The notes under the pieces: model-generated
What the model was told of the DNA's origin: nothing
Seen by the model: the letters and a program-made list of their open reading frames with translations, nothing else
Databases searched by the model: none
Virus record (IMG/VR): IMGVR_UViG_3300001528_000136
Location: 122,906 to 186,905 of that record
Source: a virus
Taxonomy: Duplodnaviria > Heunggongvirae > Uroviricota > Caudoviricetes
Direction: 5' to 3' (one strand)
Length of the DNA: 64,000 nt
Part shown: positions 1 to 64,000 of the stretch, in pieces
How positions within the stretch are numbered: the stretch's first letter is position 1
Layout: each line of letters begins with the position of its first letter
Translations under genes and position numbers: made by a program

Positions 1-954
1 CTTATCAAATGTTTCAACATTTATTCCGAGAAGTTCAAATAGTGGTATCACTTGTTTTTGACTACTCCAATTGATGACACACTTAGGTTCTAAATCAAAT
101 CCATTAAATAAATCACCTTGTGTATCTATTTTGGTAAACTGATTTTTAATTACTTTTTTATAAGCATCAATTAAGCCATAAGGAGTTCTTAAATCTTCTT
201 GTGGAAATCTTTTATATCCATCTTTAAGTAATTTTTTAACTTCTGTTTCATAATCAGCAGAATATTTAGGATAATTAGTTTCTGGATATTGTATATCATA
301 ACCACTATGAGGATTCTCTTTATCCCAAGCTACTACCCAAGCATTTAATTCAGAAACAGCCTCGTCAAGTTTAGCTTGGTCTTTAGCCATCTTAGTTTTC
401 CATTTAGTTATATCTAAATGTACTCCACAATACTTAAAATAAGCTAAAGATTTAACAAACTCACATTCTAACTCTACTGCGAGCTTCATATGTTGTTTCT
501 CTACTTCAATAGCTTGTTTATTCCAAATATCTTCAATATACATAACATCACCAGCAGCATAAAGACAGACTTCGATTGTAAGACCATCATTTATAATCTT
601 ACCTCGAACAGACTTATCAATATTGATATTTAGATAATTCCAAGCAGCAGCCTTTAAACTCTTTTCTCTCATATTAGCGGGATAACCTAAATATAAGAGC
701 TGTTCTACAATCATTCCATCCAATATCTTTTTAGGATAAATATGTTGAACATACAAAAAGGTTAAATCAAATTGTAGATTCCATCCTAAAAAAGTTCTAT
801 CAGACTCCAAATAATTTTTAACCCTTTTTTTATCCTTTTTAGATATAGAAGTCCAGTCAATAACCACTTGGTTATCTCTATTACCTAATTGAATAGTTAA
901 AAGAGTTTTAGTATGACAATCTACGGTTTTGTTATCCTATATGTGATTTAACAT
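1..954 (-). CDS. DNA polymerase family A (Pol I-like), N-terminal part of the protein (3'-5' exo region and start of the pol domain). The gene continues past the left window edge. It contains an in-frame TAG at 937-939.
   Basis: Minus-strand translation in the frame of +1-3 gives ...WNLQFDLTFL (Exo II-like), ...LYAAGDVMYIEDIWNKQ (Exo III YxxxD-like), ...GDLFNGFDLEPKCVINWSSQKQVIPLFELLGINVETFDK (Pol A N-terminal-domain motif). The first ATG is at 954-952, and an in-frame TAG lies 5 codons later at 939-937. An in-frame TAA at 1044-1042 bounds the frame upstream. An alternative GTG start at 1005 would add a second in-frame TAG at 1017-1015. No ORF appears in the supplied track because of the TAG. 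Confidence 0.6.
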
Positions 955-1587
955 ATAGTTCTTATGTTTCTTGTTTACATAAGCCCAGACTATATCATCT
1001 TCCACAAATAAATGCTAGGAAGGTGGGCGCTCGTGTCTCTATTATATTCTTCTTACGAAGTTTCAAGAGTTAGTCGTTGAACCTTCCAACTTTGTTAAAG
1101 GTTGGCTTGGCTGCGAATTTGGAATCTCACCATTCTCGCAATTCACCCACTTTGCTATCCCCATTTCTGAAGATAGGGACTCTTCTCTCTTTTTAAAATA
1201 AAGACCTTTATACTTGTTACCAGTTCTTATGGATAAATATATTTTATCCCTCCGCAATATACCTCCTTTTTTATTACATCCAGTAATTACTAAATGAGGC
1301 ATAATATGGGTTTCCGACCATTCGCATAAGTCAGTCACAGATCTAAAAATGACTATAAGATTTATATTCTTATCATATACTTCAACAGAACCAAACATAT
1401 TCCGTCTATTATACAATATACTCCTTTCTTACATAAATCGTCGAAATTTTTAATTCTTATATCCATAAGTAATAAATTTATTAATTTACTTATGATTATA
1501 AGAATTATTTGTGGATACTCAAGTTAAAGTATCTAAATTTTAAAATCCGTTAAAATCCTTTAGTCTCTGTATCAAGTTGACATAAAA

Positions 1588-1633
1588 AAAGAGGCTCTAG
1601 GATGGACATAGCCTCATCCATAGTAGCCTCTTT
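1588..1633. terminator. Long near-perfect hairpin flanked by an A-run and a T-run (candidate bidirectional rho-independent terminator)
   Basis: AAAGAGGCTCTAGGATGG...CCATAGTAGCCTCTTT inverted repeat. A7 lies upstream and TTTATATTTA downstream. It sits in an intergenic gap. Confidence 0.4.
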
Positions 1634-1680
1634 ATATTTATCAGTTTTAAATAAAGATTTATTTTGACTAACTAAATATA

Positions 1681-1941
1681 TCATTGGTAACTAGTTATAT
1701 AAGTATTATTTAATATTATGTCATCATTATCTATATTTAGTTTATCTTTAACAGCTTGTTCTACTGCTTCATGTAATTCATCTTCGTTTATATTCAAGTG
1801 CCCATTTTCTAAATATTGAGGTAAAGTAATATTTACAAATGTACCTACTTCTACATTAACTTCTACTTGAATATTCCTATCTAAAGGCTGATTATAAGGA
1901 GCATTTGGGTCATTAGCAGCTCCCATAGGATAATTACACAT
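1681..1941 (-). CDS. hypothetical protein (86 aa)
   Basis: Intact same-strand ORF. No motif recognised. Confidence 0.3.
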   Translation of the reverse strand: MCNYPMGAANDPNAPYNQPLDRNIQVEVNVEVGTFVNITLPQYLENGHLNINEDELHEAVEQAVKDKLNIDNDDIILNNTYITSYQ

Positions 1942-2007
1942 TAAAATATTTCATCAATATAACTAGTATCTTCATCTGATAATGTAAATTCATCTACAAA
2001 ATTATTG

Positions 2008-2349
2008 TCAGTACAATCTTCCATTAATACGAGAAGTTAGCCATTCAAATCCATATTTATCTATAGTCTTTTGAGTTATCTTTTCAGAGTTAAGTTCTAT
2101 TCCTTCACATTGGTCTGAATACCATTGGTCATATTGTTCTTCTTCGCTATCATCTAAATCTTCATCATAATAAAAATCATTCAAATAACCATAAGAATTA
2201 ACACATTCTTCAATTAACTCATGTACATAATCTACATCATCTAAAGGGTCTTCATCAGATTCTATAACTTCGGTAATAGAAGCATCACAAGCTACAGGAT
2301 ATTCTGCTCTAACTAACCACCAATTACCAGATAATAACTCTTCTGTCAT
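2008..2349 (-). CDS. hypothetical acidic protein (113 aa, D/E-rich), possibly an anti-sigma or regulatory partner of the adjacent sigma factor
   Basis: ORF overlaps the downstream sigma gene by 4 nt. It is highly acidic (DEDLDDSEEEQYD). The function is inferred from position only. Confidence 0.3.
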   Translation of the reverse strand: MTEELLSGNWWLVRAEYPVACDASITEVIESDEDPLDDVDYVHELIEECVNSYGYLNDFYYDEDLDDSEEEQYDQWYSDQCEGIELNSEKITQKTIDKYGFEWLTSRINGRLY

Positions 2350-3185
2350 AGTAACTTAAATAAACTTTGTCCAAATCGTTTACGTAATCTCTCTAATGCC
2401 TTATCTCTTATTTGTCTTACTCGTTCCCTACCTAATCCAAATAGTTCTCCTATTTTAGTCACTTTCATTTGTGGGACTCCAATGCCATAACAAAGTAATA
2501 GAATATCATGTTCTCTAAGTGTTAATTTAGATAAATAACCATCTATCTCCTTAGAAACCATGTGTTCATTTACTTCATTCTCGACATTAACACTCTTATC
2601 AGGAATAATATCTCCTAATTGATTATGTTCTTCATCACCCCCAATATACTCATCAAAACTAGCTAGTTTATTGAAAAATTGACTAAGATAGTCTATCTGT
2701 TCAGTAGGTATATTAGTTAGTTCATGTAATTCAATAGTGTTTGGATTTCTACCATTTTCTTTAATGAACTTATTAGTAGCATCCACTATTTGAATTATTA
2801 ATACTTGTTGAGATATTGGCAGTCTAATCTCCCTAGCCTGCCAATAAATAGAAGTATAAATAGCTTGTTTAATCCACCATATTGCATAAGTAAGAAACTT
2901 TACTCCTCTCTTAATGTCAAAATAATCTATGGCTTTAATTAAACCACAATTACCAGCACTAATCAAATCAATAAGAGGAATACCTTTATTTTGAAAAGGT
3001 TTAGCTACTTTAACTACAAATCGTAAATTAGCACAAACTACTTTATCTTTAGCTGCTTTATCTCCCTTTTGAGCCCTAACTATTAAATCATTAGTAGTTT
3101 TAGTATCTAACATCTTATATTTAGCTACATCCCTAAAATATTTATTAATTAAGGAATCACTTCGGTCGATAAAGTTTTTATTCAC
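2346..3185 (-). CDS. sigma-70 family RNA polymerase sigma factor (phage-encoded)
   Basis: Region 2-like YAIWWIKQAI. Region 4 HTH LCYGIGVPQMKVTKIGELFGLGRERVRQIRDKALERLRK is typical of RpoD/SigA-type region 4.2. Confidence 0.75.
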   Translation of the reverse strand: MNKNFIDRSDSLINKYFRDVAKYKMLDTKTTNDLIVRAQKGDKAAKDKVVCANLRFVVKVAKPFQNKGIPLIDLISAGNCGLIKAIDYFDIKRGVKFLTYAIWWIKQAIYTSIYWQAREIRLPISQQVLIIQIVDATNKFIKENGRNPNTIELHELTNIPTEQIDYLSQFFNKLASFDEYIGGDEEHNQLGDIIPDKSVNVENEVNEHMVSKEIDGYLSKLTLREHDILLLCYGIGVPQMKVTKIGELFGLGRERVRQIRDKALERLRKRFGQSLFKLL

Positions 3186-3456
3186 TTATTTCTACAGGTT
3201 CTTTGTTAATTTCAGAATCTTCAAAAGTGGATAAATTTTCTTTACCAGTACCAAATTGATTATTTAAGCCAATTCTAATAGATAGAATACCTTGATAAGT
3301 CTCCATTGCTTTAAGTTGAGAAATAAGTAGGTCTTTATTCAAATTATCAATATTGGCTTTATCTACTTTATTAAGTAAGAAATCTCTTAGTTTTTCAGTT
3401 TTCTCTACAAGTTCATTAAATTCTACTACCATTCTGTTAAATGTTGCTTGTTCCAT
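3178..3456 (-). CDS. hypothetical protein (92 aa)
   Basis: Intact ORF overlapping its neighbours by 8 nt. No motif recognised. Confidence 0.3.
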   Translation of the reverse strand: MEQATFNRMVVEFNELVEKTEKLRDFLLNKVDKANIDNLNKDLLISQLKAMETYQGILSIRIGLNNQFGTGKENLSTFEDSEINKEPVEISE

Positions 3457-3482
3457 ATTTATTCCTATTTAATTATTCCTAT

Positions 3483-4220
3483 TTAATCTTGTGAGTCTAG
3501 AATCTTAAATTCTCCATTTGTATATTCTATATATGTAGGTTTATATACATGTTGATAAGCATTATTTAATATAGACACATTAACTAGTTTTGTAAGAGTT
3601 GATGACTTTTCACCTATTTCTAAATACTTATCTTTACATGTATGTAGATGTCCGCATACTACTAATTTAGGTTGTTTTAGTTCTATAGCTTTAGCCAGAC
3701 TTTCACCTCCTGCATGAATAGGTTTTTTATTCCATTGACTTGGTGGTAAAAGATCTAAATCTCCTAACTTAGGAGTGTCATGTGTAAGCCAAATATCTAC
3801 ATTATCTGGCACATTATCATATAATCCCTCTAGAAAAGCTTCATCATGCATAAATGCCCAATTACCAAACTTGTGACATTGTGGAGAGCCATATACGGTT
3901 ATTTCATCATCTGTATATCCCCTAAATGTAGCACAATCGTTAAGTAAATAAGTAAGTTTAAAGTCTGATAAATACTCTAGAGCTTTCATGATAGGATAAC
4001 AGTATTCAGCTATTCTGTCATGGTTGCCTGCTACCATAAATACTTCTTCACAAGGAAGTTCTTTAATCCAAGGTAAGAAAGTCTTAAATAACCATACAAT
4101 AGATTGTGTTCTTTCATTCTGAATGTCTAGAGGTATAATATCTCCAGCTATTAGACATAAATCACATTTATTTATTTCTGGTAATATGCCATGTAAATCA
4201 CTTATTGCTGAAATCTTCAT
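3483..4220 (-). CDS. calcineurin-like metallophosphoesterase
   Basis: ISDLHG (motif I), LIAGDI (GDxxD), VAGNHD (GNHD/E) and CGHLH near the C-terminus. Confidence 0.7.
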   Translation of the reverse strand: MKISAISDLHGILPEINKCDLCLIAGDIIPLDIQNERTQSIVWLFKTFLPWIKELPCEEVFMVAGNHDRIAEYCYPIMKALEYLSDFKLTYLLNDCATFRGYTDDEITVYGSPQCHKFGNWAFMHDEAFLEGLYDNVPDNVDIWLTHDTPKLGDLDLLPPSQWNKKPIHAGGESLAKAIELKQPKLVVCGHLHTCKDKYLEIGEKSSTLTKLVNVSILNNAYQHVYKPTYIEYTNGEFKILDSQD

Positions 4221-4719
4221 TTTTTAATATTTCAAAATAACCATGCCAAGTTAAATTACTTTTAATATCTATTATTTGATTATCTTGTGTACTCCATTGA
4301 TGAGCTTTAACTACATAATTAAGAGATTTATCATTATATAACATATCTAACATAGCTTCCCAAGTAGCTATATTTCGGGTACTAGATAATTCATCATCCT
4401 TATGTACATAGTTAAATATCCACATTATTTGCCATTTTCTAAAGAAAGTAAATATAATATATGGGTCCCATTCATGTTCTACATGTTCATACTTCCATTT
4501 CCATCCTAAAGAACTCATTCTAAAATCAAATATTTTATTATATTTGTTCTTAGATATAGGCATTCCAAAGAACCATGTTACTTTACCACAATAGAAATGA
4601 ATATAAGGGATATTGAACCACTTTCTACACTTCCACCATATATAGAATGGATTTCTGTATTCATTCCATAGTTTGGTGAAAGGTGCATCATATTTAAACC
4701 AATTAATTATTTTATTCAT
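4198..4719 (-). CDS. hypothetical Trp-rich protein (173 aa)
   Basis: Intact ORF with unusual W/F/Y content. No motif recognised. Confidence 0.3.
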   Translation of the reverse strand: MNKIINWFKYDAPFTKLWNEYRNPFYIWWKCRKWFNIPYIHFYCGKVTWFFGMPISKNKYNKIFDFRMSSLGWKWKYEHVEHEWDPYIIFTFFRKWQIMWIFNYVHKDDELSSTRNIATWEAMLDMLYNDKSLNYVVKAHQWSTQDNQIIDIKSNLTWHGYFEILKNEDFSNK

Positions 4720-6073
4720 CTTCTGTATCCATCTCTGGGTCTTTTTGTGACTTATCCAAGAATTTAAAGCATTTTAACTTCCAAGCATGACTTAAGCTGT
4801 CTTCCTTTTTAATAACTAAGCCTTCGTGTGGCACTTTATTCTTACAAGAAGGTGAATTACATTCCATATAGAAATCCTTGTCATTAGCTAATTTTTCTAG
4901 GAAGTTTTCTTGCCAATGTTGTGTTTCATCAAGGTCAGGATATAAGTCTCTAGCATATCCATAATATAATTCAGTTACTGGAGTCAAACCGACAGATTTA
5001 CAATATTGCTGAACTTCTCTAGCACTAAACTCATGTACTTCGCCATCTACATTAGTTAGAGTAATTCTATAAGGTCTTACTTTAAAATGTATTTCCGGTC
5101 TATAATCAATAGTATTTCCGTGCTTTGGTGGAACACATCCATAATCATATCCCTTTTGAATATAAGTACCTGTTGGATTGTAACCCACAATTTCAGCGTA
5201 AATAGTCATTCCTTTCTGTAAATAAGGCTTTAAATAATCATCAGCATATTTCCAAGTATCACAACCATAGAAACCCCCTGACACATTAGGATTATAATAT
5301 TGATTTTTAATTACATGCTTAGAAGCATAAATATAATCATAAATGTCAAATGGGTTTCCTGTGAGCCATTTAGCTAGTTTCTCTTTCCAAGTAAGCTTTT
5401 TATGACACTTAATATAGGCTGATATGTGACTCATACCATGAATTTTCTCTGATATACTAATTAAATCATCAGGTTGAATTACGTTAGGACATTTCTTGAT
5501 TTGAATTGTCTCATAGTGATATCTAAATTGAGAAGGGATAACCTTATCGAGTGTCTTCTTAACCTTAGGTGTTGCTTTTGAGCTTCCTCCAGGAGTTCCT
5601 TGTGTTCTTTTAACGACGTATTTCTTATTAACCCAGAATGTCTTGCCTTCATGTTCTACTGTATCAAATTCTATTCCTTCCGTAAGTTCTATCTTTTTAT
5701 TAGTCTCAGCTGTAATCCAATTAGTAAATTCTACAGCAGGCATAATAAACCCTTCTGATAATTCACCTCTTAGTTTCACAGTCTTAACTTTACCATTATC
5801 TTCAAATAGACCAGTCTTCTCTGGATTGTTATTTAATTCACTATGTCTAAATAAATTATTATATGACAATAAGTTAGGATTAATACAACAAGCTGTAGGG
5901 AAATAAATATAAAGCCCTGGTTCAGCATCTATTGAGGTAATAATATTGAATCCATCTATAGTAGCACACTTTAATTTAGTAACTTCTGGATCACTATGCT
6001 TTTTAAATATCTGAATATGAACTACTTTAGCTAAATAGTTTTCATTAGCTTTCTTGCCTTTGATTAGCTTCAT
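4712..6073 (-). CDS. RNA ligase-like nucleotidyltransferase (Rnl2-type KxHG motif I)
   Basis: ISEKIHGMSHISAY matches the Rnl2-family motif I KxHG(T/M). Downstream AEIVGY resembles motif IV. The protein is 453 aa with an N-terminal extension. Confidence 0.5.
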   Translation of the reverse strand: MKLIKGKKANENYLAKVVHIQIFKKHSDPEVTKLKCATIDGFNIITSIDAEPGLYIYFPTACCINPNLLSYNNLFRHSELNNNPEKTGLFEDNGKVKTVKLRGELSEGFIMPAVEFTNWITAETNKKIELTEGIEFDTVEHEGKTFWVNKKYVVKRTQGTPGGSSKATPKVKKTLDKVIPSQFRYHYETIQIKKCPNVIQPDDLISISEKIHGMSHISAYIKCHKKLTWKEKLAKWLTGNPFDIYDYIYASKHVIKNQYYNPNVSGGFYGCDTWKYADDYLKPYLQKGMTIYAEIVGYNPTGTYIQKGYDYGCVPPKHGNTIDYRPEIHFKVRPYRITLTNVDGEVHEFSAREVQQYCKSVGLTPVTELYYGYARDLYPDLDETQHWQENFLEKLANDKDFYMECNSPSCKNKVPHEGLVIKKEDSLSHAWKLKCFKFLDKSQKDPEMDTEDE

Positions 6074-6374
6074 TATTTAATAATTCTTGAGAGAATTTTA
6101 CATTATCTAATGATATAATCTCAGATACCCAAGGACATTTATCTAAGATTGCTAATCTAATTGCCTCTTTAACTTTAGACTCTACTTGTTCTTTAGTTAA
6201 ATTAGCATATTTAGTTTTATCTACTTTAATACACCAAGGAAGAGCTGATTCAAACCCTCCTTGGCATACTTTAATATTTGCATCAAAAGTTACAGAATAT
6301 TCTTTTAGCTTAGAAACAAACTTAACTTTTGGCTTCTTTTTTATAATAGGTGAAACTATTATCTTCTTGGACAC
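6045..6374 (-). CDS. hypothetical protein (109 aa)
   Basis: Intact ORF. No motif recognised. Confidence 0.3.
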   Translation of the reverse strand: MSKKIIVSPIIKKKPKVKFVSKLKEYSVTFDANIKVCQGGFESALPWCIKVDKTKYANLTKEQVESKVKEAIRLAILDKCPWVSEIISLDNVKFSQELLNNEANQRQES

Positions 6375-6777
6375 TTATTTTATTACTATTAATTAAACCG
6401 TCAGAATGTAGATTATCATTAACTAGAGGAACAGAATCTACTACAAGATTATAAGTTTTAGTTCCCATAAACTCTTGCATAAAGTTGGCAAATACTTGTG
6501 CTTGAGCTTCATCAGTACCTGTATTATAATACCACTGAAAGCAATGACAGACTTCGTGATATAGTGTATTAGTAATTTGTTCCTTAGTTAATTGAATTAC
6601 TTCCTTATCTATCTCAACAGATTTAGCTATTCTAATTAAATTTTTAGCGTCATTGAAGTCCCCATAAGTATTATTAGGTAGTTTATTATATATTTCTATT
6701 TTAATAGTGAATCCTGCACATTTAAAACTACTTGGGATGTAAGAATAAACACTTTCAGAGGTTGTCGAGTTCATCAA
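6322..6777 (-). CDS. putative zinc metallopeptidase-like protein (HExxH)
   Basis: LYHEVCHCFQW contains HExxH. It has the size and context of phage SprT/Wss1-like small metalloproteases. Assigned from this motif only. Confidence 0.4.
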   Translation of the reverse strand: MMNSTTSESVYSYIPSSFKCAGFTIKIEIYNKLPNNTYGDFNDAKNLIRIAKSVEIDKEVIQLTKEQITNTLYHEVCHCFQWYYNTGTDEAQAQVFANFMQEFMGTKTYNLVVDSVPLVNDNLHSDGLINSNKISVQEDNSFTYYKKEAKS

Positions 6778-7120
6778 TTACATTAATTAATTGTTCATTG
6801 GTAATCTCAGAGATATATTCTGGCAATTTAATATCTACATCTTCTGCCTTGTATACTAAATATTGTATTAAATAGGTAAGAACATAATAACAACCTTTTG
6901 GCTCATACTTATCTAATATAGAATATTCAATATCAGATATTTCTCTAGGTTCAAATTGTAATACATCAAAATCAGCATAAGGACCCCATATTTCAAGTTT
7001 CTTTAAATGAAGTTTAGCATACATATAAAGTCTATAATCATCTTCGTTTAAGAGTTCATAGTAGCATACTTTCATATTATCATCTATGTACTCAAAATCA
7101 TTAATTAAATAATGTTTCAT
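6755..7120 (-). CDS. hypothetical protein (121 aa)
   Basis: Intact ORF. No motif recognised. Confidence 0.3.
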   Translation of the reverse strand: MKHYLINDFEYIDDNMKVCYYELLNEDDYRLYMYAKLHLKKLEIWGPYADFDVLQFEPREISDIEYSILDKYEPKGCYYVLTYLIQYLVYKAEDVDIKLPEYISEITNEQLINVIDELDNL

Positions 7121-7273
7121 AATTAACCTGGATAATTTAAAGTTAGAATAGCTCCTACTTGGGCATTATTTAATCTATCCAAATCATACTTATCGAACTT
7201 ACCTATAGATTTATCCTTATAAATAACTTCATAATAACCATCACCTATCAGTTTTATTTTCATAATTATTTAT

Positions 7274-8482
7274 TTATTCGTAATCACGTATTGCAATACC
7301 TATTGGTTGTTGAGGAACTTCTGAACCTTCAACACCAGACATTTCAAAGTATTTAATAGTTAATTGCTTACCTATAAGTTCATCTATATGTTTATAGTAC
7401 CAATGTTTTTGTTCCCTATCTCCCATAGGCTTACAGTTGAACCTTTGACCACTAGGAGTTTCGAGAATAAAACACATATCCTCTTCACGTAAACCGTCTG
7501 CTATACCCACAATAGGGTACTCAGCATCTATGTAAATTTTGATTTTAATCCAATCATTAGAACGAGAGCCTGGTTTATATTTAGATTTAGCTTGTCTAAC
7601 TACAAGACCTTCCCAACCTTCTTCTACATATTTATCATGCAGTTTCTTCATATTATCAAAGCCTTTGATAGGTACCTGTGGTAAGAATTGAATATGAAGC
7701 TTATCTTCCGGTAAGTGTCGTTCTGGGTCAAATTCAGTAAGTTCAAGTTCTTTAGCCCATTCTTGCATAATCTTAAATCTATCAGTAAATGAATGTTCAA
7801 GGTCAGCAATATCGTACCAATAGAACTCTAAATCTCTACCATCATCAACAGTCTTCTGGGAACGACATATTCCGCTGATAAAATTGAGTGATAAACCATG
7901 CTTATATATCTCCCCATCGAGAATTGCATCATTATGAGCTTTGAAGAACTTTAAAACTAGCGGATGAGTAATAATATGATTAATAGCTAAGTCATAGTTA
8001 GTTGCTCCTCTAGATGCTGTTCGTACATTTTTACCATCATAAAAAATTAGGCACCTAACCCCATTGACCTTACGACTACCATACCATTCTCTATCTTCAA
8101 AGATTTTACGATTAGTTACTGCTGATTCCTGTTTAGCTAACATGGGTTTAACAGTATCTCCTCGCATTTTGACTTCACCATAAATCTCATTAAGCTCATC
8201 AAGAGTATATTCATTAGGAGATTTATCTATAATTTTATAAGCCTTATCAGTATATTCTTTAACTAAATGATTAAATTGAAGTAAAGCTTGTTCTCTATGA
8301 GTTCTTCCTGCTTTTCCTACAGTAATCCATATATCAGGGGCATGTGTAATCTTACCACCAACCTGACCATAATCTCTAGTTATAAGAAGACCTTTATGTT
8401 CTTCATCCCAATCTTCGTGAAATTCTACACATACTTGCCTTAATTTACCAGTACTAGCTCTTCCTAACAAATGCTTAATCAT
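7274..8482 (-). CDS. ATP-dependent polynucleotide (DNA) ligase with a variant motif I, KVNGVR
   Basis: Motif I SRKVNGVRC (KxNGxR instead of the canonical KxDGxR). Motif III ILDGEIY. Motif IV WEGLVVRQ. Motif V WIKIK. This is the classic covalent nucleotidyltransferase motif set. Confidence 0.75.
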   Translation of the reverse strand: MIKHLLGRASTGKLRQVCVEFHEDWDEEHKGLLITRDYGQVGGKITHAPDIWITVGKAGRTHREQALLQFNHLVKEYTDKAYKIIDKSPNEYTLDELNEIYGEVKMRGDTVKPMLAKQESAVTNRKIFEDREWYGSRKVNGVRCLIFYDGKNVRTASRGATNYDLAINHIITHPLVLKFFKAHNDAILDGEIYKHGLSLNFISGICRSQKTVDDGRDLEFYWYDIADLEHSFTDRFKIMQEWAKELELTEFDPERHLPEDKLHIQFLPQVPIKGFDNMKKLHDKYVEEGWEGLVVRQAKSKYKPGSRSNDWIKIKIYIDAEYPIVGIADGLREEDMCFILETPSGQRFNCKPMGDREQKHWYYKHIDELIGKQLTIKYFEMSGVEGSEVPQQPIGIAIRDYE

Positions 8483-8538
8483 TAATTTTAATAATTAGAT
8501 GTTTAACCATATACTTATTATATCTTATAAACTAAAAT

Positions 8539-8576
8539 AACCCTAGAAATAACTGTTCAAAGCTATAACTAGGGTT
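8539..8576 (-). terminator. candidate rho-independent terminator for minus-strand transcription
   Basis: 8-bp stem AACCCTAG/CTAGGGTT with a 22-nt loop. On the minus-strand transcript it is followed by AUUUUAGUUUAUAAG. Confidence 0.35.
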
Positions 8577-8792
8577 AATATCTAAATGTTGACATTTCGG
8601 TTATGAATATAGGACCCCCTATGCTGGTATATCCCCTCAGCCCATAAAAGAGCTATAGTATATAAGCCAACTTAATTTGTAAGTAATTACAAATTAGTTA
8701 GCTAATAAAACTAATGAAGGTTTCATACCAAACCAGAACTCCTTCCCCTTCTTAGGTACTATTTTCGTTTAAGACTCTAGGTCTTTACTAAG

Positions 8793-8937
8793 GAGTCGTC
8801 GCTACTAACCCATGTGTACACAAGGCGATGCTGGACGCGTCCGGAATTTAACCAGCACCCGTTGTCGGGGTCGGGACAGAGCGGGATTTACTCGGACAGT
8901 TAGCTTTGACAAGCGATTACACGCACGGTTCTAATGT
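8793..8937 (-). ncRNA. GC-rich island, candidate structured RNA (3'UTR element) of unknown class
   Basis: About 145 nt with far higher GC than the flanks. It contains the palindrome GGACGCGTCC, the pair GCTGG...CCAGC, the repeats GTCGGG x2 and CTGTCC x2 (minus), and the hairpin CCCG-TTGT-CGGG. It lies between the gene 9056..9370 and the terminator hairpin at 8539..8576. The strand is assumed from the transcription direction. Confidence 0.3.
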
Positions 8938-9055
8938 TTATTATGTGCTAGAACTGATTCACAAAGAAGCACTAAGATTCATATACAATATATAAACTAA
9001 ATAACTTAAAATGCCAAATATAAATATGTTAATTTATCTAATTAGTTAAAATTGA

Positions 9056-9370
9056 TTACTTACGATATTTTTTAACAATATTCCACAAGTCATCTATAGT
9101 TTCAGTAGGTATTACATTATTATTCTCGTCGTAAGCTTGATTATCGGCTTCTCCTTCAAACAATGTAGGCTTCTCATAGAGCCACCAATTAATCCAATCT
9201 ATACCATCATCATCAAATAAATTAGTATAGGTAAGTTCGGACATTCTGGCAGAAATATCTCCTAATGGTAGATTAAATAAATCAATACCGAAGTCATACC
9301 ATCTATCTAATTCCTTATTAAAATCTAATACTGTCTTAATGACTTTAATAAATTGTTCTCTAGTAATCAT
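9056..9370 (-). CDS. hypothetical protein (104 aa)
   Basis: Intact ORF. No motif recognised. Confidence 0.3.
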   Translation of the reverse strand: MITREQFIKVIKTVLDFNKELDRWYDFGIDLFNLPLGDISARMSELTYTNLFDDDGIDWINWWLYEKPTLFEGEADNQAYDENNNVIPTETIDDLWNIVKKYRK

Positions 9371-9443
9371 ATTATTCCTATTTAAATAGGTTAATTAGTT
9401 AATCTAATTAATTAGGTAATCTATTAAATAAAAATTCTGGAGT

Positions 9444-9941
9444 TTACTTGACCCCAGAATGTCCATAACCACCTTCACCTCTTTCTGTTTCGTCAAGGGA
9501 TTTTACCAACTCAAAATCAGCTTGCTCTACTTTATAAAGTAGTCCCTGACCAACTCTATCACCTGTTTCAACTGTAAATGGTTCAAATCCATTATTCTGA
9601 ATTATTAATCCTATGTCTCCAGTATAATCAGAGTCAATTACTCCATATGAATTAGCCATAGTAATACCATTCTTCAAACCTATACCACTTCTAGTTACTA
9701 CTGCAAGCATATAACCTTCTGGAATTGACATATGTAAACCAGTTGGGATAAGTGCTCTACCACCAGGACATACAATTACCTTGTTAATTGTTCCATCTTC
9801 ATTATAACTAAGTACACAATTCCAAGTAAATTTCTCTTTTACTTTAGATACATCTGCTCTAAAATCAAATCCAGCAGATTTAGTTGTTGCATACTCAGGA
9901 AGTGCATTATTAGAATTATTAACTACAGGTACTTTAATCAT
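9444..9941 (-). CDS. dut: dUTP diphosphatase (dUTPase)
   Basis: Motif 1 KSAGFDFRA. Motif 3 GVIDSDYTGDIGLIIQN. Motif 5 ERGEGGYGHSG. Typical of a trimeric dUTPase. Confidence 0.85.
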   Translation of the reverse strand: MIKVPVVNNSNNALPEYATTKSAGFDFRADVSKVKEKFTWNCVLSYNEDGTINKVIVCPGGRALIPTGLHMSIPEGYMLAVVTRSGIGLKNGITMANSYGVIDSDYTGDIGLIIQNNGFEPFTVETGDRVGQGLLYKVEQADFELVKSLDETERGEGGYGHSGVK

Positions 9942-10233
9942 TACAATAACGGTTTAAAATTTCTTTGATATTATCTACAGTACAGTCATCTGATTCACTA
10001 TAAAAAGGAATAGTATGAGTATTATCTTTAAATAAAGCAAATGGTGTCATTCTAGCACTATATCCACCTTTAAGTTTATAGGCTTTCTTCTTCTCTTTAT
10101 AATGCCATTCGTTATAGGCATGAAAGATAAGATTAGGATAATCTGTAACTAGATTAGCTATTTTGCTTCTGAAATCTTCACAATCGTCATTAAATGTAAT
10201 CTCTAAAGTAGGTTCATTCAAATTATTAGTCAT
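9934..10233 (-). CDS. hypothetical protein (99 aa)
   Basis: Intact ORF overlapping dut by 8 nt. Confidence 0.3.
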   Translation of the reverse strand: MTNNLNEPTLEITFNDDCEDFRSKIANLVTDYPNLIFHAYNEWHYKEKKKAYKLKGGYSARMTPFALFKDNTHTIPFYSESDDCTVDNIKEILNRYCND

Positions 10234-10387
10234 TCAAACTTACTAATTATATCCCAAGCGATTGTATCTGGTGATTGCTTTAAATATTTATACTTAATAA
10301 ACATTTTGGCATATTCATAATCTGATATATTGGTATTATTCTCTAAAGTCCTAACTAATAGAGTATGATGAAGTTTATCAATTACTG

Positions 10388-10876
10388 CTATTTCCAAAAC
10401 TTACTAGTTACGTCTTTAAGTTGATTATTAACTACTGAATACATTCTCTGATTAGTATTGGGATTATTTAGTGGTCCTTTTTCTTCTATATAAGCTCCAA
10501 GCTTGATATAATCAAAATTAATAAGGTCAATGTCTTTACTTAATTCTTGCCTTCCACTATACCAACCAACTTTTATATCATATAAATCTTTAACAGCTTC
10601 AGCTAGTGTATTAACATATTTTGGTCCAGAATCTCCTCCCATAAAACCAACACATGTAATACCCTCATTTTTATCTATTAAAGCATATAAAGTTTCTAAA
10701 TATAGTGGTTCACCTATATCATTAACTAAATAAGAACTGTGACATCCAGAACACTTGCATGGACAATTAGATATATTAATACAAAGTGATATTTCATCAG
10801 GAAATTCACTAAATGTCACCATTGTATCTACATATTTAAGCATCCCAAATCTCTTTAAGTTCTTCCCATATAGCAT
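10388..10876 (-). CDS. nrdG: anaerobic ribonucleotide reductase activating protein (radical SAM)
   Basis: Cys cluster CINISNCPCKCSGCHSSY resembles the NrdG radical-SAM/Fe-S motif. It is 162 aa and lies in the same operon as nrdD. Confidence 0.65.
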   Translation of the reverse strand: MLYGKNLKRFGMLKYVDTMVTFSEFPDEISLCINISNCPCKCSGCHSSYLVNDIGEPLYLETLYALIDKNEGITCVGFMGGDSGPKYVNTLAEAVKDLYDIKVGWYSGRQELSKDIDLINFDYIKLGAYIEEKGPLNNPNTNQRMYSVVNNQLKDVTSKFWK

Positions 10877-11057
10877 CTATATCTTCTGAATCTACATCAT
10901 CAGAGTCTATGTGATATTTAGTATTTAAAAATTCTCTTATGTAATAGTCTAAATTATCACCAAACTCTTCTAAAGTAATATCTGGCTCATCAGTTTTAGT
11001 ATAACTAATTAAGTCATAAATATCAATGTCAATACATTCAGTATAATGAATCAGCAT
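10836..11057 (-). CDS. hypothetical acidic protein (73 aa)
   Basis: Intact ORF. Confidence 0.25.
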   Translation of the reverse strand: MLIHYTECIDIDIYDLISYTKTDEPDITLEEFGDNLDYYIREFLNTKYHIDSDDVDSEDIDAIWEELKEIWDA

Positions 11058-11281
11058 TTATTAAAACACCTTTTAAATAATTGTGCTTCTTGACCTTCTT
11101 TGAGTGAAAGCATTTCTATTCCAAAGGTCAATTTAATATATCTTCTTAAATAAGAATGCCAATCAGAACTTACTTTACTATTAAATTCAGATTCCTTTAT
11201 AGCTGGAGAAAATAAAGAATGTAACCAATTTATTAAATCAGTTATATCAATATCTAATACAATATCACAAGTTACTGTCAT
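11051..11281 (-). CDS. hypothetical protein (76 aa)
   Basis: Intact ORF overlapping its neighbours. Confidence 0.25.
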   Translation of the reverse strand: MTVTCDIVLDIDITDLINWLHSLFSPAIKESEFNSKVSSDWHSYLRRYIKLTFGIEMLSLKEGQEAQLFKRCFNKC

Positions 11282-11982
11282 AAATATTCTTTTACTTTCT
11301 TGGTAATAGTATCAAGTATAAATGCTTTAGCACAATCTAACATAGCATAATCCTTTTTAATTACTGGAGTAGTTCTACCTCCCCAAGTATGTCCAAATAT
11401 TTGATAATACCCAGGAATATGTTCTTCACATTGATAATCCTCTAGAGAGTTCCAAATACAAGAACCATATTTAAAATGACCACCTCTAGACCATGGAACT
11501 TCTTCAAGTATTACCCAATCTTTTATATTAATATTTAATAAACTATTCATTGTGAGATCATGACCTATTAACCAATTTAATGTGACTCCTGCATGACTAA
11601 ATAGGAATTTATTAGTTGGTTCTACTGTTCTATCCCATAGTTCATAAGTAACTTGAGGATGTAAAGAGTTAATTAACTCTTTAACTTCTATCTCATTAGT
11701 TCTATCATATCTACATTTTAAATTACCCGTATAATAGGAACAATCGTGATTACCTAGTAGACATATAGTAGAGTAGGGATGTTCTAATTCTCTTTGTTTT
11801 ACAAACTCAGATAATTCTCTTAAATTAACTAGGGAATCATGCTTGTTAGGTTCTCCTTTAATTTGCTCACCATAAGGGTCATGGTAATCTCCTAGAAATA
11901 TAATAGTATCTTTCCAATTCTTACACGGCTCTTTCCAGAAATCACGCCCATGCAAATCAGGAATTATTAGTACCTTGTTCAT
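11278..11982 (-). CDS. Ser/Thr-phosphatase-like metallophosphoesterase (lambda PPase-like)
   Basis: IIPDLHGR, IFLGDYHDPYGE (GDxxDRG-like) and LLGNHD motifs in a 234-aa protein. Confidence 0.7.
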   Translation of the reverse strand: MNKVLIIPDLHGRDFWKEPCKNWKDTIIFLGDYHDPYGEQIKGEPNKHDSLVNLRELSEFVKQRELEHPYSTICLLGNHDCSYYTGNLKCRYDRTNEIEVKELINSLHPQVTYELWDRTVEPTNKFLFSHAGVTLNWLIGHDLTMNSLLNINIKDWVILEEVPWSRGGHFKYGSCIWNSLEDYQCEEHIPGYYQIFGHTWGGRTTPVIKKDYAMLDCAKAFILDTITKKVKEYL

Positions 11983-12039
11983 TTATTAAATCCCCCTAAT
12001 TACCAGCTACATTTATAAATTTCTCGTATACAAGAGACA

Positions 12040-12306
12040 TCATAAATAATGCATTAAATTACTTTCTAGATATTCTCTAATTTGACATATAATTAAAACA
12101 ATACTTTTATTATCTAAATCTGGATAATAGTCCTCTAACCAACTTTCTGCCCATATATCCAGATTATCCATAATTAAAGTAAACTTATCTTCTTTACATT
12201 CACATTTGACATCAGTATCTCTAATTATGTCTTTTAGAAATGTCATAAGTTGGTCAGTATTAATGTCAAGAGCACAATATATTTCTTTATAATAACCTAC
12301 TACCAT
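12040..12306 (-). CDS. hypothetical protein (88 aa)
   Basis: Intact ORF. Confidence 0.3.
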   Translation of the reverse strand: MVVGYYKEIYCALDINTDQLMTFLKDIIRDTDVKCECKEDKFTLIMDNLDIWAESWLEDYYPDLDNKSIVLIICQIREYLESNLMHYL

Positions 12307-12308
12307 AA

Positions 12309-12719
12309 TTAAATAAGTGATTTAAATATTTTAACTATCTCTGATTTCTCAGCTGAAGGATATTTAGTTTGAATAGTCTCAATTACATATTTAGTATCTT
12401 TAATAGTTAATTGAGTTGTCTTAACTAAATTAGCTATACATGTATGAATCTGTTCTGTTGTAGGTTGTTTAGGAAGATACATTTTAATATATGTAATCTC
12501 ATTAGCTTCTTTAAATGCTAAATCATTTCTTCCTGCATCCTCATATATTTTAACAGCTTTCTCACGTTCTTTAATCATCTTTCTAAGTACTTCTACTTCC
12601 GTAATAGGTTTCTTAGAATGTTGATTCTCAATAAAAGCTGCCTTAATTAATTGACAAATCTCTAGTTCTGTTGTATTGCCATTTTTACGAGCCTCTGTAA
12701 TTAATTTATCAATGTCCAT
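12309..12719 (-). CDS. GatB/YqeY-domain protein
   Basis: C-terminal ...YEDAGRNDLAFKEANEITYIKMYLPKQ matches the YqeY/GatB_Yqey signature (RxDLaxkExxEi...yLPxq). Confidence 0.5.
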   Translation of the reverse strand: MDIDKLITEARKNGNTTELEICQLIKAAFIENQHSKKPITEVEVLRKMIKEREKAVKIYEDAGRNDLAFKEANEITYIKMYLPKQPTTEQIHTCIANLVKTTQLTIKDTKYVIETIQTKYPSAEKSEIVKIFKSLI

Positions 12720-12742
12720 AATTAAATAGTTTAGTTAATACT

Positions 12743-12946
12743 TTAGAGTCTTTCATCATTAACAATAATTTGTGAACCTATCATCCATTCACAATCTGAT
12801 AAATGATGTCCCATAGAATCTAACCAATCTTCTACTTCTTCCCCTGTCATTTGAAGTTTAGGTAATTTATAAATCCAAACTTCACCTGTTGCATAGTCTA
12901 ATAAGATTACTTCTTCCATTGTGGACTTATATTTAGTCATAGTCAT
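12743..12946 (-). CDS. hypothetical protein (67 aa)
   Basis: Intact ORF. Confidence 0.25.
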   Translation of the reverse strand: MTMTKYKSTMEEVILLDYATGEVWIYKLPKLQMTGEEVEDWLDSMGHHLSDCEWMIGSQIIVNDERL

Positions 12947-13142
12947 AATCTAGCATAGTAGTTAAATAGTTAATTGCTTGAAGCTCACCACTATGTAAAC
13001 TAAATATTCTATCTCCTATAGTTATATCCCAACCTTCTCCATTAGACCATTCAGTAACAGTTAAATAGTCTTTATCATTAAATGTAAATCCCTTTAAGGA
13101 AATATTTAGTGACTTTAATTTCTTTTTCTCTACTAATGACAT
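12933..13142 (-). CDS. hypothetical protein (69 aa)
   Basis: Intact ORF. Confidence 0.25.
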   Translation of the reverse strand: MSLVEKKKLKSLNISLKGFTFNDKDYLTVTEWSNGEGWDITIGDRIFSLHSGELQAINYLTTMLDYDYD

Positions 13143-13188
13143 ATAGAATAGATATGAAAAAAGGAGACCTTTTCGAGCCTCCTTATAG

Positions 13189-13440
13189 TTAGTTATCTAT
13201 GTAATCTTCTAAGTTATCTTCTATATAATCTAGAACCTCTTGATATGAATAATCGTCTAATTCATTCCATCCTATTGAATCTGCATGATTATTTATCCAT
13301 TCATAAAGCCAGGTTTCACCATCTTTAGTAGATACCCAATCAATTATTTCTTCTGCAGAAGCTCCTTCTATTTCTTTAATTAGGTCAGGAATTAGAGCTT
13401 TCTCATCAATAGTTATAGAAACTAATGCATCTAAATTCAT
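13189..13440 (-). CDS. hypothetical acidic protein (83 aa)
   Basis: Intact ORF. Confidence 0.25.
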   Translation of the reverse strand: MNLDALVSITIDEKALIPDLIKEIEGASAEEIIDWVSTKDGETWLYEWINNHADSIGWNELDDYSYQEVLDYIEDNLEDYIDN

Positions 13441-13442
13441 AT

Positions 13443-13697
13443 TTATTTATTTAATAGTTCGCGAATTTTATCAGCAGGAACGGCACCAACTAGTCTACCT
13501 ATCTCTACATTATCTTTTAAATAAATAAGAGTAGGCATACTTCTAATACCATATTTAAGTGTTTCTTGTTCATCTACTTCACAATCCACCTTAACTAATT
13601 TAATATTTGGAAATTCTTCCATTACTTTAGTTAAAGTAGGTGCAAGAGCTTTACATTGTGAACACCATTCCGCCTCAAATTTTAGCAATTTTTTCAT
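13443..13697 (-). CDS. thioredoxin-like redoxin (likely the RNR reductant)
   Basis: Active-site motif EAEWCSQCK (WCxxC). It is 84 aa and lies immediately downstream of nrdD. Confidence 0.7.
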   Translation of the reverse strand: MKKLLKFEAEWCSQCKALAPTLTKVMEEFPNIKLVKVDCEVDEQETLKYGIRSMPTLIYLKDNVEIGRLVGAVPADKIRELLNK

Positions 13698-13720
13698 TTA
13701 CTTATAAAATTATATTCTAA

Positions 13721-15880
13721 TTAAATATAATGACTATATATTCTAGTTTTTTGTTCAATCTGACGTGGGGATGACCAATTCTTAATCTTAGTTAAATACC
13801 CGATAATCCTGTCATATAAACTAACTGAAGTAGAGCCACACTTAGGACATTTCTTAAATGGTTGCTTAGCTATAAAACCGCAATCATCACATTCACAATT
13901 AGGTATATTAAATGTGAAATACTGACATCCATTTTCAGCAGCATAATGCAATAGTTTTCTATATTGTTCTACTGATAAATGATGATCTAGTCCAATATGA
14001 GCTGCACTTCCACCATCTAAACAATCATTAGCAAAGTTTTTACCATGCATATATAATTTATCTAATACAGATACTGTTGGGTCATTCGGTTTAAATATAT
14101 AACTAGCATAAAGATTAGTGTCTGTAGGTACACAATAACCATCTTCTTTATCCCAATTATAATTTTTAGCTGCTAGACTCTCGCTAGGAACACATTCAGT
14201 ATTAAATGCAAGTTTATGACTATTGAAGGTACTGTTAGCCTTACTATTAGATTCTTTTATAGTGCTGAATATTAATTTACAGAACTCTTTATACTCATCA
14301 TTTTTAGTACACTTAATTCCAAGAAATTCAGCAGCTTGATTTAAACCATTAATACCTATAGTTAAATATTGTTTATTTAAGTCAATAAATCCTGCTTTAT
14401 ATACAGGAAGTAATCCCGCATCATACATATCCCATAAGAGTTCATTATATGCTGTATGGTATTTATATACTCTGCTTAAGATATTTTCAATATAAGGGAT
14501 AAATATATCATCAAATTCTAACCCAGAGTTTTTATTAACTCCACTATCTTGGATTATTCTATTAAGATTAAGAGTTATAACAGATTTACTACCAGTTTGC
14601 ACTCCCATATTACCATTAGTGAAGCTAAACTCCTTAGTAGTAATCATATTCTTTAATCGACAACAAGAACTTAAGCTATCAACAGTATCTGATATGTAAG
14701 TAAAGAAACTATGACCTCTGGCATATTCTTGTGCTATAAACTCTGCCGATTCTTTATCCTCAAATTCTCCATTTTTATATACTAATGCAAACGATTCTAC
14801 AGGAAAAGTAAGTATACATCTCAGTCTTTCTGCATTAAACCATTGCATAAAGTCTTGCTGTAGCCAAGAGAGAGATTCCCATATTGGTTGAGTACCATCT
14901 GGAAAGTAAAAGTCACCAAACATACCTTCAAAGAAGGACTTATCAAAGTAAGAAAAATTTACAAACGCACTTTGGAGTCCTCTTGCCGCCGCAGGTTGAT
15001 TAATACTATAAATTACCTGTTGAAAATGTTGATGAATTTGTTGTTTTATAGTCTTAGTTTTATTACAATGGTCACTTGTAATAATTACGTCTGATTTTTG
15101 ATAATAATTATTACCCCATTCTTTTCTAGCAAAGTAATCAAAATAAAGAAGAAATTCAGAAGTAGCAACAGCCCCTGCAAACATAGCAGATGTAGCAAAT
15201 ATGAGATTTATATACATACCACAATAACTATCTAGATTCTTAGGAGCGGCACTAAGACCTCCTATTTGTTTAATACCATGTAACAAAAATGGATACATAG
15301 TCATACTAACACAATATGGGGCAATAGCACCAGCAAACGAACTTTCATCATGCTTATATATAGTATGATGCTTTAAATCATTTAGATAATTCTTTGCGTC
15401 AAAATCAGGAAAAAGTTCTCTTAATTTAGATACTATCATTCCACGACTGATTTCTATATTGTCTTCTTTATGTATCTCGGCATTCAAAATACCTATATTT
15501 TTAGAAGCCACATTACTATTATCATCAATAGTTGCATTAGCCGTATTTGAAGCATTCTTATAATTATCTATGTAGGCTCTTTTATTTTCAACGTATTCTC
15601 TAATAGACTTATGTTTAGACCTATAAATAATATAAGTTCTTAAAACATCTAGATAATCATAATCAGTTAAAGATTCTTCAATTTCATTTTGAATATCTTC
15701 GATGGTCATATTATCCCAGAACGTTATATTAGATACTATCTCTTGAATAGTAGAAGACATATCAGGATAGCCACAAGCTTCAAATGCTTTAGTTAAAGCC
15801 CTAAATATCTTATCTGCATTAAATTCTTCTTTAGTACCGTCTCTTTTAATTACTTGCATTAAATAATAGTTAATAGTCAA
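13721..15880 (-). CDS. nrdD: anaerobic (class III) ribonucleoside-triphosphate reductase
   Basis: N-terminal ATP cone (MQVIKRDGTKEEFNADKIFRAL). C-terminal Zn-ribbon CDDCG...CPKCGS. A glycyl-radical motif DRIIGYL sits near the C-terminus. 719 aa. Confidence 0.9.
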   Translation of the reverse strand: MTINYYLMQVIKRDGTKEEFNADKIFRALTKAFEACGYPDMSSTIQEIVSNITFWDNMTIEDIQNEIEESLTDYDYLDVLRTYIIYRSKHKSIREYVENKRAYIDNYKNASNTANATIDDNSNVASKNIGILNAEIHKEDNIEISRGMIVSKLRELFPDFDAKNYLNDLKHHTIYKHDESSFAGAIAPYCVSMTMYPFLLHGIKQIGGLSAAPKNLDSYCGMYINLIFATSAMFAGAVATSEFLLYFDYFARKEWGNNYYQKSDVIITSDHCNKTKTIKQQIHQHFQQVIYSINQPAAARGLQSAFVNFSYFDKSFFEGMFGDFYFPDGTQPIWESLSWLQQDFMQWFNAERLRCILTFPVESFALVYKNGEFEDKESAEFIAQEYARGHSFFTYISDTVDSLSSCCRLKNMITTKEFSFTNGNMGVQTGSKSVITLNLNRIIQDSGVNKNSGLEFDDIFIPYIENILSRVYKYHTAYNELLWDMYDAGLLPVYKAGFIDLNKQYLTIGINGLNQAAEFLGIKCTKNDEYKEFCKLIFSTIKESNSKANSTFNSHKLAFNTECVPSESLAAKNYNWDKEDGYCVPTDTNLYASYIFKPNDPTVSVLDKLYMHGKNFANDCLDGGSAAHIGLDHHLSVEQYRKLLHYAAENGCQYFTFNIPNCECDDCGFIAKQPFKKCPKCGSTSVSLYDRIIGYLTKIKNWSSPRQIEQKTRIYSHYI

Positions 15881-15919
15881 ATAGTGTATCTAGTTAAATA
15901 GTAATCTATTAATATAAAA

Positions 15920-16168
15920 TTATAATTCTACAAACTTGAAACTAGTTATATACTCATTATTTATAAGCATTTTAACTAATGTATCAAGATTTTCAGATTT
16001 ATAACTATATCCGACAATATCTATACTTATAGAAGCTACCCATTCACATCCATTATAAATGATGAAAAATCTAGGTTTATCTCCCACATAAGCAAAGATT
16101 AGCCCAGTTGTCTCTGGACTAATCTCTTTTAGATAAATATCGTTAGTATTTAATATGATGTTTCGCAT
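15920..16168 (-). CDS. hypothetical protein (82 aa), tandem paralog of the next ORF
   Basis: Shares the pattern GLI..Y...I.Y...SI...SE.NL..L...L.N.E.I.FK with 16150..16425. Confidence 0.35.
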   Translation of the reverse strand: MRNIILNTNDIYLKEISPETTGLIFAYVGDKPRFFIIYNGCEWVASISIDIVGYSYKSENLDTLVKMLINNEYITSFKFVEL

Positions 16169-16425
16169 TCAAATTCTAATAATTTAAATCTAATTGATTC
16201 ACTATTAGTTAATAGTTTATTAATTAAATCAATTAGATTATATTCAGAATAGTAATAGCTAGTGCTGTCTATTGAATCACAGAAAAACCATGTCTGATCC
16301 CCATAGTTAATATAACCGATTAGATCCTTATCATTATAAACAATAATTAGTCCTTTAGTATTCTCATTAATATTTACCAAATCTACTGAAGTATCAGTAG
16401 TTATAGGTAATACAATATTTTTCAT
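16150..16425 (-). CDS. hypothetical protein (about 91 aa), tandem paralog of 15920..16168
   Basis: The ORF track extends the frame to 16590, overlapping the upstream gene. The likely true start is the internal MKNIVLP at about 16425. Confidence 0.3.
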   Translation of the reverse strand: MKNIVLPITTDTSVDLVNINENTKGLIIVYNDKDLIGYINYGDQTWFFCDSIDSTSYYYSEYNLIDLINKLLTNSESIRFKLLEFECETSY

Positions 16426-16435
16426 AATTAAATAG

Positions 16436-17059
16436 TTACTTAAGTGTTTCCAAGAACTCATCAACATCAGGATATTCTTCATCATAAAGAACGTCATCAA
16501 TCTTGAACTCCTTAATTTTAAAATCAGGTCTACCATTTTCATGCCAATATTTTTCCACATGTTCAGCACTACTATTAGGACTACCAACACCTAGAGCCAT
16601 TGTCATATCGAATTGATTCACTTCTCTAGAATGACCACTATAAAAATCTCTGCACTTTTTGATATTAGTTATACACAAATCAACAATGCTCTTACCTACA
16701 AGCCCATTACCAATAAGAGTTTTTAGTGGTGGAACCTTTTTATAATCCCTGTAAGCTGGTCTATCTTTAGTTGCAGGCTTATAATCATCCTCTAAACCTC
16801 CTTTAATTAAATAGTCAATAAGAGTATCAAAAGTATCATTCCAATCATCTACAACACCATAAGCAATTTTAAAAGAGTCTCTTAAATAAATGAAATTCTC
16901 TTGTGACAAATAATGTCTTCTATAAAGAGGATCTTCTTCAGAATCTTTAAAGCCGCTTGTAATTAGTTTATCTATATCTATTGATGGTTGTGCCCATCTA
17001 TACATGTCTGCTAAACATTCATGTATTGCTTTACCAAGAACATCATTTCTTGTTAACAT
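16436..17059 (-). CDS. hypothetical protein (207 aa)
   Basis: Intact ORF. No motif recognised. Confidence 0.35.
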   Translation of the reverse strand: MLTRNDVLGKAIHECLADMYRWAQPSIDIDKLITSGFKDSEEDPLYRRHYLSQENFIYLRDSFKIAYGVVDDWNDTFDTLIDYLIKGGLEDDYKPATKDRPAYRDYKKVPPLKTLIGNGLVGKSIVDLCITNIKKCRDFYSGHSREVNQFDMTMALGVGSPNSSAEHVEKYWHENGRPDFKIKEFKIDDVLYDEEYPDVDEFLETLK

Positions 17060-17091
17060 ATTTTTCTAATTAATTGGTTATTGTATTTAAT

Positions 17092-18603
17092 CTAGTTATT
17101 ACCTTTGATAGTGCCCATCATCATATTATCTTTTGTAACTACAGAATAGTTAATACTCCACTTAGTATGCCCAAAGTTAGCTACAATATAATTACTACTT
17201 CCATACATACTGCCTACAGAAATATAATCAAACTGCTTACCAGTAGTATAAGCATAATTATGTAAATCTCCCTTAACTATATAGATATGGTCATTGTGGA
17301 GATTCATTTCTGCTAAATAATTAGCAAAATATAATTCAGTCTGAGGATTAAGTGTAAGCGGGAATTGGTGAGACTGACATGAATTGTCTTTGCCGTGAGT
17401 GAAAATCCATGAGTGCTTACCAATAGTGAAATGGTCAATGGGAAAGTTGCTTATATAACTCTTAATACCTTCATTGGCTAAATATGCAGCAAGTAACTTA
17501 TTATTTAACCAGCCCCAATTACCGTCGTGATTAGACTCACCTATACATAAATAGTTAAATTCATCACTTTTCACATTAGCTTTAAGAGACTTGAAGAACT
17601 CCATCATGCATTCCACATACGTCTCACTAATTTCCTTATCATCCATAATCTCTGGAAGCTGATGCCCACCTCTGGTAGTTTCCTTATTATATCCATCTAC
17701 TGAATCTCCAAGATTAACTACATATACAGCACCATAAGACTGTCCTGCAAAAGTCTGAACAATCTTAGTTAATCGAGATTTGATTTCTTCTTTATTATAG
17801 TTGGGAAGAGGTACGAAACTACTATATTTAGCATTATAAGCCCCAATATGTAAATCAGATAGCCAAATAATTAATATAGGATATTCCGGTTTAGTACATC
17901 GAGTATTTACAGGAAGTTCTTTATAATCCTTATTAGTAGCTTTAATTATTTCAATTAGTTTTTCTTCACTAATAGAACTCTTCATTTGTTCTTTAGTTAG
18001 TTTAATAACTAATTGTTTAAGGTCTTTAACCTCATCCTTTTCTATGGCTTTTAAGAAATCATTCTCCTTCTCACGTAATTGTATTTCTTTAAGCTCTTCA
18101 GGTGTATGTTCCTCGATAAAATGAGGTGCAAAGCTGGCAGAAGCTTTTGTGATGTTAAAAGCACGTAAAATGCGCTTAAAGTCAACTAAAGAATAGTCTG
18201 GAAAGTGTCTACTAACCTGACGCTGTGTAAGACTAGCACCATAATAAGAATATAGTCTATAGATAAGATTCATTTCATCTCTAGTTAAAGCACCTACTAC
18301 AGGAGTTTTATCACGACGAAATACTTTAAATCTATAGCTAACTATCTTACCATCTTCATCTCTAACTAATTCAGTCTCTGCTCTTTCATCATTATCAATG
18401 TGTTCTACAATATTACATTGTTTAACAGAATCATATAGAGAAATTAAATCTTCTTCCTGCCCGTTATCACGAGCATATTTAATTGCATTAGCTAGATTTC
18501 CATAGTTATATTTCTTAGCAGCACATGCCGCTTTTACGCTACAGTTATTATCCTTAGCATAATTTAATACCTTCTCTATATTCTTTCTGGTTTCCTTTTT
18601 CAT
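17092..18603 (-). CDS. calcineurin-like metallophosphoesterase with Mre11/SbcD-like motifs plus an N-terminal extra domain. The gene terminates at TAG.
   Basis: DLHIGAY (motif I), NLGDSVDG (GDxxD) and GESNHDGNWG (GNHD) in a 503-aa protein. The stop codon is TAG (17094-17092). The next in-frame TAA is 13 codons further downstream. Confidence 0.5.
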   Translation of the reverse strand: MKKETRKNIEKVLNYAKDNNCSVKAACAAKKYNYGNLANAIKYARDNGQEEDLISLYDSVKQCNIVEHIDNDERAETELVRDEDGKIVSYRFKVFRRDKTPVVGALTRDEMNLIYRLYSYYGASLTQRQVSRHFPDYSLVDFKRILRAFNITKASASFAPHFIEEHTPEELKEIQLREKENDFLKAIEKDEVKDLKQLVIKLTKEQMKSSISEEKLIEIIKATNKDYKELPVNTRCTKPEYPILIIWLSDLHIGAYNAKYSSFVPLPNYNKEEIKSRLTKIVQTFAGQSYGAVYVVNLGDSVDGYNKETTRGGHQLPEIMDDKEISETYVECMMEFFKSLKANVKSDEFNYLCIGESNHDGNWGWLNNKLLAAYLANEGIKSYISNFPIDHFTIGKHSWIFTHGKDNSCQSHQFPLTLNPQTELYFANYLAEMNLHNDHIYIVKGDLHNYAYTTGKQFDYISVGSMYGSSNYIVANFGHTKWSINYSVVTKDNMMMGTIKGNN

Positions 18604-18748
18604 TGTTAAATGTTTAAATAAAGCTATTAAGCTGTTAAATTCTGTAATCTTTTCATAGGCTTAATCTATTTATTATATTTATTTAATTAGTTAAATGCCA
18701 ACATTAATTATGTCAACATTTTACAATATATGATTCTAATTTAATTAG

Positions 18749-19522
18749 TTAGATACCTAAGATGTCCTTAACTAGATAAATCTTCTCATATTTATTTACA
18801 ATATCTCTGCCTTTATCATGTGTAATGATGTCGGTAAAAGCATTGTAAGCATCAAACATACAAATATCTTCATCATCAGGTGTATAATAGTCGGATTTAT
18901 CATCAATTACTAATTTTTTATATGCATCAATAGCTGTAGATTCTGCTAGTTTTACCGTACCAAAACCTGAATTAAATTTACTACTAATACAGTTATCAAC
19001 CCAGTGTCCTAGGTTATCATAGAGTTCATTTCTCTTAATATATGTGTTAGAGAGATTTTCCAACATAGCTCTAGTGTTATCAGTAAGTTCCATAGCCTGA
19101 TTTACAAAGGTATATTCCATTGCAGTTTCAGGTTCCAACTCACGTACTTGTAATAACTCTGGTGAAAATACACACATGTTTAAGCAAGCTTGTCTTACAG
19201 TATTCTTGAATATCTTATAAATAGGTTTACGAGTATCTAATGCATATAAAAGACTAACAGATTGAGTATGACCTTCATAAGCATATTCACCAGGCAGCTC
19301 TGCTTCTACCCATACTCTATTATAGACAATATTCTCAAAATTTACTTCGCCGTCTTTAGTTAAACTAATCTGGTCAGCAGGTTTTACTTGAATAGTAAAC
19401 TTATTAGTAAATTTAGACATTCTATCTATAAAAGGAGCTACATATTGCTCTGTTGTAAAATACTCTTTGTCTCTAATTTTAGTTGCTTTTCCTAAGAGAA
19501 GCTGTTCGGTTGTGATTTCCAT
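18749..19522 (-). CDS. hypothetical protein (257 aa)
   Basis: Intact ORF. Confidence 0.35.
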   Translation of the reverse strand: MEITTEQLLLGKATKIRDKEYFTTEQYVAPFIDRMSKFTNKFTIQVKPADQISLTKDGEVNFENIVYNRVWVEAELPGEYAYEGHTQSVSLLYALDTRKPIYKIFKNTVRQACLNMCVFSPELLQVRELEPETAMEYTFVNQAMELTDNTRAMLENLSNTYIKRNELYDNLGHWVDNCISSKFNSGFGTVKLAESTAIDAYKKLVIDDKSDYYTPDDEDICMFDAYNAFTDIITHDKGRDIVNKYEKIYLVKDILGI

Positions 19523-19662
19523 TAAAATCAGTTAATTATATAGTTAGATTTATCTTACTCTAAATTATCTATCTTATTTAACTATATAAAACAAAAAAAG
19601 GTGACTATCCTCACGGATAATCACCTTCAATTATTAGAACATAAAAATTATAGTGCTTTTAA

Positions 19663-20220
19663 TTATGCAACCTCAATACCAAAGAATGTCCAAGTACCCA
19701 TTTTAGTACTCTTAGATGGAGCATACTTAGCAGTTGCAACTACTGCATTACCCTCAACTACATCCTTTGTCTTAATCAACTTAGCGTCACCCTTGAATGT
19801 GCCACTCTTATAGAGTTCCTTAATAGCATTCTTAGCATCAGTCTTATTAGTATCAACCTTAGCAACTACATTACCATTAACATCAACCCACTTGTAGAAA
19901 GACTTAAACTTACGCTTACCCTCATTCTTTACATCCTCAATCTTATATGGGCGTTGACGTGTATCAGCTACTGCAGCCTCAACAGTGATATAATAACCAG
20001 CACCAGGACAGCTCTTTACTTTCTTCTCCAAATAATCAAGCTTAAATGCCTTCTCATCTTTCTCAGTCCAAACTCCCTCATGCTTAGCCTTAGCATTTTT
20101 AAATGCCTGTGTTGCATCACCATTTACATGAAAATACTGCTCTTCTACCTGAGCAATTGCCTCTTCTTTACTTGCTGCACTAATTGTTACACTCTTAAAA
20201 TTCAAAATTGTTGTACTCAT
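19663..20220 (-). CDS. hypothetical K/A-rich protein (185 aa)
   Basis: Intact ORF. Basic and low-complexity. It could be a DNA-binding or abundant structural protein. Confidence 0.35.
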   Translation of the reverse strand: MSTTILNFKSVTISAASKEEAIAQVEEQYFHVNGDATQAFKNAKAKHEGVWTEKDEKAFKLDYLEKKVKSCPGAGYYITVEAAVADTRQRPYKIEDVKNEGKRKFKSFYKWVDVNGNVVAKVDTNKTDAKNAIKELYKSGTFKGDAKLIKTKDVVEGNAVVATAKYAPSKSTKMGTWTFFGIEVA

Positions 20221-20395
20221 AATTATTAATTCCTTTAAACATAAATCATTTTCATTTAATCTAGAACTAATTTAATCTGTAGTTAATTGCTTAACTAATG
20301 CTTACAACTATATTTGACCTTAAAAATAATGCCAAATCAAAAATTGTAAATTTTTATTAATCTAAAAATAATGAAATTATGCACCTCTAATTTAC

Positions 20396-20743
20396 TTAGA
20401 ATGGTACATAGGAATCTAATAATTTTTTGAGTTGTTTGGGCATATCCTTAACCTTCACTCCGAAGTCTGGAAAATCCTTAACTCCATACATAAAGTCTTG
20501 ACAGACAGCCCCTAATGACTTTAGAAAGGTATTTTTCTCCACCTCACCAAAGTCTTTACCCACCTTTAATAAAACATCATAACAAGTAATATCAGATTTT
20601 TTTTTCTTCAATTCATTAGTTAAATAGCAAGTAATGGCGATAACTGCTAATTTATCACCCAAATTACTATTTAGAAAATGTAAGCTAAAGAATTTCTGGT
20701 ATATTGCCAGAGTTTTATCAAAACTTATATCGCTAAGTTCCAA
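20396..20743 (-). CDS. hypothetical protein (115 aa)
   Basis: Intact ORF. Confidence 0.3.
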   Translation of the reverse strand: MELSDISFDKTLAIYQKFFSLHFLNSNLGDKLAVIAITCYLTNELKKKKSDITCYDVLLKVGKDFGEVEKNTFLKSLGAVCQDFMYGVKDFPDFGVKVKDMPKQLKKLLDSYVPF

Positions 20744-20780
20744 CTTTAATTAAAATATTTTTATTATTTTATAATCTTAA

Positions 20781-21800
20781 TTAAAGAGAATATCCATTAT
20801 AGCCAATTTGATAAGCTGCATATCGTAGAAGTGTTCTAAACTCATGCAGACCCTGAGCACACTCTTGTTTAGTCATAGCTCTTACCTTAGTATAATATTG
20901 AGGTATAGTTGACACTACTAAATAATTAGCTTTCATTGTAGGATTCTCAATTCCATACTCTTTAATTACATACAAACGTAATAGAAAGAGATATATAGCC
21001 AGTTCTCGACTGTAATGGAACCTATTAATATTACTATCTATCTCAGATACTACTTTTCCAATTGTCTTAATGTCATTAACTACTATAGTATCTGACTCTA
21101 GGTCAATAGTAAAATTATCAAGCTTAGCTTTTAAGTGTATTATAAAGGACTTACCGTTTGGACACTCAGCTTGCACATCTAATAAAAGAGCATTCTCATT
21201 AAGAGATATTGGAGCATCAATAAGTCCAGAAGGATGTAATAATTCTTGAACTTGTGGATTATTAGTTAGGGCTTCAACACAATTAAATACAGTATCTCTG
21301 CTTTTATCATCTAAATAGATAATTTCTTTATCAGAACTACTAACTAATTGTTTTCTTGCTTTCCAATATGGAATACATTGTTCATTAACTTGCTTTATTC
21401 TATCAGCATTAAGTTTTCCTTTGTAATAGTTCACCTTATTAGAAGCTTCTGTAATATCAGAAGTTCTAACTGGGTGTTGTAACCATACAGGATATAACTC
21501 ATCTGCCATAGCTCCCATCTTAGCCGTAGGTTTACCTAGCGAAGGAGCTAATTCAAAGCATTCTGGTTGCAAGCAAAGTTCATGTACGGCTGAACCTATA
21601 ATAAGGCTCGAAATAAAACCTTCATCTTTAAATCCTACAAAGAATGATTCAGGAGAACCACCTTGTCTTGGATTAAGAAGTCCTAATCTTGAATTACTTA
21701 TATATCCACCGTATTTAGGTGAGAAATACTCAACATCACTTATCTTAACTAGTTGCAGAGTGTCAAGAAGTGGTGTAAGTTTAATTTCACTAAGTTGCAT
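20781..21800 (-). CDS. hypothetical protein (339 aa)
   Basis: Intact ORF. Confidence 0.35.
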   Translation of the reverse strand: MQLSEIKLTPLLDTLQLVKISDVEYFSPKYGGYISNSRLGLLNPRQGGSPESFFVGFKDEGFISSLIIGSAVHELCLQPECFELAPSLGKPTAKMGAMADELYPVWLQHPVRTSDITEASNKVNYYKGKLNADRIKQVNEQCIPYWKARKQLVSSSDKEIIYLDDKSRDTVFNCVEALTNNPQVQELLHPSGLIDAPISLNENALLLDVQAECPNGKSFIIHLKAKLDNFTIDLESDTIVVNDIKTIGKVVSEIDSNINRFHYSRELAIYLFLLRLYVIKEYGIENPTMKANYLVVSTIPQYYTKVRAMTKQECAQGLHEFRTLLRYAAYQIGYNGYSL

Positions 21801-22314
21801 ATCCTAGAATATCTAACTCATTTAAATAGGCATCTAAAATCTCATCGTAATCTAAGTGATAAATGCGAAATTCACATTTCACATTCTGATTGTGTGGTCT
21901 ATCAATAAGAAGAGCAGGTAATCCGCTCTTTATTGCTTTAGCTACATTACTATAACTATCATCAATAAGAACATCACACCTGCCCTTAATTATGTCAGCT
22001 TTATTACCATGTTGATAATACATCTGATAAATAGGCTTTATTGGTAAACCATGTTTTAATAAAGAGTTTCGAGTATAACTCTTTGGTATAATGCGTTTAG
22101 TTGCATAGATATAAGGCTCGAAGTTAGGTTTTTCTAATAACTCTAGATTCTCCCAGAACTCTTTATCATGTTGCAACTTACGTACATTCTTAGTTATTAT
22201 GCCTTGATTGGTGAAATCACTGTTAGGAAATCTCTCTTTGTAAGCTCCCCACCAGTCTAATAGAGTGTCATCCAGGTCAAAGGCACATCTAAGATTCATA
22301 TTCCTCAAGTTCAT
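21790..22314 (-). CDS. HAD-family phosphatase, likely a 5'(3')-deoxyribonucleotidase
   Basis: N-terminal FDLDDTLLDW (DxDxT HAD motif I). 174 aa. Confidence 0.5.
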   Translation of the reverse strand: MNLRNMNLRCAFDLDDTLLDWWGAYKERFPNSDFTNQGIITKNVRKLQHDKEFWENLELLEKPNFEPYIYATKRIIPKSYTRNSLLKHGLPIKPIYQMYYQHGNKADIIKGRCDVLIDDSYSNVAKAIKSGLPALLIDRPHNQNVKCEFRIYHLDYDEILDAYLNELDILGYAT

Positions 22315-22522
22315 GTATTTCTCCTATGTAAATGCCTTTATTAGGTTCCATATATACAAGAAATTCATCATAGTCTGTGAATCCTGCAATTTCATCAGAA
22401 TCTAATTTATTGGCATAATATTCAATAATCTTATCTTGACACTCTTCTATACTATTTGCATGTATAGTTAGAATATCACACTTAGGAGAATCATCATAAT
22501 AAGGAACTAAATAAGTATTCAT
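22289..22522 (-). CDS. hypothetical protein (77 aa)
   Basis: Intact ORF. Confidence 0.25.
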   Translation of the reverse strand: MNTYLVPYYDDSPKCDILTIHANSIEECQDKIIEYYANKLDSDEIAGFTDYDEFLVYMEPNKGIYIGEIHELEEYES

Positions 22523-23055
22523 TAACTTACTTTACTAATTAATTGATAAAAGTAATCTATAGGTATAACAGCAACAGTACCAGGACTTTGTTCTCCATCC
22601 TTGCCTGCTTTCTTCCAACACATTACAAATGGTTTATCTTTTAATGAAGATTGGTCTCTAATTGTAAAATAATTAGGCATGTTCTGAGTATATTTAGCTT
22701 GTATATAACAAGGGACATCCTCATCACAAATATCCACCTTATTAGCGTCAAGGGTCTTATCTTTATTGCGACTAGTCATACAATTCGGATACCCAATCTC
22801 TCTTAACTTATGAACAATTTCTAATTCAAAGTTTGATCCCTTCTTTTTACTTTTACGAGCAGTTAAAGAGCGTCTCACAGCTGGGTCTGCCCATTGAAAT
22901 GTCATTCCATCTTTTGATTTAGCACCAGAGCCAGGTTTATTAGCTCTAGATTTAATTGAATTAACTGTTAATTTAGTCATTTCGGAAGCTTCTTCTATAG
23001 TCTGGAATGTTTGAGTTTTGCCGTTCTTATAAGTTACTGTTACTTGTGTATTCAC
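22522..23055 (-). CDS. putative DNA-binding protein (N-terminal NUMOD/IENR-like helix pattern)
   Basis: N-terminus ...YKNGKTQTFQTIEEASEMTKLTVNSI resembles homing-endonuclease-associated DNA-binding modules. No nuclease motif was seen. Confidence 0.3.
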   Translation of the reverse strand: MNTQVTVTYKNGKTQTFQTIEEASEMTKLTVNSIKSRANKPGSGAKSKDGMTFQWADPAVRRSLTARKSKKKGSNFELEIVHKLREIGYPNCMTSRNKDKTLDANKVDICDEDVPCYIQAKYTQNMPNYFTIRDQSSLKDKPFVMCWKKAGKDGEQSPGTVAVIPIDYFYQLISKVS

Positions 23056-24059
23056 CTAGGTCTTTCCCATTCTTTTATATATTTAATTGATTCTTTAATA
23101 AATTCAATAGTCTGCTTTCTACCATACTTTTTATGAAAATCACTAATATCCTTAGCACCATATCTTCTAGGTATAATACAAGGAATTAGGAAGTCATATT
23201 TCCTACGTAATATATTAGTGTAATGTACACCACATAAGTCAGCATCAAAAAGTAGTACTATTTTTTCAAATCGTTGCTTTAAATCTTCTAAGATAGTATC
23301 AGAAATAAACTGAGTTTCACTTTGAGGACTACAAGCGGGTATTCCCATACTATATAAACACATACAATCTTTTTGTGACTTAGTAATTACAAGCAATTTA
23401 CCAGACTTAGGTAATTGTCTATAACCTTGAATAGTTTTAGTTGAGATATTACCTATAAATCTATAGTCAGTCTTAGTAGGATAATAAATCTTCCATTGTT
23501 CTATATGTTCTTTCTTTCCAAAGTAATAGCCATAACTAGGACATTTTGGAGTAGATTGACTAAATATAGAACCATTTAAAAAAACTGTCTTACAACTAAA
23601 TACTCTATACTTAGTTAGGATAGATTTAGTTATGCCATATTGTTTCCACCATTCTAACTCTGCTTCTGAAAACTCCTTCTGTTCTATCTGAATAAATGTT
23701 TGTTTATCACCATCAAATTTCTCTTGTTTAATTATTTTAACAGCTGTCTTATGATTAGGATCTTTGATTAATCCAAAATCTTTAGCTATTATTTTAAGAG
23801 CTTCATGGTATTCACAATTAAATTTCTTCATTACAACATTTTCAAAAGCAAGACATTCTCCAGTGGCAAAGTCTTTGAAGTAAAGTCTCCCAGACTTGCC
23901 TCTGAAGAATGAACATGTGGTATGCTTATCTTGTCGTAACGGACTACAAAATAAGCCTTTATTTACGGGGATTCCTAGGTAATATGACATGTAGGTTTCC
24001 TCATTATTTTCACTTAGAAGAAACTCCCTAGTAACTTTAGGTTCAAAGCTAAAGTCCAT
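23052..24059 (-). CDS. DNA primase (CHC2 zinc finger + TOPRIM)
   Basis: CSPLRQDKHTTCSF matches the DnaG-type Zn finger CPFHxExTPSF. TOPRIM-like IVLLFDADLCG. Confidence 0.6.
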   Translation of the reverse strand: MDFSFEPKVTREFLLSENNEETYMSYYLGIPVNKGLFCSPLRQDKHTTCSFFRGKSGRLYFKDFATGECLAFENVVMKKFNCEYHEALKIIAKDFGLIKDPNHKTAVKIIKQEKFDGDKQTFIQIEQKEFSEAELEWWKQYGITKSILTKYRVFSCKTVFLNGSIFSQSTPKCPSYGYYFGKKEHIEQWKIYYPTKTDYRFIGNISTKTIQGYRQLPKSGKLLVITKSQKDCMCLYSMGIPACSPQSETQFISDTILEDLKQRFEKIVLLFDADLCGVHYTNILRRKYDFLIPCIIPRRYGAKDISDFHKKYGRKQTIEFIKESIKYIKEWERPR

Positions 24060-24073
24060 AGAGAATTATTTAA

Positions 24074-24763
24074 TTAAAGCAAGCTACTCAAATCTAAATC
24101 ATCTTTAGGAGCCTCATCAACTCCTGCTGTATCTTCGCTAGCCTTCTCTGGGTCAGTTGGTTTAGCCTTCAAGAATTCATCACGTTTAGTTGTTTCGTAA
24201 TCAGACCAGAAAAGCTTCTCCCCAATATAATTATCACAGATAAATGCTTCCTCCTCCTTATTAAGAGCCAAAATACGTGGAATCTGAGCTACAACCTTAC
24301 CATCACGGTTGCGACCTGTCAATTTAATCTTAATCTTTTTTCCTACTACTGGAGTAAGTACCTTAACTACCATTCCAGCAAGTTGGTCAAAGCTAGTACA
24401 TTTAGTACTTGCTTTTTGTAATGTATCAAAACCTTTTGGATTTAAAATCTGCACAGTCTGCTTGATTATTGCCATTGTATTCTCGAAAGGTGAAGCCATA
24501 TGAACTTTACCTCCATTTTGTCCATCAAACTCGGGACGAACATCATCACCGTCCTTAGGGAAGAACAAATCTACATTGAAATAACCATCTTCGTTAGCAT
24601 ACTTAAAGCTCAACAACTGATAAACCGCATTGGGGTCCTTTTTACCTTGGAATTTACGAACCTCAGCACCCTTAAACTCAACATCGTGAATTTCCCAAGG
24701 TGTAAGAGGACGAACAGTTGAACGAACAGCAGACTCAGCAGAAAGACCAAAATTAAATGACAT
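24074..24763 (-). CDS. putative single-stranded DNA-binding protein
   Basis: Acidic C-terminal tail ...DEAPKDDLDLSSLL. It sits between the primase and the ATPase/helicase genes. The OB fold is not verifiable by eye. Confidence 0.3.
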   Translation of the reverse strand: MSFNFGLSAESAVRSTVRPLTPWEIHDVEFKGAEVRKFQGKKDPNAVYQLLSFKYANEDGYFNVDLFFPKDGDDVRPEFDGQNGGKVHMASPFENTMAIIKQTVQILNPKGFDTLQKASTKCTSFDQLAGMVVKVLTPVVGKKIKIKLTGRNRDGKVVAQIPRILALNKEEEAFICDNYIGEKLFWSDYETTKRDEFLKAKPTDPEKASEDTAGVDEAPKDDLDLSSLL

Positions 24764-24845
24764 ACTTTATAAAATTTTCAGAATTTAATGTTTCATAATC
24801 TATATTATTTAGTTATCTAATAATTAGTTAATTATCTTTATTTAA

Positions 24846-25415
24846 TTAGAGAGTGAAATCTAAAGAACTAACTTCTGTAGAATCACCCTCTTCTATATTA
24901 TCCAAATCAGTTAAATCAAGTTCAGACTCAATATTAACTAATTCCTTAGGAACTTCCTTCTCTTCTGGCATTTTATCACCTATAAGCCAATATATGCCTT
25001 CTTTATCAGTTGGTTCCATCTTAAAGATAGTACCATAGCTAGCTAACTTAGTATTATTAGCTCCACTATATCTAACAGTATTCTTGGCAGTAAGTAAATT
25101 ACCTCCTTTACATTTAAATGCAGAATCAGTACCTATACAGGGCACTAGACTTTTACCCTTCTTGTCATACTTGATGTCAACACGACAATCTTCACAGACT
25201 TGTAACAAGTCCACAGCTCCTTGGGTAAGTATGAGCTTGTTAGTATCAAGTGTTACAATAGGTTCAGGATTCTCATCTTTCTTACTAGAACTCTTTTTAG
25301 ATGTAGTAGCTTTCTTAGCTGTATCTACCTTTATTTCCTCCTTACCAAGATAAGTAATTTCGCCTGTTTGTTCATTTACTTCATAGTGCATCAAAATGTC
25401 CAGCTTCATATTCAA
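24846..25415 (-). CDS. hypothetical protein (189 aa)
   Basis: Intact ORF with an acidic C-terminus. Confidence 0.3.
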   Translation of the reverse strand: MNMKLDILMHYEVNEQTGEITYLGKEEIKVDTAKKATTSKKSSSKKDENPEPIVTLDTNKLILTQGAVDLLQVCEDCRVDIKYDKKGKSLVPCIGTDSAFKCKGGNLLTAKNTVRYSGANNTKLASYGTIFKMEPTDKEGIYWLIGDKMPEEKEVPKELVNIESELDLTDLDNIEEGDSTEVSSLDFTL

Positions 25416-25440
25416 TTATTTATTTAGTTAATTAGTTAGA

Positions 25441-26163
25441 TTAATCTTCGTTCTCAAACTCGTTAATTCGGTCTATTACTGCCTTCATATTAGGCTCAAT
25501 ATATAAATCTTCGAAGCAACCGGTAGTACTTCTACAAGTGTCTTTACCCAAGGAATGTGTTCTGAACTTATAACTTACTTCATTAGTTACACTATCTATA
25601 AGTTTCTCCGCATAAAGTAAATAATTAAACATCCCATCAATATTGACACTTCTATCAAGTAACTTTCCAGTTGTAAATAACTTATAACTTGGATCTAAAT
25701 CATTACCATCATTGACAATATGTGAGATAAATACAACTACGAGGTCATCACGAAGATTCATAGCATCAATAAGTAAAGTATAATAGTGCATCGCGAATTC
25801 CGTATGCTTATCATAGCCTTTTTCAAGAGCTCTAGACATTACTTCCTGTGAAAGAAGATAATTAGCATCATCTATTACAAGCACTTTAATATTAGGCATC
25901 TTAGCATCTACTATTTTCATAATGTTTTCTACCTTAGTAAAATCATTACTATAGAACCAGTTACCTTCTATTTTAACTACTTCTTTACCTTCTTTATTTT
26001 TAACCTTAGTTTGAGTAAGTTTCTTATAATTCTTTCTAAAACCCTTAATAGATAATTGTTTTGGAGTACAGCTAATAATAAATGTCTCTTTAGGGTCTAA
26101 ATATGCTAAAGAACTACTTTTACCACTGCCTGAAAAACCACCCAATCCTATAATTTGGCTCAT
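25441..26163 (-). CDS. P-loop ATPase (Sak4/RecA-like small phage ATPase)
   Basis: Walker A GLGGFSGSGKSSS at the N-terminus. Walker B-like KVLVIDDANYL. 240 aa. Confidence 0.5.
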   Translation of the reverse strand: MSQIIGLGGFSGSGKSSSLAYLDPKETFIISCTPKQLSIKGFRKNYKKLTQTKVKNKEGKEVVKIEGNWFYSNDFTKVENIMKIVDAKMPNIKVLVIDDANYLLSQEVMSRALEKGYDKHTEFAMHYYTLLIDAMNLRDDLVVVFISHIVNDGNDLDPSYKLFTTGKLLDRSVNIDGMFNYLLYAEKLIDSVTNEVSYKFRTHSLGKDTCRSTTGCFEDLYIEPNMKAVIDRINEFENED

Positions 26164-27299
26164 AATATAAATGAATAATTAGTATTTTGATTATTATCTA
26201 CTTCTTTTACTTCATCTACATTATTTAATTCAGTATTTAACTGATTAATCTCATCTTCTAATAACCAATTAGGACTAGTATATTTCTCATAATCATAAAT
26301 ATTTTCTGGTTTAGGTAAATCTGCATAATGACTACAATCACCATAAAAACCAGTTGGAATCATCATATCTGATGCACCAAATCTACTCTTTAAGATAAAC
26401 ACTCCAATAAAACATTGTTCTAATGTCTTAATATTATATTTCTTATAAGTAGCTAATTTATATTTATGTGGACTAAATAAACCTATAACTACCATAGAAT
26501 CCTCAACAAGACTACCAGAATCTTTATAATCTTCAATAGACGGATCCTGAAGCCCTTGTTTCATTCTTTCTTGACCATTGCTATTTCTGTTAAACTGAGA
26601 AATCATTATTGGAGACACAATTTTAGTATTATTTCTGATTTGAACAGAATCTCTAGAAATTGCATCTATTTCTTCCTTTTTAGATCTCCCATTACTAGCT
26701 TTAATCAAAGTCATATGGTCAATAACAACACCAAGAATCATGTGAGGATTATTAGGTATATATTTATCTCCTTCAAATGTTCCCCACTTTTCGAGTTCCT
26801 CATTCATCTCTCTCAAATAAGTAGCTTCATTAAGACTTCCCTCAAAGAAAGATAGTCTTTCATCAAGTATCTTAATAAATTCTTTACACTTAGTTAAGAG
26901 TTCATATTCTTCATCAGTTAAACGACAATCTTTGCCTCTAGAGAATATTTGCTTGAATCGTAATTCTACTCCAAATTCATCAAATATATACATACTAACT
27001 AGTTTAGCATATACTTGACTTCTTGTCATTTCTAATGAGAACATCTTCCAATGAGGGTTCCTTTCTGGACATTCTCCTCTCATGTAAGCTCTAAGTGGAC
27101 AATAAACATACCTATAAAGTGTAAAGGTAGTCTTACCTGTACCACTAGCTCCACCTATTAAAAACGAAACACCAGGAAGATAGCCATCAGCATATAAGTC
27201 TAGTTTAGGAGAACCAGTACTAAGTCCTATATTATGTCCTTCACGTCCTTCATCTACTAGTTGAAAGAACTCCTCTAATCCACTTATTTCTTTTGACAT
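26160..27299 (-). CDS. DnaB/gp4-like replicative helicase (RecA-fold)
   Basis: Walker A FLIGGASGTGKTTFTL. 379 aa. Adjacent to the primase/ATPase block. Confidence 0.5.
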   Translation of the reverse strand: MSKEISGLEEFFQLVDEGREGHNIGLSTGSPKLDLYADGYLPGVSFLIGGASGTGKTTFTLYRYVYCPLRAYMRGECPERNPHWKMFSLEMTRSQVYAKLVSMYIFDEFGVELRFKQIFSRGKDCRLTDEEYELLTKCKEFIKILDERLSFFEGSLNEATYLREMNEELEKWGTFEGDKYIPNNPHMILGVVIDHMTLIKASNGRSKKEEIDAISRDSVQIRNNTKIVSPIMISQFNRNSNGQERMKQGLQDPSIEDYKDSGSLVEDSMVVIGLFSPHKYKLATYKKYNIKTLEQCFIGVFILKSRFGASDMMIPTGFYGDCSHYADLPKPENIYDYEKYTSPNWLLEDEINQLNTELNNVDEVKEVDNNQNTNYSFIL

Positions 27300-27310
27300 T
27301 AATTCTTTAG

Positions 27311-27916
27311 TTAGACTATTTTAACGGCATCAAAATTGACATTAACTATATTACCATTCTTTAATGCTTCTAATTCTTCCCACTTATGGTCTATTACAAA
27401 ATTAGCTAAAGTGGTATTGAGAATATTATTCTCATTAGCCCATTTAACTAGTTCCATAATGTGGTTATGAAAATCAGATTTCCATCTTATAGTCTTACCG
27501 TAGAATCTATAAAAGTCTTCTAAGCTATCAAACTTCTTAGAAACACTTCTAATACCTACAGGCATTCCACCTATAGTTGCAAATTGTGGATATATGTCGA
27601 ATAACTCTTTTCCTAGTTCAAAAGAACATTTATAAAAATCTTTTACAAGATTTCTATTTATAGGAATACTATATAAGTCTAATTTTTCTCCTTTATTAGG
27701 AATTTTATAAGACTTTAATATTACTCCTACTTCTTGTAATTTAATTAAATTGTTCAATAGGTTTCCCTTAACCTTTGATTGAAAATAAAGCTGGACAATT
27801 TCTACATCCTCATTCTCTTGTGCAAGGAGGATAATTTCTAACAACAGAAGTTGATTTGCATCAAGTTTGTATTTTTCACAAAATAATATCTGTTGTTTTA
27901 GTTCCAAATTCTTCAC
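27311..27916 (-). CDS. hypothetical protein (201 aa)
   Basis: Intact ORF. Confidence 0.3.
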   Translation of the reverse strand: MKNLELKQQILFCEKYKLDANQLLLLEIILLAQENEDVEIVQLYFQSKVKGNLLNNLIKLQEVGVILKSYKIPNKGEKLDLYSIPINRNLVKDFYKCSFELGKELFDIYPQFATIGGMPVGIRSVSKKFDSLEDFYRFYGKTIRWKSDFHNHIMELVKWANENNILNTTLANFVIDHKWEELEALKNGNIVNVNFDAVKIV

Positions 27917-28034
27917 GTATTATTAACATAATTAAATAGGTTAATCACTAGATTGGTATTACTAATTACAGTGTTATAATCTAGTTACGTGAATCATTCA
28001 TCTCTAATTTATTGCATATCTAAGCTTTCCTTAA

Positions 28035-28292
28035 CTATTCTGAAATAGTATCTGGAGCTTCTGGTATAATGCTATCAGGAGCTTCTGGTATAATGTCGTC
28101 TGGTTGAATATCTTCTGGCATTATATCCGTAGGAGTAAGTTCAAAGTCTGGCTCAAATACTACTTCTTTAGAATATTCAAGTTCTTTAATCTTCTTTTTA
28201 AGTTTTTCTACTTCTTTCTTCAACTTTTTGTTTTCACTAGTGAGAGTATTCTTCATTTTGTTATACTCTCGCTTTGTATAGTACATTTCCAT
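28035..28292 (-). CDS. hypothetical coiled-coil protein (85 aa)
   Basis: KKLKKEVEKLKKKIKELE heptad-like repeat. Confidence 0.3.
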   Translation of the reverse strand: MEMYYTKREYNKMKNTLTSENKKLKKEVEKLKKKIKELEYSKEVVFEPDFELTPTDIMPEDIQPDDIIPEAPDSIIPEAPDTISE

Positions 28293-28298
28293 AGTTAA

Positions 28299-29579
28299 TT
28301 AAAACCTAAATGTGAAATTAGTTATCTTTTTCTTGTAAGTTTCATAAGGCTCTCCTTTAAGAATATGCATTAGATTCTCTACATCAATAATTTCAATCTT
28401 TGAATCCTTTTTGGCGTTTTCCATCCATTTAGTCTCAACAGTATCGTTAATTACTAATGTAAAGAACTCAGCAGTTTTATTCTTTTGGAGGCGGACTACT
28501 CGACCAAGCGATTGACAAGCTTTTGTCTTACTACTATCAATACCAGTTTGTATCCCAACTGATAAATCTGGCACATCAAGTCCTTCAATTGCCATTTTAC
28601 AGCTATGTAATACACCAGATGGCAACCCAGAAAACTTTTCTATAGTTATTCTATTCTTTTTCTTACCATCTTTACCAGTATATACATATCCATCACCATA
28701 AGATTCAGCCATTTTAACATTAGCATTAAAAGTGACAATCTTTTTATCACTTCTGTACTTAATAATCTCCTTAGCTATCCTTATTTTCTCAGGGTGATTC
28801 TGTACAAACTTTTTACGAGCTTGCATAGAACGCATAAAGCTCATGGCATTAAAAGATACAGTCTTTAGAAAGTTCTTCTGCATTTCATAATCATTAGGAA
28901 ATCTCTTTTTACAGTAATCCCAACGATGTTTGAAACCATCTTTGCCAGCCATTGACATAGCGAGACCAAAATCCCACTCAAAGAACTCATAAGCCTTAGT
29001 GAACTCTCTGTTATATTCTTTATAAGTCTCTATGTCATCAACATCTATAATAACTACATAGTCCTTATATTTAGATACCCAACCATTAAGAAGCGCATCT
29101 TCCATAGTTATAGTATCACATACAGGAGCATATTTAGCTAATATTTCGTGTCTGCCATCAAGCCTCTCAAAAGTAGCAGTAAGTCCTAGAATCAACTTAT
29201 ACCTAGTATTAACTAGGATATTACTTAGAACTTCACTATTAATCTTATGAGCTTCATCTATAATTAATAAATCACATGACTGCTGTCTTTTAGCAGCTCC
29301 CATCATTACTTGAACCTCGGTATTGAATCCTAAACCTCTGTAGTCTAAGACTCTTTCCCATTGTTCTTTTAAATTCTGAGTAGGAACTACAACAAGTACT
29401 GATATAGTTGGATATTTACCTCGAAGCTTCTCAATTATATCACAAGACAGTTTAGTTTTGCCGAATCCAGTGGCTGCTACAATAGTTGCGTGTCCTTTAG
29501 CCTTAATCCATGCTTGCATAGCTTGAGCCTGCCTTTCATCACGAGAGACAGGTTCAAATAAATCATGCATTATTGACAT
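28299..29579 (-). CDS. superfamily 2 DEAH-box helicase
   Basis: Motif I AATGFGKTKL. Motif II LLIIDEAHKI. Motif III LTATFER. Motif VI QSLGRVVR. Confidence 0.7.
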   Translation of the reverse strand: MSIMHDLFEPVSRDERQAQAMQAWIKAKGHATIVAATGFGKTKLSCDIIEKLRGKYPTISVLVVVPTQNLKEQWERVLDYRGLGFNTEVQVMMGAAKRQQSCDLLIIDEAHKINSEVLSNILVNTRYKLILGLTATFERLDGRHEILAKYAPVCDTITMEDALLNGWVSKYKDYVVIIDVDDIETYKEYNREFTKAYEFFEWDFGLAMSMAGKDGFKHRWDYCKKRFPNDYEMQKNFLKTVSFNAMSFMRSMQARKKFVQNHPEKIRIAKEIIKYRSDKKIVTFNANVKMAESYGDGYVYTGKDGKKKNRITIEKFSGLPSGVLHSCKMAIEGLDVPDLSVGIQTGIDSSKTKACQSLGRVVRLQKNKTAEFFTLVINDTVETKWMENAKKDSKIEIIDVENLMHILKGEPYETYKKKITNFTFRF

Positions 29580-29592
29580 AATTCTTATTTAA

Positions 29593-30465
29593 TTACAAGT
29601 TTGTTTCTCTTGTAATATCCCAACCTTTCAATTCAGCTACCTTAATAATCTCTTTAGCTTTATCTTCCCATTGTTTTGCTTGTTTTTCACACTGCTCTTG
29701 GAAACGATAAAGTACTTTCTCAGATAAGAGTTTAAGCAAGTCAGAATCAAGATTTGAATATTTATCCTTACGTAACATATAAATAGTCTTGAACTCTTTA
29801 TAAGACAAACCAGTATCATTAATATACAACTTCTGATATGGCTTCAAATCAAGACGCATTTCTTCTGTTACAATTTGTAGTCTATCTTTCAATTTACCTG
29901 TATCTGGGTCTTTACGATACAAATCTTTCTGCATCTCTTGTGGGGTAAACCACAATCCCATCTTTAAGATAAAATTGAGAGTTATATGGCTAGTGTCTAC
30001 AATACCAAGTAGGTCAAGACAGGCATTCATCACAGTCTTAATCTTAACTCTTTCATATTCAGATGGAACACCTTCCATTATAGAACTAATAGGATAATTC
30101 TTAATAGTTTCTGCATCTATTTGTTCTTTATTTGTTGCTATGATATTTCGTAAATCCTCCAAGCATCTACTACGAGTATAGCCTTTCTCAGAGCCTAACC
30201 ATCTAACTAATAGTTCAGCTCTACAGCACTCGATCTGACTTTGTACGATGTCTAACAGAGTTAATCGCCCAGGATATTTGTCATTGGTATTATGCAACAT
30301 TTCTTGACAATGAAGATACCACTTGCGTAGTTGTTCATAAGTTGCATCAATGAGCTTAATCTCTTTTTGCTCTCCGTTTACTTTTGGACCTTTCCATACA
30401 AAGTTATTTACATCATTAGATTTGTTGTCTAAAGCAGCTTGAAGTTTTTCTCCTAAGATAGTCAT
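29593..30465 (-). CDS. hypothetical protein (290 aa)
   Basis: Intact ORF. Confidence 0.35.
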   Translation of the reverse strand: MTILGEKLQAALDNKSNDVNNFVWKGPKVNGEQKEIKLIDATYEQLRKWYLHCQEMLHNTNDKYPGRLTLLDIVQSQIECCRAELLVRWLGSEKGYTRSRCLEDLRNIIATNKEQIDAETIKNYPISSIMEGVPSEYERVKIKTVMNACLDLLGIVDTSHITLNFILKMGLWFTPQEMQKDLYRKDPDTGKLKDRLQIVTEEMRLDLKPYQKLYINDTGLSYKEFKTIYMLRKDKYSNLDSDLLKLLSEKVLYRFQEQCEKQAKQWEDKAKEIIKVAELKGWDITRETNL

Positions 30466-30530
30466 ATATAAATTCTCAATAATATTTTCATAGTAATCTA
30501 ATTTATGTGAATCTAACTATTATAATCTGT

Positions 30531-30857
30531 CTATTCTATTGTAATATCTGTAATATTAACCTTAGGTTTTTCTTCTATAAACTTTATAAAGATTATATTA
30601 GTATATTTATAAGGTATAAAATCTGTTCCGTCAAACCATTTATCTACTCCTTCTTCAACATATCTTATATTTAAATATCCAACATCACCTAGTTCCATTG
30701 CATTTTGATTCCAATTAGGAAAACGTACACACATTACATATTTAAAGTCAGGGTCTTGTGTTTCTAAATCTTCAAATACATAATTAGTATATCCCATAGA
30801 ATCCATACATTCAGCTAGTAGTTTAACATGTAGTGTTGTCTGTTGCATCCTCTTCAA
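30531..30857 (-). CDS. hypothetical protein (108 aa)
   Basis: Intact ORF. Confidence 0.3.
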   Translation of the reverse strand: MKRMQQTTLHVKLLAECMDSMGYTNYVFEDLETQDPDFKYVMCVRFPNWNQNAMELGDVGYLNIRYVEEGVDKWFDGTDFIPYKYTNIIFIKFIEEKPKVNITDITIE

Positions 30858-31041
30858 ATTCTGGCACTTTTCCAGACTCTATCTCCGGTTCTATTACAGG
30901 TGCCTCATAATGTTTACATCCATAGGTTGCTAAATCACATAGTAACCTATTCATACCATCTAAACAGGGATACTTTAAACAATCTTTACAGGTTCTGTTG
31001 GGAAATTTATAATAAACACCATTTATATCTCTAGTTTTCAC
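30823..31041 (-). CDS. hypothetical Cys-containing protein (72 aa)
   Basis: Intact ORF with CKDC...C...C..C pattern. Confidence 0.25.
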   Translation of the reverse strand: MKTRDINGVYYKFPNRTCKDCLKYPCLDGMNRLLCDLATYGCKHYEAPVIEPEIESGKVPEFEEDATDNTTC

Positions 31042-31451
31042 AAAAGCAAACTAAGTAAGAATAAAGCAATACTAGTAAATGACGTACCTAATAGTATCTT
31101 CTTGTCCTTTTTAAGCTGTTTAATTTGACTACCATTATTATTAATAGTCTCAATATATTTAAGCTCATTAGACTTTCTAATAGAATCAGTATGTTGCCAA
31201 ACACTATTTATCTTCTCTAAATTATTTATCCTCTCATTTAACAAGGGAACTTCTTTAGAAAATTTCTCATGCTCTAAAAATATAAGATTAGCAGTTTTTA
31301 ATTGCTTATCAGTAATAGTTACTAATTCGCTCTCGTTTACGGGAATCGACAAGTGAATGGTGTCTATCATTGTAGTTTTTGATATATTCTGAGAAAAAGA
31401 GCAAATCGGCAGAAGCATCATTATGTATAATGCAATCTTTCTTCTCTTCAT
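31038..31451 (-). CDS. hypothetical membrane-anchored protein (137 aa)
   Basis: N-terminal signal/TM (IALYIMMLLPICSF) and a C-terminal TM helix. Confidence 0.3.
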   Translation of the reverse strand: MKRRKIALYIMMLLPICSFSQNISKTTMIDTIHLSIPVNESELVTITDKQLKTANLIFLEHEKFSKEVPLLNERINNLEKINSVWQHTDSIRKSNELKYIETINNNGSQIKQLKKDKKILLGTSFTSIALFLLSLLL

Positions 31452-31633
31452 ATTCTTTATTTAAATAGATTATTTTAGTTATAATAGAATCATTAGTCTT
31501 ATATAATGTATCTCTAACTAATGAATCTCTAACTAATTCAGTAGTTATAGGCTTAGTAATAATTTGTGGTTTCCTAATTAAATAAGAACTACTAAATCCT
31601 ATAATTAAACCTATAACTACTAAACCTATGTTT

Positions 31634-32173
31634 TTAATCCACTAACGAAGAGTCATTTTTAGTTGCATTTATAAATGGTGAAACTTTATCTACAATCTTC
31701 TTGACATCAATACCTTTACTAATCATTTCAATAACAGTGTCAGTATCTTCATCACCATTATCTATATAATCACGAGATGCTTTAATCTTAGCATATTTAG
31801 CTGCATTTTCTTTATAATTAGGAATTACAGTTTCTGGATGTTTAGCAAACTCTTTAATGGCATTATCAAGAAGAGCTACTGTAACGTTCTCATTAATTAC
31901 TGAACCTATAGTAGTAAATAAGATTGGATAAGAATTATTAGCCTTCTCTAAAGCATGTTTCTTACCTACCTCCAAATCAAAGTCATCAGTAGGATTATAT
32001 ACTGCAATACCTACTTTAAATGCTCGTAGAAGAGGTACTTCTGAACCGTTAAGTCCTTTCCATTGTGCAGTCAATCCTTTCTCTACTGGCTCACTAATTG
32101 AACAAGCAATAATCAATCGCTCATTACCCTTAAAATCCTCAAATGTACCTAATTTAAAATCAATGTAATCCAT
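31634..32173 (-). CDS. hypothetical protein (about 180 aa)
   Basis: The ORF track start (32236) overlaps the upstream gene by 59 nt. The internal MDYIDFK start at about 32173 is more likely. Confidence 0.3.
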   Translation of the reverse strand: MDYIDFKLGTFEDFKGNERLIIACSISEPVEKGLTAQWKGLNGSEVPLLRAFKVGIAVYNPTDDFDLEVGKKHALEKANNSYPILFTTIGSVINENVTVALLDNAIKEFAKHPETVIPNYKENAAKYAKIKASRDYIDNGDEDTDTVIEMISKGIDVKKIVDKVSPFINATKNDSSLVD

Positions 32174-32177
32174 ACTA

Positions 32178-32453
32178 TTAACTTGTAATAATTGTGAATC
32201 CCTCTTTTTGCAACCATTCTTCTGGTGCAAATTCAAGTGTGAAGTATCTAACTAAATAGTTATCTGATTTCTTCTTCCTATTGGTTAAGTCTTTCTTTTT
32301 AAGCTTTATTGGTTTAGAACTAGCATAATACTTTTCTTCATATAATGCTATTCCACCTTTAAATACTTGATAAATGGCGTCTTCATAGATAAACTTATCA
32401 TTTACTTGCACTATTTGACCTTCCTTCTCGTAAAGAACTGGTAAAGTTTTCAT
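32178..32453 (-). CDS. hypothetical protein (91 aa)
   Basis: Intact ORF. Confidence 0.3.
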   Translation of the reverse strand: MKTLPVLYEKEGQIVQVNDKFIYEDAIYQVFKGGIALYEEKYYASSKPIKLKKKDLTNRKKKSDNYLVRYFTLEFAPEEWLQKEGFTIITS

Positions 32454-32883
32454 AAAGCAACCTAATTACATATTTGATAAATTTATTTCTAAAAACTTCA
32501 TAAGTTCTATTCCATCTGAATCTCTTATAGTATTTAAATAGATCATTAGATGATACATTTCTAAAGATAGTATATTCATCAAGGTTAAAGTCTCCCTTAT
32601 TAATTATATAATCTTCATAGTCTACGTTTAAATGAATGGCTATGTGATAACATTCTTCATCTATTTCAGAGAAATCATCAAAATCATAGTCTTCAAATAC
32701 TATTACATCAAATGGTATAGAATCTTTTTCTAAGAGCTGAGCAATACAATATGCTACATAACAACATCCTCCACTGTTAGTTAAATATAACTTATCTAAA
32801 CATTCACATATTGCATCTAAACCTCTATAAATAGTTTTGTAATTGTTAGACAGACAATTCTTTACTAATGTGCTCATATTCAT
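32398..32883 (-). CDS. hypothetical protein (161 aa)
   Basis: Intact ORF. Confidence 0.3.
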   Translation of the reverse strand: MNMSTLVKNCLSNNYKTIYRGLDAICECLDKLYLTNSGGCCYVAYCIAQLLEKDSIPFDVIVFEDYDFDDFSEIDEECYHIAIHLNVDYEDYIINKGDFNLDEYTIFRNVSSNDLFKYYKRFRWNRTYEVFRNKFIKYVIRLLYENFTSSLREGRSNSASK

Positions 32884-33106
32884 CTAGATATTCTCTCAAA
32901 GAAAGAACTTCATCTTGGTGTTCATTACTTATAGCAAATCTAATTATTCGACCTATTGCTGATTCTAAAGGCATTCCATATCCTTCAAGTTGAAATTCAT
33001 CTCTAGGATTGGTTTTGCTTTTTATACTCCTTAATAAGTATAAATCATATAAAGGAGCATTATCATTAATAGGTACTATTTTATAAAATGAACCTTCGAT
33101 TGTCAA
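32846..33106 (-). CDS. hypothetical protein (86 aa), TTG start
   Basis: Intact ORF. The start codon reads TTG at 33106-33104. Confidence 0.25.
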   Translation of the reverse strand: MTIEGSFYKIVPINDNAPLYDLYLLRSIKSKTNPRDEFQLEGYGMPLESAIGRIIRFAISNEHQDEVLSLREYLDEYEHISKELSV

Positions 33107-33361
33107 TTAAATAGTCTTATTTAAAGATTTGAAGAACTTACTAATTGGGTTAGTCCCTTTTAATCTATAACCATTACTACAAGCAACTATTAATGCACCA
33201 CCTAATATTATTACTACTGTTAAATTAATACCTGGCACACATAAAATAAGTATAGTTATAATAATGCTCCATAATGGAATAGGTTGCTTTGGTTCAAGGT
33301 CAATAAGACATAAGAACTCAATAACTGCAACCAATATACTAAATATAAATATACCTAACAT
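33107..33361 (-). CDS. small integral membrane protein (84 aa)
   Basis: 2-3 predicted hydrophobic helices. Lies upstream of the SPFH gene. Confidence 0.35.
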   Translation of the reverse strand: MLGIFIFSILVAVIEFLCLIDLEPKQPIPLWSIIITILILCVPGINLTVVIILGGALIVACSNGYRLKGTNPISKFFKSLNKTI

Positions 33362-33368
33362 AGATTAA

Positions 33369-34148
33369 TTAGTTATCAAGACCTACAAGAGTTGAAGAAT
33401 TGCCAGTAACCTTAGGCATGGCTCCATTCCATTTCTCTATCCATTGTTTCTTAACTAATAATGGAGTAAGAGAAGCATTTACAATAGAATTAGCTTTAGC
33501 TTCTGCTTCTGCTACTACTATCTTCTTTTTGGCTTCTGCTTCAGCTACTTGTACTTCATTAGCAGCCTTCTGTGCTAACTGAATAGCTCTATTCTTAGCA
33601 TCTACTGCATCTACAATAGTTTTAGGATATTGCAATCCACTAGTAAATTGGTCAAGAATAAATCCTTCTTTAGTTAAAAGAGCAGAGAGTCTCTTTTCAA
33701 TTGCTTGTTCAACCGCTTCTCTATTACTAACTATTTGGTCAGTTGTGAACTTATTAATTTCAATACGACAAGCATCTTTAACATACTTAAAGACTGGACC
33801 GTTAATTACATCTTTCAATTCTTTACGATATTTACGAAAGACTTTAGGAGCAGCACCATCTTTAATCTTGATATTGACATTTGGGTCTACTTTAAACTCT
33901 GAACCATCTTTTGCATTAATAGTAAATGGTTCATAGTCAATAGTTTGAACATAAGTAGGGTATTCATAAACCTCTTGTGTAAATGGATTGTAAACTACAC
34001 GTCCTGTTACCATAGATACATCATCCACACCTCTATCTGAGCCATAGAGATTAACTAAAATACCTTCACAGCCAGCATCAACTCTCTCACAGCTTGTGAA
34101 ACTTAATGTCATTAATAAAGCACTTGCGAAAATAAAGAATTTTTTCAT
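33369..34148 (-). CDS. SPFH/band-7 (prohibitin/HflK-like) domain lipoprotein
   Basis: Signal peptide + lipobox MKKFFIFASALLMTLSFTSC. C-terminal repeats QLAQKAANEVQVAEAEAKKKIVVAEAEAKA are typical of SPFH-domain proteins. Confidence 0.55.
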   Translation of the reverse strand: MKKFFIFASALLMTLSFTSCERVDAGCEGILVNLYGSDRGVDDVSMVTGRVVYNPFTQEVYEYPTYVQTIDYEPFTINAKDGSEFKVDPNVNIKIKDGAAPKVFRKYRKELKDVINGPVFKYVKDACRIEINKFTTDQIVSNREAVEQAIEKRLSALLTKEGFILDQFTSGLQYPKTIVDAVDAKNRAIQLAQKAANEVQVAEAEAKKKIVVAEAEAKANSIVNASLTPLLVKKQWIEKWNGAMPKVTGNSSTLVGLDN

Positions 34149-34396
34149 CCTAATTTATTTATATAATTAATAAGTTTAACTGTAATATTATATCCTATTA
34201 CAAATATAATAGTTATAGAAGTAATTAATAGACAGATACCTATCACTACTCCTATGTCACTTGGAGAATTGATAAACCCTAAAGAAGTATCAATTACCCA
34301 AATATCAATAACTAATAATAAGAAATATGCTAATGTCTTACTATAGTTACATGAGATACTTTTAATGTCCATATCTAAACCACTTTCTTTTACCAA
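34145..34396 (-). CDS. small integral membrane protein (83 aa)
   Basis: Two hydrophobic helices. Overlaps the SPFH gene by 4 nt. Confidence 0.35.
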   Translation of the reverse strand: MVKESGLDMDIKSISCNYSKTLAYFLLLVIDIWVIDTSLGFINSPSDIGVVIGICLLITSITIIFVIGYNITVKLINYINKLG

Positions 34397-34625
34397 ACCA
34401 ACTATACCAGATTATCTTATAACGTCTATCTATATTAGGTTCCATTAACATAATGGAACAACTAACTAGAACATAAATAAAGAAAAATGTGCTCATCTTG
34501 ATTTAACTGAGCCTGGTTTAGTTGTTGCCTTCTGTACACTAGCTGGTAATTTTGACCACCAATTTTGTTTTGCTTTCAAAGATTCCAACTTATGCTTGTA
34601 TTTCATTGTATATATTTAATTAGAA

Positions 34626-35057
34626 TTATAAATCTGTGAAGTGTGACGCTTCAACAGCAAGTTTATCTGCTAGATTATTAAATTCATCTGTATCATGTCC
34701 TTTTGTCCATTCAAATCTAATATCAGAACAAAAGGCTTGTGCTTTTTCATAGACCTTATCAAATAATTGCCAGAATTTCTGATTTTTCTTTCTTTTCCAA
34801 CCTTTAGTTATACAACCTAAAGCATATTGTGAATCAGAAATAATAATGACAGTTTGCATAGGAGAACTAATACCATGAAGAGCATAAATAATTGCCATAA
34901 TCTCCATTTGGTTATTAGTTACATTACTAAAATGTTTGTTAAATGTGTGAATAACTTTATTGTCATTTACAAACACTACTCCTACACCACCATCACCAGT
35001 TGATACTCGACAAGCTCCATCAGTAAAGCATGTTAGTTTAGTTAGCACATTCCCCAA
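34626..35057 (-). CDS. rnhA: ribonuclease H (RNase HI-like)
   Basis: CFTDGAC (DGxC, catalytic D). TNNQMEIMAIIYAL (E). IISDSQY (D). EWTKGHDTDEFNNLADKLA (H..N.LAD). Confidence 0.8.
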   Translation of the reverse strand: MGNVLTKLTCFTDGACRVSTGDGGVGVVFVNDNKVIHTFNKHFSNVTNNQMEIMAIIYALHGISSPMQTVIIISDSQYALGCITKGWKRKKNQKFWQLFDKVYEKAQAFCSDIRFEWTKGHDTDEFNNLADKLAVEASHFTDL

Positions 35058-35455
35058 GATTCCATTATAAAGTCTAATTCCAAGGTACCATATCCATAAA
35101 TAGCCTTAAATGGTCCTGTAGCCATGGAATAATAATTGCCTCCAGACTTAGCATATTTAATTACATCATTAAGTAATCTATCAGCTATAAATCTAAGTTC
35201 TCCTTCATTAGGAACCTTAAATTCATTGGTTCTGACATATATTTTCCAAGGTTGATAACCTACAATGATGTCAAAATCTCCTATATCAGGAGTATCTACA
35301 ACGTCCCATCTATATACAGGTTTACAAGGAGTAGCCATTATATTGGCAACAAGAGCAAAATTAAAATTTTCTAATATATCTTTCTTTTGTTCTTCTAAAG
35401 GTTTACAATCACACTGTTTTTCTAAACTAACTTGTGGCTTTTTAAACATATACAA
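35042..35455 (-). CDS. hypothetical protein (137 aa)
   Basis: Intact ORF. Confidence 0.3.
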   Translation of the reverse strand: MYMFKKPQVSLEKQCDCKPLEEQKKDILENFNFALVANIMATPCKPVYRWDVVDTPDIGDFDIIVGYQPWKIYVRTNEFKVPNEGELRFIADRLLNDVIKYAKSGGNYYSMATGPFKAIYGYGTLELDFIMESWGMC

Positions 35456-35507
35456 AAATAGCTACCCATCTAGAGTAGCCAATTAATTAGTTAAAGCAAT
35501 ATGTTGA

Positions 35508-35687
35508 CTACTTAACAAGTGAATCAACATTTACTAAATCTAAATTATTTACAGAATCTTTAGATAAGGTATCAACTACGGTAGTATCGACTCTCGCACT
35601 ATCTGAAGAGTCTACAGACCTAGAACAACCATTACCACCGCATGAAGCAAGGAAGGCAATGATTGCAAAAATAAAAAGTTTCTTCAT
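35508..35687 (-). CDS. small lipoprotein (59 aa). It terminates at TAG, and read-through would add 6 aa to the TAA at 35487.
   Basis: MKKLFIFAIIAFLASCGGNGC... has a signal peptide + LASC lipobox. Below the ORF-track size cutoff. The stop is TAG at 35510-35508. Confidence 0.4.
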   Translation of the reverse strand: MKKLFIFAIIAFLASCGGNGCSRSVDSSDSARVDTTVVDTLSKDSVNNLDLVNVDSLVK

Positions 35688-35718
35688 ATTAATTATTATT
35701 TAGTTAATAAATAAAAAT

Positions 35719-35758
35719 GAGAGCAACCTAATTAATATAATTAACTAGAATTGCTCTC
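35719..35758 (-). terminator. candidate rho-independent terminator (minus-strand transcript)
   Basis: 8-bp GC-containing stem GAGAGCAA/TTGCTCTC followed on the minus strand by AUUUUUAUUU. Confidence 0.4.
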
Positions 35759-36143
35759 ACCTATTATTGGTAAATAGGAACCTCCCTGTTTCTCATCTTG
35801 AAAAGTATAGGAATTAAAAGTCACCATATTCTTAAATATAGAAGCACCTACTGTTTAAAGTTACATAGGACAAACTATCAGATAATGTTCTAGAGTAGGT
35901 TAGTAAACGTAGTCAAAGATATAGTCTAAGACCTATCTATACTGACGAAGACGAAGATTTAGACTAAGACTAATTTCCCTTGATTTGGGATAGTTTTAGA
36001 ATTTCGTATAGATAGCCGTTTAAAATAAATAATTTCCTAATATTATTATATAGATACATATATGTATCTATCCTGATATATTCATTTTAGAAATTACTAA
36101 CCTATCTAGAACTCTACTTAATTATTCTGTCTAATTAAATAGA

Positions 36144-37040
36144 TTACTCAGAAATAAGAGCTTTGATTTCCTTATAAGTATCCATTAAAGATGAAGGAAC
36201 ATTAATTTTTAATTTACTGATACGTTCTTTTTCTGAGATTTTATATTCATTAATTTTAGCGTCTCTTTGTCTAATTGCACCATAGTATTCGCCAACCTTT
36301 TGTTCCCATTCGGCGTGTTCTTCTCTGTATTTTCTACTGGCTTCTAAAGTCTTAGCATTAATAGCTTCTTTAATTTCAGCTTTGAGACTATTTAATTCTG
36401 CATTGAGCTTACGATGTCTAGTTAATAAGTTCATATACATATCTTCTACAGATTCAGAAGGAACAGTAGGAACATATCTATATACAATAGTTTCTCTACC
36501 TTGACCTGCTACTGCTGATGGATTAGCTAGTTTATTAATTAAATCCTTTCTAGCTTTAGCTATTTTACCATTATCGTGAATATATTTACCAATAGCCGCT
36601 GCTTCTGAATTTAAAGTATAATATTTGTTTAACTTCTTAGCATCCCATTCTGACATTATTTGTTTTTCATCAAAATCATAATTCTCAATAGGTTCAAGAG
36701 GTTTCTTATACTCTTCATAAAAGTCGAGAGAAGTAACATCCATTACATCTATTTCATTCATAGCTTCTTCTTTGGCTTTAATAGCTTCTTTAAGCCAAGC
36801 ATTCAAAGCATTATATTTGCCTATTTTATCTAGAGATTTAACTATCCAACTTGTATCATCTGAACCCGATTGAGTTGCAATAAAAGCAGTTGGACTAGTT
36901 ATACTAGCTATTTCTGTACTATAAAAAGTAACAGATTGAAGTTTCTCATGTTCATTAGATATTACTTCATTAGCTACATTACAAATGTTTTGGGCTTCTG
37001 TTGAAGTCATAAACCCATTCTCAAAAAATACATTATTCAT
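36144..37040 (-). CDS. hypothetical coiled-coil protein (298 aa)
   Basis: Intact ORF. Confidence 0.35.
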   Translation of the reverse strand: MNNVFFENGFMTSTEAQNICNVANEVISNEHEKLQSVTFYSTEIASITSPTAFIATQSGSDDTSWIVKSLDKIGKYNALNAWLKEAIKAKEEAMNEIDVMDVTSLDFYEEYKKPLEPIENYDFDEKQIMSEWDAKKLNKYYTLNSEAAAIGKYIHDNGKIAKARKDLINKLANPSAVAGQGRETIVYRYVPTVPSESVEDMYMNLLTRHRKLNAELNSLKAEIKEAINAKTLEASRKYREEHAEWEQKVGEYYGAIRQRDAKINEYKISEKERISKLKINVPSSLMDTYKEIKALISE

Positions 37041-37108
37041 GTTCTTATTATATTTAATAATATTCTATTTAAATAGTTAAATTTTCCTAATTATATAATT
37101 CTAACTAA

Positions 37109-37435
37109 TTATCCAAAATTACCTCCTAAAGGCTCATCTGGTTTATCATCAGGCTCTAAAGAATCTATGATAGTGTCTTTCAACTCAAAATTTTGAGAAA
37201 GGTCTCTACCCTGATTTTCTGCTACAAATTTATATATATAAGCTAATGGAATAAACCTAGTTGTAGTTAGAATACATTCTTTATGTTCAGGGTCTGGTTC
37301 ATATTCTTCTATAAATTTCTGAATATTACTATCTTTATGTATCCTATATATTATAGTTCCATGCTTCTCATCTTTGGGAAATACTCCCGTAATATATAGA
37401 TTATAATTACCACATCTAACTTGCTGTATTATCAC
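37109..37435 (-). CDS. hypothetical protein (108 aa)
   Basis: Intact ORF. Confidence 0.3.
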   Translation of the reverse strand: MIIQQVRCGNYNLYITGVFPKDEKHGTIIYRIHKDSNIQKFIEEYEPDPEHKECILTTTRFIPLAYIYKFVAENQGRDLSQNFELKDTIIDSLEPDDKPDEPLGGNFG

Positions 37436-38063
37436 TTCTAAGTTCTTTTAATATTTTATTAGCTTTATCTACATCAAATTTATTATCATCTACAAGTATT
37501 ATTTGTTGATATATTTTTAAAAACTCTATACCACTTACTTTAGTACAAGTTAACCAACTTTTAAAGTCTCCATTAACCCCTTTGCATCTACCAAACTCAA
37601 AATTTAATACATTAGATAGTTCATTAAATTCTTCTCTAGTCCAATATCCTGCTGATTTAGTTATTATTTTATTAATTTTAGGACTTGTAGACATCTTTAA
37701 AGTGAAGTTCTTAAAATTATTTAACCTATTTAAAGTAGAAAAATCAGAATCACTTCTACAAGTATCTAATTTATTAGCTAAGTCTAAAGAATCTAATAAT
37801 TCAATTACTTTAGTTGCCCTAGCTAACATTAAAACGGGTTTCTTTTTAAAGAATAAAGCATAATAAGGACTTTCTAAAAATGGACTATATAATATTTGAA
37901 CATCAGCATCACTTTGAGAAATATGGTCAGAGTATCTTATTTTTAAACTCTTATATTTAAAATAAGTAGAAACTGTAGTGGTAGCCGCTTTAACAAGTTC
38001 AGTGCGATTAACTAAAAATGTTTCTAATTTATTCATTAATCTAAATATATAAAAATAGCCCAC
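37416..38063 (-). CDS. hypothetical protein (215 aa)
   Basis: Intact ORF. Confidence 0.3.
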   Translation of the reverse strand: MGYFYIFRLMNKLETFLVNRTELVKAATTTVSTYFKYKSLKIRYSDHISQSDADVQILYSPFLESPYYALFFKKKPVLMLARATKVIELLDSLDLANKLDTCRSDSDFSTLNRLNNFKNFTLKMSTSPKINKIITKSAGYWTREEFNELSNVLNFEFGRCKGVNGDFKSWLTCTKVSGIEFLKIYQQIILVDDNKFDVDKANKILKELRSDNTAS

Positions 38064-38109
38064 TCAAATTAATGAGCAGGCTATACGATTGTCATATAAT
38101 GTGCGTGAA

Positions 38110-38259
38110 TTACTCAAAATCTTCTTCTGAATCTTCTGTCCAACCTTTACAACCACAGTTGCATTCTGTACCTATACAATTACCAGCACAAGAACAGCCA
38201 GACATTAAAGATTCTTCAAGTTTAATAATATGAATTTCAGGAGTTAAATACTTTTTCAT
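38110..38259 (-). CDS. Cys-rich small peptide (49 aa, 6 Cys), SCIFF-like or metal-binding
   Basis: MKKYLTPEIHIIKLEESLMSGCSCAGNCIGTECNCGCKGWTEDSEEDFE. ATG at 38259, TAA at 38112-38110. The Cys spacing CxC-x3-C-x4-CxCxC recalls six-cysteine RiPP precursors. Not in the ORF track because it is under 60 aa. Confidence 0.35.
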   Translation of the reverse strand: MKKYLTPEIHIIKLEESLMSGCSCAGNCIGTECNCGCKGWTEDSEEDFE

Positions 38260-38587
38260 TAAAAACTATTGGAGAAACACATGTTTCATATACTATTTCA
38301 TTATCTGTTTTTATTATATAATAATAATCTTCAAATGTTTCTTCAATCCCTATAAATATACCTTTATAAGGTGATGTTACTTCTTTTCCTATGTTATTAA
38401 TTAAGTCTAACATCCAATCAGGTTCACTTCCATCTAAATTATATTTAGACTTAATTATTCTTTTAGTACTAAATAGGAGTGCATTTCGATATTTATCTAA
38501 TAAATCCATTAAAGATATTTTATTATCAATACTAATATTATTTACATCTATCTTTACTGGATTCTCAGTATCTATAACTAATTTCAT
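38237..38587 (-). CDS. hypothetical protein (116 aa)
   Basis: Intact ORF. Confidence 0.3.
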   Translation of the reverse strand: MKLVIDTENPVKIDVNNISIDNKISLMDLLDKYRNALLFSTKRIIKSKYNLDGSEPDWMLDLINNIGKEVTSPYKGIFIGIEETFEDYYYIIKTDNEIVYETCVSPIVFNEKVFNS

Positions 38588-38844
38588 AGTACTATTGAAA
38601 TAATAATTGCACCAATTAAAGCACCAATAACTTCTGATAAAATATACTTGTGTTTAACTCCTTTAATTACATTAAGATAAATAAATTCACATAATGTAAC
38701 GAATAATGATGTTAAGAAACCACAAGTACCTGCAACTAAACTCGTCATTCCATCAGTGGTCTTATAAAATATAACACCAGCTAACATAGTAATAGCAAAA
38801 GATAAAGTTGCTAATAAATTAGATTTACTTATTAATTTATTCAT
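38584..38844 (-). CDS. small integral membrane protein (86 aa)
   Basis: Three hydrophobic helices. Confidence 0.3.
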   Translation of the reverse strand: MNKLISKSNLLATLSFAITMLAGVIFYKTTDGMTSLVAGTCGFLTSLFVTLCEFIYLNVIKGVKHKYILSEVIGALIGAIIISIVL

Positions 38845-38869
38845 ATATTTAATTAGTTAAATAATTTAG

Positions 38870-38953
38870 TTGTCTGAGAGAGATTCGAACTCCCGAAGCT
38901 AAATAGCGGCTGATTTACAGTCAGCTGTGGTTGACCACTTCACATATCAGACA
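38870..38953 (-). tRNA. tRNA-Tyr (anticodon GUA), class II with a long variable arm
   Basis: Hand fold: acceptor TGTCTGA/TCAGACA. Anticodon stem GCTGA/TCAGC with loop CTGTAAA. Long variable arm. T-arm GGGAG-TTCGAAT-CTCTC. Confidence 0.55.
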
Positions 38954-38962
38954 ATAATTAGT

Positions 38963-39032
38963 TGCCGAGGTTGGAATTGCACCAACGTCCTCTAGCTTAT
39001 GAGGCTAGCAAGCTACTACTGCTCCACTCGGC
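38963..39032 (-). tRNA. tRNA-Met/Ile (anticodon CAU), short D-arm
   Basis: Acceptor GCCGAGT/CCTCGGC. Anticodon stem CTAGC/GCTAG with loop CTCATAA. T-stem GTTGG/CCAAC. Confidence 0.45.
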
Positions 39033-39196
39033 GATATAATATTAAAAGGAATAGTCGGCAGGGGTTTTGCTTTTAGTATCATCCTAACGTTGCTTCTTCC
39101 ATATCAAAATAACCTTCTTTAATTCATAAGGTAACGTTACCTCCCTACTACATAATCCGTGAGTTATAATGATATTGATACATACCCCCATGTTAA

Positions 39197-39270
39197 GGGC
39201 TTCCACCCAGACTCGAACTGAGAAAAACTGATTACAAATCAGTCATTTTACCGATTAAAATTACAGAAGC
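39197..39270 (-). tRNA. tRNA-Thr (anticodon UGU)
   Basis: Acceptor GCTTCTG/TGGAAGC. D-arm ATTT-TAATCGGTA-AAAT. Anticodon stem ACTGA/TCAGT with loop TTTGTAA. T-arm CTCAG-TTCGAGT-CTGGG. Confidence 0.55.
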
Positions 39271-39275
39271 ATTAG

Positions 39276-39349
39276 TGGACCACTAGAGAATCGAACTCTA
39301 CACAGAAATCTTGCAAGGATTCCTCGCCAGCCTTGGTACATGGCAGCCC
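39276..39349 (-). tRNA. tRNA-Ala (anticodon UGC) with G3:U70
   Basis: Acceptor GGGCTGC/GTGGTCC gives a G3-U70 wobble, the Ala identity element. Anticodon stem GAATC/GATTT with loop CTTGCAA. T-arm TAGAG-TTCGATT-CTCTA. The D-arm is atypical. Confidence 0.45.
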
Positions 39350-39589
39350 AAATATATAGATTTAATAAGTATGAATCATCACTCCTTACATCAGTAAGTA
39401 CCCATTTGGTACTTACTCTCAGAAATCTAATTAATTAAATAATTGGTGGCATATACAATCTACAATACTGATTTGCATACCATTCCCAAGCTTTTTTCAA
39501 GCCTTTAAGATAAGATTTCACAATTCTTTTCATACAATTAAAAAATTAATAGTTAATTTAATTAATCTAATTATATTACAGAAGGAGTG

Positions 39590-39662
39590 AGCAGGATAAG
39601 GGATTCAAACCCTCCCATTCAGCTTGGAAGGCTGACATGCTATCACTAACACCAATCCTGCA
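39590..39662 (-). tRNA. tRNA-Gly (anticodon UCC)
   Basis: Acceptor GCAGGAT/ATCCTGC. Anticodon stem TCAGC/GCTGA with loop CTTCCAA. T-arm GAGGG-TTTGAAT-CCCTT. Confidence 0.55.
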
Positions 39663-39922
39663 GGGTGAAAAACAACAACAAGAACTTTCCATAGGTAAGT
39701 CACTTTAACTCAATACCATGAATAAGTTGATTTTGAATATCACCTATATAGTCTTGGGCTTTCAGCAACTTTCCTACGGAAAGTATATTACAGTAATTTC
39801 TTAAGTGCCAAATCAAATTTTGTTAAAATTTTTTATCACATTAGAAAGCCACATTTACCTATATTATTTATGTGTAGGATAAATATTTGTAGGTGTTGTT
39901 TCACTGAAAAAATAATCTGATT

Positions 39923-40294
39923 TCATAATTTAATCTTATTTAAAAATTCTTCAAATTTAGCGTTAAATATTTGTTCAACTACAGGAATACCACTAAGTAA
40001 CCAATCAAATACATCATGTCCTCTTTCAATTCTATAAGTTTTATTTAGAGTATCATAACATAATTCAATTGCATCACAGTCATGTTCATTAATAGAAACT
40101 ATCTTAATCCAATATCTAGTATCACCATAATCAATAAATCTAAATCTGTCTTTAGCTAAAGTACTTTTATGTATAGTATCTTCAATCTCATCTCTTTCTT
40201 TAGTTAAAGATTCAATCTTAGTATTTAATTCATTAAGTTTTTCAATATCAGTCATTGCTAAATAATACTTTAAGTGACTCTTTCCAGTTGCCAT
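39923..40294 (-). CDS. hypothetical protein (123 aa)
   Basis: Intact ORF. Confidence 0.3.
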   Translation of the reverse strand: MATGKSHLKYYLAMTDIEKLNELNTKIESLTKERDEIEDTIHKSTLAKDRFRFIDYGDTRYWIKIVSINEHDCDAIELCYDTLNKTYRIERGHDVFDWLLSGIPVVEQIFNAKFEEFLNKIKL

Positions 40295-40463
40295 ATCTTA
40301 TTCCCAAATAAGCAGCTATTATAGTATTAACTATAGGACAAATAATAAGAAACCATAGTAAACAACTATCTGGAACCTTTCTTTTATCACATCTATCAAC
40401 TATGAAACAAATGCTAGCTAACCATGTTATAATAAGAAAAACCCATAATATAATACTAGTCAT
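40248..40463 (-). CDS. small membrane protein (71 aa)
   Basis: Two hydrophobic helices. Confidence 0.3.
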   Translation of the reverse strand: MTSIILWVFLIITWLASICFIVDRCDKRKVPDSCLLWFLIICPIVNTIIAAYLGIRYGNWKESLKVLFSND

Positions 40464-41631
40464 AAATAGTTCCTGCTTCTATTATATTAGAATCTTCACT
40501 CATTCCTAGATAAACATGGTCTATGGGTAAATCCCATAACATAAGACTTTTTATAAAAGCTTGCTTAAATAAGGACTTAGGTGGCAAACAATTGTTATGA
40601 ATAGGAATATTATCATCTTTGATGCAATCCCAATGTGTGACTACTATATTGAATTTAAGATTATACTTTTCATTGTAATTATCAAGTCTATGTCTATCTA
40701 TAACTCTACCAAATAGTGGAAAATCAAAAGCGCCTCTCTTAAATACTCCTTGTACTCCATCATCACTATTAGAGGGTTCATCTAAAGTAAAGTATTTAGT
40801 TAAATCACATTTGTCATTAAATTCCCATCCATTACCATGTCTAGTTAGATAGGGTCTCATAACTAAATAGACCTCCATAGGATTCTTAAAGTTAGATTCA
40901 GGAATACCATTAAGACCTGTTTTACTAGGAGTGCAATGAGGCATAAATCCACAATCCATATCTAATAAAAGACCTTGTGAACCTTCCCATATTACAGTAT
41001 CAAAATCATAACTAAGTCTTTGGTCATTAACTGGACTCCATGATACTATTTTAAATGTATCTTCTTTAGTGCGCAAAAAGTCACAAGCTTTTATAAAGAG
41101 TTCTTCTAAAGACTGGTCTTTACCAAATTTATAATATTCTCTAATATCTTCCAAATATGTTATAGGATAAGTTATAAGGTCTCGAACATTATAAAAACTC
41201 CATTCATTAGAAAGATTCTGGTATCTCTCATAAGTATTGTAAATACCTTTGCCACATGTACCATCCTTATGTATCTTTTCATTAAGAGAGTTAGCTAGGA
41301 CATCATAAGGTGAAATTATTCTACACTCACTATTAATATACAGAGGTGGAACTTCTACTCCTTCTTTAATTAGCGTTTCGTACTCATTATAGATACATAT
41401 AGGGTCTATAAATACATTCTTATTTAAATAGGTTGGAATACCAAGTAGTACACCAGAACCCCAAGAACTACAAATATGAGACTTACCACTATAAACCACC
41501 CTATGACCTGCCTGGGGACCCCCACTAAAGCGATGGACGATAGGTCTTCTACTGTTTTGGCACAGCCATTGAACAGTATTCCCTTTACCAGAGTCACCAA
41601 AGAATGCATCAATTACTACTTTGTGTTGCAT
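40456..41631 (-). CDS. adenylosuccinate synthetase family protein (PurA/PurZ-like)
   Basis: N-terminal P-loop VVIDAFFGDSGKGNTVQW (PurA QWGDEGKGK-like). GTCGKGIYNTYERY (PurA GTTxxGIGPAY-like). 391 aa. Confidence 0.65.
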   Translation of the reverse strand: MQHKVVIDAFFGDSGKGNTVQWLCQNSRRPIVHRFSGGPQAGHRVVYSGKSHICSSWGSGVLLGIPTYLNKNVFIDPICIYNEYETLIKEGVEVPPLYINSECRIISPYDVLANSLNEKIHKDGTCGKGIYNTYERYQNLSNEWSFYNVRDLITYPITYLEDIREYYKFGKDQSLEELFIKACDFLRTKEDTFKIVSWSPVNDQRLSYDFDTVIWEGSQGLLLDMDCGFMPHCTPSKTGLNGIPESNFKNPMEVYLVMRPYLTRHGNGWEFNDKCDLTKYFTLDEPSNSDDGVQGVFKRGAFDFPLFGRVIDRHRLDNYNEKYNLKFNIVVTHWDCIKDDNIPIHNNCLPPKSLFKQAFIKSLMLWDLPIDHVYLGMSEDSNIIEAGTIYD

Positions 41632-42424
41632 AACTGTTAGCTACAATACGTGAAATAGTTTTACCTACATTATCTGGACTAGATATAACTAAATTATCAC
41701 CTACATAAGGTGTCCAGCTAGGCATAATATGTCTCTTTAAGTCATACCAGCTATCATGCTCAACATGAATGTGATAAACATCCCATTTTTCAGATACTGC
41801 TTCATAAATAGTAGAAGTAGCTAAATCCTCACCACATTCATCACCAATATAGTGAGTTATCGCTTCTCTAGGTAGTACCTTATGGATTGGTTCATCACTA
41901 ATTGTGATTAAGCAGCCTTTAACACTTCTTTTATCAAAAGCATCTGTTTTAATGTGTTTGGAAGCAAAATACCAACACATATGTGGGTCTTCACCTCCGT
42001 TACCACCACCTTTACCTTCAAGATATATCTTACGAAGCCACTTCTCCATAAGTTCATCAGAGGATTCAAATTGTCCTACTTGCAATGGGGCTTCTTCATA
42101 ACAACCTTCCACATCACCAAATGCCATAAAACAGATTTGAGGATTATCAATACCTGCTTTCATAATACTCTTCATACAATCAGGCAGAGTATTATCAATG
42201 AGATATTTAGGAATTGAGCCCATAGAACCAGTCTCATCCAATGCAATAATTATAGGGAAAGACTCTGGATGCTCTTCAGAATCACAAGATTCTCTATAAT
42301 TAATATTAATTGGATTCATTTCTGAATCAATATGTTTCTTACTAAATGTTTTCTCTATAGATTGAGATTTATAACCAACACTTCTACTCTTAGCATTAAT
42401 ATAAGAATAACTTCCACCACCCAT
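41609..42424 (-). CDS. von Willebrand factor A (vWA) domain protein (TerY-like?)
   Basis: MIDAS-like IIIALDETGSMGS (DxTGSM). 271 aa. Confidence 0.45.
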   Translation of the reverse strand: MGGGSYSYINAKSRSVGYKSQSIEKTFSKKHIDSEMNPININYRESCDSEEHPESFPIIIALDETGSMGSIPKYLIDNTLPDCMKSIMKAGIDNPQICFMAFGDVEGCYEEAPLQVGQFESSDELMEKWLRKIYLEGKGGGNGGEDPHMCWYFASKHIKTDAFDKRSVKGCLITISDEPIHKVLPREAITHYIGDECGEDLATSTIYEAVSEKWDVYHIHVEHDSWYDLKRHIMPSWTPYVGDNLVISSPDNVGKTISRIVANSYATQSSN

Positions 42425-43524
42425 TACTTAGTCTCCTCTTCTTTAGGTTCAACTTTAGGAGTTAACACATTAACTAAACTAGCTAAAGTATCAGCAAGTT
42501 TATCTACTTTGGCATTGACCTTATCTAATTCAGATGATTCTTCTGGCTTAGATGAATTTTTAGTAATACTCTGATTTACACTATTATTGGTTTGACCAAA
42601 CATATTAGCAAATGGATTATTACCACCTTGCATCATTTGAGACATCATAAGCATTTCCATCATGCCTCCACCATTACCACTCTGTTTGTTCTTATCCAAC
42701 ATCCATAAGAGTGCCATATTAAAGCCACCACCTGTATTACTAAATAGATTCTTACCTTCTGGAGTCATAGATAAAGCCATAAGAGATTCAATATCAAATG
42801 AATCGCCATTAGCTAAAGCCAACACAATGGGATTAAATCCGCAACTTTCATCAAAGTTAAATGGATTGATAATTACCTTAGTAGTAGCCTGACCCATAAC
42901 AGCATCTTTGATAGCTTTCTTGTTATGAGTATAACCACTGTAAGATAATGTCTTTAAAGTACCATCATTTCCAACACCAATAACATAACTATATGAATTA
43001 GCGTTCTTAATGATTTCACCACTACGAATCTGATTAGTGGGTTTAGCAATACTAAAGATAAATGGTAATTCAATAGTCATTGCTTCTGGATAACTAGTTA
43101 AATCACCATTAGAGTCAATAGCAATCCAATCATCAGAATCTCTGCTAGGTTTTACACAGAGTGTACCACCCATAGACATTCTGACATCAGTTTCTTGTTG
43201 AGGCATAAATTGAGCAGTATATCTACTCAAAATACCACTAAACATACCATTTTTCTTACCGCTGTTTAATTCCATTTTGTTTTTATTTAAGTTATTAACT
43301 ACTAATTTATCGTTAATTGTAAGTACTGTAGCGTGAACAAATTCTGATTCTCTCTGCGATTTATTAAATACCCATCGTACTTGAAATGGTTGGTCATAAC
43401 CTTCAAGAGTTAGCATATCACCGTTCTTTATATATTGATGGTCAATAATAAAAGCATCATTATCACGACAATCAATTTCAGCTACAGATAATTTATGGTC
43501 TGTAAAAACACCTCTAATTATCAT
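42424..43524 (-). CDS. hypothetical protein with a G/M/Q-rich low-complexity C-terminal region (366 aa)
   Basis: Intact ORF. ...GGGFNMALLWML...GNGGGMMEMLMMSQMMQGGNNPF. Confidence 0.35.
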   Translation of the reverse strand: MIIRGVFTDHKLSVAEIDCRDNDAFIIDHQYIKNGDMLTLEGYDQPFQVRWVFNKSQRESEFVHATVLTINDKLVVNNLNKNKMELNSGKKNGMFSGILSRYTAQFMPQQETDVRMSMGGTLCVKPSRDSDDWIAIDSNGDLTSYPEAMTIELPFIFSIAKPTNQIRSGEIIKNANSYSYVIGVGNDGTLKTLSYSGYTHNKKAIKDAVMGQATTKVIINPFNFDESCGFNPIVLALANGDSFDIESLMALSMTPEGKNLFSNTGGGFNMALLWMLDKNKQSGNGGGMMEMLMMSQMMQGGNNPFANMFGQTNNSVNQSITKNSSKPEESSELDKVNAKVDKLADTLASLVNVLTPKVEPKEEETK

Positions 43525-43745
43525 ACTAAAATCACAGTAATTGTATCATTAATTAAATCTGTAATTACGTTTTCAACTTTATACATACTAGAACCAGCAC
43601 ATACAGTTTCTCCTATCCTAGGTACATAATTAAGTTTATCATCTTTCAGAGAGTGTGAAACGAATAATTTTCTGGTCTCTAAAATATCTCCCTTTCTATT
43701 CTTATAATAGATTTTCATAAAGCTCTTATTGTGTATTCTATACAA
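43521..43745 (-). CDS. hypothetical protein (74 aa)
   Basis: Intact ORF. Confidence 0.25.
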   Translation of the reverse strand: MYRIHNKSFMKIYYKNRKGDILETRKLFVSHSLKDDKLNYVPRIGETVCAGSSMYKVENVITDLINDTITVILV

Positions 43746-43897
43746 TCAATATCTAAGTTATAACATTTATCAGTTACAACATACTTAGCACCTTTGATTT
43801 TAATATAATCACCTTTAATTAGGTTCTCATAGTTATTATTCTTTTTAATATCAAAAGGAGCAAGTTTTGAACCACCAACATGAAATATTACACTCAT
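43715..43897 (-). CDS. hypothetical protein (60 aa)
   Basis: Intact ORF. Confidence 0.2.
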   Translation of the reverse strand: MSVIFHVGGSKLAPFDIKKNNNYENLIKGDYIKIKGAKYVVTDKCYNLDIDCIEYTIRAL

Positions 43898-44121
43898 AGT
43901 TTAATTAATTCATCTCTATAAAGTTTATTATACTTAGTACCTAAAGCTTTCATTAACTTATAAAAATCAGCTCTAGCACCACTATCACATTTAATTAATT
44001 CTTTTATTTTATTTATATAAGAATCTTCTGGAATAGCCATACTCTGATTTGTCATAAGATATTTAGTTATAATAATCTTATTAGTTAATTGAGAAGCTTT
44101 TGTTGCTGTTTCTTCTGTCAT
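43894..44121 (-). CDS. hypothetical protein (75 aa)
   Basis: Intact ORF. Confidence 0.25.
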   Translation of the reverse strand: MTEETATKASQLTNKIIITKYLMTNQSMAIPEDSYINKIKELIKCDSGARADFYKLMKALGTKYNKLYRDELIKL

Positions 44122-44336
44122 ATTAACTATCTATTACATAAAATATGTATGTCCAAATTAATATAAATGTTATCAACAATATACAAGACATTATACCTCT
44201 TTAATAGAAATGAACTTATACATAGTTTGACAATAATGACCTATGAAATTAGCTTTAACCTTTTCCATACTTATACCTGTTAATTTAATAGTACACTCTT
44301 TATTTTTACGAGCGTCATAGTATGTTACTTCAAATT

Positions 44337-44747
44337 TCATATTACTATTGATTTATTAATTAGTTTATCTAAAGCATCCTTCAACCCATTTCTATCAGTA
44401 AGAGATACAATAAGTCCTTTTTGAGATAATTCAACATCAAACTCATAAGTTTTATTAGTTAAACTCTTCCAAACAATAGCTTTTTTATCAGCTATACTTA
44501 TATTCTTCCAAGTAAATAACTTACAATGAGTACCATTAAATAAGACATCATGTTCTCCCTCTGGTATATCATAGAAATAAATAGGTAATCCTATTCCTTC
44601 TTTATAATATTGAGATACTTTATTTAAATATGTGGGATTAATTACAACTAAATCTGTATCATATCTAGATTGTAAAGCACCATGAATATAGAAATTAGGT
44701 TGAAATTCCCATGTATTGTGTCTAGCTAAACTATTGAATTCTAACAT
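44337..44747 (-). CDS. hypothetical protein (136 aa)
   Basis: Intact ORF. Confidence 0.3.
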   Translation of the reverse strand: MLEFNSLARHNTWEFQPNFYIHGALQSRYDTDLVVINPTYLNKVSQYYKEGIGLPIYFYDIPEGEHDVLFNGTHCKLFTWKNISIADKKAIVWKSLTNKTYEFDVELSQKGLIVSLTDRNGLKDALDKLINKSIVI

Positions 44748-44859
44748 TTCTTCTTTTTAAACTTACGTATGAGCCATAAATCTAGTAATAGGGCGACTAT
44801 GAAAATAATCACAATCGCCCAGATGCATTGCATAAATGTTAATACAATCATCTATGTAG

Positions 44860-47334
44860 TCAATTAACAAGTTTCTTACACCAATACCATAGTTCTCTAA
44901 TAACAGGAACTGCCGCAGTAACTCCCACTATCTTCAACCATGTCATAATGTCAAGAGGTTCTGTTCTAAATACATCACCACCAAATTGAACTATAAGTAC
45001 TTGACCTATAAATATAACTAAGCAAATACCTATAAATGCTGGATTTTTAAATAGACCATTGAATATGCTTCTATCCTGATTAAATACTCTAGCATTAAAT
45101 AGATTCCAGAATTGAAGCATTACAAAGATGGTAAAGAACTCAGTAAGTGAACAGATATTACTAATTAATAAGTATAGTAGAATACCAGTATAGATAAGTC
45201 CTACACCAAGAATCTCTGTCCACATTGGTTTAGTTATAATGAATGCTTTAGGGTCTCTAGGACTTTCTGACATTACAGCATCATTAGCTGGTTCAGTAGC
45301 TAAAGCAAGAGCCGCAAATGTATCCATAATTAGATTTACCCATAGCATCTGAGTTACAGTAAATGGTAAATCTACTCCTACAAATGGTCCTACACAAGCA
45401 ATAAGTATAGCTACAACATTGACAGTAAGCTGGAACAAGATAAAGTGTTGAATATTCTTATATAGACTTCTGCCCCACTTTACTCCTAAGATAATAGAAG
45501 GAAAAGAATTGTCTAACAAAATAACATCTGCTGCATTCTTAGCTATGTCAGTACCATTATTCATAGCTATACCTACCTCAGCTTGATTAAGAGCTGCTGA
45601 ATCATTACTACCATCTCCCACACTAGCAACAACCTCGCCCATTTGTTGGAATCGCTTAACTAATTCCTGTTTATCTTCAGGTCTAGTTCTAGCAAATACA
45701 TCTGTCTTAGCTAAGTTAGACATAGTTTGTCCAACTATATCATTTCCTAACATATAATTAGGAGTTTGAGATATATTTGCATCTTTAGCTATAGAACATG
45801 CAGTTTCTGGATTATCACCTGTTACTATCTTGACTTTGATTCCTGCGTTTCTAGCTACTTTAATTGCATCAGGTACATTAGTCCTAACAGGGTCTTCAAT
45901 AGCTACATAGCCGTCCCATATGAACTCATTAAGGGTATTTATATCTTTTGACACCTTATGAGCAAAGGCTATACAACGGCGACCTAATTTCTGTTGTTCA
46001 GCTACATTAGATATACCAATAGAATCTTTACAATATTTAGCTATAATTTCTGGGGCGCCCTTAATAAATATACGAGTTTCATTATCAAAATTAACAGCGG
46101 TAATCATATATTTATTTTTACTATTAAAGTCTACTCTATTAACTATAGAATATTCCTTTCTAATAGTATCAATGTCAGTTTCATCAAGGTCTGCCCATTT
46201 AAGACATGCTCCTTCAGTTGGATTTCCTATTGTATTACCATCTTTATCAAGACATGCAGTAGAGTTAAGAACAATATTAAAGTGTGTATTTTCATTAACT
46301 CCTTCTTGATATACTACTTTCATCTTATTCTCTGTTAGGGTTCCCGTTTTATCAGTAAGAATAAGAGTAGTAGAACCAAGTGTTTCACAAGCGTGCATCT
46401 TTCTAATTAGGTTATTAGACTTAGCCATTCTCTTCATAGAATATGCAAGAGCTAATGTTACAGCCATAGGTAAACCTTCAGGAACAGCTACTACAATAAG
46501 AGCTACAGCAATCATTAAGAATTGTAAACAATCATTTACAATACCAATTACTTCTTTACCTACATAGCCTTGTTCTATAAAGATATATCTAACTAATAGA
46601 GATATAATCAGAATAGCAGCAGCACTAAATGCTATCTTATTAATTAGACTAGCTAGACCATTTAATTGCTTATTAAGAGGAGTTTCTACATCAGTAATAG
46701 AAGAAGCTTCTCTTGCAGTCTTGCCAATCTCAGTTTCATCACCTATTGCAATCACTTCACAAGTACATGTACCTTCCGATACTATAGTACTCTTATAAAT
46801 ACAGTTAGTAGGATAAGTGCCATTAGCTTTATCATAATCATATTTAGATACTGGAACACTCTCACCTGTCAAAGAGGATTCATCTACTTTAAGATTCATA
46901 TATTCCCTAACTATGCAATCAGCAGGAATCTCTTCACCAGCACTAAGTATTACTATATCACCTACTACTAAGGCTCTTCTAGGTACTTCTAAAATATTAT
47001 CATCTCTTCTTACTTTAACTAGAGTATCATCACTACTAGTTAGGAGTAAGTCAAACTTCTTAGAAGCTGACCAAGTATTCCAGAATCCTAAACCTACTGC
47101 AATAGCTATGGCTGCTATAATACCAATAGGTTCTGAATACTCCGTTTTTATTATACCTATAACTAAAGAGATACATGCTGCTACTAACAAAATAACTATA
47201 AGAGGGTCTTTAAAACCGTCAAATAGCATTTTATACCAAGGATCTCTCTTAGGAGGTGTAAGTACATTATAACCGAAAGAAGATTGAAGAGCCTGTACTT
47301 CTGAACCACTTAATCCTTTACTTATATCTGTCAT
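44860..47334 (-). CDS. P2-type (SERCA/PMCA-like, probably Ca2+) cation-transporting P-type ATPase
   Basis: LTGESVPV (TGES actuator). PEGLPMAVTLALAYSMKRMAK (PEGLP, M4). ILTDKTGTLTENKM (DKTGTLT phosphorylation site). VGDGSNDSAALNQAEVGIAM (GDGxND). 824 aa with about 8-10 TM helices. Confidence 0.85.
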   Translation of the reverse strand: MTDISKGLSGSEVQALQSSFGYNVLTPPKRDPWYKMLFDGFKDPLIVILLVAACISLVIGIIKTEYSEPIGIIAAIAIAVGLGFWNTWSASKKFDLLLTSSDDTLVKVRRDDNILEVPRRALVVGDIVILSAGEEIPADCIVREYMNLKVDESSLTGESVPVSKYDYDKANGTYPTNCIYKSTIVSEGTCTCEVIAIGDETEIGKTAREASSITDVETPLNKQLNGLASLINKIAFSAAAILIISLLVRYIFIEQGYVGKEVIGIVNDCLQFLMIAVALIVVAVPEGLPMAVTLALAYSMKRMAKSNNLIRKMHACETLGSTTLILTDKTGTLTENKMKVVYQEGVNENTHFNIVLNSTACLDKDGNTIGNPTEGACLKWADLDETDIDTIRKEYSIVNRVDFNSKNKYMITAVNFDNETRIFIKGAPEIIAKYCKDSIGISNVAEQQKLGRRCIAFAHKVSKDINTLNEFIWDGYVAIEDPVRTNVPDAIKVARNAGIKVKIVTGDNPETACSIAKDANISQTPNYMLGNDIVGQTMSNLAKTDVFARTRPEDKQELVKRFQQMGEVVASVGDGSNDSAALNQAEVGIAMNNGTDIAKNAADVILLDNSFPSIILGVKWGRSLYKNIQHFILFQLTVNVVAILIACVGPFVGVDLPFTVTQMLWVNLIMDTFAALALATEPANDAVMSESPRDPKAFIITKPMWTEILGVGLIYTGILLYLLISNICSLTEFFTIFVMLQFWNLFNARVFNQDRSIFNGLFKNPAFIGICLVIFIGQVLIVQFGGDVFRTEPLDIMTWLKIVGVTAAVPVIRELWYWCKKLVN

Positions 47335-47353
47335 TGTAATATATCCTATTTAA

Positions 47354-47980
47354 TTAGAGAAATGCAATAGTTGGACGTTTCATTTCGTCAATAGAGTGCC
47401 ATCCGCCAAATTCACCAATAGCTTTAAATCGCCACTCTCCATCTTTCTTGTAAGCAATACCAAGAATTACAGCTTGTTTATCTGCAATCTTTGTACCTTC
47501 CTTACCATCTTCAAGATTAAACTTAGCTAAGACATTTACATTAGCTTTTGTGCTTTTCTGAACGGAATCAGCAGTATAAATACGAAGACCCATGTAAGGA
47601 ATCTTACCAAAAGATTGATGTGTAAAGTTATTGAGAATAAAAGCGAGATACTCTACTCTAGGGTCAAGTTCATTAAGATGTACTTCAATAGTCTCGTTAT
47701 CAAGACCATCATTACCATCTACATCACCAGTTCTATCATCACCAGAATGACGAATACCAGGAGCACTGAGTTTATAATAAGCCACTTCCCCAATACAGTT
47801 CTTATTACCATCATACATAAGAACAGAAGAGTCCAAATCTACTTTCTCAACGGAAGCACCGAAACCTAAGAATCCTTTACTTTGAATAGCACCCCAATTA
47901 GAACCAAAGAACAATTTCTCTAAGCCATTATTAGACTCTTTTGACAGATTAATTCTGCCACCTTTACTTAAATTAATCAT
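47354..47980 (-). CDS. TerD-domain protein (paralog 1)
   Basis: N-terminal MINLSKGGRINLSKE is typical of TerD/TerE/TerZ. Also ...HSGDDRTGDVDGNDGLDNETIEV (Ca-binding DxDxD-like). Confidence 0.65.
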   Translation of the reverse strand: MINLSKGGRINLSKESNNGLEKLFFGSNWGAIQSKGFLGFGASVEKVDLDSSVLMYDGNKNCIGEVAYYKLSAPGIRHSGDDRTGDVDGNDGLDNETIEVHLNELDPRVEYLAFILNNFTHQSFGKIPYMGLRIYTADSVQKSTKANVNVLAKFNLEDGKEGTKIADKQAVILGIAYKKDGEWRFKAIGEFGGWHSIDEMKRPTIAFL

Positions 47981-48089
47981 ATTATTTATTTAGTTAACTA
48001 ACTAGAACAAAAATGGGAGCACCTAATTAAAGGCGCTCCCTTATAGAATCATAAAACTTATTACTCAAAGATGTGATTTATCTAATTAA

Positions 48090-48686
48090 TTAGATAGATG
48101 GTTGTACATCTTGAAAACCATAGCTCTGAAGAATGTCGCAATAGAGAACATCATTGTAGCTACCCTTGTCAGTACCAAGAGCTTCAAACTTCCATTCTCC
48201 ATTGTGCTTGTACAAGCGACAGAATACAATACAACGACTCATAGAAGCATCCTCAGTAAGGTCAAACTTAGCAAGAGGTTCAGCTTGCCCTTTGGCATAG
48301 AGCTTACAATAAGCATTATTTACCATACCAAAGTTCTGTTGACGATTTCTAGCATCATGGATATTAACTAGGATAACTACTTCTTCAACACTAGTTGGAA
48401 CCTTAGTAGTATCCACAATGATTGTTTCATCATCACCTTCACCTGCACCGTCACGGTTGTCACCAGAATGCTTAATAGCATTTTTCCAATTAGGTTGGTT
48501 GTAGAAAATCAACGCATCTTGCTCTACACACTTCTTAGAAGCATTAAGAGGAATTGCAGCCACATCAAGATCAAACTGTTTACCAGCTTGAGCCGCTACA
48601 TCCCAGCCTAAACCAACTGAAAACTCAGTTACACCACTTGCTTCTTTAGTAAGATTAATCTTACCACCTTTTGATAAATTTAACAT
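48090..48686 (-). CDS. TerD-domain protein (paralog 2)
   Basis: MLNLSKGGKINLTKEASG... and HSGDNRDGAGEGDDETIIV. Similar in sequence to 47354..47980. Confidence 0.65.
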   Translation of the reverse strand: MLNLSKGGKINLTKEASGVTEFSVGLGWDVAAQAGKQFDLDVAAIPLNASKKCVEQDALIFYNQPNWKNAIKHSGDNRDGAGEGDDETIIVDTTKVPTSVEEVVILVNIHDARNRQQNFGMVNNAYCKLYAKGQAEPLAKFDLTEDASMSRCIVFCRLYKHNGEWKFEALGTDKGSYNDVLYCDILQSYGFQDVQPSI

Positions 48687-48744
48687 AATTATATGATTTA
48701 TTTAATTACTATAAGAGCTTTGTGCCCTTATTTTTAATTCCTAA

Positions 48745-48927
48745 TTAATCTTCTCTAGATAGTTCAAAGTCAGCTTCCATATCAACTGCATAATCAGCTA
48801 GTGAATTATGTAGTATCATTAAATATAACTTATCTAGAGAATCGGATATATGTTCGAGACTATCAGCTATTCTACTTAATCTATTAATTAGTTTAGCTTG
48901 ATTCTCTTTTTCTTCTATTGTAAGCAT
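48745..48927 (-). CDS. hypothetical protein (60 aa)
   Basis: Intact ORF immediately downstream of the ACP gene. Confidence 0.25.
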   Translation of the reverse strand: MLTIEEKENQAKLINRLSRIADSLEHISDSLDKLYLMILHNSLADYAVDMEADFELSRED

Positions 48928-49154
48928 TATTTAACACGTGATAATATGTAAGATTGTAGTCTATTTAAGTTATTTAATTCATCTATTTTATAATCAGGAA
49001 TATCAATATTAAATTCTTTTTCAATAGACATAATTAAATCTGTCTTATCTAGACTATCTAAACCCATATCTGAAAAATCTTCAGTAGGGTCATCTGTTGG
49101 TCCCAAGTAAGATTCAACTATTTGTCTTACCTTTTTAGTTACTTCTTTGTTCAT
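48927..49154 (-). CDS. acyl carrier protein
   Basis: DMGLDSLDKTDLIMSIEKEFNIDIP contains the phosphopantetheine-attachment DSL motif of ACPs. 75 aa. Confidence 0.7.
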   Translation of the reverse strand: MNKEVTKKVRQIVESYLGPTDDPTEDFSDMGLDSLDKTDLIMSIEKEFNIDIPDYKIDELNNLNRLQSYILSRVK

Positions 49155-49277
49155 TTATAAACTTACTAAGTTTTTCTTGTAATTGTTCAATTTCCTTTTT
49201 AAGTTCTATGAGTCCCCTCCCCCATTTCACTTATTCTGTTGTTATCATTTCGTCTAGTTTTTTATTTAAACTATTCA

Positions 49278-49670
49278 TTATTCAAGAATTTTCACTTTGA
49301 CATGTTTTATACTAATTCTCTTACTATCTTTTGGATGTATGAGAATATCAATGCGGTGCTTATGTCTTTTGTTCATAATGTCACGAACTTCATAAACACC
49401 CATACCTTCTATATACACTCTCTTTGGCTTATTTTTAGGAAAGAGATAAAGAAGATCACGAGAGATTGCACACCATTTAATATTGCCTCTTTTTAAATGA
49501 TGCAGATTAATTTTAGAACCATCAGCAGTAACTAATGGTTCATTATTACATTGACTCTTAACAGGTTGATAACAAGTAAGAGTAACATGTGTAGTTATAC
49601 TTTTAGATTGCGCTTTATTAGTCCAATTAATTAGACTAAATAAAATTGCTATAAATAATATACGCTTCAT
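49278..49670 (-). CDS. secreted 3D-domain (MltA/RlpA-like) cell-wall-binding protein
   Basis: Signal peptide MKRILFIAILFSLINWTNKAQS. ...TCYQP...TADGSKIN...WCAISRDLL...VYIEGMGVYEVRD resembles the 3D domain. Confidence 0.45.
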   Translation of the reverse strand: MKRILFIAILFSLINWTNKAQSKSITTHVTLTCYQPVKSQCNNEPLVTADGSKINLHHLKRGNIKWCAISRDLLYLFPKNKPKRVYIEGMGVYEVRDIMNKRHKHRIDILIHPKDSKRISIKHVKVKILE

Positions 49671-49965
49671 CTTAATCTTTTTTATTTAATTCTTCTAAAA
49701 TATAAGATAAATAATTACGGACAACTTGTTTTGGAACATAATTGTCAAATATTTTTACTTCATGCTGTAAATCAAATATAGCTGCTTTAGCTTTTTTAAT
49801 CCCCATAATTATTTAACTATTTTATTTATAAGATTCTTATAATTAAAATATGCTAGAGACTTATACAAAGCTCTTTTGGCATCAAGATATTCTGTAACTG
49901 AGTAAAACTTAGTATTTAAAAACTCATTTTGTATCTTATCCCATTTCTTTGCAGTTTCATTTAAT

Positions 49966-50373
49966 TTATTTATTATACCAATAAACATGAGTAAAATCAG
50001 TTCTTATTATTCCTTTAGTAATCATACTAGGAATAGCTGATAAGTCAGACTTTTTATCAGAATAGCCATAAACTCCAAAACCATCATCATCTATAAACAC
50101 ATATTGTTTACAAAACTTAACAAAACCTTTTAAAGTGAATCTATCACCACATTTATCCGACTCTGTTAAAACTATATTAGTCATTGGTCTATTTAACAAT
50201 TCTAATTCCATAAAATGCTCATACTTTTTATATTCTTTAGATTCAAATAATCTATTTCTATCTTTTAACCGAGCCTTCATTGTGGGAAATTCCTTATTCC
50301 AATGTTCTTCATAAAGAGCATCCCATGTTTCTTCTGCTTTAGCTAATTCTTTAGTTATTTCTTCGTATGACAT
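49966..50373 (-). CDS. hypothetical protein (135 aa)
   Basis: Intact ORF. Confidence 0.3.
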   Translation of the reverse strand: MSYEEITKELAKAEETWDALYEEHWNKEFPTMKARLKDRNRLFESKEYKKYEHFMELELLNRPMTNIVLTESDKCGDRFTLKGFVKFCKQYVFIDDDGFGVYGYSDKKSDLSAIPSMITKGIIRTDFTHVYWYNK

Positions 50374-50375
50374 AA

Positions 50376-50774
50376 TTATTTAGTTAAATCCCAAGGTGTT
50401 AATTTATTAGATACATCTAATAATCCACCTTGCCACCACGATTGAATATCCATACTAAACCATTTTCCTTCTTTAGTTCTTGCAAACCAGATTATATTAT
50501 CATCATATCTAGGAATATAACATCCTATAAAATAATCTGTGTAACCATTCCATATCCAATCATATCTAAGTGAATTATTAACTAGATGTATTTTCAAATG
50601 TATATTAGCTTTGTTAAATGGGATTACTTTTTTAACATAAGCCTTATACATTCTAGATGTTCTTATTTTACCATCATCAAAGAAATTATATATTCTTCCT
50701 TTCTTTGGTAACATTTCTATATTTCCCAATCTATATTTACTTTTATAGGATTTATACCATATTCCATCGCCCAA
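50376..50774 (-). CDS. hypothetical protein (132 aa)
   Basis: Intact ORF. Confidence 0.3.
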   Translation of the reverse strand: MGDGIWYKSYKSKYRLGNIEMLPKKGRIYNFFDDGKIRTSRMYKAYVKKVIPFNKANIHLKIHLVNNSLRYDWIWNGYTDYFIGCYIPRYDDNIIWFARTKEGKWFSMDIQSWWQGGLLDVSNKLTPWDLTK

Positions 50775-50882
50775 ATCTTATGGAATTTGCCATATATAAT
50801 CAAATTAAACATACCCCTTCTAAGATAAGGCATTGGTATATCCTGATTACCAAAATTTCTTTTTAAAGCTCTAATATAGTTA

Positions 50883-51122
50883 TTAACTATTATTACTTGT
50901 AGAAGATTCTTCGACTTTTTTAAACTGTGCATAAGTATGATTATAAATAATAGGTTTATTATTCTGCCAGTTTAACTCTGGTTCTCCATTTTCTTTAAGA
51001 ATTAGAATTTTACAAAAACTATTTCTAACTTCTTGGATAATACCTATCTTACCTAAGTCATCTTTATGAGTTGAAGTAATCTGAACTTTATCACCTTTAT
51101 TAAATAGTTTATAATGTTTCAC
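50883..51122 (-). CDS. hypothetical protein (79 aa)
   Basis: Intact ORF. Confidence 0.25.
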   Translation of the reverse strand: MKHYKLFNKGDKVQITSTHKDDLGKIGIIQEVRNSFCKILILKENGEPELNWQNNKPIIYNHTYAQFKKVEESSTSNNS

Positions 51123-51402
51123 TTGATTATATAATTAATTATATATTTTAGTATTAAGCATGATATATCATAGATAAAATAAAACGTGTAACTGCACCAA
51201 TAAATCCCACTAACATAATGTAAGAAAGTATTGAAGCTTCTTGTTCAACTTCTTTTATTTTTGCTTTTCATACTCTTTCCCTTGTTCTTCGCACTCTTCT
51301 AAAGTGCAATGAGTGCCTAAAAACAAGAGTGAATGCCTACCACTACTAGGCTTTGGACTATAGGCTCTATGCAAAGCAAGTATTATATTACTCATACTAA
51401 AA

Positions 51403-51618
51403 TTAATTATAATCAGAAATACTATTTAATTTAGGAACATAATTAGCAATATTATTCTGTTGTCTTTCTAAATTCTCAATAGCCACAGCTTGTTTAGTTA
51501 CTGTATTTTGTAATTTAGATAATCTAGCATTGTCACTAATTGATTTTCCTGTTAAACAACCAATAGTTATTAGTAATACTACTATAACTAATAAATAAGA
51601 GACTCTTTCTTTATTCAT
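51403..51618 (-). CDS. hypothetical membrane-anchored protein (71 aa)
   Basis: N-terminal TM helix. Confidence 0.25.
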   Translation of the reverse strand: MNKERVSYLLVIVVLLITIGCLTGKSISDNARLSKLQNTVTKQAVAIENLERQQNNIANYVPKLNSISDYN

Positions 51619-52051
51619 CTATTGTGCTTACTTTTAATTTATTGTCTTTTAACCAATTATTTAATTGACTGATAGCATTATTCCAATCTACCTCGGAGCA
51701 TATCTTATAATATTTTACAAAATCTATCTCCTTAACTCTAAGATGTGTAATTCCTGCACTTACTCCATTAGGTATAATACGAGTAACTATATATTTATAA
51801 CTAGTATCTCCTATAGATATTCTTATAATAGAATTATCACCTTTATAATATGGATTTAACTTAATAGTTGTTTCATCCAATTGATTTTGTTTATCTATTA
51901 TACTAGCTATAACATCATCTATAGTATTATCTAGTTTACTACGTTGGTTTAGAAGTCTCCCCTTGAGTTCTTCTAAATCTTGTAAAGACATATCACTATA
52001 ATTACTCATTTTTCTTATCAAGAGTTGTAGAGATTGATTCCATAAAACCAC
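51611..52051 (-). CDS. hypothetical protein (146 aa)
   Basis: Intact ORF. Confidence 0.3.
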   Translation of the reverse strand: MVLWNQSLQLLIRKMSNYSDMSLQDLEELKGRLLNQRSKLDNTIDDVIASIIDKQNQLDETTIKLNPYYKGDNSIIRISIGDTSYKYIVTRIIPNGVSAGITHLRVKEIDFVKYYKICSEVDWNNAISQLNNWLKDNKLKVSTIDE

Positions 52052-52214
52052 ATATAGTATTATTTAAACTATTTATTCTTTTATCCATAATGTCAAGAGC
52101 ATTATAAATGTTTACATAATAATCTTGACGACGAAGTTTAAAATCCAAAACTACATTAGTTATAATACATGCAGCTATAATTAAGACTACAATTGTAAAA
52201 CATGCTTCCATCAT
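52002..52214 (-). CDS. small membrane protein (70 aa)
   Basis: N-terminal TM helix. Confidence 0.25.
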   Translation of the reverse strand: MMEACFTIVVLIIAACIITNVVLDFKLRRQDYYVNIYNALDIMDKRINSLNNTICGFMESISTTLDKKNE

Positions 52215-52528
52215 TTTTTCTTATAATTAAGTAAAAAATTCATACTTTCATAAAGAGGTTCAGCACACATTAACCATTGACTATTAGAAACTGGTTCATT
52301 ATTAATGATTTTATCTTTAATTATAGATAAACCATTAATAATAATATCTAAGTTACTAATAATATTCTCTTTAGATAATTCAGAAGTCATTAATACTTTA
52401 AATTATAATGTGACCTATATAATGGATTATTAACTAAATATTCTTTAGCTCTTTCACCGTTTTTAAATTCAATTTCTTCGTAAGTTTCCATATTACTACT
52501 ACTATTTATACCTCAAAGAGGTTGTTAA

Positions 52529-52870
52529 TTAATCTGTTACTTTCCTAAATTTCTCTCTCTTAAAATCTATATATCTGTAATTGAGAGCTAATTCTTCTAA
52601 TAAGTACTTTACGTCATTAGCAACCAACTTAGCGGCTTCCTTTGATGTAATCGTAGGGTTTGCAGCCAGTCTTCCTTGGAGTGCTGCTATGGCATAATCA
52701 TGTGCAAAATTGTCTATAGTATGAACGTAATGAGCATACCCATTCTCTGTAAGTGCTTTTAAGTCACTTAACCAAATTGCAAGTTGTCTGTGTTCTAAAG
52801 CACACTCTTCACAATTTGAAAGTTCTAAGGCTTTCTGCTTGCAATGCTTTATTGCTTCATCAAGTGTCAT
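52529..52870 (-). CDS. hypothetical protein (113 aa)
   Basis: Intact ORF. Confidence 0.3.
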   Translation of the reverse strand: MTLDEAIKHCKQKALELSNCEECALEHRQLAIWLSDLKALTENGYAHYVHTIDNFAHDYAIAALQGRLAANPTITSKEAAKLVANDVKYLLEELALNYRYIDFKREKFRKVTD

Positions 52871-53277
52871 TGTTTTTCTTCATAAGTTAAACCTGCTAAA
52901 CCAAATATTCCTTCAATCCCATCCAAATCGTTAGAATCTAAATCTGGTACAGGAACGTCTGGAAATAGTTGTTTGTGTAAGGTTATGCGTCGTTTAATTC
53001 CAAAGGCTCGTTGCACTAAGTCCAGAGAAGTCTTATCGTAGATGTTATTAATAAATGATGACGGGTCAATACTACGCATTTTACTTGCAATATCTGTTGT
53101 TGTGTCATCTCCTATATCTAATTCTTGTTCAAATTTTATTTTTACAGTACGATAGTCCATGATACATTTTTCAATGTTTTGTAAAGAAGCCATACTTAGC
53201 TGCTTTAAAACAGTATCAACTCTCTGCAATTTCAATTCTGTATTGCTTTGTGCTAATTGTTGCTTTATACTTTTCAT
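52867..53277 (-). CDS. hypothetical protein (136 aa)
   Basis: Intact ORF. Confidence 0.3.
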   Translation of the reverse strand: MKSIKQQLAQSNTELKLQRVDTVLKQLSMASLQNIEKCIMDYRTVKIKFEQELDIGDDTTTDIASKMRSIDPSSFINNIYDKTSLDLVQRAFGIKRRITLHKQLFPDVPVPDLDSNDLDGIEGIFGLAGLTYEEKQ

Positions 53278-53428
53278 ATTACTACTATTTAGCCCGAAGG
53301 CTGTTAAACAATCAGCATCACTTTGTCGTTTATAACATTGATGCCTTTTATTACTTTACTATCTTGTGTGCAAACCTTTCGTTTACCTAAAGGTTTAATT
53401 AATGCTGCTAGTTGTTGTGCTGTCATAC

Positions 53429-53767
53429 CTACACCTTCATATTATTGTTAATACCTAAGCCAAAGAGAAGGTGCTGGAGTTCATGGACATACTTAATTTT
53501 TACCCAAAAATTGCCAGTATCAAACGCAAAAGCAGCAGCAACGGTGTCTAAGGAAAGTTTTCCATTTTCCCATGAGCCAAATACATGCTTTTTCCACCCA
53601 TTCTTCTCAAGAATCTCTGGAGTGAGAAGAATTGGTCGTATTTCCTCTGGTAAACCTAAGTCCAAACAATGTAAAGGTTTAATATTCCACCGTCCTTTAG
53701 AATCTCTTATCGAAACTAAATCTCCTGGTATATATTTCTGTTTCATGCTACTTTTCTTTCTTTTCAA
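53429..53767 (-). CDS. hypothetical protein (112 aa)
   Basis: Intact ORF. The plus-strand ORF 53412..53792 is its antisense shadow. Confidence 0.3.
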   Translation of the reverse strand: MKRKKSSMKQKYIPGDLVSIRDSKGRWNIKPLHCLDLGLPEEIRPILLTPEILEKNGWKKHVFGSWENGKLSLDTVAAAFAFDTGNFWVKIKYVHELQHLLFGLGINNNMKV

Positions 53768-53948
53768 CGAATATTACATTCTTACCATCTGAGCGGCAAC
53801 AACTCATGCACGTATCTTCGCAGTGGTGTGGTACTAATATACTTTCAAAAAAGCATCCTTCGCATCCACCTTTAGGAGCTTCTTTTACTTCCAAGATAAT
53901 CTGCTCACCTACCTTATATTCTTTCATCATGAAAATAATATTTTTCAA
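53748..53948 (-). CDS. small Cys-rich (putative zinc-binding) protein (66 aa)
   Basis: ...GGCEGCFFESILVPHHCEDTCMSCC... has multiple CxxC-like pairs. Confidence 0.3.
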   Translation of the reverse strand: MKNIIFMMKEYKVGEQIILEVKEAPKGGCEGCFFESILVPHHCEDTCMSCCRSDGKNVIFVEKKEK

Positions 53949-54089
53949 TTTTACGTTTAGCTATTGCTACTCTAGCATCTTGTTTCTCGGTGCAACCTTT
54001 ACATACTTCTTTCTGCCAATAAGAGACTTTCTTACGTCTGCCATCAAAGGTAAAACAAGAAGTCATTATCTTAAAAGCCAGTCTTAATC

Positions 54090-54440
54090 TCATTGCTCAC
54101 CTCCTTTCTTCTTTGGTAAGAGGTCATCTATGTAGAACCAACGAACTACCCTCACATTACTGAGATATTTGTCTTCTATATCATTTAATTCCCATTTTTT
54201 ATAGAAATAAAGGCCCTCATATACATGATTACTTGTTCCAGTTAGTTCAATGTCTGCAAGTATTAGTGTTTTATACTTAGGCTTTTCATTAGCATCATGC
54301 CACAAGTCCTTCAAGAACTCCTGTATTGCCCAATTAGCACCTGCTTGGAATGCAAATAGCTCATCCATATTATAGGAAAATCCACAATTATCTTGACTAT
54401 AATTATATGCAGCTTCTTCTATCTTCTTTTTGTCTAACAT
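54090..54440 (-). CDS. hypothetical protein (116 aa)
   Basis: Intact ORF. Confidence 0.3.
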   Translation of the reverse strand: MLDKKKIEEAAYNYSQDNCGFSYNMDELFAFQAGANWAIQEFLKDLWHDANEKPKYKTLILADIELTGTSNHVYEGLYFYKKWELNDIEDKYLSNVRVVRWFYIDDLLPKKKGGEQ

Positions 54441-54602
54441 AATTTTTAATTATTGAAAAAATAACAATCAGGTATTATAATAAATACGTTCTGTCTATTA
54501 GTTATTCCTATAGCAGCTTTATCTTGAATATAATTAGAACGGTATACAACTTCTAAATCACCGTAGTAATCAATACAAGATTGTAATTCTTTTATAAATT
54601 CA

Positions 54603-54998
54603 CTAGCTTTCATTTTCTAATATACCAAACACAGAACCGTCGGCAAATGTGTAACACTGTAACATTTCATCAAAAGTATAATCAGTAGCCCAAATAACAA
54701 TGTGTTTATTGGTTATGTTATTAATAAACATGTATTTAGATGGAACTGTTTTATCCTTAGACTTTATCCACCCAAACGGCTGATGCTTCTGCATTTCCTG
54801 CCAGCATTCCTCTGCGTTGGCAAAGGGTCTATAGGTAGGGGATGGTTTAATGCGAAATAACTCTGGATTAGTTTCAAGTGCATTTAATTCTAATTCTTTT
54901 CTATCACTCCATCCAAGAATAGTACTAACTTGTATTGTTTTTCCTTCACTGAATGCTTTGATAATAGGTAACAGCTGTTTTACTTTTTCTCTTGTCAT
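54603..54998 (-). CDS. hypothetical protein (131 aa)
   Basis: Intact ORF. Confidence 0.3.
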   Translation of the reverse strand: MTREKVKQLLPIIKAFSEGKTIQVSTILGWSDRKELELNALETNPELFRIKPSPTYRPFANAEECWQEMQKHQPFGWIKSKDKTVPSKYMFINNITNKHIVIWATDYTFDEMLQCYTFADGSVFGILENES

Positions 54999-55268
54999 TT
55001 ATTTACAATTTTATCATATAGTATTTCAGCAATATCAGCTGCTTTATCTATAGTATCATTTATAAAAGGATATGGATTATATCCATTAGCTTTAGAACCC
55101 ATTATATCAGCAGATACTAATTGGGCAGCTATTTGATATTTAATTAAATTTATTTCAGTTTGTGTCATTTAAATACTATTTTACAACCTATTAAATAAAT
55201 ATTATATATAAACTTATTCTTAGGATATTCATTACACAAACATCCCAATTCAGAAATAAAATCCTTCA

Positions 55269-55526
55269 TTATTCAAATCTATTCTTTTTCACCCTTGTAG
55301 GTGGATATATCCATAGTTTATTATTAGCACCATTTGCTTTATTATCTAAATATTCTATAAAATCATTTGTATACAATTTTCCATTCAAAGTTTCTTTACC
55401 AATAAATATGTATATAGGAATATAAAGAAGTGCTCTACATGTAAACTCTGTAAGACCTACAAATGCTGACATAAGTAAAACCATTACATAGAGTAATCTC
55501 CATAAGACATTATTAATATATCTCAT
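55269..55526 (-). CDS. small membrane protein (85 aa)
   Basis: Two hydrophobic helices. Confidence 0.25.
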   Translation of the reverse strand: MRYINNVLWRLLYVMVLLMSAFVGLTEFTCRALLYIPIYIFIGKETLNGKLYTNDFIEYLDNKANGANNKLWIYPPTRVKKNRFE

Positions 55527-55924
55527 TGATTACTTCTCCTAATTAATTTATTAATTTGAATAGGAGCAGAAGTATCATTGCCATACCAATCTTGTTTAGA
55601 TATTGACCAATATTTAATAGTATTGGTTCCTCTCATTGATGATAATACAACATGATTACAAGAATCTACTATATAGGTCGTTTTATTATTCGGATAATAA
55701 ATAGTATATTCCAGATAATAAACTTCCTTATAATATTTATCTTTTTTCTTAGTAGCGGTATCTAAAATTAATATAGTAAAACCTAATAGTATTAAATAGA
55801 ATATGGTACTAATACTAGTTTTCTTATACTTTATATAATCATATATATTGTATATAAACATTAAAAATAAGAAAACTAGTGTAAGTCCACATACCATTAT
55901 AATAAGATTATAAATACTTTCCAT
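55523..55924 (-). CDS. membrane protein (133 aa)
   Basis: Two N-terminal TM helices. Confidence 0.3.
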   Translation of the reverse strand: MESIYNLIIMVCGLTLVFLFLMFIYNIYDYIKYKKTSISTIFYLILLGFTILILDTATKKKDKYYKEVYYLEYTIYYPNNKTTYIVDSCNHVVLSSMRGTNTIKYWSISKQDWYGNDTSAPIQINKLIRRSNQ

Positions 55925-56601
55925 TATACTTTATTAAGTAAATGCTCATTACCTTCATAAGGAATACAATAAGTATATATACCTCCTATACAACAGTATT
56001 TATCTCCATATGTCATGTGGGAGAATAAATTAATTCTCCAAGGGTCATTATTAGTAGACCTAGCTAATACCTGTTGTAAAGGTTTAAGCTCTGGTTTATT
56101 GCTAACTAGTTTATAACCATCCCAATGTAATTCATTTTGATTAAGTATATTTATATGAGTTTTAACTACAGGTAATGGTGGTTCATACATATTAACTAAT
56201 TCAGAAAATTCAAATTTGCCATTCTGTGTAATATGACCACAAGAATTAATAAAATAATAGAAATATATTTTACCATCTTCTATTCTATCGAATCTTCCTG
56301 TATAAATGTTACCTACACAATCATGAAATTCATATAAACAACTACTTTTAGCATTATTATATATAAATTCCAATACTCGCCAAGAGCTCACTCTTTTGTC
56401 AGGAAACACCATTAATTCACCATCAGCATAATACTTACCATCATGATCTAACGCTATTTCATCATCATTATATTGTAGTACAAAATAATCAGGATTCTCA
56501 GACTTATCTATTCTACCTAAAGTACAGTCTCCACATAAAGGGGACCATAGCTTAGTATTAATGGGTATATATTTTTTAATTATATTTACTAACATAACCA
56601 A
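55924..56601 (-). CDS. hypothetical protein (225 aa)
   Basis: Intact ORF. Confidence 0.3.
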   Translation of the reverse strand: MVMLVNIIKKYIPINTKLWSPLCGDCTLGRIDKSENPDYFVLQYNDDEIALDHDGKYYADGELMVFPDKRVSSWRVLEFIYNNAKSSCLYEFHDCVGNIYTGRFDRIEDGKIYFYYFINSCGHITQNGKFEFSELVNMYEPPLPVVKTHINILNQNELHWDGYKLVSNKPELKPLQQVLARSTNNDPWRINLFSHMTYGDKYCCIGGIYTYCIPYEGNEHLLNKV

Positions 56602-56604
56602 TAC

Positions 56605-57225
56605 TTATTTATAAATCATATCAAGAATATCTCTGAAATTAGGATTATTTATAACATCTATAGCATTTATTTCATTATTAAATACTATGTTACCCTTATT
56701 ATACAAGTTACACTTAGTAACAAAGTACTGTTCAGAATCTGCAGAATAACTAATAAAATACTTAGATTCTTTTTTATTAGTCCAATCAGGAACCCACTCA
56801 GGAATATAATTTTGATTATAATAATTAGCTATATCCATGAGACAGGCGATGGCATAAAGCCTAGTAGTCTCTTTACCTAAAGGTATAATTAAACTACGAT
56901 TAAAAGTACAAACATCATTAAGAGTAATGTCCTTTTTCTTGAACTTAATAATACCATTAACTAAGTCACTATTCTCTTGGTCAATAATATGATCTTCTGG
57001 AATTTCTATTTTTAATTCATTCATATTTTTTATTTTAATATAATCATATAACTTTTTAAATATTAACTTTTGAGAGTGAATACATTCTGGTATAAGACTA
57101 GTTAATGTACAATCATGTTTCCAGAAAGCACAATCATGGCACTCCCAAGAATCCTCTCCTTTAACAACTCTATATACTTTATCTTCAATTGTAATTACAT
57201 CACCTTCTTTCATTGTAATAAACAT
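56605..57225 (-). CDS. hypothetical protein (206 aa)
   Basis: Intact ORF. Confidence 0.3.
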   Translation of the reverse strand: MFITMKEGDVITIEDKVYRVVKGEDSWECHDCAFWKHDCTLTSLIPECIHSQKLIFKKLYDYIKIKNMNELKIEIPEDHIIDQENSDLVNGIIKFKKKDITLNDVCTFNRSLIIPLGKETTRLYAIACLMDIANYYNQNYIPEWVPDWTNKKESKYFISYSADSEQYFVTKCNLYNKGNIVFNNEINAIDVINNPNFRDILDMIYK

Positions 57226-57392
57226 TTAATTAAATACCAACCTGAATGTTGGTAATCGAGAACTATACCTATAGATAATATAATTATGCTAAATATAACT
57301 ATAAGTTCAGGTAAATCATCTTTACACCAATTACTCATAATACCTAGGAATAGGGCACATATAAAATAGAATATTGTAATAGTTAAAGCCAT
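57210..57392 (-). CDS. small membrane protein (60 aa)
   Basis: Two hydrophobic helices. Confidence 0.25.
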   Translation of the reverse strand: MALTITIFYFICALFLGIMSNWCKDDLPELIVIFSIIILSIGIVLDYQHSGWYLIKCLLQ

Positions 57393-57706
57393 GCTTCTAT
57401 TTTGTTACAAGTTCCAGAATAAAATTGCCATAAATACTTAGGATTATTAACTAATGTCTTTTCCCCATTATGAATAAGCATAACATATTTATAATGGTCT
57501 ATAATTAAAGAGCATATAGCTTTTATTTTATTTCCTTTATATTTAACTTTCCATTCTTTGGTCATACATAAATAACTAGTATTCCAATGATTTGCTTTCC
57601 TATGACTTATTCTGCTTTTAGGAAATGCTGGAAGTACAGAATCTTGTATCCAGAAATCCAAAGCATGAATTAACAAGTCTAGATTGTCGTGATTTAATCT
57701 TATCAT
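57383..57706 (-). CDS. hypothetical protein (107 aa)
   Basis: Intact ORF. Confidence 0.3.
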   Translation of the reverse strand: MIRLNHDNLDLLIHALDFWIQDSVLPAFPKSRISHRKANHWNTSYLCMTKEWKVKYKGNKIKAICSLIIDHYKYVMLIHNGEKTLVNNPKYLWQFYSGTCNKIEAWL

Positions 57707-57736
57707 TTTAATTGTATTTTTTATTTAACCTATAAA

Positions 57737-58180
57737 TTAATCTTCTAATGAATAATCTTTGACATTAACTAAATCTCTCAATAATTTATACTTACCAGTG
57801 TAAATAATATTATTAGAAACTATTTCATCACATTCATTTATTAAATATATACTGTCTTTAGGTATTATAAACTTAGCTAGAGCTACTTTGCCCCAAGATA
57901 CATCGTAATCTACTTCTGGAATCCCCTTATGCCAATATTTATATAGATTATGTGTATATTCTATTTTATTAATACTTTTAAAAGAATGATAACCTTCATA
58001 TACACACCCTAGCACATCAGTATAGAGTGGGACTGTAAATAACTTTTTATTAGCTATATATCTAAATAAATTAACTGAAGAAAAACATTTATTATACTTA
58101 TCTATATAAACTATTTTGTAAACAAATATATCTTCTTTTGCTGTTCTCAGTATTATTTCTTTTTTAGTACTCCAACACAT
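57737..58180 (-). CDS. hypothetical protein (147 aa)
   Basis: Intact ORF. Confidence 0.3.
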   Translation of the reverse strand: MCWSTKKEIILRTAKEDIFVYKIVYIDKYNKCFSSVNLFRYIANKKLFTVPLYTDVLGCVYEGYHSFKSINKIEYTHNLYKYWHKGIPEVDYDVSWGKVALAKFIIPKDSIYLINECDEIVSNNIIYTGKYKLLRDLVNVKDYSLED

Positions 58181-58521
58181 TATAATTCTATTAAATAGTT
58201 ATAAGTATCATACATTACTCTTTCAAATTCTTTTTTATTGGAAGCTTCTACTCTATCAAGAAAAATTTGCTTATCGTGCCAATCTGACACAGTTATATCA
58301 TCATTAGGAATAACTATAATATACTTAATTTTACTTCCCAGATCTTTTACTATTTTATAATAAGCAAGATTTCTATCTTTAAAATAATATCCTACTATAT
58401 TATGAATAAGTTGTTTACTAATATTAAGTATCTCAAGTCTAACTTTTTTTAGTTCCTCTTGACATTCAGATTCTTTCTTTTTTAATTGAGTGAACTTTGT
58501 TTCTAATTCTTGTCTATTCAT
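58180..58521 (-). CDS. hypothetical protein (113 aa)
   Basis: Intact ORF. Confidence 0.3.
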   Translation of the reverse strand: MNRQELETKFTQLKKKESECQEELKKVRLEILNISKQLIHNIVGYYFKDRNLAYYKIVKDLGSKIKYIIVIPNDDITVSDWHDKQIFLDRVEASNKKEFERVMYDTYNYLIEL

Positions 58522-58914
58522 ATTTTTTTAATTATTTAAGTTAATAAATAAAATAAGGAAACACACTAAAATAGTGCATTTCCTCTTAATAAAATTCTAA
58601 CTAAATAGAGTTACTGAAACCTAGTATTTCTAGTATATCAAAGACTAATACTTCTGAGTATATCCGCAGTACTTATCACATTGTACTCTGTGATTTACCT
58701 CCTCTAATATTGACCATAAGCCAACCCTCCGAGCCAGTACATTTTTTAAGCCCACCTCCTGTCAAGATATACCCAATATCTTAATATTATTAATGTCAAA
58801 AATAAAAGGAGCCTATCTTCTCAGACAAGCTCCTCAATGCAATTAAGTGTATCTCGCTAGATACAACTCTAAACGTATTCTATAATTTTTCAACATGAAT
58901 CTTTGTTTAATTAG

Positions 58915-58987
58915 AAAGTACAACAAGACTCGAACTTGTATCTAAGGACTAAAGGTCCTTTGCTCTAACCAATTGAGCTATGTACTC
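58915..58987 (-). tRNA. tRNA-Lys-like (anticodon UUU) with an unusual anticodon loop (C at position 33, or a 6-bp stem with a 5-nt loop)
   Basis: Acceptor GAGTACA/TGTACTT. D-arm GCTC-AATTGGTTA-GAGC. Anticodon region AAGGA-CCTTTAG-TCCTT. T-arm ACAAG-TTCGAGT-CTTGT. Confidence 0.4.
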
Positions 58988-59147
58988 CACTACGAATCAC
59001 ACGTAGAAACATTCTGTCATACTGAATGTATAACCCTAGTTAGTTGATTATGTGCTACCACATACTGCCATAACGGATAGCCTCAGACAGCCTATTCCAG
59101 CGATTAAGCATCTGGACATGCTTTTATACTAGTATTGCTATATAGCC

Positions 59148-59570
59148 TTAATTATGTTTATTGGGTTTAAATAAGAATAGTTGAATTATATGAAAGAACA
59201 CAATAGAGAAAAATAATACACAATATACTCGTATATTACACTCTTCATAGGAAATATGTAATGAATGTGCAATATTAATTAAATCATTCATGCACAGAGT
59301 AAATGGGTCTTTAACTTCTCCATAGTGTTTCCAAAACATATCAGTTATACCTATATAAAAAATAAGTAAGCTGATATTTAAGGATACTCTACATCTTCCC
59401 AAAAATGTTTTAATTGTACTATATCGTAAAGATAATAAAGCACTCATAATACATATTATAGGACAAGCATAGATACATATGTAAACACTAGTCTCTTTAT
59501 AAGACCAATCAAATAGAAGCCCTATTAAATAGAGACATCCACATAAGAACATAAAAATTAATTTAAGCAT
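59148..59570 (-). CDS. integral membrane protein (140 aa, about 4 TM), possible lysis-cassette component
   Basis: Hydrophobic helices throughout. Adjacent to the TAG-rich peptidoglycan-binding gene. Confidence 0.35.
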   Translation of the reverse strand: MLKLIFMFLCGCLYLIGLLFDWSYKETSVYICIYACPIICIMSALLSLRYSTIKTFLGRCRVSLNISLLIFYIGITDMFWKHYGEVKDPFTLCMNDLINIAHSLHISYEECNIRVYCVLFFSIVFFHIIQLFLFKPNKHN

Positions 59571-59716
59571 TTTTTAAATAGATTTAATAATGAAGTAAAT
59601 ACAAGCATTACTATAAATAGAAATGCAATAACAAAAATCCATGAATAATGGATGTACTCAGGAGCACCTACATAGATATTCCCTTTCTCTAAGATTAAAT
59701 CAATTAATTGAATCAT
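59558..59716 (-). CDS. small single-TM protein (52 aa), holin-like by size and position
   Basis: MIQLIDLILEKGNIYVGAPEYIHYSWIFVIAFLFIVMLVFTSLLNLFKKCLN. ATG at 59716, immediately after the stop of the upstream gene. Assigned by size and context only. Confidence 0.3.
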   Translation of the reverse strand: MIQLIDLILEKGNIYVGAPEYIHYSWIFVIAFLFIVMLVFTSLLNLFKKCLN

Positions 59717-59719
59717 ATA

Positions 59720-61015
59720 TTAAAATTTTATTCCAGTTACAACTTTCTTAGCTCCTAACAGAGCATTTGAAGAAAATGGTCCAAAACCATAATCCCATAC
59801 ATCATATGTTTTACCATTGTTTCCATTTAAGTCTGTAATAATACTAAAATTACCATGTTGAGCATAAGGGTCTCCTCCAGATACAGAGAATATAATATGC
59901 TTACCGTCTTTTGATAACTTAACATTATCACTTTTATTTAAATTGCCAATATTTTTCTTAACATAATCTCTAGCCCAAGCTTGTTCGGCAGCTCTTGCTT
60001 TAGGGTCTGTAAATGTATAAGTAGAATCACCTTCATTAGTTACATATCCAAAATCAGTAGACCAAGTGTTATACTTCTATGGTTGATTTCCATGAAGTAA
60101 ATTCTGATCCATTCTACCTCTAATCTTAAATTGTCTGGATTTCATGTCTCTTCCTCCTGGTCCCCATTTAGGTTCTTCCTATTTAATAATATTCCACAAG
60201 CTATCTGCTGTAGTATAATTATTCTTATCATTTAAATCTAAATCAGCAAACTCCTATGAAGCTTTGCCAGCCTTAGAAGACCCTGTAATTCCTTTAACAA
60301 ATTTAGTACCAAATCCGTATATTCCTCCTATACCTACATCATTTCCATCAATCTTCACGTGTGCATTTAATCCTTTACTATCTAAAAATTTATTAACTGC
60401 CTATGTATCCTTAGAGTTATCATAACCAAAAGGAAACATATTATTTAAAGTTGATGAAACCATACCTCCTAATCCTTTAGATACTTCTCTAGGGTCAACT
60501 TTTAAATTTTTATTCTTTCCTAAATTATATAATACATTGTTGTCTATAGCATCTTGCTATGCCCTCTTCTTCTTAACTTGATAATCTTGCCAAGCTTTTT
60601 CACTTTGCTAGCCCCAATCTCCATCAACAGCTATTTTATAACCATTTTTCACTAATTCTTGTTGTTTAGCTGTAGCACCTGTTATATCATAACCTGCACC
60701 ATGTTTAGCTAACAATTTAGAGTTATAGTGCGATTGTTTCTATCTATATTGCTTAGCATCTTTATCAGCCTTAGAACTCATCTATTTAATATTACTCATT
60801 TTCTAATTAGCCCATTCCTGATTTCTTTGATTCTAACCAGTAATAGCTAATCCTAATGTACTAGATGCAAACTAATTGGATTTCTAAGGAGTTCTCTATT
60901 TAACCCTTTGTTTAGAATGTCTTATGTCATCTAAAACAATCTAAGTTCCCATACCTGCAACATCCTAAGTGTAGGCATTCTAAGCCTACAGTCTTTTTAC
61001 TAATTCACTTGCCAT
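59720..61015 (-). CDS. TAG-recoded gene (432 codons, 17 in-frame TAG). It encodes a protein with a PG_binding_1-like peptidoglycan-binding motif and is a putative late/lysis protein.
   Basis: ATG at 61015-61013. TAA at 59722-59720. Checked codon by codon on the minus strand: 17 TAG (at + 60077, 60179, 60254, 60401, 60557, 60608, 60740, 60782, 60803, 60833, 60872, 60884, 60896, 60941, 60965, 60980, 60986) and zero TAA/TGA in frame. The translated segment ...KLLAKHGAGYDITGATAKQQELVKNGYKIAVDGDWGxQSEKAWQDYQ... matches the PG-binding signature vDGxfGxxTxxAvxxFQ. Confidence 0.7.
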
Positions 61016-61155
61016 AAATAATTTATCAGTTAATAAATAAGTTATCTAATTAATTATAATCTATTAACTAATATATAAATAAAAAAAACAAATGCAACTA
61101 TTTTCTCAAACCATTACATTCTAGACTCACAATAGGATATTACAAGAATTGTAGA

Positions 61156-61220
61156 GGTCTAAGAGAGACTCGAACTCTCAGATATTCCTAACTAAATAAG
61201 ATTAGTTAATTATTTAGACC
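61156..61220 (-). ncRNA. degenerate tRNA-like element (65 nt) with acceptor and T-arm but no D-arm
   Basis: Acceptor GGTCTAA/TTAGACC. T-arm GAGAG-TTCGAGT-CTCTC. Central hairpin TAACTAA-TCTTAT-TTAGTTA with a 6-nt loop. Confidence 0.25.
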
Positions 61221-62333
61221 AACCACCTCATAGAGGATTAAAAATACTATGAATAAGAGCGTCTTCTCACACATGGCTGAAAAGTATCTTACAAATTAGA
61301 GTGTAACTAAATAGTATTAACTAAATAGATTACGTAAGATAAATTTGTGAGGCACCAACGAGTATATTTAATTAGAGTAACTTCCACCGCTCATAGTTGC
61401 TCCCGTATTAGACGAAACTCCAGATAAATAGTTATTAGCTAGCATCTATTCAATGAAATTAAAGGGTTTGAACCTCTGTTTCTCTTATTCTATACATTAT
61501 TAAATAAATACCTACTTGTATCTCAATTTATTTCATAACTAATTTAAGCACATGCTTATTTCATTATTACTTTAAATATATGATAATGTCTCTTATTAAT
61601 TCTCTTCCCTAATTAATAGAAAGGAGTGTGCACAATATATTCAGAGACTAAATTCCGCAATCTCCCATTTACAGCTGATAGAGAGATTTATAAGAACCAA
61701 ATACTTCCTTTATAAGGAAAGTGAGTAAATATTTAATAATGTATAACTAGTATTTTATGATTCTAGTATTATAAAATTCTAACAGTATTTATATATTCTA
61801 ACAGTATCTATATATTCTATTACCACTAAATAGTGGAGCTAGAGGGTACTGCCCCCTCGTCTTACATATTCGCATCAAAACATTCTTACAGCTTAGGTTT
61901 TAAAGACTATCCTTGTCTAGTAACAAATAAACCTTTAAAAATATGAATTTGCACTTTTCTGTTCCTAAGTAAGTGCTACTCGGTTTCTCAGGCTACTATA
62001 GCAACTGGAGAAACAGAAGAATTATTTACTCTTTCGCCTTTTATTGTTTTGTCGTATTTCCGACTGTCTTTGCTGTGTTTTTTATCTCCTATGCAATCAA
62101 ATGCTAGTTTAGCCCCGTATTTCTTTTATTAAATAAAACTACCTATTTTCACAAACCAGTAGTTTTTTAACATATTGTGTATTACGATGATAAAAATTAT
62201 TAATATTAAAAAGAGCATCAATCTTCACAGACTAATACTTTATAAATGTTTCAAAATAATATTCAATTTAATCACTTATCTTCACAGACTAGCAATTATA
62301 TAAACAATTTATACCAATATGGTACAGAATGAG

Positions 62334-62418
62334 TGCTCCTGACGTGATTTGAACACGCAATTCCCAAGGGACAGTGGTGTTTAAGACCACTCTGTATACC
62401 AAATTCCAGCACAGGAGC
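62334..62418 (-). tRNA. tRNA-Leu (anticodon UAA), class II
   Basis: Acceptor GCTCCTG/CAGGAGC. Anticodon stem GTGGT/ACCAC with loop CTTAAAC. Long variable arm. T-loop TTCAAAT. Confidence 0.6.
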
Positions 62419-62500
62419 TTATTTTTATAAATAAACTACTCTATCTTCACAGACTAAGTAGTTTAACCATTATGTACAAAAAACGAGTTAAATATAAGTG

Positions 62501-62575
62501 TGATTCCTATGAGATTTGAACTCATGCCCCTCAGATTAAAAATCTAATGCTCTAAACCAACTGAGCTAAGGAATC
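62501..62575 (-). tRNA. tRNA-Lys (anticodon UUU)
   Basis: Acceptor GATTCCT/AGGAATC. D-arm GCTC-AGTTGGTTTA-GAGC. Anticodon stem TTAGA/TCTGA with loop TTTTTAA. T-arm ATGAG-TTCAAAT-CTCAT. Confidence 0.6.
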
Positions 62576-62859
62576 AAGTGAGGCAGCTTCTGTTAAAGCC
62601 CTTATTAAGTCCAATTCTAGCTATTAGAATATTTGACACCTCATTTGTCTAACTATTACTAGTTAGTTCTGTCTATTTATTTTACGTGGGATTCGAGAGA
62701 CTTTTCTTATGTAACATCATCCTATTTATATAATTATAGGATTTAAAGCTATACAGCCCACAACTATTAGTAATAATACTAATTAGATGACACTAACTCA
62801 AGTGTAGTTACTTGTTTTATAGTGAACTACTAACTATTGGAAAATTTACACGCAAAAGC

Positions 62860-63225
62860 TTATAATTGTTCTAGTACTTTCTTAGCTAAATAAGATGATA
62901 TTTCTGTACTGTATTTACCAGAAGCACCATCAGACATAACTAAAATATACTTATCAGTATCTTTAGGATTCTTAGTTAATGACATTATATAATATCTATT
63001 AACTAGAAAACCTTTATCAACTTTAATAAAGTTCACCAAATACTTAGACACTTCTTTCATAGAAGATAAGAATGTAAACTTAGCACCCGAAGCTGTTTGT
63101 ATAGATACATATTTATCAGATGCTTCCACACTAATTATATCCCTAATTAAGATTTGTCTATATTCTGTTGCATTCTTAATAGCTAAGAATGTATCAGAAT
63201 CTAACATTATAGTAGATATTTCCAT
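62860..63225 (-). CDS. stand-alone LytTR-family DNA-binding protein
   Basis: ...YRQILIRDIISVEASDKYVSIQTASGAKFTFLSSMKEVSKYL..FIKVDKGFLVNRYYIMSL...YILVMSDGASGKYSTEIS matches the LytTR domain pattern (dIlyiEa...v.t....y.....l..le..L....F.rvhRs.iVN...I). Confidence 0.55.
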   Translation of the reverse strand: MEISTIMLDSDTFLAIKNATEYRQILIRDIISVEASDKYVSIQTASGAKFTFLSSMKEVSKYLVNFIKVDKGFLVNRYYIMSLTKNPKDTDKYILVMSDGASGKYSTEISSYLAKKVLEQL

Positions 63226-63361
63226 ATTTAATTAAATATCATTGAAGCTATTACTGACACTATTAATAATAATACAATCCATGCAATTGTATGACAAAAA
63301 CAAAAAGTTCCAATAAGTAACAATATGAAAAAGAATAATGTTCTAATTACAAATTCCTCCA

Positions 63362-63757
63362 TTACTCACTAATTAGTTCTTTGATATAGTCCTTAACCTC
63401 TTTAGGAAGTGGGCACATATTCTTTTCATATTCATCTACTTCATCCATCTTACCTGAGGTAATAACAGACCAGATAGCTGCTACAAATGCTTTCATACTC
63501 TTAATAGATGGTTGGACTACATTAACTTCAGCACTATCAGCTTCAGCACCAATATGTGCTAAACCATAAAGCAGTTTGTCAGCAAAAGGTATATCACCAA
63601 GTGCGTTATTAAGTCCCTTAGCTATTGAATGATTGACGACTTCTTGTATTTCTTCATCACTTTGTGCGGATGTAACTGCATCAATACTCATGTGCTCTGT
63701 TTCAATGTGAATAAGAGCAGCACCTATTAGGTACTCTGAATTGTTTCTAATGTTCAT
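63362..63757 (-). CDS. hypothetical protein (131 aa)
   Basis: Intact ORF. Confidence 0.3.
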   Translation of the reverse strand: MNIRNNSEYLIGAALIHIETEHMSIDAVTSAQSDEEIQEVVNHSIAKGLNNALGDIPFADKLLYGLAHIGAEADSAEVNVVQPSIKSMKAFVAAIWSVITSGKMDEVDEYEKNMCPLPKEVKDYIKELISE

Positions 63758-63927
63758 AATCTATTTAATTTAAAAGTTAATAATCTAGTTAATATTCTGA
63801 TTTGTAATTAATATACTATTTAACTAATTAAGTAAAATAAAACTATCTATTCTCACGAACCAATAGTCTTATATCTGCGTTTACTTGATTTTTCATAACT
63901 CTAAATATTACAAAACAGAATTGTTTG

Positions 63928-64000
63928 TGGACCAGCTAGGGCTTGAACCTAGGACCTCCAGATTATGAGTCTGTTGCTCTAACCAACTGAGCTACAAGTC
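63928..64000 (-). tRNA. tRNA-Met/Ile (anticodon CAU), truncated at the 5' end by the window edge
   Basis: T-arm CTAGG-TTCAAGC-CCTAG. Anticodon loop CTCATAA. D-arm GCTC-AGTTGGTTA-GAGC. The 5' strand of the acceptor lies beyond position 64000. Confidence 0.45.

Follow-up and report, generated by a model that had tools for sequence, protein, structure and literature searches.

The G+C-rich island that lies between two genes of this phage genome very probably forms part of a family of structured RNAs read from the minus strand, as covariation was found on both a hand-made and a model-derived alignment and the G-U pairs agreed with that strand. Compensatory changes were present in seven core helices, a junction-to-loop pseudoknot included, and the structured RNA proposed by the sequence-only reading that had singled out the island was thereby borne out in homologues from other phages. 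The RNA is an orphan carried by uncultured AT-rich gut-type phages, and is unusual in a predicted helix that would bridge a stop and a start codon and in a distribution resembling that of mobile elements.

Composition, insertion site and distribution

The window, that is the whole stretch of 64,000 nucleotides analysed, has a G+C content of 30.5%, whilst positions 8793-8937 reach 53.8%, against a mean of 30.4% (sd 5.0%) for 145-nt windows. The highest 145-nt peak of all 64 kb (8792-8936, 54.5%) falls on the island and the second highest (48.3%) is a tRNA cluster; the island therefore exceeds every other peak in the window, and the contrast with its neighbourhood that had been claimed holds. 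Also present as described were the gene end at 9056, the hairpin at 8539-8576 and the motifs GGACGCGTCC, GCTGG...CCAGC, CCCGTTGTCGGG, GTCGGG (twice) and GGACAG (twice). The island-equivalent stretch has 51-56% G+C in five variants of the element and 44% in that of locus L005, and the high G+C of the island is due to its helices. Nine tRNA genes (Tyr, Thr, Ala, Gly and Leu, with two each for Met and Lys) are clustered in the window, all on the minus strand.

The view that the island is non-coding was upheld, in that stops break every frame of every variant and single-base indels separate the variants. The frames stayed broken even with readthrough of TAG or TGA, and coding by stop-codon recoding was rejected since no frame opens with either codon read as sense. 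Elsewhere in the window, a region of approximately 2.6 kb (59717-62332) has no standard ORF longer than 53 aa, and reading TAG as sense opens a 447-codon frame on the minus strand (59720-61063) that contains 19 in-frame TAG codons and has a protein-like translation. From its sequence this frame looks like an amber-recoded gene; it had no Pfam match, and none of the nine tRNAs of the window is a suppressor.

When folded alone, the island was not more stable than its shuffles (z +1.3 and +0.9), whilst the whole intergenic region exceeded shuffled sequences in stability on the minus strand (z -4.1). A G+C island in an AT-rich phage genome can hence flag a real RNA despite negative single-sequence folding statistics. 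Because the conserved RNA spans approximately 8974 to at least 8737, or approximately 8530 with its 3' extension, the island, which comprises P2 through P7 and the start of P8, is not self-contained. Whilst the proposal of a structured RNA is supported, this RNA is two to three times longer than the island and lies on the minus strand. In another part of the window, a 688-nt gap between called ORFs (35456-36143, minus strand) had z -6.6 relative to shuffles and several strong hairpins; it also holds a short ORF starting MKKLFIFAIIAFLASCGG, which resembles a lipoprotein signal peptide.

The island belongs to an insertion between a 104-aa ORF and an ATP-dependent DNA ligase gene (Table 1), with genes for a dUTPase, a metallophosphatase and others further upstream. 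In four relatives with a ligase 94% identical to that of the window (L001, L003, L004 and L008) the two genes overlap as TAATG with zero spacer, and positions 8483-9055 are therefore regarded as an insertion. Its ends read UCAAUU...AAAUUA, and the flanking TAAT fits a 4-bp duplication in the window, the L005 site being a sequence replacement and not a duplication.

Six distinct variants of the element, including that of the window, were collected, two of them nearly identical. The five others reside in uncultured phage contigs, three upstream of a ligase gene and two upstream of nrdD. For instance, L006/L007 (ligase 95% identical) harbour a copy upstream of the ligase gene, the 5' part of which was lost at the contig end, whilst the copy of L005 (ligase 91% identical), which is more divergent, is located between a 255-aa gene and nrdD, and that of L069 also lies upstream of nrdD. 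The two nearly identical variants (L009-L013) precede a ligase only 41% identical to that of the window; these were retrieved with a 21-mer from the most conserved block, and L069 by means of other blocks. One of the contigs, L013 (CALEJY010000136.1, 17 kb), was deposited in a 'Candidatus Melainabacteria' MAG and has, RNA element and all, what is essentially the phage sequence of L010/L012; either a phage contig was mis-binned here, or the deposit hints at the host.

The core of approximately 240 nt is 76-90% identical among the variants, those of the window, L069 and L009 sharing 88-89% mutually and 76-81% with L005. The former value is found although the ligases of those phages share 41% of residues, and core divergence does not track the kinship of the flanking genes, as the most divergent copy occurs, at the other site, in the phage with the 91% identical ligase. 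Sequence comparisons show far stronger conservation in the core than in the phage genes around it. The element is sporadic, occupies two junctions and is under strong purifying selection, and its gain and loss among near-identical genomes, combined with conservation above that of neighbouring genes, point to a strong, specific function or to selfish mobility.

No further copy was present at 42 other ligase loci, all of which were empty sites, and the junction between the 255-aa gene and a ribonucleotide reductase gene was empty in three groups of relatives (one with nrdD, two with a different ribonucleotide reductase). Searches of the window and 82 related loci (614 kb) with nhmmer and a covariance model (R1) returned the known copies only, and no homologue was retrieved from 50,697 GenBank phages, even at E <= 1, by BLAST searches in which the insertion, its core or the core of L005 served as query. 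An exact 27-mer and 20-mer of the island were absent from the viral and metagenome contigs searched, and an 18-mer match in L002 was rejected as a chance match in a GC-rich phage. The window's own proteins had no exact match on record. Literature searched by sequence and by topic contained no described match, and the family is absent from Rfam 15, from GenBank phages and from this literature.

Homing-endonuclease genes were observed near the same loci in several relatives (L003 3992-5224, L014 2122-3354, L004 3333-4307, L008 1808-4232 and L024 5902-6999). In relatives, GIY-YIG/DUF723 genes directly follow the ligase gene, split nrdD genes contain HNH genes, and LAGLIDADG genes were seen as well; mobile insertions have a hot spot in the ligase/nrdD region.

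Covariation and structure of the core

The hand alignment was fitted to the structure, and its rows were checked to reproduce the real sequences. Standard pairs made up 312 of its 316 cells, and 22 pairs changed on both sides, relative to 5.4 on average and at most 12 in column shuffles (n=2000) and 1-5 in slid registers. As this alignment had been fitted to the structure, the count was repeated on a model-derived alignment (A6), in which L005 is partly out of register. There, 94.7% of cells were paired (85.7 ± 1.2 in shuffles, 0/500 as high) and 13 pairs were compensatory (3.9 ± 1.5 in shuffles, 0/500), with 37-46% of cells paired in slid controls. G-U cells numbered 20 when read on the minus strand and one on the plus strand, which points to an RNA on the minus strand. 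These counts are drawn from six distinct sequences only, two of which are nearly identical, and much of the covariation of P6 and PK2 is contributed by L005 alone.

Table 1. Positions of the RNA element, its helices, its surroundings and the tRNA genes in the window
Feature	Position	Strand	Remarks
Accessory insertion, 573 bp	8483..9055	-	between 104-aa ORF and ligase gene; TAAT on each side
104-aa ORF	9056-9370	-	no Pfam match
ATP-dependent DNA ligase gene	7274-8482	-	PF01068
P0 5' arm (predicted)	9015..9054	-	starts 2-3 nt past stop codon of 104-aa gene
P0 3' arm (predicted)	8483..8526	-	ends 1 nt ahead of ligase ATG
TATATT box, possible -10 element	8975..8992	-	12 nt upstream of conserved 5' end UAGUGC
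Conserved core, ~240 nt	8974-8737	-	3' extension P9-P11 reaches ~8530
5' domain, predicted H-type pseudoknot	8928..8974	-	P1 GUGCU/AGCAC interleaved with P1b GUUCU/AGAAC
P2 hairpin GCG-6 nt-CGC	8913..8924	-	stem invariant, loop varies
P4 domain, bulk of island	8804..8904	-	P4 = 8899-8904 with 8804-8809; encloses P5, P6 and P7
P5	8882-8885 / 8858-8861	-	CCCG/CGGG, CCUCG/CGAGG or CUACG/CGUAG in different variants
P6	8852-8857 / 8829-8834	-	GCTGG/CCAGC of the sequence-only reading
P7	8820-8825 / 8810-8815	-	TGTGTACACA; C-G to A-U in L009
PK2 pseudoknot	8838..8898	-	junction 8893-8898 (UGUCCG) with 8838-8843 (CGGACG), loop of P6 = GGACGCGTCC
P8 domain	8737..8797	-	P8 = 8790-8797 with 8737-8744; encloses P8a and 31-nt purine-rich stretch
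P8a hairpin	8781-8785 / 8771-8775	-	pairs covarying: 5/5 (hand alignment), 4/5 (tool alignment)
Purine-rich 31-mer ACGAAAAUAGUACCUAAGAAGGGGAAGGAGU	8738-8768	-	identical in 5/6 variants
P9	8624..8731	-	base UUGGUAU/AUACCAG encloses variable insert
P10 hairpin AUAGG-GGGU-CCUAU	8609..8622	-	inner pair G-C in window and L009, A-U in L069, G-U in L006
P11 terminator-like hairpin and U-rich run	8527..8576	-	hairpin 8539-8576, run 8527-8538
tRNA genes	38869-39661, 58914-58987, 62333-62575, 63927-64000	-	

The 5' domain (approximately 50 nt) hardly varies among the five variants in which it is included, and as its paired positions never vary, the pairing is a prediction. P2 and, outside L005, P6 are likewise invariant, so that these pairings and the 5' pseudoknot draw no support from covariation. 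P4 changes from CUAAC/GUUAG to UUAAC/GUUAA in L005 (C-G to U-A), and a CCGACCC-GGGUUAG pairing proposed by RNAalifold was dropped in view of this covariation. The CCCG-TTGT-CGGG hairpin listed in the sequence-only reading was found to be specific to the window; read as CCCG-ACAA-CGGG, this local hairpin was dropped because covariation, seen in L069 and L005, prefers the distal partner that forms P5. Amongst the self-complementary elements of that reading, GCTGG/CCAGC proved to be a conserved helix (P6), whilst the remainder are not conserved helices, and the palindrome TGTGTACACA, which it did not cite, is a further conserved helix, P7.

The sequence GGACGCGTCC had been taken as a palindrome, whereas it is the loop of P6 and pairs with a distant junction to form PK2. 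This pseudoknot is kept by three sequence pairs, namely UGUCCG/CGGACG in the window, UGCCCU/GGGGCG in L069, L009 and L010, and AACACG/CGUGUU in L005, and on the tool alignment three of its six pairs change on both sides. A long-range pairing of UUGUC with GACAA is also possible, though it never varies and has a mismatch in L005.

P8 reads GACUCCUU/AAGGAGUU in the window and GACCUCUU/AAGAGGUU in L069, which amounts to two double changes, and it is these compensatory changes that alter two of the last bases of the L069 31-mer. The blocks common to all variants are CGCUUGUC, CGCUCUGUC, ACAACG, GGUUA, CGACGACUCCUUAGU and the 31-nt stretch ACGAAAAUAGUACCUAAGAAGGGGAAGGAGU. The strands of P8 (8737-8797) were also observed to resemble a Shine-Dalgarno/anti-Shine-Dalgarno duplex, ACUCCUUA with UAAGGAGU, each a single base short of the canonical pair ACCUCCUUA / UAAGGAGGU, since in L069, where the strands read ACCUCUUA / UAAGAGGU, a different base is missing; this likeness may be a coincidence.

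Downstream of the core, the base of P9 is kept in the window, L006, L069 and L009, with an interior that differs in length and sequence and is hairpin-like throughout. In the window, this interior contains two hairpins, one long and composed of AU (8663-8705), the other GCUC/GGGC (8639-8654). The L005 variant is without P9, P10 and P11.

The predicted flanking helix, candidate transcription signals and possible roles

In three of the four complete variants (window, L069 and L005), approximately 45 nt following the stop codon are complementary to approximately 45 nt preceding the ATG, and this flanking helix, P0, is predicted to have 34-35 pairs with internal loops. At its outermost pairs the helix comes to within 0-3 nt of the stop codon and 0-1 nt of the ATG, and in L069 the UAA itself pairs with UU and the A of AUG. 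Duplex energies (RNAduplex) were -17.8 (window), -18.3 (L069) and -21.3 (L005) kcal/mol, each matched by 2 of 500 shuffles. The gapped inverted-repeat score of the window, 19, was attained in 4/2000 shuffles and 0/2000 random AT-rich pairs; the P0 energy of the window ranks first of 32 native intergenic gaps, with the next values close, such that it is not an outlier. Owing to 4-5 G-U pairs, the sense duplex is stronger than the antisense in L069 (-18.3 vs -5.8) and L005 (-21.3 vs -11.7), the two being similar in the window, and this asymmetry points to selection on RNA. The variants of L009/L010 have no P0-like helix, and the case for P0 consists of its recurrence in three of four variants, its stop/start geometry and the G-U asymmetry.

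The P0 arms of the three variants share only short AATTAGA / TCTAA sequences and otherwise differ in sequence and length. Since these two sequences each make up one half of a palindromic motif (ATCTAATTAATTAGAT; TAACTAATTAA) with more occurrences in the genome than expected, the arms might also have a role at the DNA level. The motif TAACTAATTAA, which has TAA in all three frames, had 52 matches vs 18 expected, and the palindromic form ATCTAATTAATTAGAT had 18 vs 4.3 expected. Most matches are on the coding strand and precede a start codon by 5-25 nt (for example at 9391-9417, 18683-18754, 25428-25438, 33365-33375, 38849-38862, 39425-39440, 48080-48095 and 61044-61059), and could represent a promoter, an operator or a three-frame stop element.

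On balance, we consider it probable, with moderate confidence, that the element constitutes an RNA module embedded in the operon and looped out or processed by way of P0. It would be transcribed as part of the operon mRNA, because both arms of P0 must sit on one RNA, and the long closing helix, by pairing bases after the stop codon with bases before the start codon, would loop the RNA out as a separate module. A duplex of approximately 35 pairs is the kind of substrate cut by RNase III, as in the stalks around rRNAs and their intervening sequences, and P0 may serve as a double-stranded processing stalk of this type, from which a stable RNA is released. Correia elements provide a further precedent (PMC2649163). 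Alternatively or additionally, P0 may keep the flanking cistrons, which normally overlap in this operon, functionally adjacent, and, as a guess, the released core could act in trans as an accessory RNA of the phage. The terminator-like hairpin lies inside P0, and efficient termination there would preclude the helix. Confidence in any specific biochemical role of the core is low; by analogy, ribozymes, aptamers and RNP scaffolds show conservation of this kind. If P0 is real, it would provide a testable way for a phage operon to tolerate an insertion of 350-570 nt between coupled genes.

It is possible, although we favour it much less, that the RNA is instead an independent non-coding RNA gene, a moron-like cassette with its own promoter and intrinsic terminator that acts in trans, P0 being incidental. 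The variation in presence and absence among near-identical phages would suit such a gene, as would a TATAWT box that precedes the conserved 5' end UAGUGC by a constant 11-12 nt in four variants (window, L069, L009 and L005). This box hints weakly at a promoter element; however, in L069 and L005 it falls inside a P0 arm, the G-U asymmetry of which implies co-transcribed flanks, and TATA-like strings are common in these very AT-rich surroundings, in which a promoter scan detected no excess. Beyond P10, four variants (window, L069, L009 and L006) have a P11-like hairpin with a U-rich tail in the same position, the sequences being unrelated. Of the four U tracts, that of L009 is good, those of the window and L069 are interrupted and that of L006 is poor, and P11 was not called by a simple consensus terminator scan. 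Moreover, the U-run of L009 is separated from the ligase ATG by 10 nt, leaving no room for a promoter, so the ligase gene must be read through.

That the element is a cis-acting leader, a riboswitch- or attenuator-like sensor controlling the ligase or the anaerobic ribonucleotide reductase, appears somewhat unlikely. All six variants directly precede the ligase gene or nrdD in the same orientation, a terminator-like hairpin is located right before the start codon, P0 would sequester bases adjoining the ATG, and the core is conserved to the level of an aptamer; in L005, the 5' strand of P8 could also pair with a downstream AAGGAGU beside a start codon. A riboswitch would nevertheless be expected to associate with one pathway, whereas the two downstream genes here are unrelated and most relatives lack the element, among them phages whose ligases are 94-95% identical and many nrdD relatives. 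The absence of P9-P11 from L005 also argues against a leader, and no conserved alternative pairing between core and terminator was found, matches being of 4-5 bp only, for which reason terminator/antiterminator switching was dropped. A leader peptide following the Shine-Dalgarno-like AAGGAG was likewise dropped, as the short ORFs are not conserved.

We regard as unlikely a mobile cassette at the DNA level (MITE-like or spread by recombination), with the inverted repeats as its ends and the RNA as cargo. The terminal inverted repeat of the window is significant, TAAT is present on both sides, the shared AATTAGA / TCTAA sequences of the arms are halves of a genome-wide palindromic intergenic motif, the distribution over two sites is sporadic, and precedents exist in Correia elements (PMC2649163) and the PeSL cassettes of T4-type phages (PMC2839356, PMC4122927). 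MITE or IS elements would, however, be multi-copy, and this insertion is single-copy in the window and in each genome, with no additional copy in 614 kb of related loci. Beyond the short motif the arms vary from one variant to the next, their G-U asymmetry favours selection at the RNA level, no transposase is encoded nearby, and such a cassette would explain mobility but not the conserved pseudoknotted core. Both the RNA-gene and the mobile-cassette explanations are compatible with an operon-embedded module.

More doubtful still is a new intron-like class of 'translationally transparent' mobile RNA elements, which would insert between coupled cistrons such that flanking expression survives, the doubly pseudoknotted and strongly conserved core being a ribozyme or the RNA half of a processing or moving machinery. 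The closing helix would then set the upstream stop against the downstream start and allow re-initiation, shunting across the stem or precise excision.

That an intron, self-splicing or excised in another way, lies between the two cistrons, be it as a remnant or as a new kind, is very unlikely. These phages are rich in homing endonuclease genes and split nrdD genes, the insertion lies exactly at a gene junction, P0 would join both flanks, and the core is complex and conserved; yet no group I (RF00028) or group II (RF00029 or domain V) match was obtained at E <= 10 in three variants, nor one to another Rfam family. No TAAT-flanked register gives the U before the 5' junction and the final G of group I introns whilst restoring TAATG, none gives ends of the group II form GUGYG...AY, and an intergenic element needs no splicing. 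The intron remnant suggested in the sequence-only reading has accordingly found no match, and its further suggestion of an attP site, a tRNA fragment or captured host DNA can practically be dismissed, as foreign-looking G+C is its sole support and is accounted for by the helices, no tRNA or tmRNA was found in 8483-9055 (ARAGORN, RF00005; the nine tRNAs all lie elsewhere), no integrase is encoded nearby, and, among 185,579 species genomes, the conserved 21-mer was confined to a single phage-like contig that had been placed in a MAG.

Comparison with known systems

A scan of the whole window against Rfam 15 (4227 models) gave scores above the gathering threshold for tRNAs only, the island itself matching no family, and at E <= 10 the copies of the window, L069 and L005 produced chance-level matches far below threshold. 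Large conserved pseudoknotted RNAs whose function is unknown are rare, and several were later recognised as ribozymes, riboswitches or RNA components of new machines. ROOL, GOLLD and HEARO are large phage-associated RNAs. Like these and the RNAs of G+C-rich intergenic regions, the element has many conserved helices, pseudoknots and conserved unpaired stretches and is phage-borne; unlike them, it has no Rfam match, is rare, and is situated between two cistrons with a predicted flanking helix that joins stop and start. The 23S rRNA intervening sequences, which are excised by RNase III, offer a further comparison, taken up below.

Long G+C-rich intergenic regions are an established marker of structured RNAs in AT-rich genomes (PMC6429828, PMC8632094, PMC11109978), and the island, being G+C-rich, non-coding and intergenic in an AT-rich genome, resembles the orphan ncRNAs of these studies. 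It shares with riboswitch and attenuator leaders a conserved structured domain and, after it, a terminator-like hairpin shortly before a gene; unlike such leaders, it is dispensable in near-identical phages, precedes two unrelated genes, had no conserved switching helix that could be found, and has one variant without the terminator part.

As with the Correia elements of Neisseria (PMC2649163) and the 23S rRNA intervening sequences, the insertion is sporadic, lies in a presumably transcribed region, has inverted repeats that would form a long RNA duplex, and shows filled and empty sites among close relatives. Those elements are short or without a conserved core, multi-copy in the case of Correia, and have conserved ends, whereas the present element is single-copy, with a conserved pseudoknotted core of 240 nt, fast-evolving arms and putative cleavage. 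PeSL promoter/stem-loop cassettes mediate modular shuffling in T4-type phages (PMC2839356, PMC4122927), and here too a short motif that recurs in intergenic regions flanks an accessory insertion, the content of which varies among close phage relatives. Whilst PeSLs are promoter-terminator units that bracket protein genes, the cargo in this instance is a structured RNA, and the bracketing motif (TAACTAATTAA / ATCTAATTAATTAGAT) is a candidate promoter at most.

Follow-up and report, generated by a model that had tools for sequence, protein, structure and literature searches.

Dual use of TAG as a stop and a glutamine codon in an uncultured gut phage lineage

Introduction

A dual-code model with delayed suppression exists in the literature for gut phages that include the crAss-like and Lak groups, and the survey behind it found that lysis genes are preferentially recoded and that just 40% of genomes with recoded TAG have a detectable suppressor (bioRxiv 10.1101/2021.08.26.457843). 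That TAG is read as glutamine in recoded gut phages has been confirmed by proteomics (Peters et al., PMC9523058). Dual stop-codon use within one phage genome is therefore already described, and the locus studied here adds an example rather than a principle.

We analysed a window of 64,000 nucleotides (positions refer to this whole stretch of DNA), which represents the part of an uncultured gut phage genome devoted to replication and nucleotide metabolism. Every gene lies on the same strand, the set including NrdD, NrdG-like, DnaB, ligase, RNase H, dUTPase and PolA, and all features described below are on the minus strand. The lineage has genomes or contigs of about 120–190 kb, and gut metagenomes supply dozens of contigs of about 100–190 kb, including three IMG/VR contigs of 186–188 kb (3300045988_079570, _075357 and _058566). 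Exact-protein look-ups for four window ORFs and a scan of IMG/VR with an exact 37-mer gave no match. Like the crAss-like, Lak and 'gemstone' code 15 phages, this is a low-GC gut phage whose replication genes fit the standard code (Borges et al., bioRxiv 10.1101/2021.08.26.457843; Peters et al., PMC9523058). As in those phages, in-frame TAG stands for glutamine in other genes while remaining a legitimate terminator in some, and a cell-wall-related gene family prefers TAG over CAA and CAG. Unlike in those phages, the recoded gene stands alone on the early strand, flanked by tRNA and tmRNA genes, and no suppressor tRNA was found in the window or the related DNA examined. The lineage also resembles phAss-1 and the proposed Phassvirus group, human-gut phages of about 130–140 kb that are rich in tRNA genes and have TAG in about 28% of ORFs, but tRNA-Sup(CTA) genes, two or three in number, are present in phAss-1 and its close relatives (PMC10607447). 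We found no sequence similarity between phAss-1 and the window. Being well sampled, with clean early TAG stops, one extremely TAG-dense gene and no suppressor detected in either tRNA cluster, the lineage is a convenient test case for two questions: how TAG is decoded in the majority of TAG-recoded phages, and what becomes of TAG-terminated early proteins after the switch.

TAG terminates early genes

A gene for a phosphoesterase/exonuclease-like protein of 503 amino acids (17092..18603) matched the PHROG exonuclease families phrog_22398 and phrog_284, and a Metallophos domain was detected among the window ORFs. A first-pass annotation of the window had ended this gene at the TAG at 17094-17092; the ORF list agrees, and the C termini of orthologues coincide there. 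The same terminal residue closes 38 orthologues from IMG/VR (...GT[I/V]KG[N/S]N), with TAG as the following codon in 19 of the 38 and TAA or TGA in the other 19. TAG predominated among the closest IMG/VR orthologues (19 of 21), and 17 of the 19 that use TAG carry a TAA TAA pair three codons past it, whereas more distant orthologues have TAA TGA exactly at the position of the window's TAG. The relative MT835492 stops at the identical residue with a different codon (...GTIKGNN-TAA, compared with ...GTIKGNN-TAG in the window). Because all 38 orthologues end at this residue, the comparison indicates that the phosphoesterase TAG is a genuine stop.

The first-pass annotation had also predicted that read-through would run to a TAA near 17053 and overlap the next gene. 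We found 12 sense codons (IKYNNQLIRKIC) followed by TAA at 17055-17053, a hypothetical read-through stretch (17053..17091) that covers the start of the downstream gene. This gene (16436..17059, 207 amino acids, ATG at 17059) is in a different frame from the phosphoesterase, and its orthologue in relatives reads MLTR(S/N)D... Read-through would be predicted to change the C terminus of the phosphoesterase from ...KGNN to ...KGNNQIKYNNQLIRKIC. The extension is not conserved: relatives show ISI and then TAA TAA, or no extension.

TAG ends 12 of the 112 ORF-genes in the window, compared with 69 for TAA and 31 for TGA. A second clear early gene ending in TAG is NrdG-like (anaerobic ribonucleotide reductase activase; 10388..10876), and an adenylosuccinate-synthetase (PurA/PurZ)-like gene (40456..41631) stops in the same way. 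The PurZ-like gene is missing from close relatives. The small lipoprotein gene that had been reported to end at TAG does so: its 59-amino-acid ORF (35687..35508) has a lipoprotein signal (MKKLFIFAIIAFLASC..., lipobox LASC), and the next in-frame TAA lies 6 codons on. Read-through would add 0–22 codons to the TAG-ending genes, and late suppression of the window's TAG stops would thus cost only tails of 0–22 residues. Backup stops were not enriched, the next in-frame stop being no nearer after TAG-ending genes than after others (Mann–Whitney p = 0.6).

Extensions this short would often be harmless, and in two relatives an in-frame fusion of the phosphoesterase to its downstream neighbour is what read-through would produce; both observations would suit a phage in which TAG is always sense, through the host or through constitutive suppression, and TAG-ended early proteins invariably run on to the following TAA or TGA. 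We consider this very unlikely. TAG stands exactly where more distant orthologues place TAA TGA, what comes after it shows no conservation at the protein level, TAA TAA follows three codons later in most close relatives, and internal TAG is avoided by 111 of the 112 genes, with 17 in the remaining one. The first-pass suggestion that the host might decode TAG is likewise disfavoured, because TAG occurs exactly at conserved C termini where relatives have TAA. We know of no gut bacterium that reads TAG as glutamine.

One gene is written with TAG as glutamine

The exception is a gene of 431 codons (59720..61015) encoding a peptidoglycan-binding-domain protein. As previously claimed, this one gene reads through 17 TAGs; we counted exactly that number in frame between the ATG at 61015 and the TAA at 59720. 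TAG accounts for 52% of its glutamine-equivalent codons, and 431 codons without TAA or TGA would have a chance probability of about 2.5e-20 at the off-frame stop frequencies of the window. The family is conserved, with 8–18 TAGs per orthologue at partly different positions. PG_binding_1 matched 9 of 25 homologues of the protein, the best solved-structure matches were peptidoglycan-binding domains of cell-wall hydrolases, and PHROG returned an endolysin match. The AlphaFold model of an orthologue (P0002) was poor (pLDDT 58).

Orthologues exchange TAG mainly with glutamine codons. Across the TAG-rich orthologues, the codon partners of TAG were TAG (67), CAA (58), CAG (19), AAA (23) and AAG (15), so that CAA and CAG together make up 77 of the non-TAG partners as against 38 for lysine, all of the compared homologues being themselves recoded. 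The C-terminal domain with a ...QPQKY motif is common to the window protein and three orthologues; in the glutamine column of the motif the window has TAG, and the three have CAG, CAG and CAA. Because TAG is swapped mainly with CAA and CAG, the codon comparison indicates that TAG in this family means glutamine. In MT835492, reading TAG as sense raises the ORF coverage of the opposite (minus) strand from 16 kb to 69 kb. We conclude that TAG has been reassigned to glutamine in some of the lineage's genes.

The gene is the sole one of its kind in the 64 kb, and a tblastn search found no homologue of its protein among INPHARED phage records, as might be expected of a relic that is defunct or untranslated and was acquired from a phage recoded throughout. 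This explanation is extremely unlikely given that the frame is intact over all 431 codons, that at least 8 divergent orthologues share the same architecture and that the interchange of TAG with CAA and CAG at conserved columns indicates selection on the protein.

The gene had been described as late, a label whose sole basis was the peptidoglycan-binding domain. That domain is present, but the gene lies on the strand of the replication genes, among tRNA genes and outside any structural or lysis module, and the label is an assumption. A promoter scan gave background level only.

A group I intron accounts for the polymerase TAG

The DNA polymerase I gene had been presented as a second gene using TAG as a sense codon. 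We found the TAG in question, at 939, to be part of a group I intron of 631 nucleotides (924..1554) that separates exon 1 (1684..1555, located by tblastn) from exon 2 (923..<1). Rfam RF00028 matched at 1211..967 with 70 bits (gathering score 50; E 1.5e-17). The spliced polymerase is free of stops and reads ...DTETKGLDCHTK..., like 20 relatives. The splice junction, GGA T|TA GAT, gives ...KGLDCHTK..., matching uninterrupted relatives, with exon 1 ending in T and the intron in G. Once the intron is removed, the replication genes contain no in-frame TAG. A group I intron in a polymerase gene can thus mimic 'recoding', which is a warning for annotation.

Loss of the polymerase example narrows the first-pass claim that TAG is both stop and sense, which now stands on the 12 TAG stops among 112 genes and the 17-TAG gene. 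The proposed fit to a temporally regulated suppressor is affected in the same way: the dual use of TAG is real, conserved in relatives and in keeping with the published model, whereas the polymerase example arose from the intron. The reading that we regard as probable is that TAG is a stop in early genes and that one TAG-written gene awaits amber decoding, the decoder lying elsewhere in the genome or being a non-canonical tRNA. Host release factor 1 (RF1) would read the TAG stops during early-gene translation, and the 17 TAGs would prevent translation of a potentially cell-wall-active protein until the onset of amber decoding, by a decoder that would be encoded elsewhere or would differ from a canonical tRNA. 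The temporal order and the lysis role of the TAG-rich protein are what we infer within this model.

No canonical CUA tRNA in the window or in the tRNA clusters sampled from relatives

Nine tRNAs without a CUA anticodon had been folded by hand in the window; ARAGORN found the same nine, none with CUA, and Rfam recovered eight of the nine and added none. One cluster (38869..39661) holds Tyr-GUA, Met-CAU, Thr-UGU, Ala-UGC and Gly-UCC. We reached clusters of this type in relatives by means of a tRNA-Tyr DNA pattern, and a CUA anticodon was absent from them in 16 relatives. The end of a second cluster, with Leu-UAA, Lys-UUU and Met-CAU (62333..64000), is cut by the window edge and has a LytTR-domain gene within it (62860..63225). 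Relatives extend this second cluster with Arg, Phe, Trp, Asn, Glu, Ser and Gln-UUG tRNAs, again without CUA. The window also encodes a YqeY-like (YqeY/GatB-like) ORF.

Searches with ARAGORN and Rfam detected no canonical CUA tRNA in the window, in MT835492 (121.6 kb, without terminal overlap and so possibly incomplete) or in 125 related loci, and about 1.9 Mb of related sequence spanning both tRNA clusters likewise gave none. Looser ARAGORN settings (intron-tolerant, low-threshold) returned only noise. A 'tRNA-Pyl(cta)' candidate in MT835492 was rejected for its poor fold and its location within an ORF that contains TAG, and a second odd tRNA of relatives was rejected as a suppressor, being a tRNA-Lys(UUU) with a D-loop insertion. 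A GGQ-motif search found no release factor in the window or MT835492, and no aminoacyl-tRNA synthetase was found in the DNA examined. The earlier proposal that the suppressor lies outside the window is weakened by these searches, given that MT835492 and both clusters of the sampled relatives also lack a CUA tRNA.

A divergent tmRNA adjoins the recoded gene

Just upstream of the TAG-rich gene is a tmRNA (61831..62116), which matched Rfam RF00023 over the full model length with 33.6 bits (E 4.6e-12). Because this score is below the gathering score of 47 and ARAGORN does not call the gene, we class it as a divergent, reduced member of the family. It fits the tRNA-Ala-like domain of a tmRNA, whose marks are a 7-bp acceptor stem with G3.U70, an ACCA-like 3' end and a T arm: GGGGCUA pairs with UAGCUCC, G3.U70 included, and the T stem, GAGGG/CCCUC in the window, has changed in a compensatory manner to GACGG/CCGUC in MT835492. 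The tag frame in the window reads (A)GERVNNSSVSPVAIVA and then UGA, and the tags of relatives read ARVINMTPVSYAIAA-UAA and GEVNNTSVSYAIAA-UAA, in keeping with the hydrophobic, alanine-rich C terminus and stop expected of a tmRNA tag. MT835492 and two further relatives have a conserved copy of the tmRNA.

One alternative to the decoder that we favour is amber decoding with no suppressor tRNA at all: RF1 would be disabled or outcompeted, a near-cognate Gln-tRNA would read UAG and tmRNA would clear run-off ribosomes, with the phage tRNA-Gln(UUG) and the YqeY/GatB-like protein possibly helping in the reading of UAG. The conserved tmRNA beside the recoded gene, the YqeY-like ORF in the window and the lack of a CUA tRNA in the window, MT835492 and the roughly 1.9 Mb of related loci are consistent with such a system, as is the 60% of TAG-recoded phage genomes that have no detectable suppressor (bioRxiv 10.1101/2021.08.26.457843). 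In RF1-free recoded E. coli, near-cognate suppression, frameshifting and tmRNA deal with UAG in the absence of a dedicated decoder (PMC6207430). This engineered bacterium may be comparable to a lineage that has tmRNA and no suppressor, and removal of RF1 by the window phage would be hypothetical. However, 17 consecutive near-cognate events would demand very efficient decoding, no RF1 inhibitor was identified, MT835492 may be incomplete, and about 100 kb or more of the genomes of closer relatives lay outside the search. On balance we think that decoding of this kind is fairly unlikely.

An aberrant tRNA-like gene and a conserved RNA element

Both of the Lys-UUU tRNAs reported earlier are called, but the one at 58987..58914 has an abnormal anticodon loop, CCUUUAG, with C at position 33, and is probably not a lysine decoder. 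It departs from a canonical tRNA-Lys(UUU) not only in C33: the loops of its orthologues are 5–7 nucleotides long and their 'anticodons' vary, with the rest of the molecule conserved. The label given by the tRNA caller accordingly differs between relatives (Lys, Tyr, Arg or Pyl), which calls for caution in annotation. Directly 5' of this gene is a conserved non-coding RNA element of 163 nucleotides (58988..59150) that is near-identical in 18 distinct sequences, contains two covarying hairpins and has no match to an Rfam family. The tRNA cluster of phage T4 also holds non-tRNA structured RNAs, probably released by tRNA-processing enzymes; the T4 small stable RNAs resemble the 163-nucleotide RNA and tRNA-like gene in being structured non-tRNA RNAs within a tRNA cluster, but the element has no sequence relationship to them.

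One alternative is that the tRNA-like gene and its orthologues are themselves an amber/ochre decoder with an unorthodox anticodon loop. In the window and several relatives the tRNA-like gene closely follows the TAG-rich gene on its downstream side. Most orthologous loops end in N-U-A-A (CACUAA, CACCUAA, CAUUAA, UGUAA and UGAUAA), ARAGORN called two orthologues tRNA(cta), and the first pair is a weak G1.U72, a weak first pair being favoured by bacterial GlnRS. By contrast, relatives with a GUA or AUA loop keep 13–18 in-frame TAGs in the recoded gene, which indicates that TAG decoding there is independent of the aberrant tRNA. No decoding is known for loops of 5–6 nucleotides, the tRNA body is similar to that of tRNA-Arg(CCU), with the constant UAA representing the ancestral 3' half of that loop, and MT835492 is heavily recoded yet lacks the module. 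A decoding role is thus highly improbable.

We also considered whether the lineage decodes the 8–18 UAGs per gene without a canonical CUA tRNA by means of a termination switch, such as neutralization of RF1, of which the tmRNA, the YqeY/GatB-like protein and possibly the 163-nucleotide RNA and tRNA-like module would be parts; we judge this speculative proposal unlikely. A terminator-like hairpin (58835..58806) follows the tRNA-like gene.

The window belongs to a TAG-recoded phage lineage

The nearest GenBank phage record to the window is MT835492.1 (121.6 kb, from human faeces), which shares approximately 70% nucleotide identity over parts of it. Closer relatives come from IMG/VR and ENA gut-metagenome contigs (about 100–190 kb; approximately 85% protein identity). 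In the second half of MT835492, ORF coverage of the opposite strand increased from 16 kb to 69 kb once TAG was treated as a sense codon, and the longest ORF was then 3402 codons. Because this strand opens only with TAG as sense, the lineage is that of a TAG-recoded phage, with the window as its standard-code arm. The window has a G+C content of approximately 30%, with long ORFs essentially all on the minus strand. Its recognizable products are replication and nucleotide-metabolism proteins, and it encodes NrdD with an ATP-cone, a NrdG-like protein, a DnaB-type helicase, DNA ligase, RNase H, dUTPase, thioredoxin and a sigma-70-like factor.

TAG serves as both a sense codon and a terminator

The first-pass annotation had described a gene that reads through 17 TAGs, and this gene is real. 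It encodes a peptidoglycan-binding-domain protein and extends from an ATG at 61015 to a TAA at 59720 (minus strand), 431 codons uninterrupted by TAA or TGA, a run with a chance probability of approximately 2.5e-20 given the off-frame stop frequencies in the window. TAG makes up 17 of its 33 glutamine-equivalent codons. The protein has full-length database homologues at 32–70% identity, and their genes carry 8–18 in-frame TAGs each. The database had translated these TAGs as Q, and the glutamines of the homologues are therefore not independent evidence. When orthologues were compared at the codon level, the partners opposite TAG were TAG (67), CAA (58), CAG (19), AAA (23) and AAG (15), with all others rarer; TAG exchanged with CAA and CAG even though lysine codons are three times commoner than glutamine codons in this gene. 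The glutamine column of the …QPQKY motif is TAG in the window and CAG, CAG and CAA in the three orthologues that have this C-terminal domain. From these comparisons, glutamine is the best-supported meaning of TAG in this gene. The protein may act in lysis. Pfam PG_binding_1 matched 9 of 25 homologues, residues 66–150 matched a PHROG endolysin family, and the family profile hit solved structures of cell-wall hydrolases in their peptidoglycan-binding domains. The rest of the protein matched no recognizable family, and AlphaFold modelled an orthologue poorly (pLDDT 58).

We also confirmed that the 503-aa phosphoesterase/exonuclease-like ORF (18603..17092, minus strand) ends at TAG (17094–17092). 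Past this codon, twelve sense codons (IKYNNQLIRKIC) precede a TAA at 17055–17053, so that read-through would, as previously noted, overlap the next gene, whose ATG lies at 17059 in a different frame. The small lipoprotein gene (35687..35508; 59 aa, with a classic lipoprotein signal, …FLASC…) likewise ends in TAG. In a simple non-overlapping ORF set of 112 window genes, 69 ended in TAA, 31 in TGA and 12 in TAG, the last including the NrdG-like and PurA/PurZ-like genes. Read-through tails of these 12 genes would be 0–22 residues long, and the other genes in the set had their next stop just as far away.

Phosphoesterase termination could be followed across relatives. The orthologue in MT835492 is 62% identical and terminates in …GTIKGNN-TAA-TGA, the window protein in …GTIKGNN-TAG, with an identical final residue, and the C terminus …GT(I/V)KG(N/S)N lies at an invariant position in 38 IMG/VR orthologues. 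A distant clade (n = 17) uses TAA and then a second stop; the close clade uses TAG in 19 of 21 members, 17 of which continue with ISI and then TAA TAA. Given this shared C-terminal position and the TAG in the close clade, the TAG terminator of this early gene is conserved, and the sequence beyond it is not conserved as protein. TAG is thus used in two ways, as a stop and as glutamine, and both uses are conserved.

In two relatives (among the fetched loci L047–L087), the open frame after the phosphoesterase TAG runs in frame into the next gene (…KGSN-TAG-MSIKSWKNRNYMLTRSD…), and amber suppression there would yield a fusion of the two proteins. The TAG-ending ORFs 30462..30857 and 27966..28292 (minus strand) have 22-codon read-through tails, each with two further in-frame TAGs, and the tail of the former finishes where it overlaps the next gene at ATGA. 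Both tails could be further genuinely recoded C termini.

The DNA polymerase gene contains a group I intron

Contrary to the claim that the polymerase gene, too, reads TAG as sense, the TAGs at 1041, 1017 and 939 proved to be intron sequence. The polymerase N terminus reads MIYLVS…LCQLD(S/T)ETKGLDCHTK in relatives; in the window, positions 1684..1555 encode it and the coding sequence picks up again at 923. The intervening 631 nt (924..1554, minus strand), directly after the ExoI motif of the DNA polymerase I gene (…DTETKG|LDCH…), matched the Rfam group I intron model at 1211..967 (70 bits, E 1.5e-17), and its 5′ and 3′ splice sites are preceded by U and G, respectively. Joining 1555 to 923 (GGA T|TA GAT) gives …KGLDCHTK… and a spliced product without a stop. 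This intron was absent from all 20 closest relatives examined. A 117-aa ORF (1416..1063) with no family match overlaps its core. The dual use of TAG is real but ordinary for such phages, and one of its supports was an intron artefact.

Search for the amber decoder

ARAGORN recovered all nine tRNAs that had been folded by hand, and Rfam eight of the nine. In agreement with the first-pass annotation, neither found a CUA anticodon in the window, permissive thresholds in intergenic regions included. The tRNA-Ala(UGC) called by ARAGORN at 39275..39349 (minus strand) was unrecovered by the Rfam tRNA model even at E <= 10; it may be the element previously described as 'armless', because relatives have a canonical copy. 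The whole MT835492 record contained six tRNAs, none with CUA, and a low-score CUA candidate was rejected as lying inside a coding region. We fetched 125 related loci spanning the polymerase and phosphoesterase neighbourhoods and both tRNA clusters of relatives, the first with Arg, Phe, Trp, Lys, Asn, Glu, Ser, Gln-UUG, Leu, Ile and Met and the second with Ala, Gly, Asp, Thr, Met and Tyr. None of the 125 loci contained a canonical suppressor tRNA. Because each close relative extends for 100 kb or more beyond these loci and MT835492 may be incomplete, a suppressor may be encoded elsewhere in the phage genome. A window lacking a suppressor agrees with the published survey of TAG-recoded genomes, only 40% of which had a detected suppressor (bioRxiv 10.1101/2021.08.26.457843). 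We found no release factor in the window or MT835492. Window ORFs matched 34 Pfam families, and the 25 commonest of these included no aminoacyl-tRNA synthetase. In some relatives, tRNA-Lys(UUU) has a 9–13-nt hairpin inserted in the D loop and is for this reason mis-called by ARAGORN (L009 7340..7410, L010 6777..6865, L014 3022..3109 and L019 2237..2324).

An aberrant tRNA-like gene at 58987..58914 (minus strand), called Lys-UUU, has the anticodon loop CCUUUAG. Its positional orthologues share a conserved body resembling tRNA-Arg(CCU), with loops of 5–7 nt (CAUUAA, UGUAA, UGAUAA, CACUAA, UAUAA, CACCUAA, UAGGUC and UAGUAA); most end in UAA, whereas the window loop ends in UAG. The ARAGORN assignment varied with the relative between '???', Tyr, Arg and Pyl(cta), and callers also gave Pyl/Sup(cta). 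An amber-decoding role for this RNA is unlikely, because relatives with GUA- or AUA-type loops retain 13–18 TAGs in the recoded gene. Always fused to the 5′ side of the tRNA-like gene is a 163-nt non-coding element (58988..59150, minus strand; also in L004, L009, L012–L019 and L094–L105), almost invariant in 18 distinct sequences, with two covarying hairpins and no Rfam family match. This element is absent from MT835492 and directly follows tRNA-Leu in several relatives. A simple possibility is that the tRNA-like part acts as a processing handle.

The window also encodes a free-standing YqeY/GatB-C-terminal-like protein (12309..12719, minus strand; Pfam YqeY, PHROG 1460 'tRNA amidotransferase'). 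Some GlnRS enzymes bind tRNA-Gln through this domain, whose presence is suggestive in a phage that reads TAG as glutamine.

A tmRNA adjoins the recoded gene

A short distance upstream of the TAG-rich gene is a divergent, reduced tmRNA of 286 nt (61831..62116, minus strand). It covers the full Rfam tmRNA model at 33.6 bits (E 4.6e-12), below the gathering score of 47, and our ARAGORN run made no call for it. Its acceptor stem carries G3.U70, and its T stem shows a compensatory change in MT835492. The tmRNA is conserved in MT835492 (L001 4011..4355), L119 and L097. The window tag is (A)GERVNNSSVSPVAIVA-UGA, its frame ending …PVAIVA-UGA compared with …SYAIAA-UAA in relatives. This adjacency, together with the missing suppressor tRNA in the window, MT835492 and the loci searched, lends some plausibility to the main rival explanation, a suppressor-free switch acting on termination. 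RF1-free E. coli resolves UAG by near-cognate tRNAs, frameshifting and tmRNA (PMC6207430).

The published dual-code model (bioRxiv 10.1101/2021.08.26.457843; PMC9523058) remains the best-supported reading. Under the dual-code model, RF1 would still read TAG at the time of early-gene translation; a gene harmful if made early would be written with many TAGs and stay silent until amber decoding became available, and TAG-terminated early proteins would later gain short, harmless tails. The temporally regulated suppressor proposed in the first-pass annotation retains the dual use of TAG, in the terminators and the 17-TAG gene, and loses the polymerase; its timing, and a suppressor as the decoder, are presumed. 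This well-sampled lineage is of moderate interest as a place to look for the missing decoder.

Other gene content

Cargo rarer for such a phage arm comprised two TerD proteins, an 824-aa P-type cation-transporting ATPase (44860..47334, minus strand) and a PurA/PurZ-like enzyme. The window further encodes a Band-7 protein as well as an acyl-carrier-like one, and these, with the ATPase and the two TerD-domain proteins, are unusual for a phage replication arm. The adenylosuccinate-synthetase-like gene (40456..41631, minus strand) had its best PHROG match in the PurZ family (2-aminoadenine pathway), and its relatives were found in two distant IMG/VR contigs only.

Follow-up and report, generated by a model that had tools for sequence, protein, structure and literature searches.

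Two unrelated gene cassettes, a TerD-ATPase block and a vWA-PurA-like pair, in the genome of an abundant human-gut phage

Ter systems combine TerD proteins with vWA proteins, membrane components and the synthesis of nucleotide derivatives (Iyer et al. 2021). What looks like such a combination occurs within 9 kb on a single strand of a phage genome: two TerD genes, a vWA gene, a P-type ATPase gene, a PurA-like gene and a gene for an acyl carrier protein (ACP). Do these six genes cooperate in one Ter-type stress or defence system, as a sequence-only reading of this DNA had proposed, or do they belong to separate modules? To answer this question we analysed the whole stretch of 64,000 nucleotides (the window) together with related phage loci.

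One stretch of phage DNA, two cassettes

These 8.7 kb genuinely come from an abundant human-gut phage with a genome of about 187 kb. All six genes are intact and lie on the minus strand between positions 40456 and 49154 (Table 1). GC content and skew are uniform throughout the window, and phage replication genes and tRNAs flank the stretch on both sides. The same succession of genes is seen in 49 viral contigs of IMG/VR (33-225 kb), and the exact vWA protein is encoded on a contig of 186,905 bp. Hence, we reject mis-assembly and host DNA as explanations. Five of the six genes have Pfam matches; the vWA protein is assigned by its predicted fold.

Table 1. Positions of the two cassettes, their genes and nearby features in the window
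Feature	Position	Strand	Length	Assignment and remarks
SPFH/Band-7 membrane-scaffold protein	33369..34148	-		Pfam Band_7 9.6e-19; possible cassette A accessory
Cassette B	40456-43524	-		366-aa protein, vWA protein, PurA-like enzyme
PurA-like enzyme	40456..41631	-	391 aa	Pfam Adenylsucc_synt 1.2e-31, residues 5-268 only; phrog_1211; clade distinct from PurA and PurZ
vWA-fold protein	41609..42424	-	271 aa	predicted fold; phrog_2971; conserved partner of the PurA-like enzyme
First gene of cassette B	42424..43524	-	366 aa	two small beta-barrel domains, disordered Met/Gly/Gln-rich tail, C-terminal helix
Conserved ORF 3' of the pump	44337..44747	-	136 aa	no family match; same place in 18 close-clade loci
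Cassette A	44860-49154	-		ACP, small ORF, TerD1, terminator hairpin, TerD2, Ca2+-ATPase
PMCA-type (P2B) Ca2+-translocating P-type ATPase	44860..47334	-	824 aa	NCBIfam TIGR01517; without autoinhibitory extensions
TerD2	47354..47980	-	208 aa	Pfam TerD 2.8e-23; divergent paralog directly upstream of the pump
Intrinsic-terminator-like hairpin and T-run	48015..48040	-		TerD1/TerD2 gap; 10-bp stem with 7 GC pairs, then ATTTTTG
TerD1	48090..48686	-	198 aa	Pfam TerD 9.8e-59; canonical TerD-domain protein
Small ORF	48745..48927	-	60 aa	ACP-TerD1 gap; no family match
ACP	48927..49154	-	75 aa	Pfam PP-binding 5.7e-14; stand-alone; first gene of cassette A in the window clade

The island is real, yet only partly new. 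Phage TerD genes (2021) and phage Ca2+ P-type ATPases (2026) have already been published separately, which dates the earlier statement that such a pump is rare in phages. In the literature searched we found no earlier description of an operon-level link between TerD and the pump, or of cassette B.

The stretch is made up of two unrelated, independently inherited cassettes. The single-system proposal can point to the common strand, to the short distance, to a gene order that is constant throughout the window clade and to Rhizobium phages whose genomes contain both TerD and the vWA-PurA cassette. However, in the Rhizobium phages the two are 84 kb apart. The vWA-PurA pair lies downstream of the TerD-ATPase block in the window clade, but 7-10 kb upstream of it, among unrelated genes, in the sister clade. 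In four loci (L005, L008, L009 and L028) the pair is deleted or truncated while TerD and the ATPase are retained; L008 and L009 have lost it. Conversely, about 200 mycobacteriophage records and the Va1-like Vibrio phages contain the pair, and for these groups the phage collection lists no TerD match. Ter-typical company is also missing: TerC, PRTase and ATP-grasp genes were not found in the window, TerC was not found in the related loci either, and TerB is represented by a weak DUF533 match in the sister clade only. The enzymes listed as associated with Ter systems are PRTases and HAD phosphoesterases, and PurA-like enzymes are not among them (Iyer et al. 2021). Synteny thus largely refutes cooperation of all 9 kb in one Ter-type system, and we regard it as very unlikely. 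As an explanation for the whole stretch we favour, with moderate confidence, a Ca2+-handling unit (cassette A) next to a separate phage cassette (cassette B).

The vWA protein and its PurA-like partner

The vWA protein has no Pfam match even at E=10, VWA and TerY included, which also counts against a Ter-type system; none of its 2102 homologs carries a Pfam domain. Its AlphaFold2 model (pLDDT 91.3) resembles integrin beta I-like, vWF A3, CMG2 and BatA vWA domains in Foldseek (probability 1.0, E ~4e-6, TMq 0.41-0.54), and a DxTxS MIDAS-like motif (DETGS) is found at residue 63. Of the description "vWA (TerY-like) protein" the vWA fold and the MIDAS-like motif hold; a relationship to TerY or TerF is not detectable, and the partner of the protein is the PurA-like enzyme, not TerD.

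This partnership is conserved. The two genes adjoin in Va1 (vWA match 5.5e-56), in Y65 (2.5e-44) and in the loci L011, L046, L070, L118, L119 and L122, while in Rizal the vWA homolog gp251 (6.9e-30) is separated from the PurA-like gene by one small gene (gp252). In the phage collection both genes have matching phyletic patterns, and the set of phages with TerD is a different one. Hence, cassette B is independent of cassette A. It is widely distributed, being found in Vibrio, Rhizobium, mycobacterial and 375-kb gut phages where TerD and the pump do not accompany it.

What does the PurA-like enzyme do? Its homology to PurA, noted before, is borne out by Pfam, and all its PDB matches are PurA chains (down to 7e-21). 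Yet it fails all PurA equivalog cut-offs of NCBIfam (99.8 vs 402). In our alignment D13, K16, H41, Q224 and the P-loop are kept, and an Asp aligns with the D of the E. coli TKLD motif, presumably D333 in PurA numbering. The equivalents of R143, T129, V273, T300, T301 and R303 are all altered, and the changes are conserved and clade-specific: His replaces V273 (TRHGNG), and QGxF[KR]xG takes the place of the T300/T301/R303 loop. With its catalytic machinery retained, the enzyme probably uses GTP to activate a 6-oxopurine nucleotide. The remodelled aspartate-binding positions, read from a single MAFFT alignment and residue roles in the literature, suggest that the amine substrate may differ.

A simpler possibility is a plain auxiliary adenylosuccinate synthetase that supplies AMP/dATP for a genome with 30% GC, with the vWA and 366-aa proteins as unrelated neighbours. 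The retained D13, H41, Q224, P-loop and TKLD-aligned Asp fit this idea, as does the low GC content. Other genes of purine and nucleotide metabolism lie close by in relatives: L070 has an IMPDH-family gene, and L121 has genes for a nucleoside deoxyribosyltransferase and for NUDIX and HAD proteins. L121 also has 6.5 kb between its PurA-like and vWA genes. A score of a quarter of the PurA cut-off and the conserved, clade-specific changes listed above argue against the idea. So do the adjacency and co-occurrence with the vWA gene, which are kept across four very different host phyla. Furthermore, cluster C mycobacteriophages carry this cassette too; they are GC-rich, and additional adenine would be superfluous there. 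We therefore consider a plain synthetase possible, but on the unlikely side.

Could the enzyme instead be PurZ, with 2-aminoadenine in place of adenine in the phage DNA (a Z-genome)? The annotation of phrog_1211, "2-aminooxy adenylosuccinate synthetase", and the same label in RefSeq phage records suggest it. However, the PurZ model of NCBIfam reaches 27.9, far below its cut-off of 300, and no chain named PurZ was matched in the PDB at E<1e-3, as opposed to the PurA chains. The D13 position holds Asp, whereas the PurZ-specific residue is Ser (S23 in S-2L; PMC8342488), which phiVC8 PurZ also shows in our alignment. Among the families from the scan of window ORFs there is also no HD/DatZ-type or MazG-type family. 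We give this identity next to no credence.

TerD genes in front of a PMCA-type pump

Both TerD paralogs reported earlier score as TerD domains. Their alignments to solved TerD structures span the acidic loop, and both keep the acidic Ca2+-loop signature. TerD1 matches PDB 3IBZ (6e-48) and 2KXT (1e-43), and its loop HSGDNRDGAGEGDDE aligns with GDNRTGEGDGDDE of Klebsiella TerD. TerD2 matches 2KXT at 1.4e-11, and its Ca2+ loop contains a four-residue acidic insertion (GDDRTGDVDGNDGLDNE). We take the solved proteins 3IBZ and 2KXT to be Ca2+-binding.

[quoted passage not shown] It had been called SERCA-like; it is of the PMCA type instead. It passes the PMCA-type Ca2+ equivalog TIGR01517 (642 bits vs 507) and no other: the models for SERCA (379 vs 703), PMR1 (451 vs 798) and the Mg2+ type (244 vs 611) are rejected. 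The best PDB matches are ACA8 (4.9e-124), PMCA1 and PMCA2, followed by the PMR1/SPCA group. The TM5/TM6 pattern QLTVNV...WVNLIMDTFAALALATEP is identical to that of ACA8 in the alignment, and the Ca2+-site residues agree with PMCA. The sequence of a P2 pump alone does not settle Ca2+ versus Mn2+, and we infer Ca2+ specificity from these matches.

The pump gene appears to be maintained, since in two relatives (L034 and L037) a group I intron interrupts it within the GDGxND motif, at GDG|SND. Pump homologs are found in 49 viral loci, and certain ATPase clusters comprise over 1,700 sequences each. The Ca2+ ATPases of Jug-phages are strongly transcribed in gut metatranscriptomes (PMC12880540).

In 47 of the 49 related IMG/VR phage loci, which form two clades with ATPase identities of 60-88%, the order TerD-TerD-ATPase is kept. 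Co-location of TerD and ATPase is therefore not due to chance, and the conserved order supports the proposal that TerD is functionally tied to cation handling. TerD1 itself is present in 47 of the 49. In the window the ATPase starts 19 nt after TerD2 (12-21 nt in relatives), and the gaps between the TerD and ATPase genes measure 3-21 nt except the one that bears the hairpin. Cellular genomes show a parallel. We compared 45 cellular loci that carry the nearest ATPase homologs; in 11 of them, from Nostoc and Xenococcus, two to three tandem TerD genes lie upstream on the same strand, and Xenococcus PCC 7305 has exactly TerD-TerD-ATPase. The linkage is also present on a gut viral scaffold (MT840059.1), in the order ATPase-TerD-TerD. 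The arrangement is not universal. L032 has a pump and no TerD within 10 kb, and the closest Bacteroidales ATPase homologs are without TerD neighbours. In Jug-phages TerD and ATPase genes lie in separately transcribed regions, and a pump-adjacent TerD is not reported (PMC12880540). Hence, an adjacent TerD is not a strict requirement of the pump.

The hairpin between the TerD genes is kept in all close-clade loci. Its stem shows at least one two-sided (compensatory) change, C:G in the window versus T:A in relatives (GGGAGCGCC/GGTGCTCCC vs GGGAGTATC/GGTACTCCC). With a terminator 3' of its gene, TerD1 is probably produced in excess. TerD1 may also be a transcription unit of its own, which counts against cassette A as one unit.

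The remaining genes around the block vary. The ACP, rightly recognised before, has the DSL serine motif at residue 33 and belongs to phrog_5934 ("acyl carrier protein"), although it stays below the NCBIfam ACP cut-offs (47.7 vs 70.45). All 18 close-clade loci, and L118, have an ACP ORF 200-470 bp upstream of TerD1; no such ORF occurs in the 30 sister-clade loci. The 60-aa ORF has a homolog only in L001; other close-clade genomes have an unrelated ORF of 63-69 aa in its place. Both genes are additions specific to the clade. The slot 3' of the pump holds an unrelated 132-aa hydrophobic protein, probably a membrane protein, in the sister clade. In the sister-clade loci L011, L042 and L044 an SPFH homolog lies directly upstream of TerD1, and L122 has one at a distance of 0.8 kb from its vWA-PurA pair. 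Among 100 window ORFs scanned with Pfam there is a single Band_7 protein, on which the L011 SPFH protein also lands in tblastn (38% identity, 1.7e-47).

A possible role in Ca2+ extrusion

Most likely, cassette A is a TerD-assisted Ca2+ extrusion unit. The pump, which has one Ca2+ site and lacks regulatory domains, would insert in the host cytoplasmic membrane and export Ca2+ driven by ATP. The two soluble TerD paralogs, with their acidic Ca2+-binding loops, may cooperate with it as a cytosolic Ca2+ buffer or sensor. In Bacillus phage Shanette a TerD-family gene (annotated as TerE) is directly followed by TerC; here, the pump follows instead. It would thus fill the place that TerC takes beside TerD in that phage and in classical ter operons. 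The constant presence of the ACP in the window clade counts against the model, which gives no account of it.

Alternatively, the pump could move another divalent cation (Mn2+ or Mg2+), and TerD and pump would deliver or detoxify metal, comparable to metalation or export by the TerC family. PMR1/SPCA is the second-best model as well as the second-best PDB group, and few bacterial PMCA-like pumps have been characterised. The PMCA-type equivalog alone passes, however, the Ca2+-site residues match PMCA, and the TerD loops match solved proteins that presumably bind Ca2+. We judge a different cation to be quite improbable, even though TerC-family proteins have been tied to Mn2+ metalation (PMC12096827).

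A Ca2+ extrusion unit can serve more than one purpose. The sequence-only reading suggested anti-defence or second-messenger manipulation, for which we find no direct support; PADLOC returned zero matches. Cassette A could also be mainly a device for superinfection exclusion or competition between phages, like the plasmid and chromosomal ter operons that confer phage and colicin resistance, and no homeostatic aid to replication. Exactly this has been proposed for Ter components carried by phages (Iyer et al. 2021). In some sister-clade genomes the block includes an SPFH membrane-scaffold gene, and in such an abundant phage family pressure from co-infection is plausible. Against this, PADLOC matches no defence family, and the cyanobacterial TerD-TerD-ATPase operons lie among housekeeping-type genes (ClpB, glycosyltransferase, dynamin-like GTPase) outside defence islands. 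Since exclusion would still work through Ca2+ handling, it competes with our proposal for the physiological purpose only, and as the main purpose we think it rather unlikely.

For the phage, the likely benefit of TerD-assisted Ca2+ extrusion would be a low cytosolic Ca2+ level in the infected cell, in a Ca2+-rich gut and while the envelope is perturbed. The exclusion of competing phages may be an added role.

Two cassettes in a phage genome

Read from its sequence alone, the region between 40456 and 49154 had appeared to be one accessory island of six named genes. Five of these genes are borne out by Pfam: a PurA-family enzyme, a complete P-type ATPase, two TerD proteins and a PP-binding acyl carrier protein (ACP). 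The region is not a chimeric assembly. GC content across the window is about 30% with a uniform GC skew, nearly all ORFs lie on the minus strand, and the replication and nucleotide genes are of phage type (NrdD, a DnaB-like helicase, DNA and RNA ligases, dUTPase, RNase H and a crAss001_48-related protein). The exact vWA protein is found on a contig of 186,905 bp. Homologs of the ATPase with 60-88% identity occur in 49 IMG/VR viral loci on contigs of 33-225 kb, and the protein database contains many more, with over 1,700 member sequences in some ATPase clusters.

We mapped 26 window proteins onto these 49 loci and added a second pass with sister-clade proteins. The loci comprise a close clade, to which the window belongs (18 loci and the related locus L118), and a sister clade of 30 loci. 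TerD1, TerD2 and the ATPase keep their order in 47 of the 49; one counter-example, L032, carries the pump alone. The vWA and PurA-like genes behave differently. In the close clade their place is downstream of the pump, in the sister clade 7-10 kb upstream of it, and they are cut down or missing in L005, L008, L009 and L028. The synteny leads us to reject a single island: the vWA-PurA pair moves or drops out relative to the TerD-ATPase genes. The "island" is two cassettes, here called A and B (see table). The records of the phage collection matched by the vWA gene are almost the same as those matched by the PurA-like gene (about 201-202 from Mycobacterium, 10 from Rhizobium and 6 from Vibrio phages each). 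TerD matches come from 130 records, largely a different set, and lie 84 kb away in the Rhizobium phages.

Other searches of the region returned little. The 8.7 kb had no megablast match among 50,697 phage records, and PADLOC on ten proteins found no defence family. Rfam detected only one tRNA in 39.5-50.5 kb and no riboswitch family, the Mn2+ riboswitch included, which occurs upstream of TerC and P-type ATPase genes. A scan for sigma-70 promoters found 53 sites against 62.5 expected and is uninformative.

Several neighbours deserve mention. The nine tRNA genes of the window, among them two tRNA-Met and two tRNA-Lys, form two clusters, one of them about 800 bp downstream of cassette B. A further gene encodes a 130-aa protein with a signal-peptide-like N-terminal segment. 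Its conservation is unusual, with about 80% identity within the close clade and detection in 30 loci in total. It matches phrog_21574 and, weakly, an L-alanyl-D-glutamate peptidase PHROG; it may be a secreted cell-wall enzyme. Upstream of the ACP gene, the window and its closest relative do not share the same gene order. A gene that directly precedes the ACP gene in relatives lies 3.7 kb away in the window, and this shifted position points to a local rearrangement.

Positions of the cassettes and neighbouring features in the window and in related loci
Feature	Locus	Positions	Strand
SPFH/Band-7 gene	window	33369-34148	-
tRNA cluster	window	38869-39661
Cassette B (366-aa beta-barrel protein, vWA protein, PurA-like enzyme)	window	40456-43524	-
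vWA-fold protein	window	41609-42424	-
Cassette A (ACP, small ORF, TerD1, hairpin, TerD2, Ca2+-ATPase)	window	44860-49154	-
ATPase codons 575/576, insert site in L034 and L037	window	~45607-45612
Terminator-like hairpin in the TerD1/TerD2 spacer	window	48015-48040	-
130-aa protein with signal-peptide-like segment	window	49278-49670	-
Region upstream of ACP	window	49154-53277
Gene found directly before ACP in relatives	window	52867-53277
tRNA cluster	window	58914-64000
Region upstream of ACP, closest relative	L001	3683-8191
SPFH/Band-7 gene, sister clade	L011	7497-8306
135-aa acidic protein, sister clade	L011	9535-9942
Insert in ATPase gene	L034 (same position in L037)	11711-12837
SPFH/Band-7 gene	L122	12754-13533
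202-aa and zinc-metallopeptidase-like proteins, Nostoc	L080	6472-7786
Dynamin-family GTPase, Xenococcus	L086	5026-6474
Nucleotide genes near cassette B, other phages	L070	14127-15347
Nucleotide genes near cassette B, other phages	L121	5147-8889

A predicted calcium pump behind two TerD genes

Both TerD proteins score as TerD domains, with 198.4 bits for TerD1 and 82.8 bits for TerD2 against a cut-off of 25.3 (Pfam PF02342). The family pattern is GDN(R)xGxGxGDDE together with DLD. TerD1 carries the acidic loop GDNRDGAGEGDDE and DLD at residue 39; in TerD2 the loop, GDDRTGDVDGNDGLDNE, has a 4-residue insertion and DLD is at 48.

The layout of cassette A is operon-like. In the close clade the ACP gene and a small ORF always precede TerD1, and only 12-21 nt separate the end of TerD2 from the pump gene. 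Between the two TerD genes stands a strong, terminator-like hairpin that is kept across the close clade, with a compensatory change in its stem. The ACP was detected in 18 of 18 close-clade loci (phmmer and a small HMM). It scores 52.6 bits against PF00550 (cut-off 20.8), with DSL at residue 33; it does not reach the NCBIfam ACP cut-offs. Among the window ORFs scanned there was neither a PPTase nor an acyl-ACP enzyme family.

The sister clade has neither the ACP nor the hairpin, and its TerD1-TerD2 gap is 3 nt. Between TerD2 and the pump, all 30 loci carry a gene for a very acidic protein of 135 aa with DGK(V/I)xxEE repeats. This protein matches DUF533 (0.0095) and an EF-hand weakly; DUF533 is a member of the TerB clan. 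Its gene sits where a 77-91 aa orphan gene sits upstream of the pump of the Jug phages. An SPFH/Band-7 gene, which in the window lies apart from both cassettes, adjoins TerD1 upstream in three sister-clade genomes. In L122 it lies 0.8 kb from the vWA-PurA pair, and in L119 beside an AAA gene, both loci with cassette B genes; it may be a membrane-scaffold partner.

The ATPase gene is not a pseudogene. The catalytic motifs of its 824-aa product are intact (TGES 156, DKTGT(LT) 328, TGDN 505, GDGSND 573), and about 10 hydrophobic segments are present. The first reading had called the pump SERCA-like, which the curated models contradict. The protein passes the NCBIfam model for PMCA-type pumps (equivalog TIGR01517: 642 bits over residues 2-806, cut-off 507.05), and it fails both the SERCA-type model (TIGR01116: 379 bits, cut-off 703.4) and the PMR1-type model (451 bits, cut-off 798). 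Going by these scores, the pump is a PMCA-type (P2B) Ca2+-ATPase, a class whose calmodulin-binding extension is a trait of its eukaryotic members and not of the NCBIfam equivalog.

The membrane segments show the single-site Ca2+ pattern (PEGLP 285, QLTVNVVA 635, WVNLIMD 665, MLQFWN 739), identical to that of Arabidopsis ACA8 in a printed alignment. We take the single site to consist of the Glu of PEGLP in TM4 and Asn/Asp in TM6, with SERCA site I replaced by Ala in TM5, Met in TM6 and Gln in TM8. The SERCA site-I residues are absent from the phage protein. Plant and other eukaryotic PMCA/ACA pumps are its best relatives in sequence and in structure (closest solved structures: ACA8, human PMCA1 and PMCA2), and they share the TM4/TM5/TM6 pattern. 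They differ from it in their terminal calmodulin-binding autoinhibitory regions: the phage pump aligns only to residues 128 to about 1012 of ACA8 and carries no N- or C-terminal extension. If the pump is regulated, the regulator would have to act in trans.

In a neighbour-joining tree the phage pumps form a single clade of their own, about equally distant (43-48% identity) from Bacteroidales and cyanobacterial homologs. This equidistance marks the acquisition as old and leaves no donor to be named.

Two relatives, L034 and L037, have an insert of 1,127 bp that splits the ATPase gene inside GDG|SND. The insert aligns over its full length with the Rfam group I intron model (36.3 bits, below the gathering score of 50; E 3e-7). 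It encodes a 242-aa ORF that by eye resembles an HNH-type homing endonuclease.

TerD-pump blocks outside the phage family

A scan of cellular genomes for relatives of the pump, with one genome per species, returned 45 loci with 39-48% identity. Eleven of the 45, all from Nostoc or Xenococcus, have two to three tandem TerD genes just upstream of the pump on the same strand. In Xenococcus sp. PCC 7305 the order is TerD-TerD-ATPase, and the genes are 22 and about 215 nt apart. The Bacteroidales pump homologs have no TerD neighbour. A putative gut viral scaffold, MT840059.1, carries ATPase-TerD-TerD.

The cyanobacterial clusters of Xenococcus and several Nostoc share gene order and strand with the phage block, their ATPases belong to the same subfamily (46-48% identity), and their TerD proteins are canonical. 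They differ in the length of the pump (970-1060 aa, counted as stop-to-stop ORFs, versus 824 aa in the phage), and they have neither an ACP nor a divergent paralog of the TerD2 type. In the Nostoc clusters an unknown 202-aa protein and a zinc-metallopeptidase-like protein are encoded between TerD and pump. Just upstream of the Xenococcus cluster lies a gene for a dynamin-family GTPase with DUF697.

Classical Ter systems provide a second comparison. In ter operons, and in the Ter systems of large phages (Caulobacter jumbo phages, Acinetobacter phage ME3, Bacillus phage Shanette), tandem TerD-family paralogs likewise stand beside an integral membrane protein that handles cations. In Shanette a TerD-family gene (TerE) is directly followed by TerC. 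The membrane partner is TerC there and a P2B ATPase here. TerC is absent from the Pfam families of 100 window ORFs, and tblastn with Shanette TerC, a single query of limited sensitivity, found none in the window, the 49 phage loci or the 45 cellular loci. As TerC is detectable neither in the window nor in its relatives, the pump takes the TerC position. The other components of Ter systems (TerB, TelA, a TerY/TerF vWA and the PRTase/HAD module) were not found in the scan of window ORFs; a weak DUF533 match occurs in the sister clade only. By analogy, the cyanobacterial, MT840059.1 and Shanette arrangements lend independent support to a TerD-pump functional unit.

How could such a unit work? The solved TerD homologs are Ca2+-binding, and the TerD proteins here would bind Ca2+ through their conserved acidic loops. 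The pump would export Ca2+, one ion per cycle. TerD1 would be made in excess and TerD2 together with the pump. Lacking a built-in regulator, the pump could then rely on the TerD proteins to buffer or sense Ca2+. The benefit may be control of Ca2+ in the infected cell or the exclusion of rival phages, an idea raised by Iyer et al. (2021, PMC7824862), who reviewed TerD and other Ter components of phages. In Streptomyces a terD gene is linked to Ca2+ homeostasis, according to the title of Daigle et al. (2015).

Cassette B and what the two cassettes mean

The PurA-like enzyme belongs to the PurA/PurZ fold family (Pfam PF00709) and fails the curated models of both enzymes. Its best score against PurA equivalogs is 99.8 bits with a cut-off of 402 (NF002223; 86.5 versus 395.55 for TIGR00184). 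The PurZ model NF038379 gives 27.9 bits with a cut-off of 300. We aligned the enzyme with E. coli PurA, phiVC8 PurZ and five cassette members. The P-loop (GDSGKG 12, with Asp13), His41 (GGPQAGH 37) and Gln224 (EGSQG 216) are kept throughout the cassette clade. Two features are specific to it: V273 is replaced by His (TRHGNG), and QGxF[KR]xG (QGVFKRG in the window enzyme) stands in place of the aspartate loop TTGRRRR.

The determinants for aspartate and IMP are T129, R143, V273, T300, T301 and R303; the roles of the first five come from mutagenesis of the E. coli enzyme. The role of R303 is described in PMC8342488. The PurA-like enzyme does not carry this set: the comparison shows GTCGKG, and no Arg aligns to R143.

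A PHROG label had raised PurZ as an identity for the enzyme. We reject it: the PurZ model fails, the PDB matches are solved PurA chains with none named PurZ, and Asp13 is kept as in PurA. The corresponding residue of phiVC8 PurZ is Ser, and Ser for Asp13 is the signature of PurZ (PMC8342488). No family of the DatZ or MazZ type turned up in the scan of window ORFs. By these sequence comparisons the enzyme is neither PurA nor PurZ. With P-loop, Asp13, His41 and Gln224 kept and the loop changed, it probably works by activating a 6-oxopurine nucleotide at the expense of GTP.

RefSeq records of Rhizobium phages and mycobacteriophages, for example NC_070967.1, NC_011272.1 and NC_031080.1, give the vWA-linked PurA-like genes the PurZ label, "2-aminooxy adenylosuccinate synthetase". 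All cassette members in our alignment keep Asp13. The label is probably an error propagated from phrog_1211.

Another distinction from PurA and PurZ, for which no such tie was found, is the constant company of a vWA-fold protein. This protein is the sixth named gene, and the vWA label holds for its fold and not in Pfam, where neither it nor three homologs from cultured phages match any family, VWA/TerY_C included, even at E=10. We therefore took the route over the fold. The AlphaFold2 model (pLDDT 91.3) matches integrin beta I-like, vWF A3, CMG2 and BatA domains in Foldseek with probability 1.0, at a TMq of only 0.41-0.54, and DETGS, a MIDAS-like DxTxS motif, is found at residue 63. On the strength of this model, the protein has a vWA fold with a MIDAS-like motif. 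Its homologs lie just upstream of the PurA-like gene in Vibrio phage Va1 (5.5e-56) and Rhizobium phage RHph_Y65 (2.5e-44). In Mycobacterium phage Rizal the homolog gp251 (6.9e-30) is separated from the PurA-like gene by one small gene, gp252. Cassette B is common to gut, Vibrio, Rhizobium and cluster C mycobacteriophages.

The 366-aa protein encoded upstream of the vWA gene is part of cassette B. It keeps this place in a gut phage contig of 375 kb (E 5e-41) as well as in L118, L119 and L122. Its profile matches the ORFs upstream of vWA in Va1 with probability 93.6 and in Y65 with 88.7, values that a low-complexity, Met-rich tail may inflate; hhalign of the family with Rizal gp250 found no relationship. 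The model contains only small beta-barrels and a disordered tail.

An ordinary role in purine salvage is possible for the PurA-like enzyme: genes for IMPDH-family, deoxyribosyltransferase, NUDIX and HAD proteins lie near it in some relatives. In other cassette B phages these include IMPDH/GMP-reductase-family, HAD_SAK_2, nucleoside 2-deoxyribosyltransferase and NUDIX genes, and such neighbours hint at a purine-remodelling region.

A bolder, joint reading, to which we give only a small chance, is that the beta-barrel, vWA and PurA-like proteins form a third, undescribed branch of PurA/PurZ, and that the TerD pair is the trans-acting Ca2+ sensor of the pump. In such a third branch the aspartate-selecting loop is rebuilt, so a different amine would be joined to IMP, GMP or their deoxy forms, yielding a new N6-substituted purine nucleotide. 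The product could serve DNA modification or be a signal or an anti-defence metabolite, and the vWA/MIDAS partner could present or regulate the substrate.

Parts of our findings have precedents. Full-length Ca2+ P-type ATPases were reported in February 2026 from Jug and other gut phages (Sci Adv 2026, PMC12880540). Its authors also record the gene for four phages measuring 159-197 kb, describe TerD genes as abundant in the same phages and suggest that host Ca2+ is manipulated. The finding is no categorical surprise. The Jug phages resemble ours in that a human-gut phage encodes a full-length Ca2+ P-type ATPase. They differ in genome size (360-402 kb versus about 187 kb here) and in the company of the pump: theirs is paired with the 77-91 aa orphan protein and their TerD genes are described as separate operons or regions, whereas here two TerD genes directly precede the pump in a conserved block, to which the sister clade adds the 135-aa acidic protein. 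In the literature covered, which is incomplete, we found no prior description of the conserved TerD-TerD-P2B block with its clade-specific additions (ACP, acidic 135-aa protein, SPFH), of its cyanobacterial counterpart or of the beta-barrel/vWA/PurA-like cassette.

TerD proteins occur widely, on plasmids and in phages as well as in bacteria, and their mode of action has been obscure for decades. A TerD-TerD-PMCA-type block in a very abundant gut phage family, mirrored in cyanobacteria, offers a minimal system for testing TerD function. It also sharpens the report of phage Ca2+ pumps by identifying the subfamily and the partners that travel with it. Cassette B is present in cultivable phages: Vibrio phage Va1, Rhizobium phage RHph_Y65 and Bxz1-like mycobacteriophages. 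Many records give its enzyme the PurZ label, probably in error; with that label put right and the actual product identified, new nucleotide chemistry could come to light. If the joint reading of third branch and TerD sensor were true, the enigmatic TerD family would gain a concrete partner.
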